A program made the position numbers and the translations under genes. From Octopus vulgaris (Eukaryota), in contig OX597817.1 of the NCBI GenBank assembly GCA_951406725.2, positions 101,184,001 through 101,248,000 of the forward strand: a DNA stretch of 64,000 bases, given 5' to 3'. Under the pieces are notes generated by a model. The model saw only the letters and a list, made by a program, of their open reading frames with translations, ran no database searches and was not told the DNA's origin. Shown here one piece after another: positions 1-64,000 of this stretch; within the stretch, counting starts at the first letter, position 1; every line of letters begins with the position of its first letter.

Positions 1-1316
1 CAGATTCGTCAAGAAGATGGGTTTTCAACCTGTTTAGAATGACCTTAGCAACGAACTTGCCACCAATGGTTAAGAAGAGAGATCCCATGTCACAACTGGA
101 TTTGTCATCTTTGCCTTAGTACAAGTGCCCTGTTCTGGTATCTTTCAGATCTTGCAGGTAGTCGTCCATCCTCCCAGCACATAAAGGATCTCTGCGAATT
201 TTTGCATCAGTGATGGGCCACCTATTTTGAAAACTTCAGGCAGAATGCCACCAGGGCCTGGTGATTTGCCAGGTTGTAACTTTGCAATTGCACCTGCTAC
301 CTCATCCTCCGTTGGCGGGTCGTCACGTTCCGTACGTAGGGGTCTTACAGGGATATGTTCAATGACTAGGGTCAATCGATGAAGGCTTAATAAGGAACTA
401 CTCGAAGTGTTCTGACCATTTCATATTTATTGCCTTTTATCAGTGAGGGGCTCATCCTCCCAGTTCCGGACAAGGGCTGCACTTATCAACGGTGGCCCGT
501 ACACCTTCAAGCTGGAATAGAAGAGTTTGTTTTTCTTTTTCCATCGTTCATCTCTCATGGAATGCAAGCACTTCTGAACTTCTCTAAGTTGTTGGAACTT
601 GACCCTCTTTGAGTCAGATTGCTTCTCCGCAAGCCAGTTCTTGTGTGCAGTATACTTCTCAGCAAGAAAACTTCGAACTTCAAAATCATTGTCGTGAAAC
701 CAGTCCAGGTGATATCTTTTGAGGACATCTATTGTCACTTTGGCGACGGTATAAGCTTCATTTCTTGATTTGGTCCAGTTCTCCGCCCCTCACACTCTCT
801 CCCCATTGTTCAAAGCAACTTGCTCTAGACACTTTAAGAGTTCGTTCTTCAAAGCAGTTGATATGCCAGGGTTTTTGATTTGCCGAACATCCAGTATTTT
901 AGGGGCTTTTCCTCACTGGGCCTTCTTTTTCATCACACCTGGAGGTTCACCTTTGATGTGAGGAGAATATGGTCTATTAAGCATTCGGCACCTCTGATTG
1001 CTCTGGTGATATGAAAGTTGCACAGATTATGTTCCCTGCAGATGATGAAATTTATTTGATGTCAATACTTCGATTTTCGGTGCATCCAAGCTGCTTTGTA
1101 GGTTTCTTTCAGTTGGAAGAAAGTATCTGTGGTTCAGACGTTGTGCTGGGAGCATAATGAAATCAGAAGCCTGCTACTTGAATTCCCATAATGATACCAT
1201 ACTGACCGATGATACCAGCCCATACTATATATATCTGAGCTGGTTCTCGCATTGAAATACCCCAGGATGATCAACTTATCCGAAGTTACGCATTGTACAA
1301 TTTCGTGAAGCTGCTG
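1..1316 (-). mobile_element. Degenerate RTE-clade LINE fragment (APE endonuclease end, linker, RT N-terminus); runs off the window start
   Basis: Minus-strand ORF pieces DKLIILGYFNAR (APE), DWFHDNDFEVRSFLAEK, PPTEDEVAGAIAKLQPGKSPGPGGILPEVFKIGG and GISLLTIGGKFVAKVILNRL at 1-120 are typical RTE ORF motifs; several frameshifts. Confidence 0.85.
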
Positions 1317-1479
1317 ATATATATATATACACATATATTTCTTTCAGGCTCATTGAACTAAAAGTAAATGTAAAGGAAGCTGAACACATGTAATAACCTA
1401 CTGCTACATAACCTCCGGGCGGCATTCTTGGAAGAACATGCAGTAAGTATTTACTTACTCCATTCTCTATACCCAATGA

Positions 1480-2238
1480 TGCTCCAATTCCTACTTCTCT
1501 TCACTCTTACCCACCTTCATCTCTTCTCTTCCTTCCTACCCTCCTTCATCCCTCCCCCCTCTCCATTCATCGTCACCCTTTCCTCGTAATCCCACCCCTA
1601 CACAATCCAACCCCACCTTCACTATCCATCCCATCCCATCCCCACCCCATCACTTACACTCACACCTATATACTCCACTTCTACCCCCACCCTCAGCCTA
1701 CCCATATACCCCACCCTCAGTCTAATCCACACCCTACCCTTGCTTTCCCCACTCTCGCCTCCCTCACATCCCATCACCATCACACCACACAACGCACCAC
1801 TACAACATACACTACCATACCACACAACATCACATCACAGCACCACGCACACACTAGCACTGACTACTTCTCAGCCGCACATCCACACACCTACACATAC
1901 ACACACACACGCACACGTCAAAGTCACCATCCCTCTTCCACACGCACTCTTATACACACGCAAGTAAACCTTCGTTTTAGGATCACCACTACTTTATTAT
2001 ATCCTCTTCTTCCTAGTTCTCCTGTGTGCCCCTCTGTCCGGCATTCGCGCTGATAGATCGCTAGCTACCACACATTATTTATTTTCTCTTCTTGTTTCTT
2101 TCAGTGTTCCTTTCTGTGGAAGAGCGTAGACTCGAAAGATTAAGGACTTTTTCACTCCCCAAACGCTAAATTAATACATCTGTTTGTTGTCTACACCACA
2201 TGTCTTTGTCTTTCGTTTTTTTATGAATTATCCCTATA
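1480..2238 (+). mobile_element. 3' tail of Penelope-like element (same family as 3153-4585), with degenerate HHR
   Basis: C/A-rich tail and TTCCTTTCTGTGGAAGAGCGTAGACTCGAAA...TTATCCCTATAT end align with 4020-4585 and 29908-30452; followed by (TA)n. Confidence 0.75.
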
Positions 2239-2261
2239 TGTGTACATATATATATATATAT

Positions 2262-3046
2262 ATATTATTAGTAAATTGAAGAAATGGAGTTGAACGAAGA
2301 TTGAACAGAAATCGTTTTATTGCATTCTACACGTGTTTCGAAAGCCACAATTTACCAAATTCCGATTGAATAAGGAGACCATATTGTGTCTTTCTCTTCA
2401 GGAAGAAATAGGAAATCCGTTGGCAAAAACAAAAACAGAACAGAGGCGCAGCAAAACAAATCGAACGAGGCTCCTAAGAGCCCATGGCCAAACTGTTTAT
2501 CAATGTATATATAATACACCTAATATTCTTTAAATAGTCAGAACTTTAGTCTCGGTCACAAAGAACATCTACGCACCCCGTGCTCTCACCCACCGGAATG
2601 ACCGCTGCCTGACCTGTTAAAATCTTCAACGCACCCACCACCCGATTTCAACATACATTGATAAACAGTTTGGCCATGGGCTCTTAGGAGCCTCGTTCGA
2701 TTTGTTTTGCTGCGCCTCTGTTCTGTTTTTGTTTTTGCCAACGGATTTCCTATTTCTTCCTGAAGAGAAAGACACAATATGGTCTCCTTATTCAATCGGA
2801 ATTTGGTAAATTGTGGCTTTCGAAACACGTGTAGAATGCAATAAAACGATTTCTGTTCAATCTTCGTTCAACTCCATTTCTTCAATTTACTAATAATATT
2901 AAAATTCAATTATCCGCACCAACGCATGGTTGCAACACCATATGGTTGTACCTCCAACCGTGCTGTCTTCTGCTGTGATTTTTGCTACCAAGGTATCGGT
3001 TAAACTTTTGATTAATCTGCAACAAGATTATTCATCTTTCTATTTC

Positions 3047-3049
<3 letters not shown>
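2262..3049 (+). mobile_element. Fold-back Penelope pLTR/non-autonomous element: 247-bp inverted repeat (2262-2508 / 2653-2899), flanked by (TA)n
   Basis: The arms are reverse complements (identical ORF translation on both strands); HHR followed by AATAAA; TA arrays on both sides. Confidence 0.85.
2757..2836 (+). ncRNA. Minimal type I hammerhead ribozyme (mirror copy on - strand at about 2325-2404)
   Basis: ttc-CTGAAGA-gaaagacacaat...attgtggctttc-GAAAC-acgt-GTA-gaa: intact core, stem II, palindromic stem III. Confidence 0.8.
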
Positions 3050-3123
<74 letters not shown>

Positions 3124-3152
3124 TGTGTGTGTGTGTGAGTGTGTGTGTGAGT

Positions 3153-4585
3153 GTATATATACTTATATCTCCAGCAATATCATCTATTGCATCTCCTGCT
3201 CTCTCTGCCATTCCCTGTACATCGGATAAACGGGACGCCGTTTGGCTGACCGGTTCGCGGAACACCTCCGAGACATCCGCCCCGGCAATAACACCCCAGT
3301 CTCACGCCATTTCCGCTCCACCGGTCACTCCTTGCAACACCTGTCTGTGTTCGGATTGTCCTTGCACACAGGCCATCCGGACTCCCGTTTGCGCCGTGAA
3401 CAGGGATTAATCTTCTCTCTTCGCTCTTTTACGCCATTTGGGCTCAACTCTCCTCCCCGACTCCCACATCTCTTTACTCCTACATCTTTCCACCCCTACT
3501 CTCTTTCCCTCTTCTCCCTTACTCTATTTCTCTCTTCTCTCTTTCTCTCTGCTCCCTCCCTCTCCTCCTCTCCTCTCCCCCTCTTCCCCTCCCTCCTCCT
3601 TCTTCCCACCCAACTCTCCTCCCTTGCCCCAACTCCTACTTCTCTTCACTCCTACTTCTCTTTACTCCTACTTCTCTTCACTGCTACTTCTCTTCACCCC
3701 TACTCTCTTTCCCTCTTCTCTCTTACTTTCTTTCTCTCTTCTCTCCTACTCCCTTTCTCTCTTTCTCTCCCCTCCTTCCCTCTTCCATCTTCCTCTCTCT
3801 TCTCTCTCTCTACTCTCTTCTCTCTCCTCTCTTATTCTCTTTCTCGCTTCTCTCCTACTCTTTCACCCTCTCTTTCTCTCTTTTCTCTTACTCTCTTTCT
3901 CTCTTCTCTCCTCTCTCTCCTCACATACCCACCTTCCCCTCCCCTTCATAAACCCACCCACACCTACACATCCCTACTCCACCTTCCCTATCCCTATCCT
4001 TCCCCTCCCCCTCCTACCCCGCACCCCTCCCCCACGCACCCCACCTACCCCACCCTATGCCTACCCACAAACCCCAACTCTACCCCAACCCCTATCCGAA
4101 CCCACACCCCACACGTGCTTTCCCCACTCTCGCACCCCCACCTCCCAACAACGTCACACCACCCCACACTACACCATACAACATTACACATCACATCACG
4201 ACATCCCACCCACACACCCATCCCCACGTCTTCACACCTACACATAGATACACGCACACATCCATACCACTAGCCCTCTTTCACATGCACATACATACTC
4301 TCTTTGTGTTGGGGGCACCTTTGTGTAGGGGGTCATCTTTACCTTGTTATCTCCCCTACTTTCTTCCTCGTGTTTGACCCTTCTGTCCGACACTAGTCGC
4401 CATGATAGATCGTTAGCCACTACACGCATTTTTTTCTCTCCTTGTTTTCTCTGTGTCCCTTTCTGTAGAAGAGCGTAGGCTCGAAACGTAAAAGACTTTT
4501 TCTGTTCCTGAGAGTTATACAAATACATCTGTTTGTTTTGTACACCACCTGTCTTCGTCTTTTGTTTTCTTCGTAAACTCTCCCT
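3153..4585 (+). mobile_element. 5'-truncated Penelope-like element: GIY-YIG endonuclease, long pyrimidine-rich 3' tail and HHR variant
   Basis: SSNIIYCISCSLCHSLYIG*TGRRLADRFAEHLRDIR..PVSRHF..RLRREQGLIFSLRSFTPFGLN is a PLE GIY-YIG domain with CCHH residues and one in-frame stop; microsatellites on both sides. Confidence 0.88.
4459..4494 (+). ncRNA. Hammerhead-like motif with CUGUAGA core (A6U)
   Basis: cttt-CTGTAGA-a-gagc-gtag-gctc-GAAAC-GTA-aaag; same architecture at 2114, 30330 and 7110-7148(-). Confidence 0.6.
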
Positions 4586-4632
4586 ATATATGGCCGCAGT
4601 CAAATGACTGCTGAAACAAGTAAAAGAGAGAG

Positions 4633-4900
<268 letters not shown>

Positions 4901-4901
4901 C

Positions 4902-4979
4902 ATAAATGGAGTTGAACGTAGGTGTTATTCAAATGGAAGTCAAATAATTTGAATAACATCTGCGTTTAACTCCATTTAT
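4902..4979. repeat. Mini fold-back of a pLTR end, related to the 2262 element terminus
   Basis: ataaatggagttgaacgtaggtgttattcaaat...atttgaataacatctgcgtttaactccatttat; shares AAATGGAGTTGAACG with 2282-2296. Confidence 0.6.
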
Positions 4980-4990
4980 TTATATATATT

Positions 4991-5400
4991 ATCTATAATA
5001 TAAAATCCGTTCTGTCTGTCTCTGTGTGTGTCTTCCATGATCTCGGTCATCCTCCATCCGGTTGCGCTCAAATTTGATATGTAGATACCGACAGTATCAG
5101 GGGGTGTATAAGTCTTGAAAAAAATTACAAAAGTCGATTCCAGGTAAGAATGCGATCGATAAAGCCGTGGGAACGTGCAATTGTACGCGCAAGTACATCA
5201 GCTGTTGCAACCGCTACTACACGTACGCGAGAAAAATGCACGTGCAGTTTGCGCAAAAGAAGCCAGATGGCTTGAAATAATGCCATAAAATGCAGTATAT
5301 TTAAGAGACCAAAAAAGTAAGATGCAAAAGAGATATTTTCTTCAAACTTGAAATGAAGGAAGGAAACACTATTTGGTTTCACAAGAAGTTTTTTCTGCCT
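4991..5400 (+). mobile_element. Non-autonomous Helitron-like 5' end
   Basis: TCTATAATATAAAA..TCTGTCTGTC..CCATCCGGTTGCGCTCAAATTTGATATGTAGATA resembles Helitron-N/HINE 5' ends; no 3' end found. Confidence 0.45.
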
Positions 5401-5595
5401 TAACTTCGTTTAACAAAACCAAGGTTAAATCAGTGTTTCTCAAAGGGGAGGCTTATGGGACGGTCGGACAAATTGTTTTGAGAAAATTTGGTGTAAATGT
5501 TTGACAACTCAGCACCGTCCATTAGACGGGGGGCGTTTTGCTTGTACAAAATATTTCACATCAACCCGCAATCCCTACCTTTACGTATATACACG

Positions 5596-5626
<31 letters not shown>

Positions 5627-5696
5627 TTTATAGAAGGAGCTTCTACAGGACTAGAACTGTTTCATTCAAAAGAAATCATCATATATATATATGGTA

Positions 5697-5745
<49 letters not shown>

Positions 5746-5760
5746 CATATATATATACAT

Positions 5761-5813
<53 letters not shown>

Positions 5814-5830
5814 CATATACAATATATATT

Positions 5831-6174
5831 CTTTTATTTTTTTGTTTCAGTCATTTGACTGCGGCCATGTTGGAGCACCACCTTTAGTCGAGCAAACCGA
5901 CCCCAGGACTTATTCCTTATAAGCCTAGTACTTATTCTATCGATCTGTCTTGCCGAACCGCTAATTGACGGGGACGTAAACACACTACCATCGGTTGTCT
6001 AGCGAATGTGGGTGGACAAATACGGGCTTCTTTCAGTTTCCGTCTACCAAATCCACTTACAAGACTTTGGTCAGCCCGAGGCTATAGTAGAAAACACTTG
6101 TCCAAGGTGCCACACAATGGAACTGAACCCAGAACCATGTGGTTGGTAAGCAAGCTACTTACCAGACAGCCACT
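5831..6174 (-). mobile_element. tRNA-derived SINE family A (octopus-type)
   Basis: Reverse complement of the full copy at 22975-23400. Confidence 0.85.
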
Positions 6175-6188
6175 CACACACACGAAAT

Positions 6189-6577
6189 AGGTGCAGGCGT
6201 GGTTGTGTTGTAAGAAACTTGCTTCCCAACCACATGGGTGTGGTTTAGTCCCCTCTGGCTGAACAAAGCTTTGTAGGTGGATTTGGTAGACGGAATAAGT
6301 AGCAATTTCTATTAGTCTGTATGTCTGTCCGTCTAACTGTTATCATCTTAATGCCTAGACCAGCGAACGAATGTTCACCAAACTTTAATAAATAAAGTCA
6401 CGTGAAACTGTCGAACAGACATGTAAATAATCTTAAAAAGTAAAATATCCTCAACGAAGTCTTTTAGTGAAAGATTGCACAAATCTGTCCTGATTAAGCG
6501 GCCTACCGCTCGGGGAAGATATGCTCTGATATGTAATAAAGTAATAAATAAAAATGTGTATAAGACATTCAGCTAGA

Positions 6578-6628
<51 letters not shown>

Positions 6629-6868
6629 TTTGCTTGTATGTGTGTGTGTGCGTCTTTGTATCTATGTTTGTCCCTACACCATCGCTTGTCAACCGATGTT
6701 GGTGTGTTCACGTTCCCGTAACTCAGCGGGCCGGCAAAATAGACCGATAGAATAAGTACTAGGCTGATAAAGAATAAGCCTTAGGGTCGATTTCTTCGAC
6801 TAAAAATACCCTTCATGGTGGTGCTCCTGCATGGCCGCAGTCAAATGGCAGAAAATGCCTGAATAAAA
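6189..6868 (+). mobile_element. SINE family A, interrupted by an unrelated about 280-bp insert (about 6296-6577, possibly Helitron-like, ends CTAG)
   Basis: Head GGTGCAGGCGTGGTTGTGTTGTAAG.. and tail CCATCGCTTGTCAACCGATG..GGCCGCAGTCAAATGG. Confidence 0.75.
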
Positions 6869-7059
6869 TCCTGTCGTTTCATCGAAGCCTAGAATATGGA
6901 ATGAAATATATTTGGGAAAAAGGAATTACATTTTTGCAATATACAAGGAAGACATTACCAGTGAGAAAGCCATTGCTAATGTACATAAAAAAGTGTATAG
7001 TCTCGCAATGCCTAAGTGAAAAATATATAAATAGTCCAAAAATAAAAACAAAAAACACA

Positions 7060-7170
7060 AAGACGAAGTGAAAAACCAGCAAATTTGCGCTCAAGTGAAG
7101 TGAAAGAAGTCTTTAACGTTTCGAGACTACGCTCTTCTACAGAAAGGATAGATGAGGAAAGAAAAAAAAG
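7060..7170 (-). mobile_element. PLE 3'-end fragment with CUGUAGA hammerhead variant
   Basis: Minus strand reads tccttt-CTGTAGA-agagcgtagtctc-GAAAC-GTT-aaagac. Confidence 0.65.
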
Positions 7171-7267
7171 TTGTTAGAAAATTAAACGGTCAAAACACTT
7201 TGAAATGACAAGAAGAGGAAAAAGTCGGCAAGCAAGACAACAGTGACGTGGCATGTGTGTGTGTGTA

Positions 7268-7322
<55 letters not shown>

Positions 7323-7614
7323 GTGTGTGCGTGTGTGTGAGTGTGTGCGCGAACGCGCGCGCGAACGCATATACGAGTTTGTATGTATGAAAGAGCTAAT
7401 GTGCCTGTGTGCATGTGTGGGTAAGGACTGCGTGCGTGTATTGGCAAGCAATCGTGCATGTATGAAGCTAAGTATGAAGCTAATGTTTGAGTGCGTATCA
7501 CGTGCACATGGCCACACACACAGAGGTGTATGTGTGTGAATATCTATGAAAAATATTAGCACAATATCACCTACTCTATTACAACATCATGTCAATATTA
7601 TCAATAAATTTAAG

Positions 7615-8022
7615 CAGCGTGTTGGCAGAATCGCTAGGACGCCGGGCACAATACCTAGCGACATTTAGTCCGTTCTGGGTTCAAATGCAGCCACAGTGTA
7701 TATTGCCTTTAATCCTTTCAGTGTCGATACGAGTTGAGCACTGGGGTCGTTGTAATCGTCCTACCTCCTTTCCTCTAAATTGCTTGCTGTGTGCCAAAAC
7801 TTGAAATCAATAAAATCAACAAATTTAAAGCGGCGAGCTGGCAGAATCGGTAGCGTGCCAGGCAAAATGCTTAGCCGCATTTAGTCCGTCTTTACGTTCA
7901 GAGTTCAAATTCCACTGAAGTCGATTTTATCTTTCGATAAAGTAGCAGTTGAAGATTGGGATCAATGTTATAGACTAGTCCCCTCCTCCGATATTGCTGG
8001 TCGTGTGCAAAAATTTGAAACC
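7615..8022 (+). mobile_element. Two tandem degenerate copies of SINE family B
   Basis: GGCGAGCTGGCAGAATCG(T)TAG..GAGTTCAAATTCC..CCTTT(C)ATCCTTTC; homologous to 12526-12736. Confidence 0.75.
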
Positions 8023-8955
8023 AAAATTGTCAATAAATTTATTTGATCAGTTATTCTGGTTTTCTTCAAATATCAACTTTAATTGGTTCTTATAAAAACC
8101 ATTTGCTGATATTTTCTCGCAGGCACATAGACATTATATCAGTAGCAATTAGATTATTCACCACAATAATTTTAAAAGATATTTTTACTGGGAAAAAATG
8201 GTACTAAAATAATCGAATAACTTAAAATTCAGGTGGAAATTGTCCTATGTAGATATTTGTTTGTAACCAAAAGCCTCAAGTAATTTCTTTTGCAGTAAAA
8301 GCTTTCGACCAGATGATTGGAGAACAATTTATGTATAGCGGATAGATTGTAATCCCAGTAAAAAACGGGAAGTATGAATGTATAAAAGTGTGAGTGAACA
8401 TGCAACGAAAGCTGAATACATAAGGAAATATGTCCCTCTATATAATATGTAAAAGAATTTTCCGTGATAAGAAAAGCTTGAATGGATTTGATTTCATTTA
8501 ACATCAGAAATACTTTATTATTTTTTTAATCAATGAAATTTCATTCTTTGATCACTTACTAGCAGTATATTTCTGATATTTAATCTTATTAAAATAGAAA
8601 AGTTAAGAACATTTTAAAATCATCTGTACAAAATATTTCTCCAGAAACAGAATATAGCGTGCAGGAATGTTGTCATTGATTGGTTATCAGATATCGGGGA
8701 ATAAGTGCACGAAAGATGACAAATATATCTCATTTCGTAATATTTCGCAATCTACAGGTTATGAGATGACTATAAATATTGAAAGTGAAACCTAATAAAA
8801 CGTTTTCTATTTTAAATCTTTGAAAAATCCTCTCCCTATCTCTCTATTACACACACACACCACATACACACACATGCACGCACACACATACACACACATG
8901 CACGCACGCACACACACAGATATATTACATATACACTCTACAACTGATACATGCT

Positions 8956-8957
<2 letters not shown>

Positions 8958-9011
<54 letters not shown>

Positions 9012-9012
9012 A

Positions 9013-9050
<38 letters not shown>
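8958..9050. repeat. (TATC)n microsatellite
   Basis: Seen directly. Confidence 0.97.
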
Positions 9051-10374
9051 CTTACCTATTGAAATATGTGAAAAATATCCCAGAAAAAATTACTTATTAC
9101 CAAAAGCTGTCGAAAGCTTTCTAAAATGCATGGCATTGGAATTGTTTACTGTAACGGCTTCTCCAATATCTGTGCAATTTAAATGCAAAGTTTCAATATG
9201 ATCAAAGCATCAAAACAATTTTCATGTTGCAGCAGTTCGTAACCTGTAAAATACTCGTATACTCAGTATATCTTTCAGAATAACTGGAGGCTTCACCATT
9301 GCATATGAAAACGAAACCTTTAACTGTCTATGTGCAATAAATAATTCTAGGACTTGTCTTTATTCATAAGTAGGAAATTTGAAGAATATCAAAATTTGCG
9401 AGATTCTATGAAAATAAGATATTATCACCTCTTAATTTTCTGTTTATATTTGTAATTTCTGTGTCAAGTTAATGGTTACATCTCTCTGTGGTAATTCATT
9501 CATGTTTTCTTTCCATTATCAGATAATGTTTCATTTGATATTAATCAATCGATTGGTATCCATATTTCATTTGCTCAACCAGCATCCATAATTGGAAGCG
9601 CTATTTTTCATTGTAAAATTGTCATGCAAACTGATTGCATGTATGATACAAGTAAAATTTTTGAGATATTGTTCTCTGTTCAAATATTCACTGGCATTTT
9701 TGGGTCCGTAGATGTCATTGCATAGAGAACGCCTACCGCATCGAGTTCATTATGGAGATCTTTAAACTCTTTTATATTGAAATTAATAAGGGAGAATAAG
9801 TTTTGTAACCTTTACTGTCATCAGCGTTATGAGGTTCTACGCTCAGAAGTTAAGAGTTTGTGTCCGTTCTGTTTTCATTATTACAATTTATCTTGCTACT
9901 GGATTGTGAAGTTTTCAGTTTACAATCTTTTACACCTTAGAAGTTGTATTTGTATGACAATGACTTTATACTGTAAAATTTTATCAATGATAAAGTTGTA
10001 GATGAACGAAAGAAGTGTTGAAGAAAGCAAACAAGATTTTATATAAAATTGTGTGTTTTATATGGGGATGTGACTCCTGCACGATGCTGTCCCATCATTT
10101 GTACCAACATTTCAGTTCCAGTCATGTTGATTTTAAATAAAAATGTCTATACTGTTGTAAATTTGTATATCTTGTATTTCCACGTTGAGCTTTTACATTT
10201 TGGCTCAGATCCCTAACCAGATATTCAGTCAACAAAGTGCCAAAAAGAAAAGCGACAACGACAAGCTGTATAACTAATTGAAAACGTAGCCGTAAATAGT
10301 AAACGAATGTACTTGGAAAGTTGATGAAATTTGGATTGGAAAAATGCAGGATAAGAAAACAGGGTTAAGAGAGT

Positions 10375-10541
<167 letters not shown>

Positions 10542-10709
10542 TGTAAATAAATAAATGCTCAGCAATCAATGAACTAGCCATTGACAACATACACAAATGA
10601 AAGAAGCAGTTACGAAGAATCATTATAGACGCAATAGTTCAAGTTTTGAAATAAAGTTGACTGTAGAAGCAAAAGTAATTGGCACGAATCTTTTTAGATA
10701 CCATGAATA

Positions 10710-10925
10710 GTCTTTTATCCGTTATTTGTTTCAGTCATTGGAGTGCAGCCATGTTAGAGTACCGCCTTGAAGAAGTTCAGTCGTACGAATCTACCCCAGT
10801 TTTTATTTTTCTAACGACTGGGACTTATTCTATCAGTATCTTTTGTCGAAGCACTAAGTTATGAGGGAAAAAATAAATCAACACTAGTTTTCAAGTGTTG
10901 GCGGCGAGCAAACACAAGCACAAAG
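10710..10925 (-). mobile_element. SINE family A 3' half, degenerate
   Basis: TGTTTCAGTCATTGGAGTGCAGCCATG..ACTTATTCTATC matches the family tail. Confidence 0.65.
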
Positions 10926-11517
10926 ACAATTCACGCGCTTAGTTTATCGCTCCTGCACGTATAGTCACTTGCACCATTGCCATGGAAGCTAGACGTATTT
11001 CGTGTCGGCATATAAAAATTTTCTCTGTCTAATGGCAAAGGCGACAGTGATTGTACAAAGAACACAACTGAAAGGACTGAAGACAAACACTTTCTTCTTC
11101 AGCCAACAACTCTCCATCTTCACTTCTGGTGAGGATGGAGAAAGTGCAGTTTTTTCAGTGAATTTGCTGAAGGTATAAGTAGTGAGTGGTGAGCGTGGGA
11201 TGGGTAAATGGACCGACACTTAAAATAAGTGTGTAGACATGCTCTTAGTGGCCAGGATAGTCATGGACCAGTGGGGTTCCCTATTTTAAAGAAATACGGC
11301 TGTTCTTTAATTACGACGTCTTGGTTCATTATTTTGGTACACTTGTTTTCCATGCACGTTATTTTATAATCGATCCTTCATGAACCTTTACCGCTTTTGT
11401 TCTTCCTCTTCATACGTCAACCCTATCGTAAATAAATTAACGATTATTATATTTTAATGTTGCTGCGGAAACAATAACGACAACAACAACAGCAACAACA
11501 ACAATAACAGGAACAGA

Positions 11518-11564
<47 letters not shown>

Positions 11565-12054
11565 TAAGATATTTTTTGCAGTTAATAGTAGTGTCAAACA
11601 TGGCATCAGATTTTCATCTTCACTCCGGTTGACATCATTCGACATTCTGTAAAGTAGGCAGAAACAAATATTTCAACAATCTTAACGACTACTTCATATT
11701 TTCAATAGCTGATAAAATGACGAGTTCTTATAAAAAAAAATAAATGCCACTTTCAGAAAATTAACATTTGAGTATTGTTGAGTTTATTAGTATTTCTGTA
11801 TCTCTATATGTTTATACTGGTTGGTTTATTTGCTGCTGAGTTCTGTGAAGGAAACTGTTTTCAGTTTGCTTGTCAAACTTACTCTTGTGTCTTCAGATTA
11901 TAATTATTCTTAATTTACAAACACGCAAAAACATATACACATATTGCTCGTCTTTCCTCGTAATATCTATATCTTTTACCAACATGTTAAAGACATTAAT
12001 GATTCTATTCACATAATACCTCCATTACACCGAAATTAAATTCTCATGACAATA

Positions 12055-12990
12055 TATACGTGGTCTGATCAATAAGTATCCGGACTGATACCATAGTAAC
12101 GGAGCTAAAGCACGCAGAGCAAAGCCACTTGGCACAGATTGACATTGAACTGTGATGTGCATCTACACGTAGTTGTAACGTTCTAGCTCACTTTCGTTGT
12201 TTACAGCAGTCCTTGGTTGGAATGTGTGTAGCGTGTGATCGTCGCATTACCCATAACAGAAATTTGAGCAGAGAATCTGCATCAAATTTTGCCAAAAGCT
12301 TGGCGATACCTGCTCAGAGGCCCACGCAAAATTTAAAAAAAGTTTTCATCGTTCTCGACACAATCAGGGAGACCTTGTGCAACTGAATCCGAGTGTCTTT
12401 TCGGTCAACTGATAGCAGTTTTGACACAAACTTGGCAGGCACATGTCTCATACTCAAATCATCAGTGATTATGGACTCAACTGAACCGCAATTAATCATT
12501 GCATCCTCTGATAACTCATGGATGGAAAGGCGGCGAGCTGGCAGAAACGTTAGTACCTCGGGCGAAATGCTTAGCGGTATTTCGTCTGTCTTTACGTTCT
12601 GAGTTCAAAATCCGCCGAGGTCGACTTTGCCTTTCATCCTTTCGGGGTCGATAAATTAAGTACCAATTGCGTACTGGGCTGATCTAATCGACTGTCCCCC
12701 TCAAAAATTTCGGGTCTTGTGCCTAGAATAGAAAAAGATAACTCATGGATGGTGATTCGACGATTCCCCCTCACAACTGCACGCACATCTGCGATGTTTT
12801 TTCAGTTCTGCTGATTGCGGGTCTCCGCAAACGTTCGTTAATATCGACATTTTTTCGGCCATCTTGAAAACGTCTGAACCACTGGTACACTTGTGTGAAG
12901 CTCATACGCTCCTCTCCGTACACTTTCTGCACCTTTGCGATGACCCCTGAGCAGGTATCGCCATGACAACTTTCTCTGTCAATCATTAAG
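12055..12990. mobile_element. Mariner-like transposon relic made of two oppositely oriented transposase 5' portions
   Basis: TIR-like TACGTGGTCTGATCAATAAGTATCCGGAC; + strand EQRICIKFCQKLGDTCSEA; - strand GDTCSGVIAKVQKVYGEERMSFTQVYQWFRRFQDGRKNV..RP and DDLSMRHVPAKFVSKLLS (mariner HTH and WVPxxL-like linker). Confidence 0.75.
12526..12736 (+). mobile_element. SINE family B, full copy with 16-bp TSD, inserted in the mariner relic
   Basis: TSD GATAACTCATGGATGG at 12510-12525 and 12737-12752; A-box/B-box-like head; central GCCTTTCATCCTTTCGGGGTCGATAAA motif. Confidence 0.9.
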
Positions 12991-13712
12991 GTCGCCTTTA
13001 TTTGTTGTTGTTATTAGTATTCGTACTATTATTGTGATATTTTGTATTCGTTTTTGTGTCACTGCAACAATATATGTTCTTATGAAATGATTGCTGGAGA
13101 ATAATACGCTGAGGAGACCCAAAGAAATCCGACAGTGCTTAATCACATTCCATCTGAGGATCGACCAAACGCACAGCTGTCACTGAATCATATTTACGTA
13201 TATAGTTATTTTCACGAATAATATTACATAATGATACATAAATGTTACATATATAGATGTAAACTCTTCAACTTTAAACTGGTGTCCGGTGCAGAAACGA
13301 ATGTTTTAATTTGCTATTAAAGCCTGCTTTTTCCATCTTAGTGTTAATAATTCTTACATTAATCTAATACAATATATATGTTGTTGGTAGGGTAATATCC
13401 AAGAGGTGTTCTCTTAAAGCACACCTGCTTGTTCAATTATTACAAGCCTGCATGTAGGTACTGTCATTATTGTATTGATGTGAGGTACATATCAGAGTTG
13501 AATATTCTGGAAATATTGTTTGCAGAGTTATTATGTAACAAGTTCCACATGTTAGATAAATATGTGGGGAATTTCCCATTAGAAATTCGTCAGACAGAGT
13601 ATCAAACAATACAAAACTTCCATGCGTGTGCGTGTCTTTGTGCATCTGCGAATCGGACTTTTGCATGTGTGTGTCTTTCTAAATTTACGGGTGCCTCAGA
13701 GTGCGTGCACAT

Positions 13713-13775
<63 letters not shown>

Positions 13776-15064
13776 CACACACACACATAGACACACACAC
13801 ACATATATATATATACACACATACACAAACACACACACACATATATATATATATATATTTACATGTATGTATATTCATGTGTTTGTGTGTGTTTGTGTGT
13901 GTGTTTGCATGTGTGTGTGCGTATTTGTGTGTGTACCTCTGTCTCCTTGTATGTGCATGTCTAAGTGAGTCTATGTATTGGTTTTTGTGATTATGTACGT
14001 GCGTCGTTTATGTATGGATGTCTGTCTCAATATGTGTCTTTGTGTGAAGTGTGCGTGTGTATAAGGTCATGTGTTTCAGTCTTCATTTGCGAATATCCAT
14101 ATTACCTATGTACCTATCTATTTGTATGTGTCTCTGTTCACATTCATATCCATTTACCTACATATATATTCATATACATATACGTATATACATGAAACCA
14201 ATAGCTTCGAAATATGTTGTTCACAAGACCTCAGCTTTGTCACACAACATGAAAATCAACATACTGATAGCAGACTTAGGATAATGAACAATGTGTTCCC
14301 ACTATGCAAACCCTATGAAACAAAGAAACATGTACAGAACTTCATGCACCGCATGCAATTCTCAGGAGTGCTAGAAAGGAATTAGATAACATTATATGTA
14401 ATGAAACCAGTGTGAGCAGCCCAAGATGTAGAAGTAAAGACTGGAATAGAGCGACAAAGCAAACAGGGTGAACACATGGTACAAGACCAACAAATATCAA
14501 GGAGTGATGTTTGTAGAGGCCACAGCCCATCGACAACTAGCCCGTAGATTTAGGAAATGATACTGTTTATAGTTTGTACTTACATGTTTAGGTGAGGGGT
14601 TTGCAGGTTGGTTGGAGGAAAATCATGTATGGAAAATCCTGGAGAGGTATGTTCCAGACTTCGGTATTAGAGAGAATGTTAATGCACAAACTGGCAGACA
14701 CTGGTTTCCAAATATACCACTTTGGAAATCACCAGTTTAATATTTAGATGTTCTAAACTGTTCAACTGCTTATCATAAGAAATCCGAAATATAAAATGAA
14801 ACATTAAAATAATAACGTTGGATAAACTCCTAACGACGATACAAGAACAACCAAGCATTCTAGGATACACTCAGAGAAGATCAACAGCTACAAACTCAAT
14901 CACAGACCATCTTCCTGCCATAAAGCAACAACAGAACCAATAGAAAACAAGTTAAGGCAATGCTGCTGCACGACCACAGACCTACGGCTGAAAGCATTCA
15001 AAGAATAAAAAAAGAATGTATGGGTATATGTGTGTGTGTGTGAGAGAGAGAGAGGATATGTGTG

Positions 15065-15121
<57 letters not shown>

Positions 15122-15122
15122 A

Positions 15123-15177
<55 letters not shown>

Positions 15178-15393
15178 CATAATTAAATCTCAGAATGAGA
15201 TTGAAACAGTAATCGCTCGATAATGTAAAGTATAGAAGCCATCTTATCATGGCTAACCACATTGGGGAGGGGGTGTTACTGTAGCTTTATAGCCCCAAGA
15301 GATCGTCGTCTCTAGCTGGCTTTAGACACAATATCAGTGTCCTTGGAGTATTTGCAAAGAGAGGCCATCCCTTCCTCGCAAGCCTGAGTGATA

Positions 15394-15436
15394 CGCTCGA
15401 ACTAGTTTCGGGATTGTTGTCTCTCGTCAACGGGCG
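15394..15436 (-). ncRNA. Minimal hammerhead-like motif with U at position 3
   Basis: Minus strand: cgcccg-TTGACGA-gaga-caacaa-tccc-GAAAC-ta-GTT-cgagcg (one mismatch each in stems I and II). Confidence 0.55.
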
Positions 15437-15706
15437 GTAACCACCAGGTCGCGATTAATTCTTTATTATGATTATAAAATCAGTACATAGAAGAACAATA
15501 CCGGACATACATACAAAAAACAGTTAAGTGGTTCGTTTAAAAATTTCCAAAATATATGGATTATTCATTATACAAAAAACTGTATTTAAATTGTCCTTTG
15601 CATTGACTAATATAACATTACATTAGATTGAAATCTTACCGATATATTTTAAACCCCGGCAACCTATAAGGCCCCGCAGCTCTCCTTTCCTCTTCTCCAT
15701 CCATAG

Positions 15707-18700
15707 TTAAACTGGGTTTCTGACACCCACCTTTTTCGCCACTTCCTTCCATCTTTTTTCATACACACCTCGTGGTAAGGTCTTCTTTTCCAGCCCCATT
15801 TTGCTCTTCAGATGATATCTGAAGTAAGTGAGCAAGCCGGGGCCTGAGACAAAGGATCCTATTGCGACTCCTTCTATTCTTGTACGCCACATGCATTCTT
15901 TTACTACTGCAACCGTGCAGTGAAAACATGTCACACCTTCCTTCGAGAGTCCAGTTGGCGGTATCATCTTAATCATAGACTCAGCCGACAGCTGTACTCG
16001 TCCCAGATGCGATAACACGTGTTCTGCGTAACTTATCAAGTCTGACAACTGCCGACAGTGTACAAAAGCGTGCTGGACGGTTTCATCGTCCAACCCGCAT
16101 CTTGGACATGTCGGTGGCACTGAAATTCCGTGCCGCGATAAGTTCTCGCGAACAGGTAAAGCATTCCTATAACACTGCCAGGCCAGGGATCTTTGGTAAT
16201 TATCCAAATACCCCGTCCTGAAAGTCTTTTTAAACAGGTTGGTAAGCTGGTCCTCGTCGAACCCAAGAGCCCCTCCTAGGACGTCGTCGTTCTTTGCTTC
16301 TACCAGCCTGCTATAAAATACCGAGGTGGTATTTCCGCAGCCGGCCTTGTCCGCCTTGTGGATCAGCGTGAGTGCCTGTCGACACTCCTTTTGCCATAAA
16401 GTCATATTCCGTCTTTTGATGTAACCGGGTTTAAAATTCACTAAGGAAGCCGGTCTCGGGAAAAATTCTCCTGCCAGCGGACTCCACACCTTATCACCCT
16501 CCAGGTGGTGCCAGAGATGCTTCAGCCTCAGCGCATGTCTGCGCATCATCAACCAAGGCATTCCTAACCCACCCTTTAACGGTTCCTGACAGCAAACGGA
16601 GCGCCTCACAAGTGGCTTTCCTCCTTTCCACAAAAAGCGGAAAAGGATTCGCTCCAACTTGCTAAGCCATGAATCGGGGCAAGGGACAACGGTCAGGCGG
16701 TAAGTGATTACAGATGCAATAAACATCTGTACCACCTCCGCCCTTCCTTTCAAGGACAGAAACCTTCCGGACCAGGTCCGTACTATGGCCTCCACCTTGC
16801 CCGCCACCTCACTCCAATTCCTCTCCGTTTGGGAGTCTGGCCCAAACCAGACTCCTAGCAACTTAACAGGATCATCTGTCCAGTGTCCCACGGCACTGGA
16901 CAATATCGACTTGCTCCTCCAGGTGCCGAGGCGTAAGCCAATCGACTTGTCCTTGTTAACCTTTGCTCCTGCCACCGCCTCGTATCCTCTGATAGCATCT
17001 TCTACACAAGGTAGCTGAGCCTATTTGGACACGATGAGGGTGACGTCATCCGCATAAGCAGAAACCGTCTTCCAGCCTCCGATCTCATCCGGGTTACTTT
17101 CCAGCTTCTCCAACTTTCGCAGCAATGGCTCGAGAGCCAACTCGTACAAAAGTGGTGACAAGGGGCACCCTTGACGAACTGAACATTCGATCGAAAACGG
17201 TTCCGTTAGGTAACCGTTTATCTGGACGGTGGACTTGATACCGCTATACATTGCGGAGATCCACCCGCGAAATTCAGGGCCCAATCCAGCCGCTTCGAGG
17301 ACCGTCGCCAGGTACTTATGGTCTACCCTATCGAACGCTTTACTTTGGTCTAAATGGACCATTACCCCGCCCTTGCCGGTTAATTTACCCACCCTATCTA
17401 AGGTGTAGCGTAATTGTCCTGGATCGACCTGCCTGGAATTGCACATGTCTGTGCTTTCCCTACAAGTTTATCCACGACAGTCGTCAACCTTTTTGCCAAC
17501 ACCTTGGCCAAAATCTTTAACTCTACATTAAGTAGAGTTATGGGCCTGTAATTACTAATGTTATCCCCCTTGCTCGGGTGTTTCTGGATTAGCGTCACCA
17601 CTCCCCGGCTTACAGAACTGGGAATTCTCCCGTTCTGCTGCCAGTTCGCGTAGACGCCTGCCAGTATTCCCCCGAACAAGTCCGGCATACTTTGATAAAA
17701 CTCGTAGGGCAGACCATCCAGCCACGGCGACTTCTCCCCGGCGCATCCGGCCAGTACCCCCTCTATCTCCGCGAGAGTGATCGCTCCTTCACAGCACTCC
17801 ACCTCACGCCCCGAGAGCCGCGGTCCGCCGGCTAGGAAGTCCTTTAAGGCCCTCCCCCGCTCCAGCGGACCACCACCCCCGAACGCGCGGGCGAAATGCT
17901 GGTGAAGAAACTTTTGCATCTCCTCCTGTCCATAGATCTTGTGTCCCTGTTCGTCAGTTAAAGACTTGATTGAAGCTTTGTTGCCTCTCTGACTCTCCAC
18001 TCGACGGGCCCATCCGGCAACGTAAATACCTTCTCGTTTCCCTGCGCGTAGCTTAGCTCTAACTCTGCAACCTTCGTGTTTGGAGTTAAGGTGATGGTAC
18101 AATACCGTCCTTGCCGCCATCACTCCGGATGCAGAGCCAGATTCCATTGCCTCGTTTAGATTCTTAACTAAATCGTCCTCTATCCTCGATCTATCTAACC
18201 TTAGCTGATTGCTAAATCTAATGGACTCTGAACGAATGGCTCTTTTGACGGAGTGCCACCATCTATTGTTAATGATGGTGCCACATAATGCCCTCTGTAT
18301 TAACACCTTAATCTGGTACGGAAGTCTTCACAATTCAAAATAGACTTGTTCAGCTTCCAATACCCGGGTCCCTGTCTATGACACTTATCTAATTGCACCC
18401 TACAAGTCACAAATTTGTGATCCGTGTAAGGCACAATGTAAAACTGTGGACAACTAAACGTATCCTTATCTCTTTTCCTAACGAATATCCTATCTATATA
18501 CAATCTGCGTGAGCCGTCGTTGTTACTCCACGTCCACTGTGGAACGCTCGGCTCATCCAGTCGATAACGGTCTACTAGGTTAAAGCTCTCTAGTAGACCC
18601 TTGAGGCTAGGGTTCCCCTTCCTATTGGTTGAGCCAACACTGTCGACCCGCGCTTCGAGGATAGTGCTTAAGTCCCCTACTAAGACTACCGTTTTCGACG

Positions 18701-19086
18701 TCACTAAAAAGTGCTCCAGATTCCGAAAAAAAACCCGACTGCCTACTCTCATTCGGAGCGTAGACAGCAACCAGCCTGAAGGACTGTTTACTTACGTGGG
18801 TCACATCCAGAACGACCAGCCTGCCTTCTGGGTTCAGAAAGACAGTACTTACCTGCAAGTCCAAGCTCTTCCTGATAAGGACTGCCACGCCCCTTCCTCT
18901 TCCTCGGCTAGGAGAAATAAATTTCTCGAAACCATTTAGAAGAGGCGAGAACGCTTGGGCCCCGTTCATCTTGGACTCGGTTACAATAGCTACGACCACT
19001 CCGTGTGTCGTGAGGTCGTTCAGGAGACAAATTTGTTTCCATTTCGACCCCATTCCACGCACATTCACACAACCCAGCTTTGCCAT
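15707..19086 (-). pseudogene. Tx1-like ORF2: APE endonuclease, RT and C-terminal zinc finger; about 3 frameshifts and 1 stop
   Basis: CVNVRG, VVLVGDL, IDRIFV, TDHK, GPGYWKLN (APE); NYRPITLLNVELKILAKVLAKRL, LDQSKAFDRVDH, VRQGCPLSPLLY, AYADD, KLLGV (RT); CPRCGLDDETVQHAFVHC (zinc finger). Confidence 0.93.
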
Positions 19087-19110
19087 TGTCGGAGAGAGAG
19101 AAAAAAAAAC

Positions 19111-20547
19111 TTACGGTTGGGACAGGGAGCATGACAGTTTAAATCTGCATGCTTCCCCTTCTTCTTCCCTTGTGGTCGTAGTTGCAGGGCTCTTAACCGG
19201 CGTTGCCATCGGGCTCTGGGTAGGTGTGGTTGCCGGGGTTATAGTAAGTTTACCCTCCAGTATTTCGTTAGTAACGTCTCTGATAAGGTTATTTTTTAAA
19301 TGTTCTTGGAGTGTTTTTTCCTTCCACTCGTCTTCTTTATTTTTGCAAAACGAGTGGTCGACTTAGTGTCTGCAGACTTACTGAATAATTTCAGTTTTGA
19401 AAATTTAAAATACTTGAACACTCTTTCATTTTTCTCGTCGAATGCTACAACCTTTTCATTTTTTAAAATCAATTTTTTCCAATCTTGTTTAATGGGGAGG
19501 GGCTTGGAGAACTGTGTTCCAATGAATACAGTGCCGTAGGGGTGGGGCTGGGGAATTTGTTTTGTATGTATCTCTGCGGTGTTTGCTGATTTTTTCTTTG
19601 TTTGGGGAGGGGAGTCCAGGGTATTTTCTTTTTTTCTTTTGTGTGTCACCTGTGTAAATTCCATTTGTTCATTTTTATCTTCCATTTCGATTCCCTTCCT
19701 TGTCGCAGTCTTGGGGTCTTTTTCCGCCTTTTCTTTATCTGTGTTTGAAGCACTTTGAGGAGGGGCTTCGCTGTTTTTCTTTTTTTTTTATGCAGTTCGA
19801 GCGGACGTGACCCTTTTCACCACATTTGAAACACCTAGGTCTGCGCCCCTCCACTGACACTCTCATTGTAATTCCGTCCTCAATAAATACCCTATCGGGT
19901 AAGTTTCCTAGCACATTACTTTCTGCTTGAACGAGGAGTTCGAGCGCTTGTCCCTTCCAGTGTACCTCCTCTTTCCTTTTCATCTGCAGAATTGAGACTT
20001 TCTGCTCTACGTCGTGCAGAACCGCTGCTGCTACCCACATTATATAATATCCTACTGGAATGTCTTCCACATATAGTTTCGCAGTTCTTTTTCCCATATA
20101 TGTAGGTAGTAACATGATGTCCTCACTTTTTAAGGTCATCGATGAAATATCTCTTGTCACATCAGCCGAGTCGAAATGTGCTTCAACGGTAGCGCTGCGG
20201 GCACCTCGACCGACGTGGCGAATTTTGCTCCACACCGGTGACAAGCATTTCTCTACTATTTCGTTCTTCACGTCCATTATTTTTTTCTCTTTGTTACTGT
20301 AAACCTTGTATACGACTATCTTAGCCTTTATTTCCTGTAATTTCGCTTGCGGCGGTACCAGTTTAATTTCATTGCCTTCCTTTTTTACCAAGTTCCGGTA
20401 TTCGAATAACTGTTCAATTTTAAATTCTACTTCCGTTATGTTTCCGCCCACTGCGGCCGAGAAAGACTGTTTTTTAACCTCGATATCCTTCTGTTCGCCT
20501 TTTCCCATCACGGGAAAGTCGCTCCTCGACGCCAAGTCGAATTCCAT
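19111..20547 (-). pseudogene. Tx1-like ORF1 (gag-like, CCHC zinc knuckle), frameshifted
   Basis: VEGRRPRCFKCGEKGHVRSNC; continues through 19685-19296 and a third frame ending ..LSCSLSQP* shortly before the ORF2 ATG. Confidence 0.88.
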
Positions 20548-21480
20548 TTCTCAAATTATGAGAACCAATTTTTCAATAAAAAAAATTACCCCGAAGGTAA
20601 TAACAATGTTTATACACAGAATTTTCAGCCCCATAGGGCGAAAATTACTGTCACACAACGGACAACTGTTCAATTCACGAGCAAACACAAACAACGACGA
20701 ACAAAAAATGAACTCACTCAACAAAATAGGCAGCTAACTTCTCAATACGCAGATGGAAGAGGGGTCCCTAGACGAGTTAAAACACCAGGTCGCGATGAAA
20801 GTGAAGGCTGCTTTGCAAATATATATAAGTTTTTCTAGTGGCGTCTGCCACTGATGTCGAAAAACGAACAGTAAGCATAATTAAATCTCAGAATGAGATT
20901 GAAACAGTAATCGCTCGATAATGTAAAGTATAGAAGCCATAATCCCGAAACTAGTTCGAGCGTATCACTCAGGCTTGCGAGGAAGGGATGGCCTCCCTTT
21001 GCAAATACTCCAAGGACACTGATATTGTGTCTAAAGCCAGCTAGAGACGACGATCTCTTGGGGCTATAAAGCTACAGTAACACCCCCTCCCCAATGTGGT
21101 TAGCCATGATAAGATGGGTTCTATACTTTACATTATATATATATATATATATATATGCATGTGTGCATGAGTATGGGTACGTCTGTTTGCTTATATGTGT
21201 CCGTCTCTTCCTTTTCTTTACTTATATAAATCCATTATAAGAATCTGTTCAACAAAACAAAAGACAACTAAAAATGAATACTACCTTGACAATACAATGT
21301 CACCCTAAAATATATTGTTAATTTCTCCGATCGTAGGTCAAGTAGATTGATTGTATTCAGTTTTGTAATTATCCGCCTCGGTTAATGTCAAAAAGTAAAA
21401 TTTGCCGACATTCTTACACAAAACTAATACCAATGCCATTTTTTTACTGTTTGTTCTTTTACTTTTGTGCATCTATTACA

Positions 21481-21645
21481 TTCTTCTTCTTCTTCTTCTT
21501 CTTCTTCTTCTTCTTCTTCTTCTTCTTCTTCTTCTTCTTCTTCTTCTCCTCCTCCTCCTCCTCCTCCTCCTCATCCTCCTTCTTCTTCTTCTTCTCCTTC
21601 TCCTCCTCATCCTTCTCCTTTTTCTTCTTCTTTTCTTCTTCTTCA
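21481..21645. repeat. (TTC)n/(TCC)n microsatellite
   Basis: Seen directly. Confidence 0.97.
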
Positions 21646-22881
21646 GCTCTTTCTTATTTTGCTAATACTTTCCCTTTCTCGTCTTCCTCTCCTTGTTGAC
21701 TTTGCCTTCCTATTTTTTTTCTTAGATTCCTTTCCCCTTTCTCTATTCTTGTATTGTTTCTCTTTACCTTCACTTTTATTTATCTTACTGTTGTTGTTCT
21801 TGTTTTTTCTCTTCAACTTCTATGTTCCCTTCCTTGATATATTTTCTCTTCCGTATTTCTTTCCTCTTACCTTCCCGCAAGCTTGTTCACTGGTGTACTA
21901 TGTGTCCCAGTGAACCCTGCCGAAATCTGAGTGTCAGAGGATCGCATCCATTGAAGAGTATGTTTATAAGCAATCTTCAGAAACCTAAACGACAATTGAC
22001 TTAAAACCATGAACAAAACCTTCTCAACCATGCTTAGTTTAGACTAAATAATAATATCCACCTCTATCTATCACTAAACAGTTCTTTTTCCGATTAATGC
22101 AACTCACACCAGGGGAAAAGGACCGCCCACTATGTGTATATACATATGTGTTTTTAAACACGCATGAAATTATTTAACTTTTTAGCTGAGTCCTGTCGAG
22201 GAAAGTTGGACCTTGTGAGAAAGAGGTTAGAAAGCCCGGGAACTTTTTCGGCTTCATTTATTCGATTCGTTTATACATAAAGGATCGGCTGTGCCTATAT
22301 ACTGGAAAACTATTACCCCAGCATTCATGTTCTTGAAGTCTGCTCATGATACTGGTCGGGATTGTGGTCGGTGGAAACATTTCTGCCTAGACAATTATAG
22401 TCATTTTTTTGTACATAAAAAAAATAAACATCTTGTATAGAAAAAGATGTAATGAAGTCGCAACATTACTTGCAGGTTTCGTATGCCGCGTCTGCGGTAA
22501 ACCTTATAGTTGTGCTAACCTTACATTACATGAACATCACAACTATGACTATCCAAATGACGAGCTTCATACAATGTGGTTAGGATTATATACTAATGGC
22601 CTGTCTACGGGGATTTTTGTAAAGATATCGAAGTCATTGAATTTAATCCGGTAGACTAATGCTATAACTTGGGCTGTTTAAATTGATGCTAAATATTTAT
22701 AGATCGCTGGGTAAGTATGTGCCTGAATACAGACACACATAGATACACACACACTCACATACATACACATACACACATATATACATATGTACATATATAT
22801 ATATATATATATACATACATATATAAAATATATATTTCTATATAAATACATATACATATACATATAAATCTCTCTCTCTCC

Positions 22882-22956
<75 letters not shown>

Positions 22957-22974
22957 TATATATATATAGAGAGA

Positions 22975-23400
22975 GGCGCAGGAGTGGCTGTGTTGTAAGT
23001 AACTTGCTTACCAACGACATGGTTCCGGGTTCAGTCTCACTGCGTGGCACCTTGGGCAAGTGTCTTCTACTATAGCCGCGGGCCGACCAATGTCTTGTGA
23101 GTGGATTTGGTAGACGGAAACTGAAAGAAGCCCGCCGTATATATATGTGTGTGTGTGCGTGTATGTGTGTGCGCGTGTATGTATATTTCTTGCTGTATTT
23201 GTCCCCACCATCGCTTGACAACCGATATTGGTGTGTTTACGTCCCGTAACTTAGTGGTTCGGCAGAAGAAACCGATAAAATAAGTACTATGCTAACAAAG
23301 AATAAATCCTGGGGCCAGTTTGTTCGATTAAAGGTGAGGCTCCAGCATTACCGCAGTCAAATGGCTGAAGCAAATAAAAGAATAAAAGGAAAGAATAAAA
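22975..23400 (+). mobile_element. SINE family A, full-length copy
   Basis: GGCGCAGGAGTGGCTGTGTTGTAAG (A box), GGGTTCAGTCTC (B box), CORE-like ACCTTGGGCAAGTGTCTT, internal (TG)n, tail ending in AATAAAAG repeats. Confidence 0.9.
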
Positions 23401-23407
23401 GAATATA

Positions 23408-23878
23408 TAAAGAAAACAGATTGACTAACAACAATTGATTTGCATCCATTATTATTTACTAATTATTTTCAAAAGACTGTATTCCATCTTACAGCTGTTT
23501 CTGCTGATAATATTCGTTGTTATCACCATTATTATGCTAAAAATATAAATCATCTTTAGTAATAAAACTGATTTGAATTATGGAGCATCATCGGAGTGGA
23601 AAATATCAACAAGACTTGATTTTCACCATATTCAACTTTACCTTCTTCTATTCCTGTCTCTTCTTTATTATTTATTCATCTATTTTCCACTCTGATGAAG
23701 CTGCATGATTCAAATCGATTTTATTACCAACTATGCTATATATTTTTAGCCTAATAATGGTGATACCAAAGAATATTGTAAGATGGGATGCAGTCTTTTT
23801 GTAAAGAATTAATAAATAATAATTGATGCAATTCAATTATTGTTAATGAATATTATCTCCATTTTCTGTTTTCTTTAA
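23408..23878. mobile_element. Old, diverged fold-back pLTR with hammerhead remnants
   Basis: Imperfect inverted arms (GAGTGGAAAATA / TATTTTCCACTC; AAAAGACTGTATTCCATCTTACA / TGTAAGATGGGATGCAGTCTTTT); CTGATGAAG on +, GAAACAGCTGTA on -. Confidence 0.65.
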
Positions 23879-24025
23879 ATTTTGATTCCTGATAAACTCC
23901 TGTTTATCCTAGCCTTCAACTAAAATTTATGAGCATATCATGTTTGCCCATAGGTAGTATACCGGTAGTATAATGGATACTTTTATCCCTTAGACGGTTA
24001 TTTTAACCTTTAACTCAGCAAAAGT

Positions 24026-24061
<36 letters not shown>

Positions 24062-24063
<2 letters not shown>

Positions 24064-26704
24064 AGAGAAAGTTGGTGTGTGAAAGCACGTGGTTAAATAT
24101 ATAGAAAATAGTAAAAAGTGAAAAAACTACAGAAGGCTTGTTTTAAAAGGTTAAAAAATATATATTTGAGTCATTATGTCAGAAGAATGTTATAAATTTT
24201 TTTCATACAGTGACATAGCTTTTAAAGAAATTACCGGTTTCGTGTTTAACTTCTCAAATTTCTCAAAACATTGTGTTATGATTTCGTTAAAAAGTGTAAA
24301 GAAGAGTTCCAGGTAAGGGGAGGTAATAAGTGATTTCTTCCGGTGTAAGGGAGATAATCGCTTTATATTTCTTGCCTTTTTAAAAAATTCAATGGGGTGA
24401 GTTTCTCTGTATAAGAATGTTAGAGTGGTTAAGTTTGGGCTTATATTTTTCAATGAAGAATGTTTCCTTGTTTAGTCTAATTTGTGTTGGTGTTCCAATT
24501 GCACATTGATAAAATGGAAAGATTAAATATTGTGGTAGTAGTTGCTTTGCGCATTTCTCAATATGCTCACTAAAGGGTATCATTCTGTATTCTGGGAATG
24601 CAATATGTTGTCCATGCAGTGTGCATCTACGTCTGAGTGATAGTCCCGTGGACCCCACGTAGTTTTGGTGGCAGCCCGAGCATCTTATGACATAAATTAT
24701 GTTTTCAGAGGCACAAGTAAAATTAGATTTGATCTTGAATTTTTGTCCCTCTTTGAAGAGGAATTCTGATCTTTCTAGAAGGTTTGGGCATGTTGCACAG
24801 TTTGGTCTACCACATTTTTTAACTTTTGCATCCGTAATTTCAGAAAGCAATTTTGCCTTTGTGAGAATCTTTTTAAGTGATTTAGGTTGCTTGTAGCTTT
24901 TAATGATTTTATGTATGTTTAGAATTTCCTTTAATTTGGGGTCCTTAATAAGTATTGGTAAATTCTGGGTCATGATGGTGAAGGCTTCTTTGTTTCTGGG
25001 GTTGTATGTGGATATGTAAGGCAGTATTTTCGGGGAAGGTGTGTTGTTGTGTTGAACTTTTCTTAAAGTTTCTATGTCGATTTCTGTTGTACGTCTGATC
25101 CCATCCTCTATCAGTTGAGCTGGGTAGTGTCTGTCAATTAGGGTGTTTTTGAGTTCTTGTAGTCTAAAGTTCCTGGTATTTTGTTTTGACACTATTGTGC
25201 ATATCCTTCTTGCAAGGTGTGTCTTGGGTGGCATGAATCAAAAAGTAGGTATTGTTTGGCGCCTGTGGCTTTGTAAAAAATGTCTGTTTCTATTTTAAGG
25301 TTAATTTTTTAAATTAGTATATCCAAGAATGGGAGCTCATTTTGGTTGTATTCCATTGTGAACTGTATATTTGGGTTGATGCTGTTCAATAGGTTTTTGA
25401 ATTTTAGGAGTTTATCTGTGTTTTCATTCCAGAGTATAAAACAATCGTCCAGGAATCGTTTCCAATTCTCTTTTATGTATTGAGAAAGGGGGTTTCCAAA
25501 GGTTGATAAAGATTCCTGGTAAATAATTATTTCCAGGTAGCCCATTGTTAGGTTCGCAATGACTGGTGCTGCCCTTGTACCCATAGCAATTCCGGATTTT
25601 TGACGGTAAAATGTATTGTCAAACATGAAGTGGTTATTACGTAGGATGAATTCAACCGATTTAGTAATGAATTCTTTACTGATCTATTTGGTATTTCTGC
25701 CGGAAATTGGTCCAGCCAGAACTATATTGCCTCTAGTCCATAATTATGAGGTATACTGGTATATAAATTAACTACATCAAATGAAACCATGATTGTTTCT
25801 TCCTTGGCTTTTTTTGGAAGGTGGTTTAACATATCCAAGTCATCTCTGATATGGCTATCGATATGTTTAAGGAAGGGTTTCAGGAGGATGTCCATAAATA
25901 GATTTAATCTGTGTGTTTCACAGGTTGGGCCAGCTACAATGGGTCGTAGTTTTAGGTCCCCCGGGTTAGGTGTGTGTATGTCTTTGGTGATTTTTTAATG
26001 GTTTCATTTATAATTTGGCCTTTATGAATTTTTGGCAGACCATAGAAGAGGCTAGGCTTGCATTTAAAGTTTGTTAGAAAGTCAATCTCTTTGGTTGTTA
26101 GTTCCTTTTCAGGGGTTTTAATTAGTGAAGATAGAGTTTTCATTATTTTTTGCGGGGTGTAGTCGGTGATTTTTTTCATAATGTTGATTGTCATATTAGT
26201 GAGCATATTGAGAAATGCGCAAAGCAACTACTACCACAATATTTAATCTTTCCATTTTATCAATGTGCTATTGGAACACCAACACAAATTAGACTAAACA
26301 AGGAAACATTCTTCATTGAAAAATATAAGCCCAAACTTAACCACTCTAACGTTCTTATACAGAGAAACTCACCCCATTAAATTAAAAAAAGGCAAGAAAT
26401 ATAAAGCGATTTTCTCCCTTACACCGGAAGAAATCACTTATTACCTCCCCTTACCTGGAACTCTTCTTTACACTTCTTAACGAAATCATAACACAATGTT
26501 TTGAGAAATTTGAAAAGTTAAACACGAAACCGGTAATTTCTTCAAAAACTATGTCACTGTATGAAAAAAAAATTATAACATTCTTCTGACATAATGACTC
26601 AAATATATATTTTTTAACCTTTTAAAACAAGCCTTCTGTAGTTTTTTCAGTTTTTACTATTTTCTATATATTCAACCACGTGCTTTCACACACCAACTTT
26701 CTCA

Positions 26705-26706
<2 letters not shown>
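24062..26706 (-). mobile_element. Neptune-type Penelope-like element, 5'-truncated, with an inverted about 510-bp 3'-end copy (26196-26706), in (TA)n
   Basis: RT motifs FYGLPKIHK, LRPIVAG, SFDVVNLYTSIP, GIAMGT, WKRFLDDCFILW, LPFLDI; linker CGRPNCATC; GIY-YIG NIIYVIRCSGCHQNYVGSTG..H..H..KE..FI. Arms 24062-24573 / 26196-26706. Confidence 0.93.
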
Positions 26707-26756
<50 letters not shown>

Positions 26757-26949
26757 TGTTCTTTTACTTGTTTCAGCCATCCTGCTGCTGCCATATATAT
26801 GCACAGTTTATACTTTTATTCATATTTATTTTTCTGGAAAAATATATTTGCCATGAGTTGTCGAGAAACACGTAACTAACGGAACTATAGTATGTATGCA
26901 ATAGTGGATTTTTTCTTGGACTATATGAATATATATGTTGTGTGTGTGT

Positions 26950-26986
<37 letters not shown>

Positions 26987-27349
26987 CACGTGTGCAAATG
27001 GTAAGTATGCATGAATGTATACATGTGTGTATGCATGAATTGCGTGTGTTAACCATGAACAGAGACTTAATTTTGAAATGAATTATATATTCTAAACCAG
27101 TGAAGAAGATATAGTGCACTTTCTACTAAACCTCTTCATGAATATCAATTTTAGACATTACCAAAATACACATAATTAAAGGAAACTTTAAATCACTTCG
27201 AATACATTACTAACACTTATTTGATCGTATTGGCTTGAAGGGAAAGAAATCCACGGCATTCATTGTCATAATTAATAGGGATATAACTACATATTGCAAT
27301 GAATTACTATTGTTTCTTCCAACCATTGCATTATTATTGTAACCCGAAG

Positions 27350-28062
27350 TAGCACTTTGCCTCGGGTGAGTTATTCATAAAAGGGTCAAACAATATTCAC
27401 AGGAATATTGTGTTTACCAATCATAAACATTGCACTATCAGTAGCACATGAAATTAAATTTTCATACTCTATCAAAGTATTGTACATATCCCATTAAAAG
27501 GGCCTTATTGTCAATAACTGTGCTTTCGTCAATTTGAATTGAAAAATTTGTTGTTTTCAATCTTTGAATTAGTACGTCTTCAATATGATCTGAGATTTCA
27601 TCAATTCTCCTATTGATAGAATCATTACTCAAAGATAGAGATTTAATGATAGATGAAGGATCTTGATTCATAACTTCTGATATTACTACTTCTACTGCAG
27701 GTACAATAATCTTTTCAGTCACTGTATGTGCACTATATGTTTTTGCAATAACTCCTGCAATTTTGTAGGAAGCAATCAGTCCACCCTCATTAATTTTTGT
27801 CTGATTCTTAAATAATCATTTAATAGTACTCTGATTTTCAAAATCAGTTTTCAATCCCTCAAAATATTTGATAGACTTGCCGACTTTTTCGGAGTGTTTT
27901 CTTCTCAAGTGGCCAGAGAGTGGAGAGGGCTTTATAGCTTCATGGGTCAAAGATTGATGACACAGTACAGAAAGGTTGCTTTGGGTCTGTAGAGTTCTTG
28001 ATAAAACCATATTGTAAGTACTCATCGATATACTGTCGACACTTCTTCACCGAGCCTGCCAT
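27350..28062 (-). mobile_element. hAT (Buster/Charlie, SCAND3/ZBED5-like) transposase 5' fragment
   Basis: MAGSVKKCRQYIDEYLQYGF.., KPSPLSGHLRRKH, EKIIVPA, LSLSNDSINRRIDEIS, FSIQIDEST, CATDSA. Confidence 0.85.
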
Positions 28063-28324
28063 AAAAAGTGGGTGAGAATGAATGCAAATTAGTATACATT
28101 AACTGACTATTATATCTGCGTCCGACGGTTAAGAGATAGAACGTCAGATTCAGGCGAGCGCCGTGTATCCAATGAATCACCCAGCCCGGCGGCCAGTGTC
28201 ATAATAACAAGGGTAAGAAATTTAGTGATGAATGAGTCATTATAAATCGATGAACTAAATTCTGGAAGATAGCGCACTTATTGAGGCGCATAGTTACTGT
28301 ATTTAAATTAAGAAAGTGTTCGTT

Positions 28325-28640
28325 TGATTCATAACCATAAGGTCCCGTGTTCAGTCCCACTGCATGGTATCTTGGACTCATGTCTTCTACAAAAACTCTG
28401 GACGATCAAAGTGTTGTGAATGGATTTGGTAGAAAGAAACAAAAAGAAGCCCATCGTATATGTATGTTCGTGCGAGCGTGCATGTGTATTTGTTTGTACT
28501 CTATAACGTATCGGTTCGGCCAAAAGGATGATAAAATTTGAAAAATTTAAGCAGTGGGGTCCATTTGTTCTAGTAAACCTTTCAAGGTGATGCCCCAGCA
28601 TGACTGCAGTTAAATGACTGAAACACATAAAAGATAAAAG
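28325..28640 (+). mobile_element. SINE family A, degenerate
   Basis: GTTCAGTCCCACTGC..GGATTTGGTAGA..CCAGCATGACTGCAGTTAAATGACTGAAAC. Confidence 0.7.
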
Positions 28641-28759
28641 AATGAGTTCATTCAACTTCCAAAATGTCAATGGACTTCGAAAGTTGAAATAAATTATTCG
28701 TTGAGCGATATTTAAAAAAATTCCAATTCGACGATGGCATATCGCCTCATTAAAATATT

Positions 28760-28980
28760 GGTTTTAAATTTTGGTACAAAGCCAAGAAGTTCGTGGAGAG
28801 GAGTTATGTGGATTACATCGGCCCCATTGCTCAGCTGGTAGTTATTTTATTGACCCCCCCAAAGGATGAAAGGCAAAGCCGATCTCAGCGGAATTTTAGC
28901 TCTGAAGGTAAAGACAGACGAAATACTGCAAGACATTTTGCCTGGCGTGCTAACGATTTTGCTAGCTCTCCAACTTGCCT
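28760..28980 (-). mobile_element. SINE family B
   Basis: Reverse complement of 12526-12736; imperfect flanking duplication GCCTCATTAA. Confidence 0.75.
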
Positions 28981-29365
28981 CATTAAGATCTTAAAATAAA
29001 ATCCGAAATCCAACGAAGTTAGTAACGGCCTACAAGAAGAAAAAACCACTTAGTAAGATTAGTAACGCATATTTGCAGATTGTAGAACATAAAGTTTCGT
29101 TGACTTGTTTCTTCGCCTGAAAAGGAAAACATTAGAGCAAAACCTAAACTGAAGAGACTGATTTGGTGGATCACCAAGAAGGACTGAAAATCTGGAAGAT
29201 GGATACTCTCCCTTGCCCCTATCATACAACAACATAAATAGAAAGAATTACTGTATCATGTTAATTCTTTGTTAGGAGGAAGCAGAGCTAAAATACATAG
29301 GTACAATATATGCATTCATACATATATATGTGTATGGGGCTGCCAGTGTGTGTGTGAGTGTGTGT

Positions 29366-29407
<42 letters not shown>

Positions 29408-29519
29408 ATGTGTATGCATTTATGCATGCCTATGTTTACGCGTATGGATGATTCTTTCTCTAACTATGTATCTTCGCAACGTGGGTTGGTAGATGTGTGT
29501 CTGTAATTTTTTCCGCCAC

Positions 29520-29710
29520 TCACTTTACTTCAACTTGTGACCATGCTGTTGCACCGCTATGGTGGAGTTTTAGTTGAATGAATCTACACCAGCACAGTTA
29601 TTCTAAGCCTAGCACGTATTCCATCTGTCTTTTTGCCGACCGCTAAGTTACCGGGACGTAAACAGAGCAACAGCGGTTGTCAAGCGGTGACGTGGGACAA
29701 ACACAAAGAC
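29520..29710 (-). mobile_element. SINE family A 3' half
   Basis: GCCGACCGCTAAGTTACCGGGACGTAAAC..GGTTGTCAAGCGG. Confidence 0.65.
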
Positions 29711-29907
29711 GTACACCAACACACACACACACACAAACACACAAATATGTATGCATATCTTGGTTTTATATTTAAGACCGGTTAAACGAACGAAAGCACT
29801 AATAAAGAATTATCTCAAGACTTTGACTGTCTCCTTTTTCTTAACACACACACACATATACATACATATATTCACACACACACATATATATATATGTATG
29901 TATGTAT

Positions 29908-30448
29908 ACCCCCACCCTCTCCCTATCCATATACCCCAACTCTACCCCAACCCACACCCGACCCGTGCTTTCCCCACTCTCGCCTCTCCCGCCTCCCAAC
30001 AACATCACACCACACCACACTACATCATATCACACAACACATCACATCACAACACACCACCACCCACACACCAGCACTGACCAATTCCCATCCCCACATT
30101 TTCACACCCATGCATACACACACGCACACGTCAAGACCACCAGCCCTCTTTCACACGCACATACATACTCTCTTACACACGCGCACCTTCATTTTGGGAT
30201 CACTATTACTTTGTTATCTCTCCTACTTCTTCGCTCTCCTGTGTGACCCTTCTGTCCGTCAGTCGCCATGATAGATCGGTAGCCACTACACACATTTTTT
30301 TCTCTCCTTGTTTATTTCTGTGTTCCTTTCTGTGGAAGAGCGTAAGCTCGAAACGTAAAAGAATTTTTCAATTCCCGAGCGTTATACTAATAAATCTGTT
30401 TGCTTTCTACACCACCTGTATTCGTCTTTTGTTTTTTTCGTGAATTCT

Positions 30449-30452
<4 letters not shown>
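29908..30452 (+). mobile_element. 3' tail of PLE (family of 3153-4585) with CUGUGGA hammerhead variant
   Basis: Aligns with 4060-4585; CTGTGGA-a-gagc-gtaa-gctc-GAAAC-GTA-aaag at 30330-30361; followed by (TA)n. Confidence 0.8.
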
Positions 30453-30494
<42 letters not shown>

Positions 30495-30589
30495 ACGTAC
30501 ATGCGCTTATAAGTATACACTCATCCACCCACACTTGAAACATACACATTCTCATCAAAACAAATATATATGTATATGTGTACAATCCT

Positions 30590-31050
30590 ACACACACACG
30601 CGCACCAAAAAGGTTCATACACACGTCTATATACGCATAAGCACAAGGAAAAACAGAGTTAAGGGCAACAATACAGAAAGTGTAAAGAAGTATTTAAAAA
30701 AATAAGCAATAAGAGTAAAATACGTCTATATACGCACATACCCGTATGCACGCACACACACGTCTATATACGCGCATACACGCACACGTCTATATACGCA
30801 CACACGCACACACGCGCGCACAAAAAAGTTCATACACACGTCTATATACGCACATGTAGAAGAAAAAACAGGACTAAAGGCAAAAATGTAGGAAAAAGTG
30901 TAAAACAAAATGAGTAAAACACGTCAATATAAGCACATACTCGCATGCACGCACACACACACATTTATATACGGACATACACGCAAAGACGCACACATCC
31001 ACACGCGCGCACAAAGGATTCCATATACACGTTTATATACGCCCAGTGAA
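30590..31050. repeat. Degenerate tandem repeat of about 200-215 bp built from ACACGTCTATATACGC units
   Basis: CACACGCGCAC(C)AAAAAG(G)TTCATACACACGTCTATATACGC recurs at about 30595, 30810 and 31000. Confidence 0.6.
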
Positions 31051-31685
31051 AAAGCATTCTACATTCCACTCTGCTTTTTTCCTTGTGTGTATACTGAATA
31101 CATTTGGTGTTCGTCTGGTATGTTGATTTTTTTTTTGTTTATTTTTATGTGTCGTGATAATGCTTGCACTGATGATTAAAAAGTGCATTTTGTGCACTAA
31201 TTATAAAATCATATGATCTGCAGCTGAATCTGTTTTTAAAAGGCTCACTTCGAGAATTGCATTCCCTCGCGTTCGGTAGGTGTTTATTATGGTAGTTTTG
31301 AGTTTAAGAGTCCCTGCGTGAGGCAGCATATAGATTCAGATAATCGTGAACCTGTCAGAAAGCTTAGAGTTGAATCGTTGATGCAAATTCGATGTTCTGA
31401 TGATCTGATGAGCTAGCTTATTTTATTTGCATTGACATTTGAATATATGCATATTAATGCAAACATGTAACCAGTTTTTCTTCCACACTGAAATTATTAA
31501 TAAAAGATGAAGGCTTTAAATAAATGAATTGAACTTTCATGACTCCCGACCTTTATGACTTATGCACCAAGAACAGTAAGTGTAACATACGCAAATAGCA
31601 CTACCATATGCATATGTATGCGTGTATATAAATACATATATATATGTCTATACACATGCATATGTATATATATATATATATATAT

Positions 31686-31750
<65 letters not shown>

Positions 31751-31882
31751 ATATATATAAATGCAAATTTAATGCATAAATTTGTCATTTATTCAATGAG
31801 TGAGAAATGATTATCAAGTTATTATTAAATAAATATAAACCACTAACTGTATTTTCTTCTCATAATTTCATACGGATATATA

Positions 31883-31927
<45 letters not shown>

Positions 31928-31956
31928 CTATACATATGTGTGTATATATATCTATA

Positions 31957-31990
<34 letters not shown>

Positions 31991-33040
31991 CACAAGCATA
32001 TGAGAGAGAGAGAGAGAGGAAGCGGACGTGGGTGACAGGTATAAAGTATTGTTTTTAAACAACTTCATTCTCCTCATTATATTCAGGAAATAAAATGATT
32101 AAGAAAGACTTTTCGTATTTCCTGAAATTTTCTGTTTTAATCGGATTTTATTTTATCGGATTAAAGTACTGTTTCCAGCAGATGTATGTTTCTGCTAATT
32201 TTTCAGAATCAGGCGACATTTATAGAGGAGCGGTAAAATTTAAATTTAAAGCAACACAACGCACAGTATGAAAATAATTCAGGCATTCTACTGTGCATGA
32301 TAAATTAATGTTCGAAACGGATAGGTGACTTCATTCATAGTCAACATAAAATATGCACTAGGCCTTTCTCAGAGAGTCAATTCGCTTTCTTAAAAGAACT
32401 GTAGGCTCCTAATGAATCAGAAGATTAGCTTAGATTCTAATAATATCGAGAAAGGTATCAGTTGGACATCAATTTTACTTCAACACAAAACCTGTGTTAA
32501 AGCAAATTTAAGTAGAGAGAACTAGAAGATGATTTTGTTTTTGGATATTCAAATGAGAATAACTATATTGCATGTGAAAAGCAGTTAAGTTGATAAGCTG
32601 CCAAATTCATTTGGTTTTCTTGTAAATAACAAATATATTTTAAATTCAAAATATTATTGACGAAAATTAAAAAAGGTAGAAGTATCCACTTTTGCTCATT
32701 AATTCAAAGAAATATGAAATGAGAATGTTTTGCATGCATCATCTATCATTTATCTACATTCATACCATTTTTCTATATTTAAACTCCTGCCTCATGATCA
32801 AAACAGGCTTTAGCACACTATTCTGTGCTGTAGCTAACCTTTGCCACCAAACAAAGATTACATTTGTCACTAAGTATATAAGTTGATATATTTGAAAACA
32901 ATTATCCTTAATACAGTTTTACAAGCACTTTCTTTCCATGTGAGAAGTGTATAAAGATAGATAATCCGAAAATGACCTACTGTCTTTGGCAAACATTCTC
33001 AAATGTAGCAAAGAGAAGGAAAACGTAGTGAAATTGTTGT

Positions 33041-33097
<57 letters not shown>

Positions 33098-36000
33098 CTT
33101 ATTAGCCACGCAGGGCCGAATACAGAGGGGACAATACAATGTAGTACTTTTCTTTTCGAAAGAGAACAAAAGAAAAAAATACGATCAAAAGGGGTCGAAA
33201 GCGAAATAACAATGTTCCGTTTATAATAGAGTTCCCAAAAAGGGGATTAAAAATGTAGGGCAGATTAGGTTTATCCGTGGAAAGAAAAGCCTATGAAAAC
33301 GACCACGGTAACCTCAGACTGGGAAAGAAATACATGAGAGCAAAGCTCTCTCTCTCTTGAATGTATAGGATAATGCTCAAAGTGGTTTCGTCATTCATGC
33401 GTACTATATTTGCTACATTCACCCACTTTTTATTGAAACTTTCATGAGACAAAACTTCCTTCATTCTCACCTTCCTATTCAGGTGGTACTTGAAAAAGTT
33501 GATTAGCGGTTGGCCAGAGAGGAAAGTGTTTGTCTCTAAACCATTCAAACGCGTCCACCACACACATTTTTTCACCATAGCCACCAGTACAATGAAAACT
33601 GCCTTGCCTTCCCAGTTAAAGGAAGGTGGCGGGGTAATATTCATGATAGACTCGGCCGACAACTGAATTTGTCCCACACGTGACAGCAGCCGTTCTACAT
33701 AAGCCCACATGTCTGAAACGTTTGGACATTGCACGAATGCGAGCAGAACGGTTTCGTCGCTCTGACCGCATCTCGGTCAGAGCGACTGGTCAAGTCGGTC
33801 GGTTATTTCACGAACCGTTCCTGTAGAGCTTATTCTAAACAGGCAATGCTTCCCGATAGCACTACCAGGTCAGGGATCTCTTGTGATTGTCCATAGGCCC
33901 AAAGGTGTTCCTTGTTGACGCCCAGAACGTCGTTCTCCCCAAGAACGTCGTCACACCTCCCCTCCATAGAACGCTTTTATGGAAGTAGAGTTGCACAAGT
34001 TTGGTCCCGGTCGGCAGAGTTGCTCGAGAGCATAGCGACACTCGCGGTGCCATTCTCTGTTTGATCCAAGACTGCATTTCGGCCAAAGAGACGAGCTGCA
34101 GGAAAGCGCGTCTCACAAACGGCGACCACCCCTGTTCACCGTCGTCTATGAAGCGCTAGAGATGTCGCAGTCTCAGCGCATGTCTACGCATCATCAACCA
34201 CGGCATGCCCAGCCCTTCATTTAGCAGGTGTTGACAGCAAATCAAATGGTGATGGTAGGGTCGGGACAAGGCACGACGGTCAGACATTAATAGATGACGG
34301 ACGCGATGTACGCGTACGCCACCTTCAGCTAATCTTTTAGGGATAGGTTCCTCTCGGTCCGTTGCTAGGAGAGAGTATCCACCCTACTCGTTATCTCGTC
34401 CCAGTTCTCCATTTGGAGGTCTGGTCCGAACCAGACCCGGTGCAATTTAAACGGTCCGTCGGTGCAGTGTCCCAAGATAGAGACGCTGTTGGACGGCATG
34501 GGCTTATTTCTCCAGGTGCCGAGCCGCAAGCCCACTGACTTTTCCCGGTTATCGCTCTCGTTACCGCTTCGTATTCTTTTGGTGATTCGCCGATCAAGTC
34601 AATATGCCTGTGGCTCGACACTATGACGGTGATGTCGTCCGCATATGCAGACACGCTCCTCTCACATTCCAATTCTCGTGGGATGCCCCTCAGCATCGCC
34701 AGTTTCCGCAGTAGTGTATCTAAAGTTAATACGTACAGAAGCGACGAGAGGGGTCATCCTTGATGGACCGAATTCGTTATGTTAAATGGTCTGGATAGAT
34801 GACTATTTATGCGAACTACCGATCAGATGCCGTTGTATAAGGCAGCGATCCAACCACGGAAGACGGGCGGAAATCAGCCGCTATGAGGGCAGCCTCCAAG
34901 TAACGATGGTCGACTCTATCGAAAGCTTTCGATTGACCTCAATTGATCAGTGCCCTACCCATGCCATCAGATGAAGCAGCGCATCAGATGAGGTCGTCGT
35001 GGATACTCCTGCTAAGCACGGCGCATGTTTGCCCCTTGTCGACTATTTTCTCGACGACAATCACCAACCTGTCGGCTAGCACCTTGGCCAAAATCTTCAA
35101 ATCTGCGTTGAGTAGAGTGATGGGGCTGAAATTATCTATGATGTTCCCCTTGTTAGGATCTTTCTTTAGCAGTGTTACCGCTCCTCGACTCACAAAACTG
35201 GGGATACTCCCGTTTTGCTACCAGTTGCAGTAGACCGCTGCCAAGACGCCTCTAAACAAGTCTGGCATGTGACAATAAAGCTCGTAGAGCAGACAACCCA
35301 AGCTTGGCGACTTGTCTCCTGCGCAGCCTGCCATCGCATCCCGTATGTCCGCAGCTGTGATGGGTCTTTCACAACACTCTGCCTCGCTTGCTGAGAGTCG
35401 TGGCAGGCCATGCAGGTAGGCACTAAAGTATACCCTGCGTTCTGACCCACCAGTTGTTTGTTTTTGTGTTGATGTATTCCATCAACTCTGTGTTTCTCGT
35501 ATTTATGGCTGTGACCATCGTTGCTGCATATGTTTTTGCAGTGTTGGTGTTGGTGTTGTTTGTGCTAGTGTTTGTTCGCAATGTTTTCGGGAGTTGTGCA
35601 TCTCCCTGCTTTGTTGGTGTTTGCTCCTCTTTTCTTGCGCCTCTTCCGCCTTCATATTCTGGCTATTTACCATTCCTTGCTGCTTTCGTCTTCCGACGAA
35701 ATTTCTGAGGGATCGGAAGGGGATAAGGGCATATTGTAAGCGTCTATGTATGTTTCTGTAAGTGGTTATGCTGTTGCTTTCATTGATGTTGGTTGTTGAT
35801 TGTTTGTATGTGGTGTATGTGATATAGGGGAATGGGAATCAGTTTTTGTATATTCTTTTGGTTTTTCTGTTTCTTTAGTTCCAGCTACTGTTTTTGTTGG
35901 AGTTTCAAGGTGCTGCTGCACTTTCAAGTGTTGGTGTTGGCGAGTTTGATTGGTGTGTCTGTTTCGTTGTACTCACCCTGTTGTAAGTCTTCTCTAGTGT

Positions 36001-37117
36001 GGGTAGCAGCGCATTTTTTCAGAAGTTTCTGGTTGTGGTGGTGGTGGTTGTTGTTCTTGTTTTTGTTGTTCCTTCGCTGTTGGGCACAGTATTTAGGTGC
36101 TCCTCGCTGCCAAACAGGGAACAGCGAGGCCTCCTACTTTCTACCACTACGTATAAATTATGGCCGTCTGGCAGCTCAATTTAGTCTGGGACGCTTTTTA
36201 TTGAGTTCTGGTCTATTTGCATCAGCAACTGAATGATTTTTCCCGACAGCAATCTCTAATATAGTTATGTTGTCTTTGTAACAAATGGCGGACAACAGCC
36301 ATTGTGTCTCTACTTTTGGAGAGACATTTTGGATTGAGATTTTGGTCACTCGTTGACCAAGGTATCTCGGAATCAAAACTGATTCCTCAGACTGTAGGGT
36401 GAGCGTAAGGAGTTCTTTGGCTTTTTCTTCGTTGTCGAAGTGAAATTGTATTGTCGCATATCTCTTCCACCAGTATTGTCTTATTTTTGTTTTAAGGCTT
36501 CTGCAAAATTTGATTTGTTTTTGTTGTTGCTGTTGTTGTTGCTGGTAGTGGTGGTGATAGCAGTAGGAGCAGAAATTTTGGCTATTGTGTTGATGCTGGC
36601 AGAAGAGCCATTTTGTTTTGTAGTGGTGATAGTTGGAGTCTTTTCCATACTTTCTTTGTTGTTGTTGGCGGTGATGGTGGTGGCAGTGGTGGTAGCAGTG
36701 GTAGTCTTGGTGGTGGTGGGGATGAGGGTGACAGAGCTGTTAACAATCGCTGTTGCCGTATCAATGATGTTGACAGAGTTCACCTTCGCGTCTCTCAGAT
36801 TTGCCTTTGCTTCGTTCGTATTTTCCATGTCTCTATTTGTATTCGAGTGGTGGGTGTGCGTGCAGTTGTTCTGGGGTTTTTTTCTAGCGTTTCGTGGCTA
36901 GGGAAATGCTGGTCCATGAACGAATTTGACCAGCGTTCCACTATGGAATTACTCGACATTTTTCAAAGTCGAGCAAAAAGAAAAATAGAAATTTAGATAG
37001 GGCGGGCCAATTTCTCCCTTGAAAACACATTCAAATGAAAGTTGGGTGTTTCACACATCTCGTATGCAAAGATTAAAACAAAATGTGTGCAATAAAAGGT
37101 CGAGCTGATGCAACAAC
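33098..37117 (-). mobile_element. Degenerate L1/Tx1-clade element lacking the endonuclease, embedded in (GATA)n
   Basis: RGAVTLLKKDPNKGNIIDNFSPITLLNADLKILAKVLADRL, SVSAYADDITVIVS, QLSAESIM..PP (homologous to the 15.7 kb ORF2); ORF1 remnant IPRYLGQRVTKISIQNVSPKV; (GATA)n at 33040-33097 and 37118-37226. Confidence 0.88.
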
Positions 37118-37123
37118 ATAGAT

Positions 37124-37227
<104 letters not shown>

Positions 37228-37778
37228 TAGGCAATAAAAGTTGAATAAACTTTACTAACTTTTATTTGAAATACCTTTGTATAAGGAGTAAAGTATTGCA
37301 TAGACAAACAGACCATGACTGAAACTTTACTAGAATCAAAAACAAAATTCAAATTATCTATCACTGTCATTGTAGAGGTAAATTTAAATTATTTCTATTT
37401 TTCCGTTTTAATTGATTATAAGTTAGGCAGTGTGTCTTGATTGTTAATACAAATGCACCCATAATGTTAATATTCTGCTTCGTGCACAATAACAGAGATA
37501 AAACCAGTCTTTATTATTTTACAAAGAGACAAGAAATATTCAACAAATATTCTGTATATAAGAAAATCGATTCCGTTTGGAAGAATGGAGCTTTTGCTTT
37601 GTGGATGAGATTGAAAATAGTATAAAAAGAAGCAATTTGCATATTTAATCACACTTTATCACAAAGGAAATGGAGTTAATTAGATACATCTGTATCAGTA
37701 TAGTTCTATATAGACAGCAAAACATTTATGAAATATATAAACTTGAATGAAAAAGTATTTAAAATACTGAAAATATAA

Positions 37779-38144
37779 TTAAGTTAGTCTTCTTTTTTTC
37801 TTATTTGAATCCGAAGGTATCTTTTGAAGAATATTCTCAAACCTGGCAAAGTGAAAGAAATTAAAGTAGCATAAATTTCAAGTGCGTAAAATTACATTAT
37901 CATCTCCATTTTCTAGTATACACAAATTTCAGCAAGTACAGCTGCGATTGAATAACTATATATAAGGTGTTAAAATATTGTTCTTGGAGAGTATTTTCAT
38001 AAACTTTATTTCTAATAATAGGTTTACTTTTTTAACCGAGCTTCGTTTCTGATTGTGTTCGTAATTTCTTGTAATAATTGATTTGAAGAAGTGATGACAT
38101 ACAAGCATCTGATACATTTTTTCTTGATAAATATTTTAAACCAT
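37779..38144 (-). CDS. Candidate last two exons of an unidentified host gene or pseudogene (38144-38028; 37842-37779)
   Basis: 117-bp phase 2-2 exon, 185-bp GT..AG intron with a TTTCTTTCACTTTGCCAG acceptor; spliced frame WFKIFIKKKCIRCLYVITSSNQLLQEITNTIRNEARLKK|FENILQKIPSDSNKKKRRLT*. No recognisable homology. Confidence 0.3.
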
Positions 38145-38589
38145 CTTCAAAATGTCAATACAGATTAAGGATTTAATTATCGATATTATTACTGATATTA
38201 TTCGAATTTTTGAAAAATTATATTTGAGACTTTGCTTTTCAATTTGAAACAAATATAGTAAGTTGAAAACTCGCAATTTTGACTTGGTCATTTAGAGATT
38301 GCATTTTCAAAGCTTACAGTAAAATAAACATTAATTTTGAGGTTCTAATTTTTTTTCTTCTTTCTTTGCTAATATCTTGATACCATAATGCTTAAATTCG
38401 AATTGAGTTTACCCGATTAAAATGAGTTTATATCAGACCCGTATAGGTTACTGCATATACTATATAAATTCAAAAGCGGCAAGGAATATGCATTTTGTCT
38501 ATGAAAATGAAACTTTAAGTGCCCAGGCCTGCCAGCGATGGTTTGAGCAGCTTCATGAGAGAAAGTTTTCTCTCGCAGACGCCCCTCAA

Positions 38590-39418
38590 TCTTGACGACC
38601 AAATTTTCTCAATGCTGAGCTTCTGAAAGTCCAAAGCAAATTGCATGATAATTAGCAGAACAGTTCAATCCAAGTCACATTTCAACCATAAATCACCTTC
38701 AAAACCTGGGGGGGGGGGGAGGTATAAACTTGGTCACTGGGATTTCATCAACTGATTACTTCTCTAATCAAAGAGTTTCTCTCTGTTCGTAATTGAAGAG
38801 AAGGCTTGCTATCAAACCTTTCCTGGTAGAATAAGCGTAAGTAATGAAAAGTGGGTTCCCTGTAATCATATCTAGGGAAAATCAACAACATCCAATAAAA
38901 GAAGAGAATCCATTCCCAAACCGGAACCACAGTAGGAAAGAGGTTGTGATTGGAATTTATATGATGAATGTCGTCAATCATAGTGTTAAACTAAAACAAA
39001 GCAGTAAGTACGGAGAAACATTATCGACAACTGGAAGTATTGCTCATACATTTGCAGAAAAAGCACTCAAAATGTAAGATGTGGCTCACATGAAAATTCA
39101 AGATCTCATATCGCTTAAATCACTAAGGAAAAGATTTTGGCACTAAATGTAGAAGCTTTGCTTGACCCTCCTTACTCTCCTTCTGACCTCACTTCATCTA
39201 ACAATCACCATTTCAGCATTATTTAGATAGAAAATAGTTGATTACTTGTGAAAACATCGATTCCGAGTGTTTGAGTGAGCAATAAACAATTTGGCTGGTA
39301 GATGGGATTATGTTATCAATAATGAGGGGAAATATAATCTTGATTAAATATATCGACCGAAGAAGCGTTTGTTTCTTCCCCATCTTAAAATACCACAGGA
39401 TTTTCTTTCCAGCCTAAT
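38590..39418 (+). mobile_element. Highly degenerate mariner element
   Basis: CCTCCTTACTCTCCTTCTGACCTC..CACCATTTC (PPYSPDL..H.F-like); TIR-like end GGATTTTCTTTCCAGCCTAATA. Confidence 0.6.
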
Positions 39419-40043
39419 ATTTTAGAAGTGAACGGCTTTAACTTTCTACAAGAAAACAGTTTAAACAAATTGTTGCATGATGCAGCATTTAAAACAAGAC
39501 TTTGCAGTAGCCAGACTTAGTCTACTGTAATGGAATTAAAGAAATGTTTAAAAATCTCTTTTTTTTTCAAATTGTTAACTTGAGAGAGTGTAGATTGCTA
39601 CAAAGCTACAATTTAATTTTAGTGCAATTTATTTACTCTAATAAAATATGTTGAATAAAATATACTAATTAATATTTTCTGAATATTTATTAATGGATGG
39701 ACTGAACCAATATTTAATATTATACTGTGAGCTTTGCAAACATCGGATGGAAGTTGGCAAAACCCCAAAAGACACAGGACTAAATGCATCTATATATATA
39801 TGCTCTGAGATGAATTTCCACTGGAGTACATGTTTTTGTTCCTTCATGTTGAAGTTTTGAACCGGTTGTATACTGAGATTTGTCAATTACACGCACTTCT
39901 TCAGAAAAGGATACCGTTTTTCTCTTCAAAGGAAATAATGTATTATATCAAGAATATCCAGACACCATATACAAATATATAGTTAATACTACACCCATCT
40001 ATGCCTATACAAAACTATTTAAACTAATGTCTCTCAAAAATAA

Positions 40044-40142
40044 GTTTTGCTCAAGGACACAACGCGTCGCCCAGTCCAGGAATCGAAACCACAATCTTAC
40101 GATCATGAATCCAACACCCTAACCACTGAGCCGAGCGTCTCC
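40044..40142 (-). mobile_element. tRNA-derived SINE head (third family)
   Basis: Minus strand GGCTCAGTGGTTAG (A box)..GGTTTCGATTCC (B box)..GTGTCCTTGAGCAAAAC. Confidence 0.7.
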
Positions 40143-40151
40143 AAACACACA

Positions 40152-40185
<34 letters not shown>

Positions 40186-40249
40186 TATGTATGTGTATGT
40201 ATGTGTACATACACATATATATAATCGAAATTAATTAGCTGCTTCCAGA

Positions 40250-41760
40250 GAAATGAGAGTGCAGCCAACAGATGCCATAGACATAGAGCCGTTCAATGAA
40301 GTATGGAAAAGGGAATTTAATCAGACTAGAGGAGCAATAGAACAAATCAGAAACAATTGTTGTCTCTGTATTAAACCAAAAAGCAGACTGTATCTATAGA
40401 GAGACAGAGTAGAATGTCGGTACAAAACATCTGTAATTCTATCGGAGGAATTTTATTCACTTTTACTTGCAAATACGCAATGAAGATATAAACATACCAA
40501 GTGATTGGTATCTAAAAACGATACCAATTATATGCAAGAATATCATTTATAAAATATATTCATCCTATCTGAACGTGTTCCCTCATGTTGTTTTTATCAT
40601 TACGATTGAACAAGTTGCTAGAATGAATGGATTTGGGGATGTGCTAAATAGCTGATTAACAAAATAAGGATGCCAGTAGTGCAGCAGTATAGGAAGAACT
40701 TAGTCACAACTTGGCTGGATTGCAAGAAAACAGTTAATTATGTTCCTTACTCGCGAATACTAGAATTCCAAAGATTTGCTAAATTTCTAAATACCATTAC
40801 CATTATCATAGACGCCCTAGTGCCAGAATTCTGAAGTTACCTACTACAAATGGTTCTATTGTCACTGAAAGGATATAATATAACAGATTTATGGTTCAAG
40901 GGGACCGGCTCTCTGAGATTGACTTTATACATTCATTAAACCCTTGTCTTTTTTGTTACGGAAATTTGGAAAATACGCAATTGGCTCACAGAAAAACAAA
41001 AAGTCATCATAACACCTTTTCTTCGACGATGATCAGAAATATATGACTTGTACATGGAAGAAACTTTGGCCTCATTACAACATTCTCAACTGATATACTA
41101 GTGAAGTTTGACCAGGAGAAATGATGTAAAACGAGGGAGAAATACAATCCCATCTCATACCTTCTCTGACAGCAGTTTGACTATATTTCCGATATTGCAT
41201 GAGAAATAGGATAGGTACTTAGATTACATGGAAATATTTTCTATGATGGCACCTGATAACTCTAGCAGAAAGAAAATACGTATACGTACAAGAACCAAGG
41301 AAAATTTTAAGATTAACATCGATAATGTCATTCGTACTGCATAAGTAGCTGTCCCAATTGCTCTCTGAGTCCTAGTTACCTATGAAACATAATACCGTAA
41401 CTAGAGCATAAAACATTATATCATGAAAACCTGTAGATGCAAACATGTGGAACTACGATGATGTGGAAGATATGAAATAATTCTTAGGGAATGTTCCTGT
41501 CAAGGTTGTAATAAAATGCAACATAACAAACTAGACATAATGATCTGAGACAGAAACAAACTGTGCATAGCGGTTGAAATCAGTTGTTCAGCAGAAGTTA
41601 GCATAATGTTAAAAAAATTGTGAAAAAAACCCCATCTATGCTGAACTATAAAAAAGCCACTTACTTTACTATAGATTACACTTACTATAGATTTCTTGGA
41701 GTACTTGACTACATGACTAACTGGGTCAATACCAATCTCGGAAAGAGGGATGTACTCAAT
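40250..41760 (+). mobile_element. Very old R4/Dong-like non-LTR relic (RT plus restriction-like endonuclease)
   Basis: Fragments QGDRLS..FIHSLNP, ITPF.FDDD, KFDQEK, and HNKLDIMI*DRNKLCIAVEISCSAEVSI (PD..E-type RLE-like). Confidence 0.55.
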
Positions 41761-41907
41761 TCAGAATGAAGACGTTTAATCAAAACCTCACAACTACAGG
41801 TATCAACGCATTGTCGACATACGTAAAATATTCGAGAACTTCAGCATGTAAGATCCGCTTATGCATGACAACCATACCCCGAATTCATTTATGTGTGTGT
41901 GTGTGTG

Positions 41908-42014
<107 letters not shown>

Positions 42015-42269
42015 GTGTGTGTGTGCGTGTGTACATGCATACATATATATATATTAGCCTACTCTACTAATATCTAAATTCAATTGAGAGAATGTTTCTC
42101 AACTTGAACCAAACTATTTTTATTGATGAGAAATGTGAAAGTTAAAACCAGCGAAACAGAACACCCTATGCTTTTTCTGATTAAGTATATATGTATGTGT
42201 ATGTGTGCATGTATTTGTGTGTGTGCATTTATGTGTACGTGTGTGTGCGCACACACACACACACACACA

Positions 42270-43826
42270 CTAGCAATGCATCCCGGCGTTGCCCAGGTGT
42301 TAAGACCATATTGTATTATTTGTTCCTTTATGGGCAGAATCAGTGCAGCTGATATACAGTGAACTGGATTACTGGCGTAATGGAAGTTATTGTTTCTTTG
42401 AAAGTGAAGGGGCGGGGTACAATTTGCATGTGTTTGCAGGAAAGTGCTTACTGTTCTCTTGAAAGCTCACAAACTATGTATTGTTTCATCGTATAAAAGG
42501 GGCTTATTACGATTTTGTACAGAAATCGCGGTTTCAAAGTTTGCTTTCACCCCGTCCCCACCGCAATTTCTTAATTTGCAAACTTTTTTAGGAATTGCTT
42601 TTTATTCATGTAGAAAAATACAGAGATTACGAATCTGGGCAATATATTTTTCTTAAAAGTTTAATTTTTTTTCGAGAAACACTCAATGCCTTTTCTTCCA
42701 CCTCGCTTTCAAAAAGCTAAAAGCACCCAATATTTCACTTTGTCTGCTGTTTCACGTATGCGTAGAATTGTACTGAAATAGCAGATGTAAAAAATATTTG
42801 AATATCACCAGAAAACCTGACATGCTAGAAACAACAGGTAAACGACATTATTTCTGAACAAACTTACCCGCTTTCCAACGCGCTAAAAGTGAAACATTGG
42901 AAGTTTGTAGTTTTTTGAAAGTGATGAGGTGATGGGTGGAAGTTTGGGAAGGAGATTTTAGTGGGATTTTTTTTTCCGTGGATTACCAAGAAAAAACTTC
43001 GAAAATAGTAAAAATTTAATGAAGAAACATGTTTTGGGGGCGAAATCCTAATATCCTCTATTGAAAACATAGGAATCGGAAGAAATTTAGGAAAAAAACG
43101 AGGCGGGGGCGCAAATGTCACCTCGGATTACTAGAAGCAACAGGTAAAGGAGCTTCCTTCTAAATATATATCGAAGATCAGGGTTTTAAATACACACATC
43201 ACAAACACGAATTGCAGAATAGAAAAAGGTTTATTTCAATTGGATTTGAGCTGTAATTTTGCGCGTGCACATAGCAAGAAATAACATAATTCACATAGTC
43301 ATGCAGGTTATTCTTAGAAAGCTTCAAAGCAACAGCAAATTTATAACCAGAGTAGTCTATCTTGGACTGGGATGTTATGTTGTGTGAATGCGCGCGTGTG
43401 GATATGTGTGTGTGCGCGCGTGTGTGCGTATGTGTGTGTGTGTGTGTGTGTGCCAAGGGAAGTTATTTTATGGCATTCTTACATTTGAAGCAGTTAAGTT
43501 GTCAACTCGATCATATGGTCGATAATATGGTATCATATGATTGTTTGTTAATTTCCGTAATTTTCCTTTATTTCTTTATCCTTTGAAGATAGCAGAAGTT
43601 GCAAGAGAGGAGAAAGTGAAAAGGAGACACTTGCTTGGAAGTGAGAGCAGTAAGTGGAAGAGAGGAGAAAGTGAAGGAAAGTAAAAGATGTATGTACGTG
43701 TATATTAAATGGACGTGTGTGTGCATGCGTATGTGTTTGTGTGTGCCTGTGAGAGAGAGATTGAGTGAAGGTGTGTGTTGTGATGTACCTATTTTTTTGC
43801 ATGTATGTGTAAGTGGTACTCACACG

Positions 43827-43860
<34 letters not shown>

Positions 43861-45232
43861 CGCACATTATCTTTCATATACACGTACATAAATAGCTATA
43901 CATACAACTTTTTTGTATGTATGTGTGCGTGTGCATGTGTGCGAGTGCATGTGAATAACTGTATTTACTCATAACGTATAGAAAAATGGATTATTTTAAG
44001 CTACACACTCATATAAAAATGTGACGTCGTCGTGGTATAAAATGTCGTTTAGGATAGTTGAATTATAGAAAGATTATAATGTTAAATTTTTGCAATGCAA
44101 GTATGTAAAAGAAAATAAAGTTTATTTGTTAGCCGAAAGATTAGTGAATCTTTTGGTACCACATACCTCAAAATTGGTGACTCAGTTTTCGAATGTATTC
44201 GTTAATGTCCGTAATTCTTTTTATATCTTTATGCTTTAAAGAGAGCAGAACGGGAAAGAGAAGCGAGAGCGGAAATTGAAAGAGAAAATAAAGGGAAAGA
44301 TGTATGTACGTGTATATGGAATGGACGTGTGTGTTTGTCTGCGTGTGTGTGTGCGCGCTCGCGTGCGTGTGTTTGTGAGAGAGGAGAGAGAGTGAGTGGG
44401 TTAAGGTATGTGTTGTCATGTATTTGTAAGTGGCACTCATTCGGTCTCTCTGTGTGTCTCACACACACGTCTTTCATATACACATACATAAATACATATG
44501 CATGCATCATTTTTGTATATATATGTGTGTGTGTGTGTGTGTATGTGTGTGTGTGTGTGCGTGTGTGTTTGTGTGTGTTTGTGTGTGTGTGTGTGTGTGT
44601 GCATGTGAGAGAAAGAGTGAGTGACTGTATTTCGTCATAACATATACAGAAATTACACACTCATATAGAAAATGTGACGTCGTCGTCATTGCCGCCATGG
44701 TATAAAATATTTACAATAGTTGACTTATTGAAAAGATAATGTAAATTTTTTGTAATGCAAAATATGTAAATGAAGATAACGTTTATTTGATAGTCATAAG
44801 ATTAATGAATCTTTTGATACCCCATACATCAAAATCGGCAACTCAGTTTTCGAATGCATAAGGGAGATATGCACACACACACACAAACTCTCTTTTATAT
44901 ATGTGGGAGTGTCTCTGTCTGCCGTTTTCTCTGTCTCTCACATTCGCTGTGTGCCTATCTCTTCCTATCTCCTCCCTTTTCCTAATATCAGTCACCCCCA
45001 TTATGTCACATTTCCCTGAACATAATACTTTTGCACCCCTCTCGTTTTATCATGTAATAGCCCAACCCCTGTAGTCGATCCATTATCAATTTTCATTGAA
45101 ATCCAATTAGCCTATAATTGAACTGGAATTTAGTTCAACATGTATACAAAGTTTGGAGAAGATTGGTTCCATGGTTTGGGCAGCAAGAGGGTAACAGACA
45201 GACAGTCAGAAATTGCCATTTATATATAAAAT
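42270..45232 (-). mobile_element. Non-autonomous Helitron with an internal about 655-bp tandem duplication
   Basis: Minus-strand 3' end CCTGGGCAACGCCGGG hairpin..CTAG|T at 42297-42269; 5'-like ends TATATATAAA..CTGTCTGTCTG near 45232 and ATATAAAAGAGAGTTTGTGTG near 44900; duplication 43547-44200 / 44201-44858. Confidence 0.65.
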
Positions 45233-47273
45233 ATATCGTTGTTAGTATGCAAAAGTGTCGTAAGTCCAAAACGTTGCTTTTTCAGAAAATGAAAAAATAG
45301 TTTCACTATTCCATAGGAGAAACCGTTGTATTACACTTTGACATTTTTTGATGTCTTAGCATCTGAAGCATCTGGAGATACAATAGTTTGACCAAAAGTA
45401 CAGGCTAATGGAAGCAAAAATATTGAAAAAAAAACTCATTTGGCCAATCTTCGCCAGTTTAACATTAAAGCAACGATAGATACATACATGCGTACATACA
45501 TACAATGTTACATAAAGAAACCTGATTTTGTTATTTTTCCACTATATTAATGAATACTTTAAGGTAGATTGTCCTATTCAATGTTACACTGTTATTCTAT
45601 TTTCTATTTTCTACAACGCTTCTGGAAGTATTGAAAAATATATTGCGGAAAAGAAAAGAAATTTGTTTCATTGAATGTTAAAGCTATATTCATTTCACCG
45701 ATCTTAATTGGTCTGAAGTATCACTGAAAAGCTATTTGTTTTTTTTTTTCTTTTTTTCTTTTTTTTTTTTTGTAAAAATTGTATGATAAAATGTTCTTAT
45801 TATATAGCCCGAAACTCATTGAAAATGAAAATTGAAACTTTTAGATTTTGTTTTGTTTTGAACAGTGAGAGATGAAGTGCTAGAAATAGTAGGGCCTCAA
45901 AGTATACATTGTATACTATATCGTTTCTTATCGCTAAATTCTAAATTGAAATATAGTCTCGGTCAAACGTGCTTTTTTCGTTATAATGTCGATACAATGA
46001 TTACCAAGAATATACTATTGTTTATTAAATTGACTATATCTCACTTTTAAATATATATTTCTGATCAAGCTGGAAGCAATTCGATTTTGTTTTACAGTTC
46101 GATTACAAATATTTATATTTTCTTTGAGACAGTTTTTTTAAAAACTTTCAGTCAGTCAAATTCATAGCCAAGGTAGTCTGTAGGTGCACAATAAGAGATA
46201 TACCTTTCTTCTTCCATCTTTTCTAATCATCATCCAGTCACAAGTTCTCCACCCTGTTCCTTCCTGTCAATTCCTTTGTGTTCACGATATGCCACTTTTA
46301 TTGTTGAGTTTGCGTACATTATTCAATTGTGGTAAGTTGTCATGTTGACACGACCAACTCCATTTATCTTTTAATATAAGTGATAGGTGGATAATTTTCG
46401 TGTTCGCAGTCTTCCCAATAATTCATTTTCATAAATTCGATGATCTGTATAAGGAATGCAAACCTCTTTATAACGTTTCATTCCAAAGGCCATGATTATT
46501 TCTTACTGCCCGGTCTTCACGTCGAAAGAATTGTATACATAAAGTGCAACTGAAACTATTTGTGCTGTTTGAACACCACATTTTTGCTGTTACGGTAATC
46601 TTTTAATATTTCCAGAATCTAATTTTGATAAAGCTGCTGAATATACAGTTTTATTTGTTTTCTTTGATCGCCAATTTCCATTTTATTCCTCTTCTCAAAT
46701 ATTTTCTTTCCTTAACTTGTTTCAGCATCTTTGCTATTTCAATTGAATTTATTATTTCCGTTGCTTCAATACTTATTTCATTCAAACTTTTGTGAATATA
46801 TTAAAATCATCAACAAAACGGACTTCTTTAAATCTAATGTTAATATTTCTCAAGGACTTGTGTTATGAAACACATTGAAAAAGTTTAGTAAAAGAATACA
46901 GAGTTGTTTAATACTTTATATTTTCAGAGGCCGAACAGTGTTCGTGAGTGCAAGCTAATGAAACTGTTTTAAATTTACAGTGCGTTTACTGTTTACAGCA
47001 ATGCTCTACGCCTCAACTCTGTAATTCTTCTTCTATTGAAAGGAGCTACTCAGTACAGTCACCAAACGCAAGCGATACATTTATTCCATCCTTGAACCCA
47101 ATACTCGAATTCGCTAAGAAAATAATCAGGCGTACACTGTTGTACCTACTTGTTTACTTTGTCTGTATCAGCAAATCGTTGTCTTCGTAGACTTTCTTTT
47201 TTGAACCTATCAGGGGTTAAGGGGAGTAGGGGACAAGTGACCAACTCAATTTGCCTATTTCCTGATTTGTTGA

Positions 47274-47340
47274 CCAGGACCGGAGTAAAGCCATACGGGC
47301 CCCGGGGCACTTCAAATTCAGTTGGCCCCCTCATACACAA
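47274..47340 (+). mobile_element. Possible hAT-type terminal sequence
   Basis: CAGGACCGGAGTAAAGCC..GGGCCCCGGGGCAC resembles CAGGGCCGG-type hAT ends; no partner TIR found. Confidence 0.3.
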
Positions 47341-48899
47341 GGATTCAAATATGCGAAAGTTACAAAATTTAAATATAAAAACTCATCTATTTCATGTAAT
47401 TGTATGACAAGTTAGCAGAGAAAATTTAAATAAATGACTGAAAATGTGGCTTTTCACACAAATTTCGCTTTTCACACATCCATTTGCGGTGTTTGGCTTT
47501 CCCTTCATTGTAACAAGTAAAATGAAAGAGGAAAAAAGGGGTACAATTTTTTTCTTTAAATATAAATTACAAATGTTTCATAATGTGGAATAGAATAAAA
47601 TAATAGAAATTATAAAAAATAAAAAAAATCATTTTCGTGGTTGTTGCTGTTCCAAAAGCACAATGAGTGTCTGTGCGTGTGCGGGTGTGCGTCCGAGCGT
47701 CCGTGCTTGCGTGCGTGTGTGTGTATGTATGTGTGTGTGTGAGGTGGAGACGCCAAAATCTGAAAGACATGGACTTTTAAAATTCTTTTTAAAAGGCTTC
47801 CCTTTTTGCAATGCATGAGAAGGAAAAGGGATGATTCTGACAAAAACAGGGAAATTCAAAGTTACGTGGGACAATTATTCCAAAAGTCTTCTTTTCCAGT
47901 TTCCAGTGGGGGTAGATGAGGCATAATGAGTACTATTAACTGCATTTTTTTACTTTGAAAAAAAGAAATTTTACAAATGTTTACTACTTTGCAAGAACTG
48001 TATTAGATAAGCAATGACCTTCTCTAAATGCAGTAAAACCACTATACTATATTCAGAACACCGTTTCAGAAAATTATCACCGTTCTCTTTGAGCATATAA
48101 AAGACAAATTTAGATGTGGCAAAAGGAGTGAAATAAGATGAGGTAAATTTGTCCCTTTAATTTTCCAGAACTACATTTGAAAAAAAAATCGTACGCATAA
48201 AAATCCATTCCTAGACCTTAGAAAGATCAGAAATGTAACAAAAATTTAAAATATCTTGGTCAAGTGATAAAGGATCAGGGAAACATAGCACATGATATGA
48301 AATTAACGAAACTCGACTAAATCTAAAAAACTCATAATAAAATGTTCTCTGTAGCTTCTTCACGATCTACTGGAGTGGCTCTCTTTCATATACGCCAAGC
48401 AGTTAAAGAGAAGAAATTATTAAAATTAAAATTAGTCATTACTCATTTTTCACCAATTTAGACATCATTTTTTGACACTTGAAAATTATGAAATTAGATA
48501 TTAGTGTAGGTAAAAATCGATGTGGAATCCAAAAGATAGAAGAATATTGATGGTTAAAGAATAAAAATTATCCAGATAGTTTATTAACTCCTTCAATTAC
48601 AATCGGGTCAAAGTTGAGGAAAATTTGTTGAAAAAAGTACCTGTCACCTGACTATGTTTCAAACTGTCTCAACTTCAACAATTATGCTGACCGATTCTTA
48701 CTCCCAAATGTTGATGTAACGGTACAAAATGGGGTGTAATACTAGTAAGGTAGTGGTTTTAAACAGATAGGGAAAAATAACAAGAAATCGGAAATTATTC
48801 ATTTTCCTCCAGTTATCAATTTTGTCCCACTTCCCTATAGTAATTTCAAGTATTTAACAGAATGACGAAAAATATACAATTCGTACCAATTTGTGGAAC

Positions 48900-50313
48900 T
48901 GTTCCTGCTGGTGGATTACCCTAGGCCAGGAGAACTGTTGGCCGGAATTGTACTTTATTCTGCTGTGTTTTGAACTGTCTTCCTTTTGTTTTGGCTTCAA
49001 ACTTTTTTTGAAATTTGGTTTGAACAGTGGATAAAATGTCTCGAGGAGAGGACGGTGGTGCTGTGAACATACTTCGTACTCCAAGTCGCTCGACACCATC
49101 GCCCACTTTAAAAAGACCGATATAGAGACAGAGTTGGCGGAGTATATGCCAACTATAAAATTTATTTCCAGGGGTGTCAAATATGTGACGGTGTGTTTGC
49201 TGTTTGACACCCCTAAAGAGGCTCGCAATTTTGCAAGTCAGCCCTTAGAGGGCGAAGAAATATTGTTTCTTCCCACGTATTGTGGGAAGAAGTTGACAAG
49301 AATCTGGTGTTTCTAGATTTTCTTCAAAAGGCCGGTTCTAGAGGGATGCCCCCGCCCCAAGTGCCACCTGTGCCTGGAATCAGGTCACATTATAAATAAC
49401 TGTCCCCAGGACCAAAGTAAGGTTCTGGAACAGTTAGTGATGGAAGAACCCCACCTCCTCCTTCGGAGAGAGAGATGAAGGCAGTGAAAACCCCCCGAAA
49501 AATGGGGAAAAAGGAAGGTGGGCAACAATGGTTGCCCACCGAAGGACCCCAAGGCTGCGGGAGGAGCTACACCCTCTCGTAGCAAAGCGGAGAAAACAAA
49601 ACAGAAAAACGGGGCAGTGCCGTCGGTTAATACACTATTGGCATGTTCCGAAGCGCCATTGGTGGGAATTGCACCAATGACGGTGGAATTTGTTGCCTCG
49701 ACCCAATCGAGAAATAATATTTGGTCTTCTCCCGCAGGGGAGAGGCACTGGGAAAGTTTACTAAAAAAGTTTGCCTGTGGAGGAGACATAACCAGTATTA
49801 AAGATCCTGGATGGCCTCTGCAAGTAGCTGTGGAGGTCATCTCAGACATGGATAATGGACTCCTTCCCAGAAGATGTATTCTGCTTCCGATTAAGCACCC
49901 TGACCTGGCACTATCGGAGTGCTTGGGTGACGCTTTGAGCCTGGTCAGGTGCCGGCGGGGCAGAAAATTGTAAAATTAAGAGGCTGAGTGCCTCATACTG
50001 AAAGGGCATATGGCCCATAAGTGAAAATGTAAGAGGCCTAGTGTCTCATTTTTAAGGAGATGGTGTTATTTGGTGTCTCATTAGTGTCTCATTATAAAGA
50101 CCTTGAGTCCAAATGGAACATTAGTAAGAGGTATATTACCTTAAATTGTATGTTTGTAAAAGAGCAATGTTTTAGAGAAGCAGAGATCGCCGGGCGTCTT
50201 CTGCCTTCCCTCATTAATACCATTTTTTTCATCATTCATCTCATTAATGTTATTGTCCAGCCCGCAGCTATTACTTCTGTGTAATGCCTTGATGGCAAAT
50301 TGAATGGAAAAAA
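48900..50313 (+). mobile_element. ORF1-only Tx1/L1 derivative (HAL1-like), copy 1, degenerate
   Basis: AEYMPTIKFISRGVKYVTVCLLFDTPKEARNFASQPL, PKCHLCLESGHIINNC, DITSIKDPGWPLQVAVEVI; then 3' UTR and an A-rich end with no ORF2. Confidence 0.75.
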
Positions 50314-52892
50314 GTAGTTTGCTTATCGCTTACACGCATGCGCTCTTGTTAGTGTTGTTTTTGACACTAAGAAAGTCGCACGCTATTTTATAGCTGCGAA
50401 TTATTGGCAAAAAGTGCTCAATTGTAAGGTAAGGCTTTTGTTTGTTGGGTCCAGTGGTGGTTTGTTGTTTGGTGTGTAATATTTTTTCCCAGGCAAAAAA
50501 TTCTCACTGTATTCTAGACATTTGTCGGCTCGCTGTTGAGCATTAGTGTTCACTTAAGGGGAATTGTTTTGGTAGGCGTGTCTCGCCGCCAGGAATTCGA
50601 ACTGTGATTTTTCCTTGTAGCTGCCAGTTGGATTACCAGTGAACGGTGGAATTTTGCATGAAATATTAATTTTCTTCCTGCTGACGGACATTTTTGTGAA
50701 CTGTCTTCGTATTCTGAAATCTGTTCCTGTTGTTGGAGTACGAGTTAGGCCTATGAGTACTCAAGTGTGGAAGATTCTGCGTCTGTTCACCTGTGGTTTT
50801 TTTTTTTTTGGTTTCTTTCTTCCTTGTCTATTATTTTTGCTTTTTTCTTCTTTCCTCTTCCATTACATATTTTTTCTTCTTTCTCTTTTTACTTTTTCCT
50901 TCATACTTTTGTTTTCCCCCTTTTAAAAAGTTTTCTGGACTTTTTTTGATGCACATGGTTGAGTGTTGTTCTGGGCACTAAGGAAGTCGTACGCTATTTT
51001 GTAGCTGCAAATTATTAACGAAAATAACTCAACTGTAAGGTAAGAGTTTCGTTTTTCTGGGTCCAGTGGGGGTTTTTTGTTTGGTATGTAATATTTTTTC
51101 CCAAACAAGAAGTCCTCACTGGATTCTGGACATTTGTCGGCTTGCAGTTGAGCATTATTGTTCACTTAAGGTGAATTGTTTTGGTGGGCGTGTCTCGCCG
51201 CCAAGAGTTCCAACTGTGAATTAAAACATAAGGCCAGGAGTACAAATTGTCCGGAATTTAATTTTTGTGGAGCTGCCGTCATTTGAACTGTCGTCACTTC
51301 CAAAACTTTCATTGTGCTTCAAACTGTTTTTTTACGCTCTTTCCTTTCTGTTCTATTGTGTTTTTTACCCGTCTTTCTTCCAGCTGTTTTTTTTTAAATT
51401 GTTTCTGGACTCTTCATTTTTGTTAGGACTATTTTGTGGCCTTTTTTTTTAAAAAAAAGAGAAGCATGGAGAAAAAGTGAATACGGTCTTGGAATGGGAT
51501 ATTATTCAACCCAAAGAGTGGCTTAAACAGCAAGAGAATACGGTGGTGTTGACGGTGTATTCGAAGATTCTCGACGCTATTGCCATCTTCTTCAAGCAGG
51601 GGATTGAAGAGAAGTTGGCAGAGTATCTGCCAACTGTGAAATTTATTGCCCGGGGTGTCAGATATGCGACGATTTGGTTGCTATTTGACACTCCAGAGGA
51701 GGCTCGTATTTTTGCGAGCCAGCCCCTAGAGGGCAATAAAATTTTATTTCTTCCTACATATTGTGGGAGGAAATTGACAAGTGGCTGGATTTGCGATTTT
51801 CCCCCTAATATTCAACCAGGGTGGATAGAGGACAATATCCGCCGGGGTCTGGGTGGCAGTAGCACCAAACTCCTCAGTGTAAAATTCTTACCAGTGGCTG
51901 ACTGGGTCGGGTCAAAAGTGGTTTTGACCCTTTGGACTCAATCAGCAAATAATTTAGTCTTCGCAGACTTTCTGACTATGGCTGGGTGCAGGTACCCGGT
52001 GATTCTTGAGGGTCGCCCCCCACCCAAGTGTTACCGTTGCCTGGAATCTGGCCATATAAAAAAGAACTGCTCCCAGAAACAAAGAAAGGTCTTGGAGCAG
52101 TTGGTTGGTACCTCTCTTGAAGAGGGAACGGAGGCGTGAAGGAGGTGGAGGCCTCCCCAAAGAAGGGCCGCAAGAGGAAGAAGGTGAACAACAATAGGTG
52201 CTAACCAAAGGATCCTAGGGCTGAGAGAGGGGAGGTGGATCACCCGGTTATGGAGGAAACCCACCCTTCCTCATTAGGAAAGAAAAAAAGAGGAAGATAA
52301 AGATAAACGGGACATTGTCGGTAGTCGGTAACACAATACCGGCATGTCCCAGAACATCGTCGGTGGGTATTGTGCCACCGACGGTGGAAGGGACGACCCC
52401 TCCCCCTGAAGACGAGGAATTACTTGTCTTCTTTAACAGGGGTGGGGAGGTGGTAAAATGTTGGAGGAACTCCAAAAGAGTGTAGATCTGGCCTACATAC
52501 GGGATCCCGAATGGCCTCCGCAGATAGGTGTGGAGGTCATAGGGTTTTCCATATTGCAAAAGCTACAAAAACTGAAAGAGGAGTTTCGCTTATGGCTGGG
52601 TGGCCCTAATACGTCATACGCCACATTTTTGAATGAGGCATGGAAAATGGCGGGGTAAGCGGTCATAAGTGATATCGAAAATGATGGACATAATAACGAG
52701 TAAGAAGTTTAAAAGCTTTGTTAGTCTTAAATGATAAGAGATTTTGAAACCTAATCCTATTTTAAAGAATAATGTTTTCGGAAAACGTCGGTCGGCGGGC
52801 GCCGTTCGTTTCCCCCATTCATTCATATATTTTTCATTTATCTCATTAATTTAAATGTCGAGCCCGCAGCTATATCTATGTAATGCTCTTGT

Positions 52893-52893
<1 letters not shown>
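50314..52893 (+). mobile_element. ORF1-only Tx1/L1 derivative (HAL1-like), copy 2, with a duplicated 5' UTR segment
   Basis: ORF 51477-52139 with LEGRPPPKCYRCLESGHIKKNC, homologous to ORF1 at 19735-20547; DLAYIRDPEWPPQIGVEVI; 5' UTR repeat about 50365-50610 / 50975-51220; no ORF2. Confidence 0.8.
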
Positions 52894-52935
<42 letters not shown>

Positions 52936-52940
52936 ATATA

Positions 52941-53000
<60 letters not shown>

Positions 53001-53002
<2 letters not shown>

Positions 53003-53747
53003 TGAGAAATTTGGTTTGTGAAAGCACGTGGTTGAATATATAGAAAATAGTAAAAAATGAAAAAACTACAGAAGGCTTGTTTTAAAAGGTTAAAAAATAT
53101 ATATTTGAGTCAATATATCTGAAGAATGTTATAAATTTTTTTCTTACAATGACAGAGTTTAGAAGAAATGACCGGTTTCGCGTTCAGCTTTTCAAATTTC
53201 TTACATCGTTATGTTTACGTTGAGAAGAGTTATCGTTATATTTATGTTGAGAAGAGTTCCAGATAAGGGGAGGTAATAAGTGATTTCTTCCGGTGTAAGG
53301 GAGATAATCGCTTAAACTTTTTTGCCTTTCCTTTGGAGTGAATTTCTCTGTATAAGTATGTTGGAATGGTTAAGTCTGGGCTTGTACTTTTCAATGAAGA
53401 ATGTTTCCTTGTTTAGTCTAATTTGTGTTGGTGTTCCGATAGCACATTGGTAAAATGGAAAGATTAAAAATTGTGGTAGTAGTTGCTTTGCGCATTTCTC
53501 AATGTGCTCACTAAAGGGTATCATTCTGTATTCTGGGAATGCAATCTGTTGTCGATGCAGTGTGCATCTACGTCTGAGTGATAGTCCCGTGGATCTCACG
53601 TAGTCTTGGTGGCATAAATTATGTTTTCAGAGGCACAAGTAAAATTAGATTTGATCTTGAATTTCTGTCCCTCTTCAGACATATTGACTCAAATATATAT
53701 TTTTTAACCTTTTAAAACAAGCCTTCTGTAGTTTTTTCACTTTTTAC

Positions 53748-53751
<4 letters not shown>
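53001..53751 (-). mobile_element. Short 5'-truncated copy of the Neptune PLE (GIY-YIG C-terminal part plus pLTR) with a short inverted arm, in (TA)n
   Basis: STGLSLRRRCTLHRQQIAFPEYRMIPFSEHIEKC nearly identical to 24389-25234; arms about 53047-53124 / 53673-53751. Confidence 0.9.
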
Positions 53752-53799
<48 letters not shown>

Positions 53800-53804
<5 letters not shown>

Positions 53805-53980
53805 GTGTGTGTCTGTGTTTGTCACCCCACCATCGCTTGACAACCGATGTTGGTGTGTTCACGTCTCCGTAACTTAGAAGTTCCGCAAAAGAGTCCGATA
53901 TAAGAACTAGGCTTACAAAGAATAAGTCCTGGGTTTCATTTGGCCGCAGTTGGATGACTGAAACAAATAAAAGAGTAAAG
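53800..53980 (+). mobile_element. SINE family A 3' half
   Basis: CCACCATCGCTTGACAACCGATGTTGGTGTG..GACTGAAACAAATAAAAGAG. Confidence 0.8.
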
Positions 53981-54146
53981 AGATACATGCAATGATTCTA
54001 AAACCGAAACAATGTTGCTTTTAGCTGTCGAGAGATGTAATTTTATAATTAAAACTGAATTCAAAATTGAAATTTTGGAACTCCTTGTTTCATAAATAAG
54101 ACCAGTTTTCAACGCCTCACTGAAATAATTAAGTTTAGAAGTAACA

Positions 54147-54200
<54 letters not shown>

Positions 54201-54412
54201 CTTCCACTGCAAGTGGTCAAAGTAAAGTCATTGTTCAGTCATGCGTTGAAAGAAGAAATTTCATCTAGAGAAAATTTCTTTCTACACACACGCTGTGAGA
54301 TACGCACTCACAGATACATACATACATACATACATACATACATACATACATACATACATACATACATACATACATGCATGCATGCATACACATATACTGG
54401 GACCCTGGGATA

Positions 54413-54957
54413 TGTAACACACTGCCTAAATACCAATCTTGAGAAATTCGAAAACCGCAGATCTAATCTATCACCGGAACTGTAAAATTCTGTAAAACTT
54501 TCCAGAAGTTTAGCACTTGGATCTATATGAGCTTGCCTAGACATGCAACAATATGCATAAGAGTACACACATAAAGCAAAACATATAAATCTGCACACAT
54601 ACATACAAAGAAAAATACCTGTTGTAAATGTTGAAATCCAATGAAGGAAGTTTGGATCTAGGTTAGAAACTGGCTCTTACGCTATTGGCAAGAAATAGTG
54701 AACTGAACAATGACATACATATATACATACACACATAAAGCTTAAGATAAATGAAAAAGAGAATACCTACGCTGAACTATTGGGAAATCTGCAGTTCTTC
54801 TATCCAAATTACAACAAATGTTGCAATTAATGAAGTTGCCAGGAATTTTTTTTAAAGCTTTCTCGCCAGACCATGTTGCGAACTCGATAACAGAGTTCAA
54901 ATACGAACCAGACGAAGGAGGTACTTTCGAAGCATACTACAGAAGATATAAGCCAAT

Positions 54958-54961
<4 letters not shown>
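54413..54961 (+). mobile_element. Ty3/Gypsy (Mag-like) LTR retrotransposon relic: probable LTR and gag N-terminus, truncated at (TA)n
   Basis: FSPDHVANSITEFKYEPDEGGTFEAYYRRYKPIF resembles the FxYxPxxGxTFxxWYxRY gag N-terminal motif; LTR limits uncertain. Confidence 0.55.
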
Positions 54962-55024
<63 letters not shown>

Positions 55025-55030
<6 letters not shown>

Positions 55031-55660
55031 AGAGTTACCGTTAAGTGGTTAACTCTAGTGCTAAAATTTGTATTGTCTCCCTGGTTTTTTATGTGCTAAG
55101 CCACTTGGTGTTAAACTGATGGTATTATTAAATTAATATCTAATATTTCACCCTCATTTATGAATTTATAAATTTAATGATACTGCAGTAAATATTATAT
55201 GCAGTATTCGTTTCCACTAAATCTTACCATGCTTTTGGCGGGGAACCTAAATCACAACTATGTATGCAATCGATTGGACCGCATGGGTATTTGACGCTCG
55301 TGAGGGTCTAATAAATTGTATCGAAGACAAATGCTGCTGATGATTTATAGATAAATATGTGAGTATAATTGCATATTATATTGATAAAGAAACAATTGTT
55401 CAGCATTAATCTATCTTTTCGTTGTATTTCACTTTCCTTACGCTGAAGGTAATGTTATTTTTTTGTGGAAACAACTTCGGTGGCTATACCAGAATAAGGA
55501 GCTATTTTTAGCACTAGAGTTAACCACTTAACGGTAACTCTCTTATATTTATGTATAAATTTGTATTGTCTCCCTGGTTTTTTATGTGCTAAGCCACTTG
55601 GTGTTAAACTGATGGTATTATTAAATTAATATCTAATGTTTCACCCTCATTTATGAATAT
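55025..55660 (+). mobile_element. Retrozyme-like non-coding element: 493-bp unit, 102-bp terminal direct repeat, 42-bp inverted 5' cap, in (TA)n
   Basis: Direct repeat 55064-55165 / 55557-55658; inverted 55025-55066 / 55506-55547; canonical HHR inside; no ORF. Confidence 0.8.
55330..55407 (+). ncRNA. Type I hammerhead ribozyme, canonical core
   Basis: aatgctg-CTGATGA-tttat...ataaa-GAAAC-aatt-GTT-cagcatt: 7-bp stem I, palindromic stem III. Confidence 0.85.
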
Positions 55661-55704
55661 ATATATATTTTCCTTTATATATATAAAAGCAAGAGAATAT
55701 ATTC

Positions 55705-55945
55705 TTTTTCCTTTTCTTTTATCGTTTATTTGTTTCATTCATTACACTGCGGCTATGCTATGGCAGTGCCTTGAAAGACTTGAAGGACGGGCTTCTTTCA
55801 GTTTCCGTCAACCAAATCCACTTACACGATTTAGTTGCCCACGGGTCATAATATATGACAATTGCTCAAGACGCTACGCAATTTGTTAGAACCAAAGACC
55901 ACGTGGTTTGGAAGCAAGCTTCTTAACCGCACAGTCACGCCAGAG
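55705..55945 (-). mobile_element. SINE family A, internally deleted
   Basis: GGGCTTCTTTCAGTTTCCGTCAACCAAATCCACT..AAGCAAGCTTCTTAACCGCACAG. Confidence 0.7.
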
Positions 55946-56381
55946 CTATGAACGTGTATGCGTGTAAAAAACAGAAAGAGAGAATTAGATATACTTGAAT
56001 AGATAAAAAATTAATTAACTGACTCAACGAATGCTTAGATTTATCCGTCGATGTCTTCGTCTCAAGCATCTGTTCCTGCTGTCATCTATAATTGGTCAAA
56101 TCAAATCGAATTTACAGCCAACTTTATATTAGTACCTACCATACATATTCAAACTAGATCTATGCTATATCTATTCGAATATTTTATTGTGATTTGGTAT
56201 TATTACAATGGCAATTTAGAAAATAAAAGTAATAAACACTACTTCCTTTGAAGTATTTTTTTATTTTAATCTATCTTTTTATGTTTGAATATTATGTAAA
56301 GGATATAAATAATTTTGATAATAGATATCTGCATACTAATTCCAGAATATTAAATGAAATTGTAGATATATTCTCCGAAGT

Positions 56382-59300
56382 TATCAGACAGTAAAAAGTA
56401 ACATTTGGAAACGTGAAATTCATCACAATATATTTCAACAATGTGAAAATTTTATTCTTCAAATTAAGTACCATTACAATCAACACATTTTTGCCAACGT
56501 ATTAGAAGTTTGTTTATTCCGGAGCTGAAGTTCTGGAGCTGATGAACTTTTTGAACGCACTTTCTGCATCGGTTTGATTTTTGAACTCCTCTCTCAGGAA
56601 ACGATCATGGTGCTTGAAAAGCGGTAGCTGGTAGGAGAAAGGTCTGGGGAATAAGGTGGGTGGGAAAGAACTTCGTAGCCAAGTTCCTTCAACTTCTGGA
56701 GCGTCATTAGTGAAACGTGTGGTCGAGTATTGTCATGAAGAATGAATGTCTCTCTTCTGTTGACCAGTCTGGGACAGAGAAGTCGCAGTTTTTTGTTCAT
56801 TTTGGCAATTTCATGGCAATATGTTTCTATAGTAATGGTTTTTCCGGGATGTATGAAGTTATAGTGGATAAGTCCAGCAGTACATCACCAAACAGTCACC
56901 ATAACCTTCTTCTTGAAGGGCTCGGGTTTAGAGAAGGTTTTTGGTGCTTCATTTTGGCCCAGCCACCGCGAAGAGTGTTTTTATTATTGTACAGAACCCA
57001 CTTTTCATCGCAAATTTCATATCTGCGCACTTTCTGATTTTCATTCAAACGTGCGATACCCATTTATCGAGCTTTTTTTATTTTCCTTTCGCATGCAAAT
57101 GGTTGCAGGCAGTTTTCTGGCTAACTTGAAGTGCTTTTGCCAGTTCTCGGGTGGTTTTACGTGGATCTTTCTCAATGTTGGTTTTTAATTGACCGTCATC
57201 GATAACAGATGAGCGTCCACTACGCTCACGATCTTCAAGGCTCAGGTCTCCACTACGATATCGTTTAAGCCATGTTCGAGCTGATCACTTACTGGTCATT
57301 TCCTCAGCAAACATTTCGTTGATATCGCGAGTAGTTTCAGCTGCTTTACGTCCTTTATTGAAGTCGATCAGCAAAATTGCTTGAATATCATGCTTTGACA
57401 ATTCCATTTCAGATGTTTGTAACAAATATTTCTTTATTGCTCTCAGGGGGCCAAACATAGAGAGGACGATACAAATGAGGGAGGGGGTCGATAAAATGGT
57501 TCTTCTAAAAATTATATAAATCGGATGATAACAGATAATAACACATACAATGAAGTGGAAGACGGGTTTAGCTTCGACCCTGCAAGCCCCGCGCCTCCAC
57601 TGTAACCTTTTGTGTATACTTATAGAAATACTATGTGGGTTCATTCATTTTTAACAAACTCGCTACTGCCTTACACTTTTTTCCATATACATCAGGTGGC
57701 ATGCATTTTCTCTCCACCCCTATTTTCCTCTTAGGTTGGAAATGAAGATGTCTGTCATAATTCTTTTCACGTGGGTCTTCCATACTACTTCTTTCGCTAT
57801 AGCGACCACAGCGAGAAAACAAGCCTTGCCTTTTTTGTTAAAAGAGCGAGGAGGAACAATCTTTACAATCGATTCGGAAGACAGTTGTACTCTTCCCAGT
57901 AACGACAGCAGGTGTTCAACGGAAACACATATTTCCGAAATTTGGGAGCATTGCACAATCGCGTGCAGAACGGTTTCCCCGTCCTGCTCGCATCTTGGGC
58001 ACATGAGTGAACAAGGGGCACCATGCCTTGCGAGTATATCGCGAGTTTTAGCTGCGAGAAAGGCGCTTAACAATTACCCCGAGGCCAAAAACGAAGGGTG
58101 CGTGGTCAGGGCTAAGCAACGTGCAATGGGTCGGGAAGGAATCAAGGCTGCGGGATGGGATCGTGTGATAGAGACCCACAGATCTGGGTATAAACACATT
58201 CTGTTGCCAGTTGGTGAAGATGCATGCTAGTAGGTGACCGTCCATCTCATTCCTTTTGTTTTTCGTCCGGGGCTTGCGAGGTGTCGTTGACTAGGTCCCC
58301 AAACATTAGAGGGGAAAAGTCTTTCCTCAAAGGGCCCATGTCGTCTTTAGATCGATTTGCCAACATGTTGTAATTGGCTCAGTCTATTTTATAGATAGCA
58401 ATGTTTTGAAGGATGTTTTTCCCCTCGTAGTCTTTGGTTACGTTGGCCGCATTTCGTATGTCGTTTATTCGCTTCAGTATTGGCGACTAACAAGTCACTA
58501 CTGCAGTATAATCCATGTCTAGATGGGTGGGGAACATTTTGGGCTGGGATTTTGTTTTGTAGTTGTGTGATCTGTTTGTTGTTTTGTTTTGTTTTGATGT
58601 AGGGCTAGTGGGGTTGGATGGCGACGGTCTTTTTCTATATTTTTTCTGGAGAAAATTTCCCTCCTTTCTCCTTGGGCTTCCTCTATCTCCTCTTCCTCTG
58701 TTTCATTTTCCGAAATTTCATCCTGCTTTTCACCTGCAGCTTCTCTTCATTTTTCTTCAAGTGGGAAGTCGCTGCTTTTTCGGGAGGAGGTTTTCACTCG
58801 GCCCTAATGTGGCCTTTATGGCCTCACTTGTAGCAACAAGGCATCCTCTCCTCTACCGTGACTCACAGCTTAGTCTCCCCCACCCGCAAGTTTCTATATT
58901 TTCTAAACCAGCCTGGGCAGTCTGTATAATTATTTCGAGGCCTTGCCCCCGCCAATTCTGCAGTCCAAGCGCTGAGTCTTGGAGAATTGTGATCTTATCC
59001 TCCAAGTCGCTTATTATGGCTACCACTAACCTAACGGGATCTACTTCGGGTGAGATGTCTCCTACCTTAACCTTGGAAGTCCGTCTTCGTAGATAAATAT
59101 GTAGGAGAACCACCCCTGCAGTTTTTGGCTCTGTTGATGCTTGTTTTGACTTTTCCTCGATTTTAAAACGAACTTCTATTGTGGCATACTTCACTCCTCT
59201 TGTGATGTATGTTACGTTGTTTCAAACTGGACGGAGGCACAGCTCCACCGCCTCTTGCGTTATCCAGTTGTTTTTTTTTTTTTTTTGCTTTGGTCACAAA

Positions 59301-59998
59301 TGATTTATATATCACGGTGCACCACAGTGCATTCGGTGTCATTTCACCGGGACGGGTAATCGCTGTTCGCTCCCCTCCCTTTTCATCATGCCTTTCCAAG
59401 CGCTTCGCTTCCACAATTCATTGTCTTTTTTGAAACACCGGCCGCTGCTGAAAAATTGCTAGCTTTTCTTCCTTGCATAAACTCTTGGCAAGCTAATCAA
59501 AATTGTGCTGCTTTCTCCCCTTCTGATATCTTCACTTGTACCAGGTTCACTACTTGGTTTTAATTTGTTCCTTTTTTTTCTTTTCTTTTCTTTTTTTTTT
59601 TTTTTGAAAAATACAACAATATTTCCCCACTTCACACAAGGGAAGAAAACGTTAATAAAGGTCTGCCACAAGCAGAAAAATAGGATTTTTTTAAAAAGTA
59701 CTCAGCAAAAGTTCAACAACGTAATAAATCAAGAGTAATAATTCTACAATTAAACACAAATATTACAACTTCCGTCTAACTTTTCGAACAACGCCACAAG
59801 CATCCACGAACAAGTCGAGAGAGATGATTATAACAATGGTGAAAAAAATATCAATGTTAATTTATCGATGCATTTGGGCAAGTCTATATCTGTATTATCA
59901 GACAATTTCAAAAAAATGTTTTGAAATTCATAACTACAAAAATCCGGTACAAATTCTTCATGGTTCAAAAAGTTGCTTACTTTTTACTCAACCTGATA
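56382..59998 (-). mobile_element. Mariner (cecropia/Hsmar1-like) element, degenerate, interrupted by a Tx1-like LINE
   Basis: MELSKHDIQAILLIDFNKGRKAAETTRDIN; LHDNTRPHVS..LSHPPYSPDLSP; TIR TATCAGGTTGAGTAAAAAGTAAGCA (59998-59974) and degraded partner TATCAGACAGTAAAAAGTAA at 56382. Confidence 0.85.
57426..59821 (-). mobile_element. Heavily deleted Tx1-like element with an internal inversion and imperfect 15-bp TSD
   Basis: TSD AGATGTTTGTAACAA (57411-57425) / AGATGATTATAACAA (59822-59836); CPRCEQDGETVLHAIVQC zinc finger; ORF1 KYATIEVRF..; + strand piece EGCVVRAK at about 58045-58190. Confidence 0.8.
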
Positions 59999-60049
59999 AT
60001 TGAGGATTCAGTCTTGTATGTGGGTATTCAAAAATATATACACAAATAC

Positions 60050-60133
60050 ATACTACACACGCACGCACGGACACACGCAAACACACACATAATTATATAT
60101 ATACATACGAACATGCATACTACATACAATCAT

Positions 60134-60202
<69 letters not shown>

Positions 60203-60376
60203 CATATATACATGCATACATTCATATATACATACATATATATATATATATATGCATACATACATACATACATACATACATACGTACGTACGTACGTACA
60301 TACATACATACATACATACATACATACATACATACATACATACATACATACATACATACATACATACATACATACA
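60050..60376. repeat. Compound (CA)/(TA)/(CATA)n microsatellite
   Basis: Seen directly. Confidence 0.95.
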
Positions 60377-61599
60377 TTAAGATAACTTTAGTATATTTCG
60401 AAATGCCTCGAAATTTATTCACTGTCTCTAAAATACAATTAAATAGTCCGCTGTCAACTGATAAGCTTTATTATTTTAAAATTCTTTGGCTCCAGTAAGC
60501 GCCTGCTTCGTAAAATATCGAACATCAGAGCATACATCATTCAAAGAATCATTTAGTGATATATATTTAGATATTTTGTGCAATTCTCAATAATCGGACA
60601 AGATGTTGCTGTCATGAAATAATTCATATATTTATTGAAATTCAGTTTTGTTTTTACTGGGACGAAATATTAAACCAACAGGGAACCCTCTGAGATTGTT
60701 TTTTAATTGATTATTACTATGAAACTTTCAGCGTATCTGTTTCTCTATTTACAGTAAATAACTCGAAAAATTATTTCACTAACTTTTAGCAGACAAGTTT
60801 CCTATTAATGAAATTACACAAACTAATTTCTTAAGAAATGATTTTCTATAATGAAGCAAAACATAATTATATTTTTTCTAAATAACTGAGAAATTCCACG
60901 TTTGTAGAAAGGAAACGAAGATTAAATAAATTCCAAGAATAAAAGCGAAGCAAAAGAGTGAATTTCAAAGAAAATTAATATCAGATATGCAAGTATGTTA
61001 TTCTTGAAAGAGATTCTCAGAGATAGCGACAATTTTATGTATCATACCATAGTTTGATTCAAAACAAATTTTACAGAGCTAAATTCAAAGAATATAATTT
61101 TTATGACAAACAAATACACATATAATTGATATATGCATATATAAGTAAACGACAATTATATACGAAGAATTTCTGTCTTGCATTTAACAACATAAATAAC
61201 TTAAATACGTATTAAGTAATTAAGATTTTCATATAAATATTATCAATGCACTATAATACAAACAATGACATATAGTGCATTGTTGTACCATTCAAAACAA
61301 CTCTTTATAAATATTATCATTTTCACACGATGTTAATAATGTGGATTAGACGAATTCATGGAAAATTCCGAAGGAAAGTTAATGAAGTTTCCGAAATTTT
61401 AATAAGGACTTATATATGAATCAGAAGGATCGCATCAGACGGTAGCTTCTTTCAAATTCAAAGTTTCCCTTTAAAATCGAGATACATAAGAAATGTTCCC
61501 TGATTCTGAGTCATTAAATCTAAAGCTTAAATGCTAAGCAATGTTAAATCTTTGAATGAGAAATAAACGGTAGCCATACGGAATCGTAAAATATAATTT

Positions 61600-61995
61600 C
61601 CAACTAAATGTAGTGGTCCCATAGAGGACGATGCTACTGTTGTTTTTAGCCCCAAACGGACGTCTCCTCCAGCTGGCTAACGACACACCGTCTATGTCCA
61701 ATTAGTATTTGCGAGGGGAAATCATCGTTCCAATCTGTACGTGATACACACACACCCGGGTTTCTGGATACTAACCCATCATCTTCGTTAACACGCGGAG
61801 GATTCAATTAGAATCCCCCGTGTGTTAACGTGGGCCTCTTAGAGACAATGTAAACTTCATTTAATCAAGGCAACCTTGGACTGAAAAGTAGCTTGCGACA
61901 TACACTTCGCTTGGATATTTACCACGTCCGTGGTTTCACTCGCTAGGAAATATATCTAGCCCGGATTTTATCTTCTCTATTCCTTAACTCTTGGA
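61600..61995 (-). mobile_element. Diverged relative of the 15.2/21.0 kb small element (conserved RNA motif plus degenerate HHR), next to (TA)n
   Basis: Collinear blocks TACTGT, TAGCCCCAA, AGCTGGCT, GACAC..TGTCC, AGTATTTGC, GTGATAC, GTTTC.GGA shared with 15274-15413. Confidence 0.7.
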
Positions 61996-62078
61996 TATAT
62001 ATATATATATACGGTATGTTCTATATATGTGTGTGTGTGTGTGAAAATATATATAAATTTAAATGTATGTGTAGGTAA

Positions 62079-62110
<32 letters not shown>

Positions 62111-62115
<5 letters not shown>

Positions 62116-62417
62116 GGTTGTATACTGTCAATCTAACAAGAACGTGACAGTAGGGGGTACACCACCGTTATATAGCCTAGGAGGCATCGAACGCCTCCTG
62201 ACAGCTTCGACACATTTTATCATGTGTCCTTATATACACATACGAACACAGGATAAAATGTGTCGAAGCTGTCAGGAGGCGTTCGATGCCTCCTAGGGCT
62301 ATATAACGGTGGTGTACCCCCTACTGTCACGTTCTTGTTAGATTGACAGTATACAACCATTATATCGCTCCACCACCGTACACCTCTCTACGAGAGATTT
62401 AGAAACTCAATATTTCT

Positions 62418-62418
<1 letters not shown>
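62111..62418. mobile_element. Fold-back element (about 117-bp arms 62111-62227 / 62246-62363) in (TA)n, carrying the conserved RNA motif
   Basis: Near-perfect inverted repeat seen directly; TA arrays on both sides. Confidence 0.8.
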
Positions 62419-62516
<98 letters not shown>

Positions 62517-62699
62517 TGTACGTATGTATGTGCGTGTGCATGTGCATGTGTATGCGTGTACGTGTCCGAGCGTTAAATGTTAAAGCCCAGCTAAGGAGAA
62601 TTGCATGTGTTACCAACCATGAAGAAAAAAATCAGCAATACAAAGAAATGAAATACTAATCCCTTTTAAACGGCAACCACTTTAACAGTACCAGAATCA

Positions 62700-63012
62700 C
62701 CATCCCACTACATCTATACATTCAAAGCAGTTTACCAACGGTCGGTCAGTAACAGCACACCCTGATAAGCTCAGAGGCTACTACTAAATTCAGACCACGA
62801 CAGACAGGATGTTCCTGAAGCCGAAGATTATAAACTTACGGAGAAAATATTTACATATCGCCTGAGGAAACACAACTAGGTCTCATAATGCAGGGAAACA
62901 GTTGCATAATCACGTACCTGCACACTTGGAGAATTACGTTGCGTGGAAACAATTGTATTGATTAAAAAATAAATGTCCAACCGTACTCCTTGTTGACTCC
63001 AGTTTTTTCAAT
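62700..63012 (+). mobile_element. Degenerate PLE 3' end with hammerhead remnant
   Basis: CTGAGGA (62862)-aacacaac...gttgcgtg-GAAAC-aatt-GTA (62957), AATAAA, then (TA)n. Confidence 0.55.
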
Positions 63013-64000
63013 TATATATATATATGTTCTTTTTTAATACATATCTGAATAAATGGTCTTTTGAGAGATTGGCATTAATCTCAGACAATGTAATCTATCA
63101 TAGGCATAGGCAAGATTGTGTAGTCAGGAATTTCGCCCTACACCTAATTAACGCGTCATACCACAAGGAAGAGCAATGTGTATGTATGTATGTATGTATG
63201 TATGTATGTATGTATGTATGTATGTATTATGTATGTATAGTTTTCAAGTGTACATGCTTTTGACCTCGATGTGTATATAGACTCTATGATCAAACTAAAA
63301 AGTTCTCACTGCAGATGGAACCGAAGAGTTATTTTATTAAGTTTCACCTTGTCGACTTGTTGAGAACCTCTAGTTTATTTATTCCACTGGTAATCAGAGT
63401 AACGCAATCATCCACAATGTAAACAAAGAATCAAAACTTTTCTTTAGTTTACGTGAATAAAATTTTCATGTTTTTAAAGCCAAGAGAACGAACCTCTGCT
63501 ATGTTTATACAACGTTCAAACTGTATCAAAAAGTTTTATATTGGTTATGTTCTTCTTTCAAAGGTGTTTATAATTTATCCCATCGACAAAACCAAGTTAA
63601 ATGACTTATTTAAATATGTCTCAGAGATAGTTATTCTTTTCTTTTTACTTGCTTCAGTCATTAGACTATGACCATGCCGGAGCAAACTCTTGAAGTTATG
63701 ATAATGATAATGTTTTTGGAATTCTACATTTGTAATCCTCAATTGCTGCGGATTACCCATTAGTGTAAATGAACACAACCTTGTATGCGAAGCAAACAAC
63801 TAGTCTGCGTATACATTCTTACATAAAATTGATAGAACACTTCATTCACTTTTCTTCACCGAAGCTCTTGAAATATATCAGGGCTGTATAAATATCTAAA
63901 TTTACAGCTTTAACATCTAGGATTTGGAAGTATCACACCTGAATCCAAGCTGCACTTAAACAAAGCATCTAGGAAATTCAACTTGCCAGAAAAAGCAGCC

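Follow-up and report, generated by a model that had tools for sequence, protein, structure and literature searches.

The motif reported from the octopus DNA analysed here (a single stretch of 64,000 nucleotides, hereafter the window) is a real, conserved and undescribed RNA module that sits inside a known kind of mobile element, an animal retrozyme, with boundaries and a rationale unlike those first given for it. According to the modelled folds, it consists of two arms of a larger branched RNA and not of a closed 80-nt unit. For the unit as a whole, there is good support for RNA structure on the hammerhead strand. The preliminary description had proposed a conserved functional RNA module in Penelope-type non-coding elements, which was borne out as regards conservation, structure and the RNA strand, and had to be given up as regards the closed 80-nt unit.

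The motif and its repeat superfamily

All five instances proposed in the window (A and its mirror, B, and C and its mirror) proved correct in coordinates and letters. The motif comprises the hairpin P2 (GGACAC/GTGTC), the stem P3 (AGCC/GGCT), and P4, the apical stem on P3. The P2 and P3/P4 arms folded in A (z -1.6) and C (z -3.3 and -4.9), and the worn copy of B reached a z of only -0.6. Searching the genome (2.8 Gb in 227 contigs) with a two-gap pattern that covers part of the motif gave 10,634 matches (5,286 + 5,348) versus 581 (299 + 282) for a reversed-pattern control, where 10,634 is a lower bound as subfamilies H and J lie outside the pattern. The motif sequences are real and not chance occurrences. 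A loose pattern scan of metagenome contigs returned at least 119 stretches, 80 of which were run against the covariance model with 0 matches. DNA nearly identical to the octopus sequence occurred in sequencing runs under four coded organism labels, none of them listed as RNA.

A, B and C had been presented as three divergent elements, which does not hold: they are homologous across the whole unit, family C also has a hammerhead, and all three are subfamilies of one superfamily of type I hammerhead repeats. The unit is a monomer of 351-365 nt that occurs in head-to-tail copies, with more than 10,000 copies in the genome; it is non-coding, and its length is insufficient for a reverse transcriptase (RT). 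Genome searches with A, B and C each yielded ~2,000 first-look candidates, of which 40 per search were scored, and the loci fell into 13 groups. A covariance model (R1), a check of the kind that had been suggested, recovered the further subfamilies H, I and J, resulting in a total of about 16, all with homologous units alignable end to end. Core identity among the five groups with at least two members was 52-68%. Copies of subfamily I were 100% identical over 185 bases, which indicates that the superfamily was recently active. Tandem loci exceeding one monomer made up 36 of 72, and 45 of 72 carried both orientations; G+C in model matches was 0.32-0.51. Contigs from sequencing runs whose RNA nature is only guessed covered families C and A, with a retrozyme/LINE depth ratio not above that of DNA-like runs, which speaks neither for nor against expression.

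These properties match the animal non-LTR retrozymes described in the consulted parts of Cervera and de la Pena (2020, PMC7229834), which have a type I hammerhead, are tandem, non-coding and self-paired, and mostly have a G+C below 50%. Mussel units measure 350-390 nt, and Penelope-like elements were proposed as mobilisers (PMC7229834; Li, Clavereau and Pollet, 2026, preprint 10.64898/2026.07.22.740005, passages of both); the octopus units fall within the 150-450 bp of tandem unit length that delimits the class. The main-text passages of the same two sources name no conserved motif besides the hammerhead, with the supplement possibly showing related mollusc folds, and no octopus or cephalopod family. 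Unlike the published retrozymes, the octopus superfamily combines ~16 subfamilies that share a multi-arm fold and have their 3' ends fixed at two sites; no homologous pLTR turned up in the autonomous families tested.

Table 1. Retrozyme features and the inserted LINE in window coordinates.
Feature	Position	Strand	Remarks
Subfamily A retrozyme, 3' part	15176..15455	-	Monomer 86 to second 3' end, then (TA)n; 98% to full monomer L015
Type I hammerhead of A	15394..15436	-	UUGACGA...GAAA...GUU, U3.G8 wobble, short palindromic stem III
Arm P2	15325..15342	-	GGACAC/GTGTC
Arm P3/P4	15291..15321	-	AGCC/GGCT, internal loop, apical stem
P5 domain	15206..15282	-	15275-15282 with 15206-15214; encloses P6, P7 (15239-15254) and first 3'-end site
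LINE target-site duplication, one copy	15442..15455	.	
LINE, probably Tx1/L1-type	15456..20782	-	Inserted 25 nt 5' of hammerhead core
LINE target-site duplication, other copy	20783..20796	.	
Upstream part of same A insertion	20783..20940	-	Monomer 299 round to 99; tail, linker hairpin
P0 5' strand	20811..20823	-	Predicted partner of GCAAATA; within 20783..20940
Inverted 5' arm of A	20941..21136	+	Monomer 126-321; hammerhead cut by breakpoint; holds 21001-21082; P2 21014-21031, P3/P4 21035-21065, P7 21102-21117; ends at first 3'-end site, adjoining (TA)n
Worn subfamily B copy	61535..61783	-	82% to L023; hammerhead about 61745-61783, P2 61682-61699, P5 61633-61641 with 61566-61574
Inverted arm, subfamily C	62109..62246	-	Monomer 190-328; ends at first 3'-end site beside (TA)n
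Subfamily C copy	62246..62420	+	Monomer 209 to second 3' end; P5 62306-62314 with 62371-62379; hammerhead lost via 5' truncation

Fold, conservation and covariation

The predicted order of the fold is a long helix P0 capped by the hammerhead, P2, P3/P4, a domain closed by P5, and a terminal hairpin (P8). From an unfitted alignment (MAFFT, 17 copies), RNAalifold predicted P2, P3, P4 and the long-range P5 unprompted. P5 joins ACAGTA to TACTGT ~65 nt downstream; 89% of its cells are paired, and 7 of its 9 pairs carry double changes. The three-way junction that TACT/AGTA had been thought to close was rejected because each strand has a better partner: that helix was paired in 57% of cells, showed no covariation, and had a probability of 0.00-0.01 in circular folds of 11/11 full monomers. 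The GCAAATA segment was predicted to pair upstream in P0 with a probability of 0.78-0.99 in 8/11 monomers. P2 and P3 formed in 8/11 full-monomer folds, the failures being worn single copies of B, F and G.

Mean pairwise identity across 15 subfamily rows was 0.71 for P2, 0.67 for P3/P4, 0.72 for the hammerhead core and 0.65 for P7, and 0.35-0.64 elsewhere, with stem I and P0 at 0.35-0.49. P2, P3/P4, P5 and P7 were kept in every subfamily with the region in view; C/C2 had lost P6, and in the very young subfamily I it was disrupted. Different lineages carry double changes in P2 and P3: J reads GATGC/GCATC and AACC/GGTT, H reads AGCT/AGCT, and A2-like copies read GGCAC/GTGCC. The claim that G-U wobbles mark the hammerhead strand was upheld by a G-U to A-C ratio of 73:22 in P2-P4 among 75 de-duplicated copies, and of 114:75 over all helices.

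Covariation was evaluated with a tree-aware test (my own G-test with an R-scape-like null), for which the larger alignments were fitted to the analysis's own model. A single P4 pair passed in each of the three runs (E 0.0001-0.002). One run added another P4 pair together with two from P5, and a different run added one pair each from P5 and P7 (E 0.002 and 0.04 for the single P5 and P7 pairs). No P2, P3, P6, P8 or TACT/AGTA pair was significant in this test, with a best E of about 0.3 for P2/P3, and support for P8 was weak. The covariation predicted for the motif was thus found in one P4 pair in every run, while the basal stems failed significance; the structure proposed for P2 and P3 is carried by conserved pairing together with a small number of double changes. 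The odd apical stem quoted for B reflects decay after insertion; family copies have GGAGG/CCTCC or CTTCC.

The missing significance of P2/P3 and the end-to-end homology of the subfamilies would also fit a motif with no special function, kept by shared descent and general selection for self-paired RNA, with short G+C helices tolerating few changes. This explanation seems very unlikely, as stem I, P5 and P6 are of similar size and diverged much more, and P6 was lost where P2/P3 were kept.

Rfam covariance models gave only sub-threshold hairpin and microsatellite matches (window, E<=1; 7 loci, E<=2), so at these thresholds the motif matches no described family, as the preliminary description had expected. 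ARAGORN found 0 tRNA genes in 10/10 loci, and Rfam gave no tRNA match. A tRNA-derived origin was rejected; the P5 domain is loosely cloverleaf-like by eye, without a tRNA signature. The fold of the SRP Alu domain offers itself as a comparison for the two arms, and was dropped on the grounds that the linker between them varies and is absent in subfamily I. The consulted passages of the literature, including PMC6962438, PMC10886601 and PMC11662667, contain no description of the motif, the family or a retrozyme-targeting LINE, with Repbase and Dfam lying beyond this search.

A promoter within the unit, or another signal at the DNA level, could also account for the conserved letters and leave the hairpins secondary, but this appears quite improbable. 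A mobile tandem unit needs its own promoter, the P2/P3 letters are nearly invariant, and transcription of the unit may benefit the LINE inserting into it; double changes with pairing preserved, and a G-U bias confined to one strand, nevertheless point to RNA, no tRNA or Rfam gene was present, and by eye no A/B box was conserved across subfamilies.

The hammerhead was another region of high conservation. In 15/15 subfamily rows it showed the core, the GAAA and the UH, and its stems I and II covaried. Cores read UUGACGA in A (13/14 copies), CUGAUGA or CUGACGA in B (8/11), CCGAUGA in C (11/14) and UUGAUAA in H (9/9), and the 3-8 pair was retained as C-G, U.G or U-A. The importance of this pair was demonstrated in passages of PMC11167929, and 8/9 frog retrozymes showed no in vitro cleavage according to parts of 10.64898/2026.07.22.740005. 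By these sequence features the hammerheads appear intact at the family level. The hammerhead had been called degraded, which traces back to the window copies: A(+) is cut by an inversion breakpoint and the copy of B is worn, with CUGAUGA or CUGACGA in most copies of its family. The suggestion that the motif compensates for a weak hammerhead loses its basis with the retained 3-8 pair and the covariation of stems I and II, as nothing needs compensating if hammerheads are intact in every subfamily in view. Rfam hammerhead models did not match the superfamily (window, E<=1; 7 loci, E<=2).

The same data bear on whether the module, possibly including P5, could be a ribozyme of an undescribed self-cleaving or ligating type, an option that I consider highly improbable. 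It would be a conserved, unnamed structure without an Rfam match in a retroelement that uses ribozymes, and HDV-like, twister, twister-sister, pistol and hatchet ribozymes are likewise small conserved structures occurring in retroelements. The module also has a few conserved unpaired bases, namely a loop G in P2, a loop G in P4, and TAA after P3 (75 rows). Against this stand the hammerhead in every subfamily in view, the failure of the three-way junction, and the position of most conserved sites within helices, with no long conserved single-stranded core. A scan of a 178-position model for pseudoknots detected no 4-bp helix between unpaired segments in at least 40% of 75 rows. The module had neither a conserved pseudoknot nor an Rfam match in these scans, in keeping with its reported dissimilarity to those five ribozyme classes.

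Insertion pattern, candidate enzyme and proposed function

Insertion ends were mapped for six subfamilies. Two intervals amounting to 13% of the unit held 110 of 138 3' ends, a count inflated by the choice of loci for similarity to queries ending near these sites. The first site (43/138) lies 8-19 nt after helix P7 and the second (67/138) at -4 to +23 nt of the GAGATTTA end, leaving a tail of 43-60 nt between them; 88 of the 110 had AT-rich flanks. The 3' ends map about 70-130 nt downstream of the motif arms, which speaks against the earlier idea of the motif as a priming site. The 138 5' ends fell at 130 different positions with no pile-up in the motif or at the hammerhead cut site, and are consequently uninformative on the ribozyme idea.

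Inverted 5' arms, scattered 5' ends, two 3' ends and AT-rich targets constitute a Penelope-like signature, as passages of Craig et al. (2021, PMC8557442) describe an inverted 5'-truncated arm, a tail, and a preference for AT-rich or (TA)n targets in Penelope-like elements. The anole Poseidon element PAc and the Penelope pLTR (parts of Frangieh et al., 2024, PMC11167929) similarly have a hammerhead followed by a downstream region and two 3' sites. The tail published there is 30-40 bp, whereas that of the retrozyme is longer and the retrozyme has no ORF. A large conserved structure lies between hammerhead and tail in the retrozyme, where local Neptune-type elements have a short AT-rich stretch instead.

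The mobilising enzyme is probably Neptune-type, a label based on the C-x4-C-x2-C linker preceding GIY-YIG in candidate RTs. Neptune-type sequence was fused directly to the retrozyme in L137 and L114 (2/30 loci of family 1) and in the H locus L296, or in 2/12 H loci counting L114. Such fusions are as template switching would leave and may have arisen in this way; insertion plus deletion is also possible. Neither the two Neptune-type families examined nor the other hammerhead families among 30 loci yielded an autonomous element with the motif. The 3' ends of Neptune-type family 1 itself (30 loci) had no match to the motif model, the 2 matches being the fused retrozymes, and family 2 (29 loci and 7 long stretches) had none. 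A hammerhead pattern gave 16,370 matches versus 2,520 in the control, and the motif adjoined the ribozyme in only 6 of the first 30 loci.

How animal retrozymes recruit an RT remains to be shown according to passages of PMC7229834 and 10.64898/2026.07.22.740005. In anole PAc, the protein binds within a 172-nt stretch formed by the hammerhead and the sequence after it, and the tail is delimited by two internal RT start sites (PMC11167929, in part). The arms occupy the matching place and are retained in all subfamilies in view, which favours a recognition module, one of the roles first proposed: I see about an even chance that the motif lets a Penelope-type, probably Neptune, RT bind and copy the retrozyme RNA. 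By analogy with published retrozymes and the anole Penelope element, tandem copies would be transcribed, the hammerhead would cut the transcripts into monomers, probably circularised thereafter, and the protein would bind the RNA between hammerhead and tail, nick AT-rich DNA, and start reverse transcription at two internal sites, 12-19 nt after P7 and 4-22 nt after the GAGATTTA end. The motif's absence from autonomous Neptune-type 3' ends and its distance from the start sites count against this function.

A role in the life of the RNA circle, where the arms would shape the central junction, shield the RNA, or be bound by a host protein such as a ligase or transport factor, is rather unlikely. 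Retrozyme circles are highly self-paired and were ligated by RtcB in vitro (PMC7229834, in part), the entire octopus unit is structured (circular MFE z of -2 to -9 in 8/10 monomers), and the autonomous elements tested lack the module. Were they pure scaffolding, the arms should drift freely in sequence while staying paired, as stem I and P0 have done; P2/P3 instead keep their letters and some unpaired bases. For the favoured recognition function, the superfamily provides a natural alignment of ~16 subfamilies with a mapped fold, two mapped putative start sites and very young copies. Combined with a young, intact Neptune-type candidate enzyme from the same genome, this makes the question of RT recruitment directly testable in an existing in vitro assay.

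This candidate stems from a very young Neptune-type family (L354-L360, e.g. L358 3101-5428) with many intact frames of 776-847 aa and a ~2 kb 3' region that is largely (TG)/(TA) microsatellite-like and ends soon after a UUGACAA...GAAA hammerhead-like variant (by eye). An abundant Neptune-type Penelope-like family with inverted arms and two kinds of 3' end (~18,000 first-look candidates) is present in the window at 24028-26766 and 52941-53760; its 3' ends in 30 loci were 11 long, 16 short and 3 other, and its 3' region has a minimal hammerhead-like variant by eye. Further Penelope-like elements appeared as a perfect 247-nt inverted repeat and a GIY-YIG fragment (window 2262-2899 and 3230-3440). 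L128 (2143-3455, with pieces in L011 and L160) holds another Penelope-like family, whose RT frame is closely preceded by a hammerhead-like motif; it presumably resembles the Hydra clade. A very abundant short hammerhead family (L153, L160, L161, L163, L166-L168; core CTGATGA...GAAAC...GTC) lacks the motif and sits in (TA)n as short inverted insertions. A non-coding repeat in L002 (about 1750-2150), which I take to be Helitron/DINE-like, carries a reversed piece of retrozyme P5-P7 and the GAGATTTA end.

A LINE family at one retrozyme site

Instance A and its mirror belong to one insertion, interrupted by a 5.3-kb LINE that is flanked by a 14-bp duplication. The LINE encodes a zinc-knuckle ORF1 and an APE-RT-zinc finger ORF2, which is broken by frameshifts in the window copy; judged by this domain layout and the sequence-specific target, it appears to be Tx1/L1-type. 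Among 167 candidates of the family, 40 were scored, and 40/40 were inserted at one retrozyme site in one orientation, 25-32 nt 5' of the hammerhead and with a duplication of 13-14 bp. The targets matched ATCG-N4-CYGG in 37/40; two others began with ATCG and had target deletions, and one had a clipped tail. Beyond the LINE, the retrozyme continued in 37/40 and other sequence followed in 3, one of them a second LINE copy, and the 5' flanks were retrozyme linker in 11/11 in view (12 fetched). The copies were 94-99% alike and their targets included A-, F- and C-type subfamilies, which indicates independent insertions. The family is young and, in the copies scored, target-specific for the retrozyme.

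Sequence-specific LINEs have precedents in other repeats and small-RNA genes (PMC4494074, PMC8869645, in part), such as Tx1L in Tx1D, Tx1-Mar in Mariner-N4, and Keno in U2 (passages of Kojima, 2015, PMC4494074). Tx1-type elements often target transcribed multicopy units according to the same passages, and the target-specific ones resemble the octopus LINE in being APE-type, in using one site of a multicopy non-autonomous element, and in the 13-14-bp duplication. These passages mention no retrozyme target, which would make the octopus LINE at its one retrozyme site a new kind of target for sequence-specific LINEs.

A more far-reaching reading, which I regard as doubtful, is that P2-P3/P4 and P5 form a dedicated RT-capture module, evolved by the retrozyme lineage itself instead of being taken from an autonomous pLTR, that fixes where the Neptune-type RT starts, and that the unit would also be the exclusive target, perhaps promoter and 3'-end ribozyme, of its own LINE. 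If true, Penelope enzyme, retrozyme and retrozyme-targeting LINE would form a three-level system.

Other Tx1/L1-like LINE remnants lie in the window at 33291-36900, 49385-52139 and 57655-59221, and the retrozyme model had no match beside them. Tandem copies of the LINE in its target were seen in L392, and another sequence occupied the same retrozyme site in L387 and L411.
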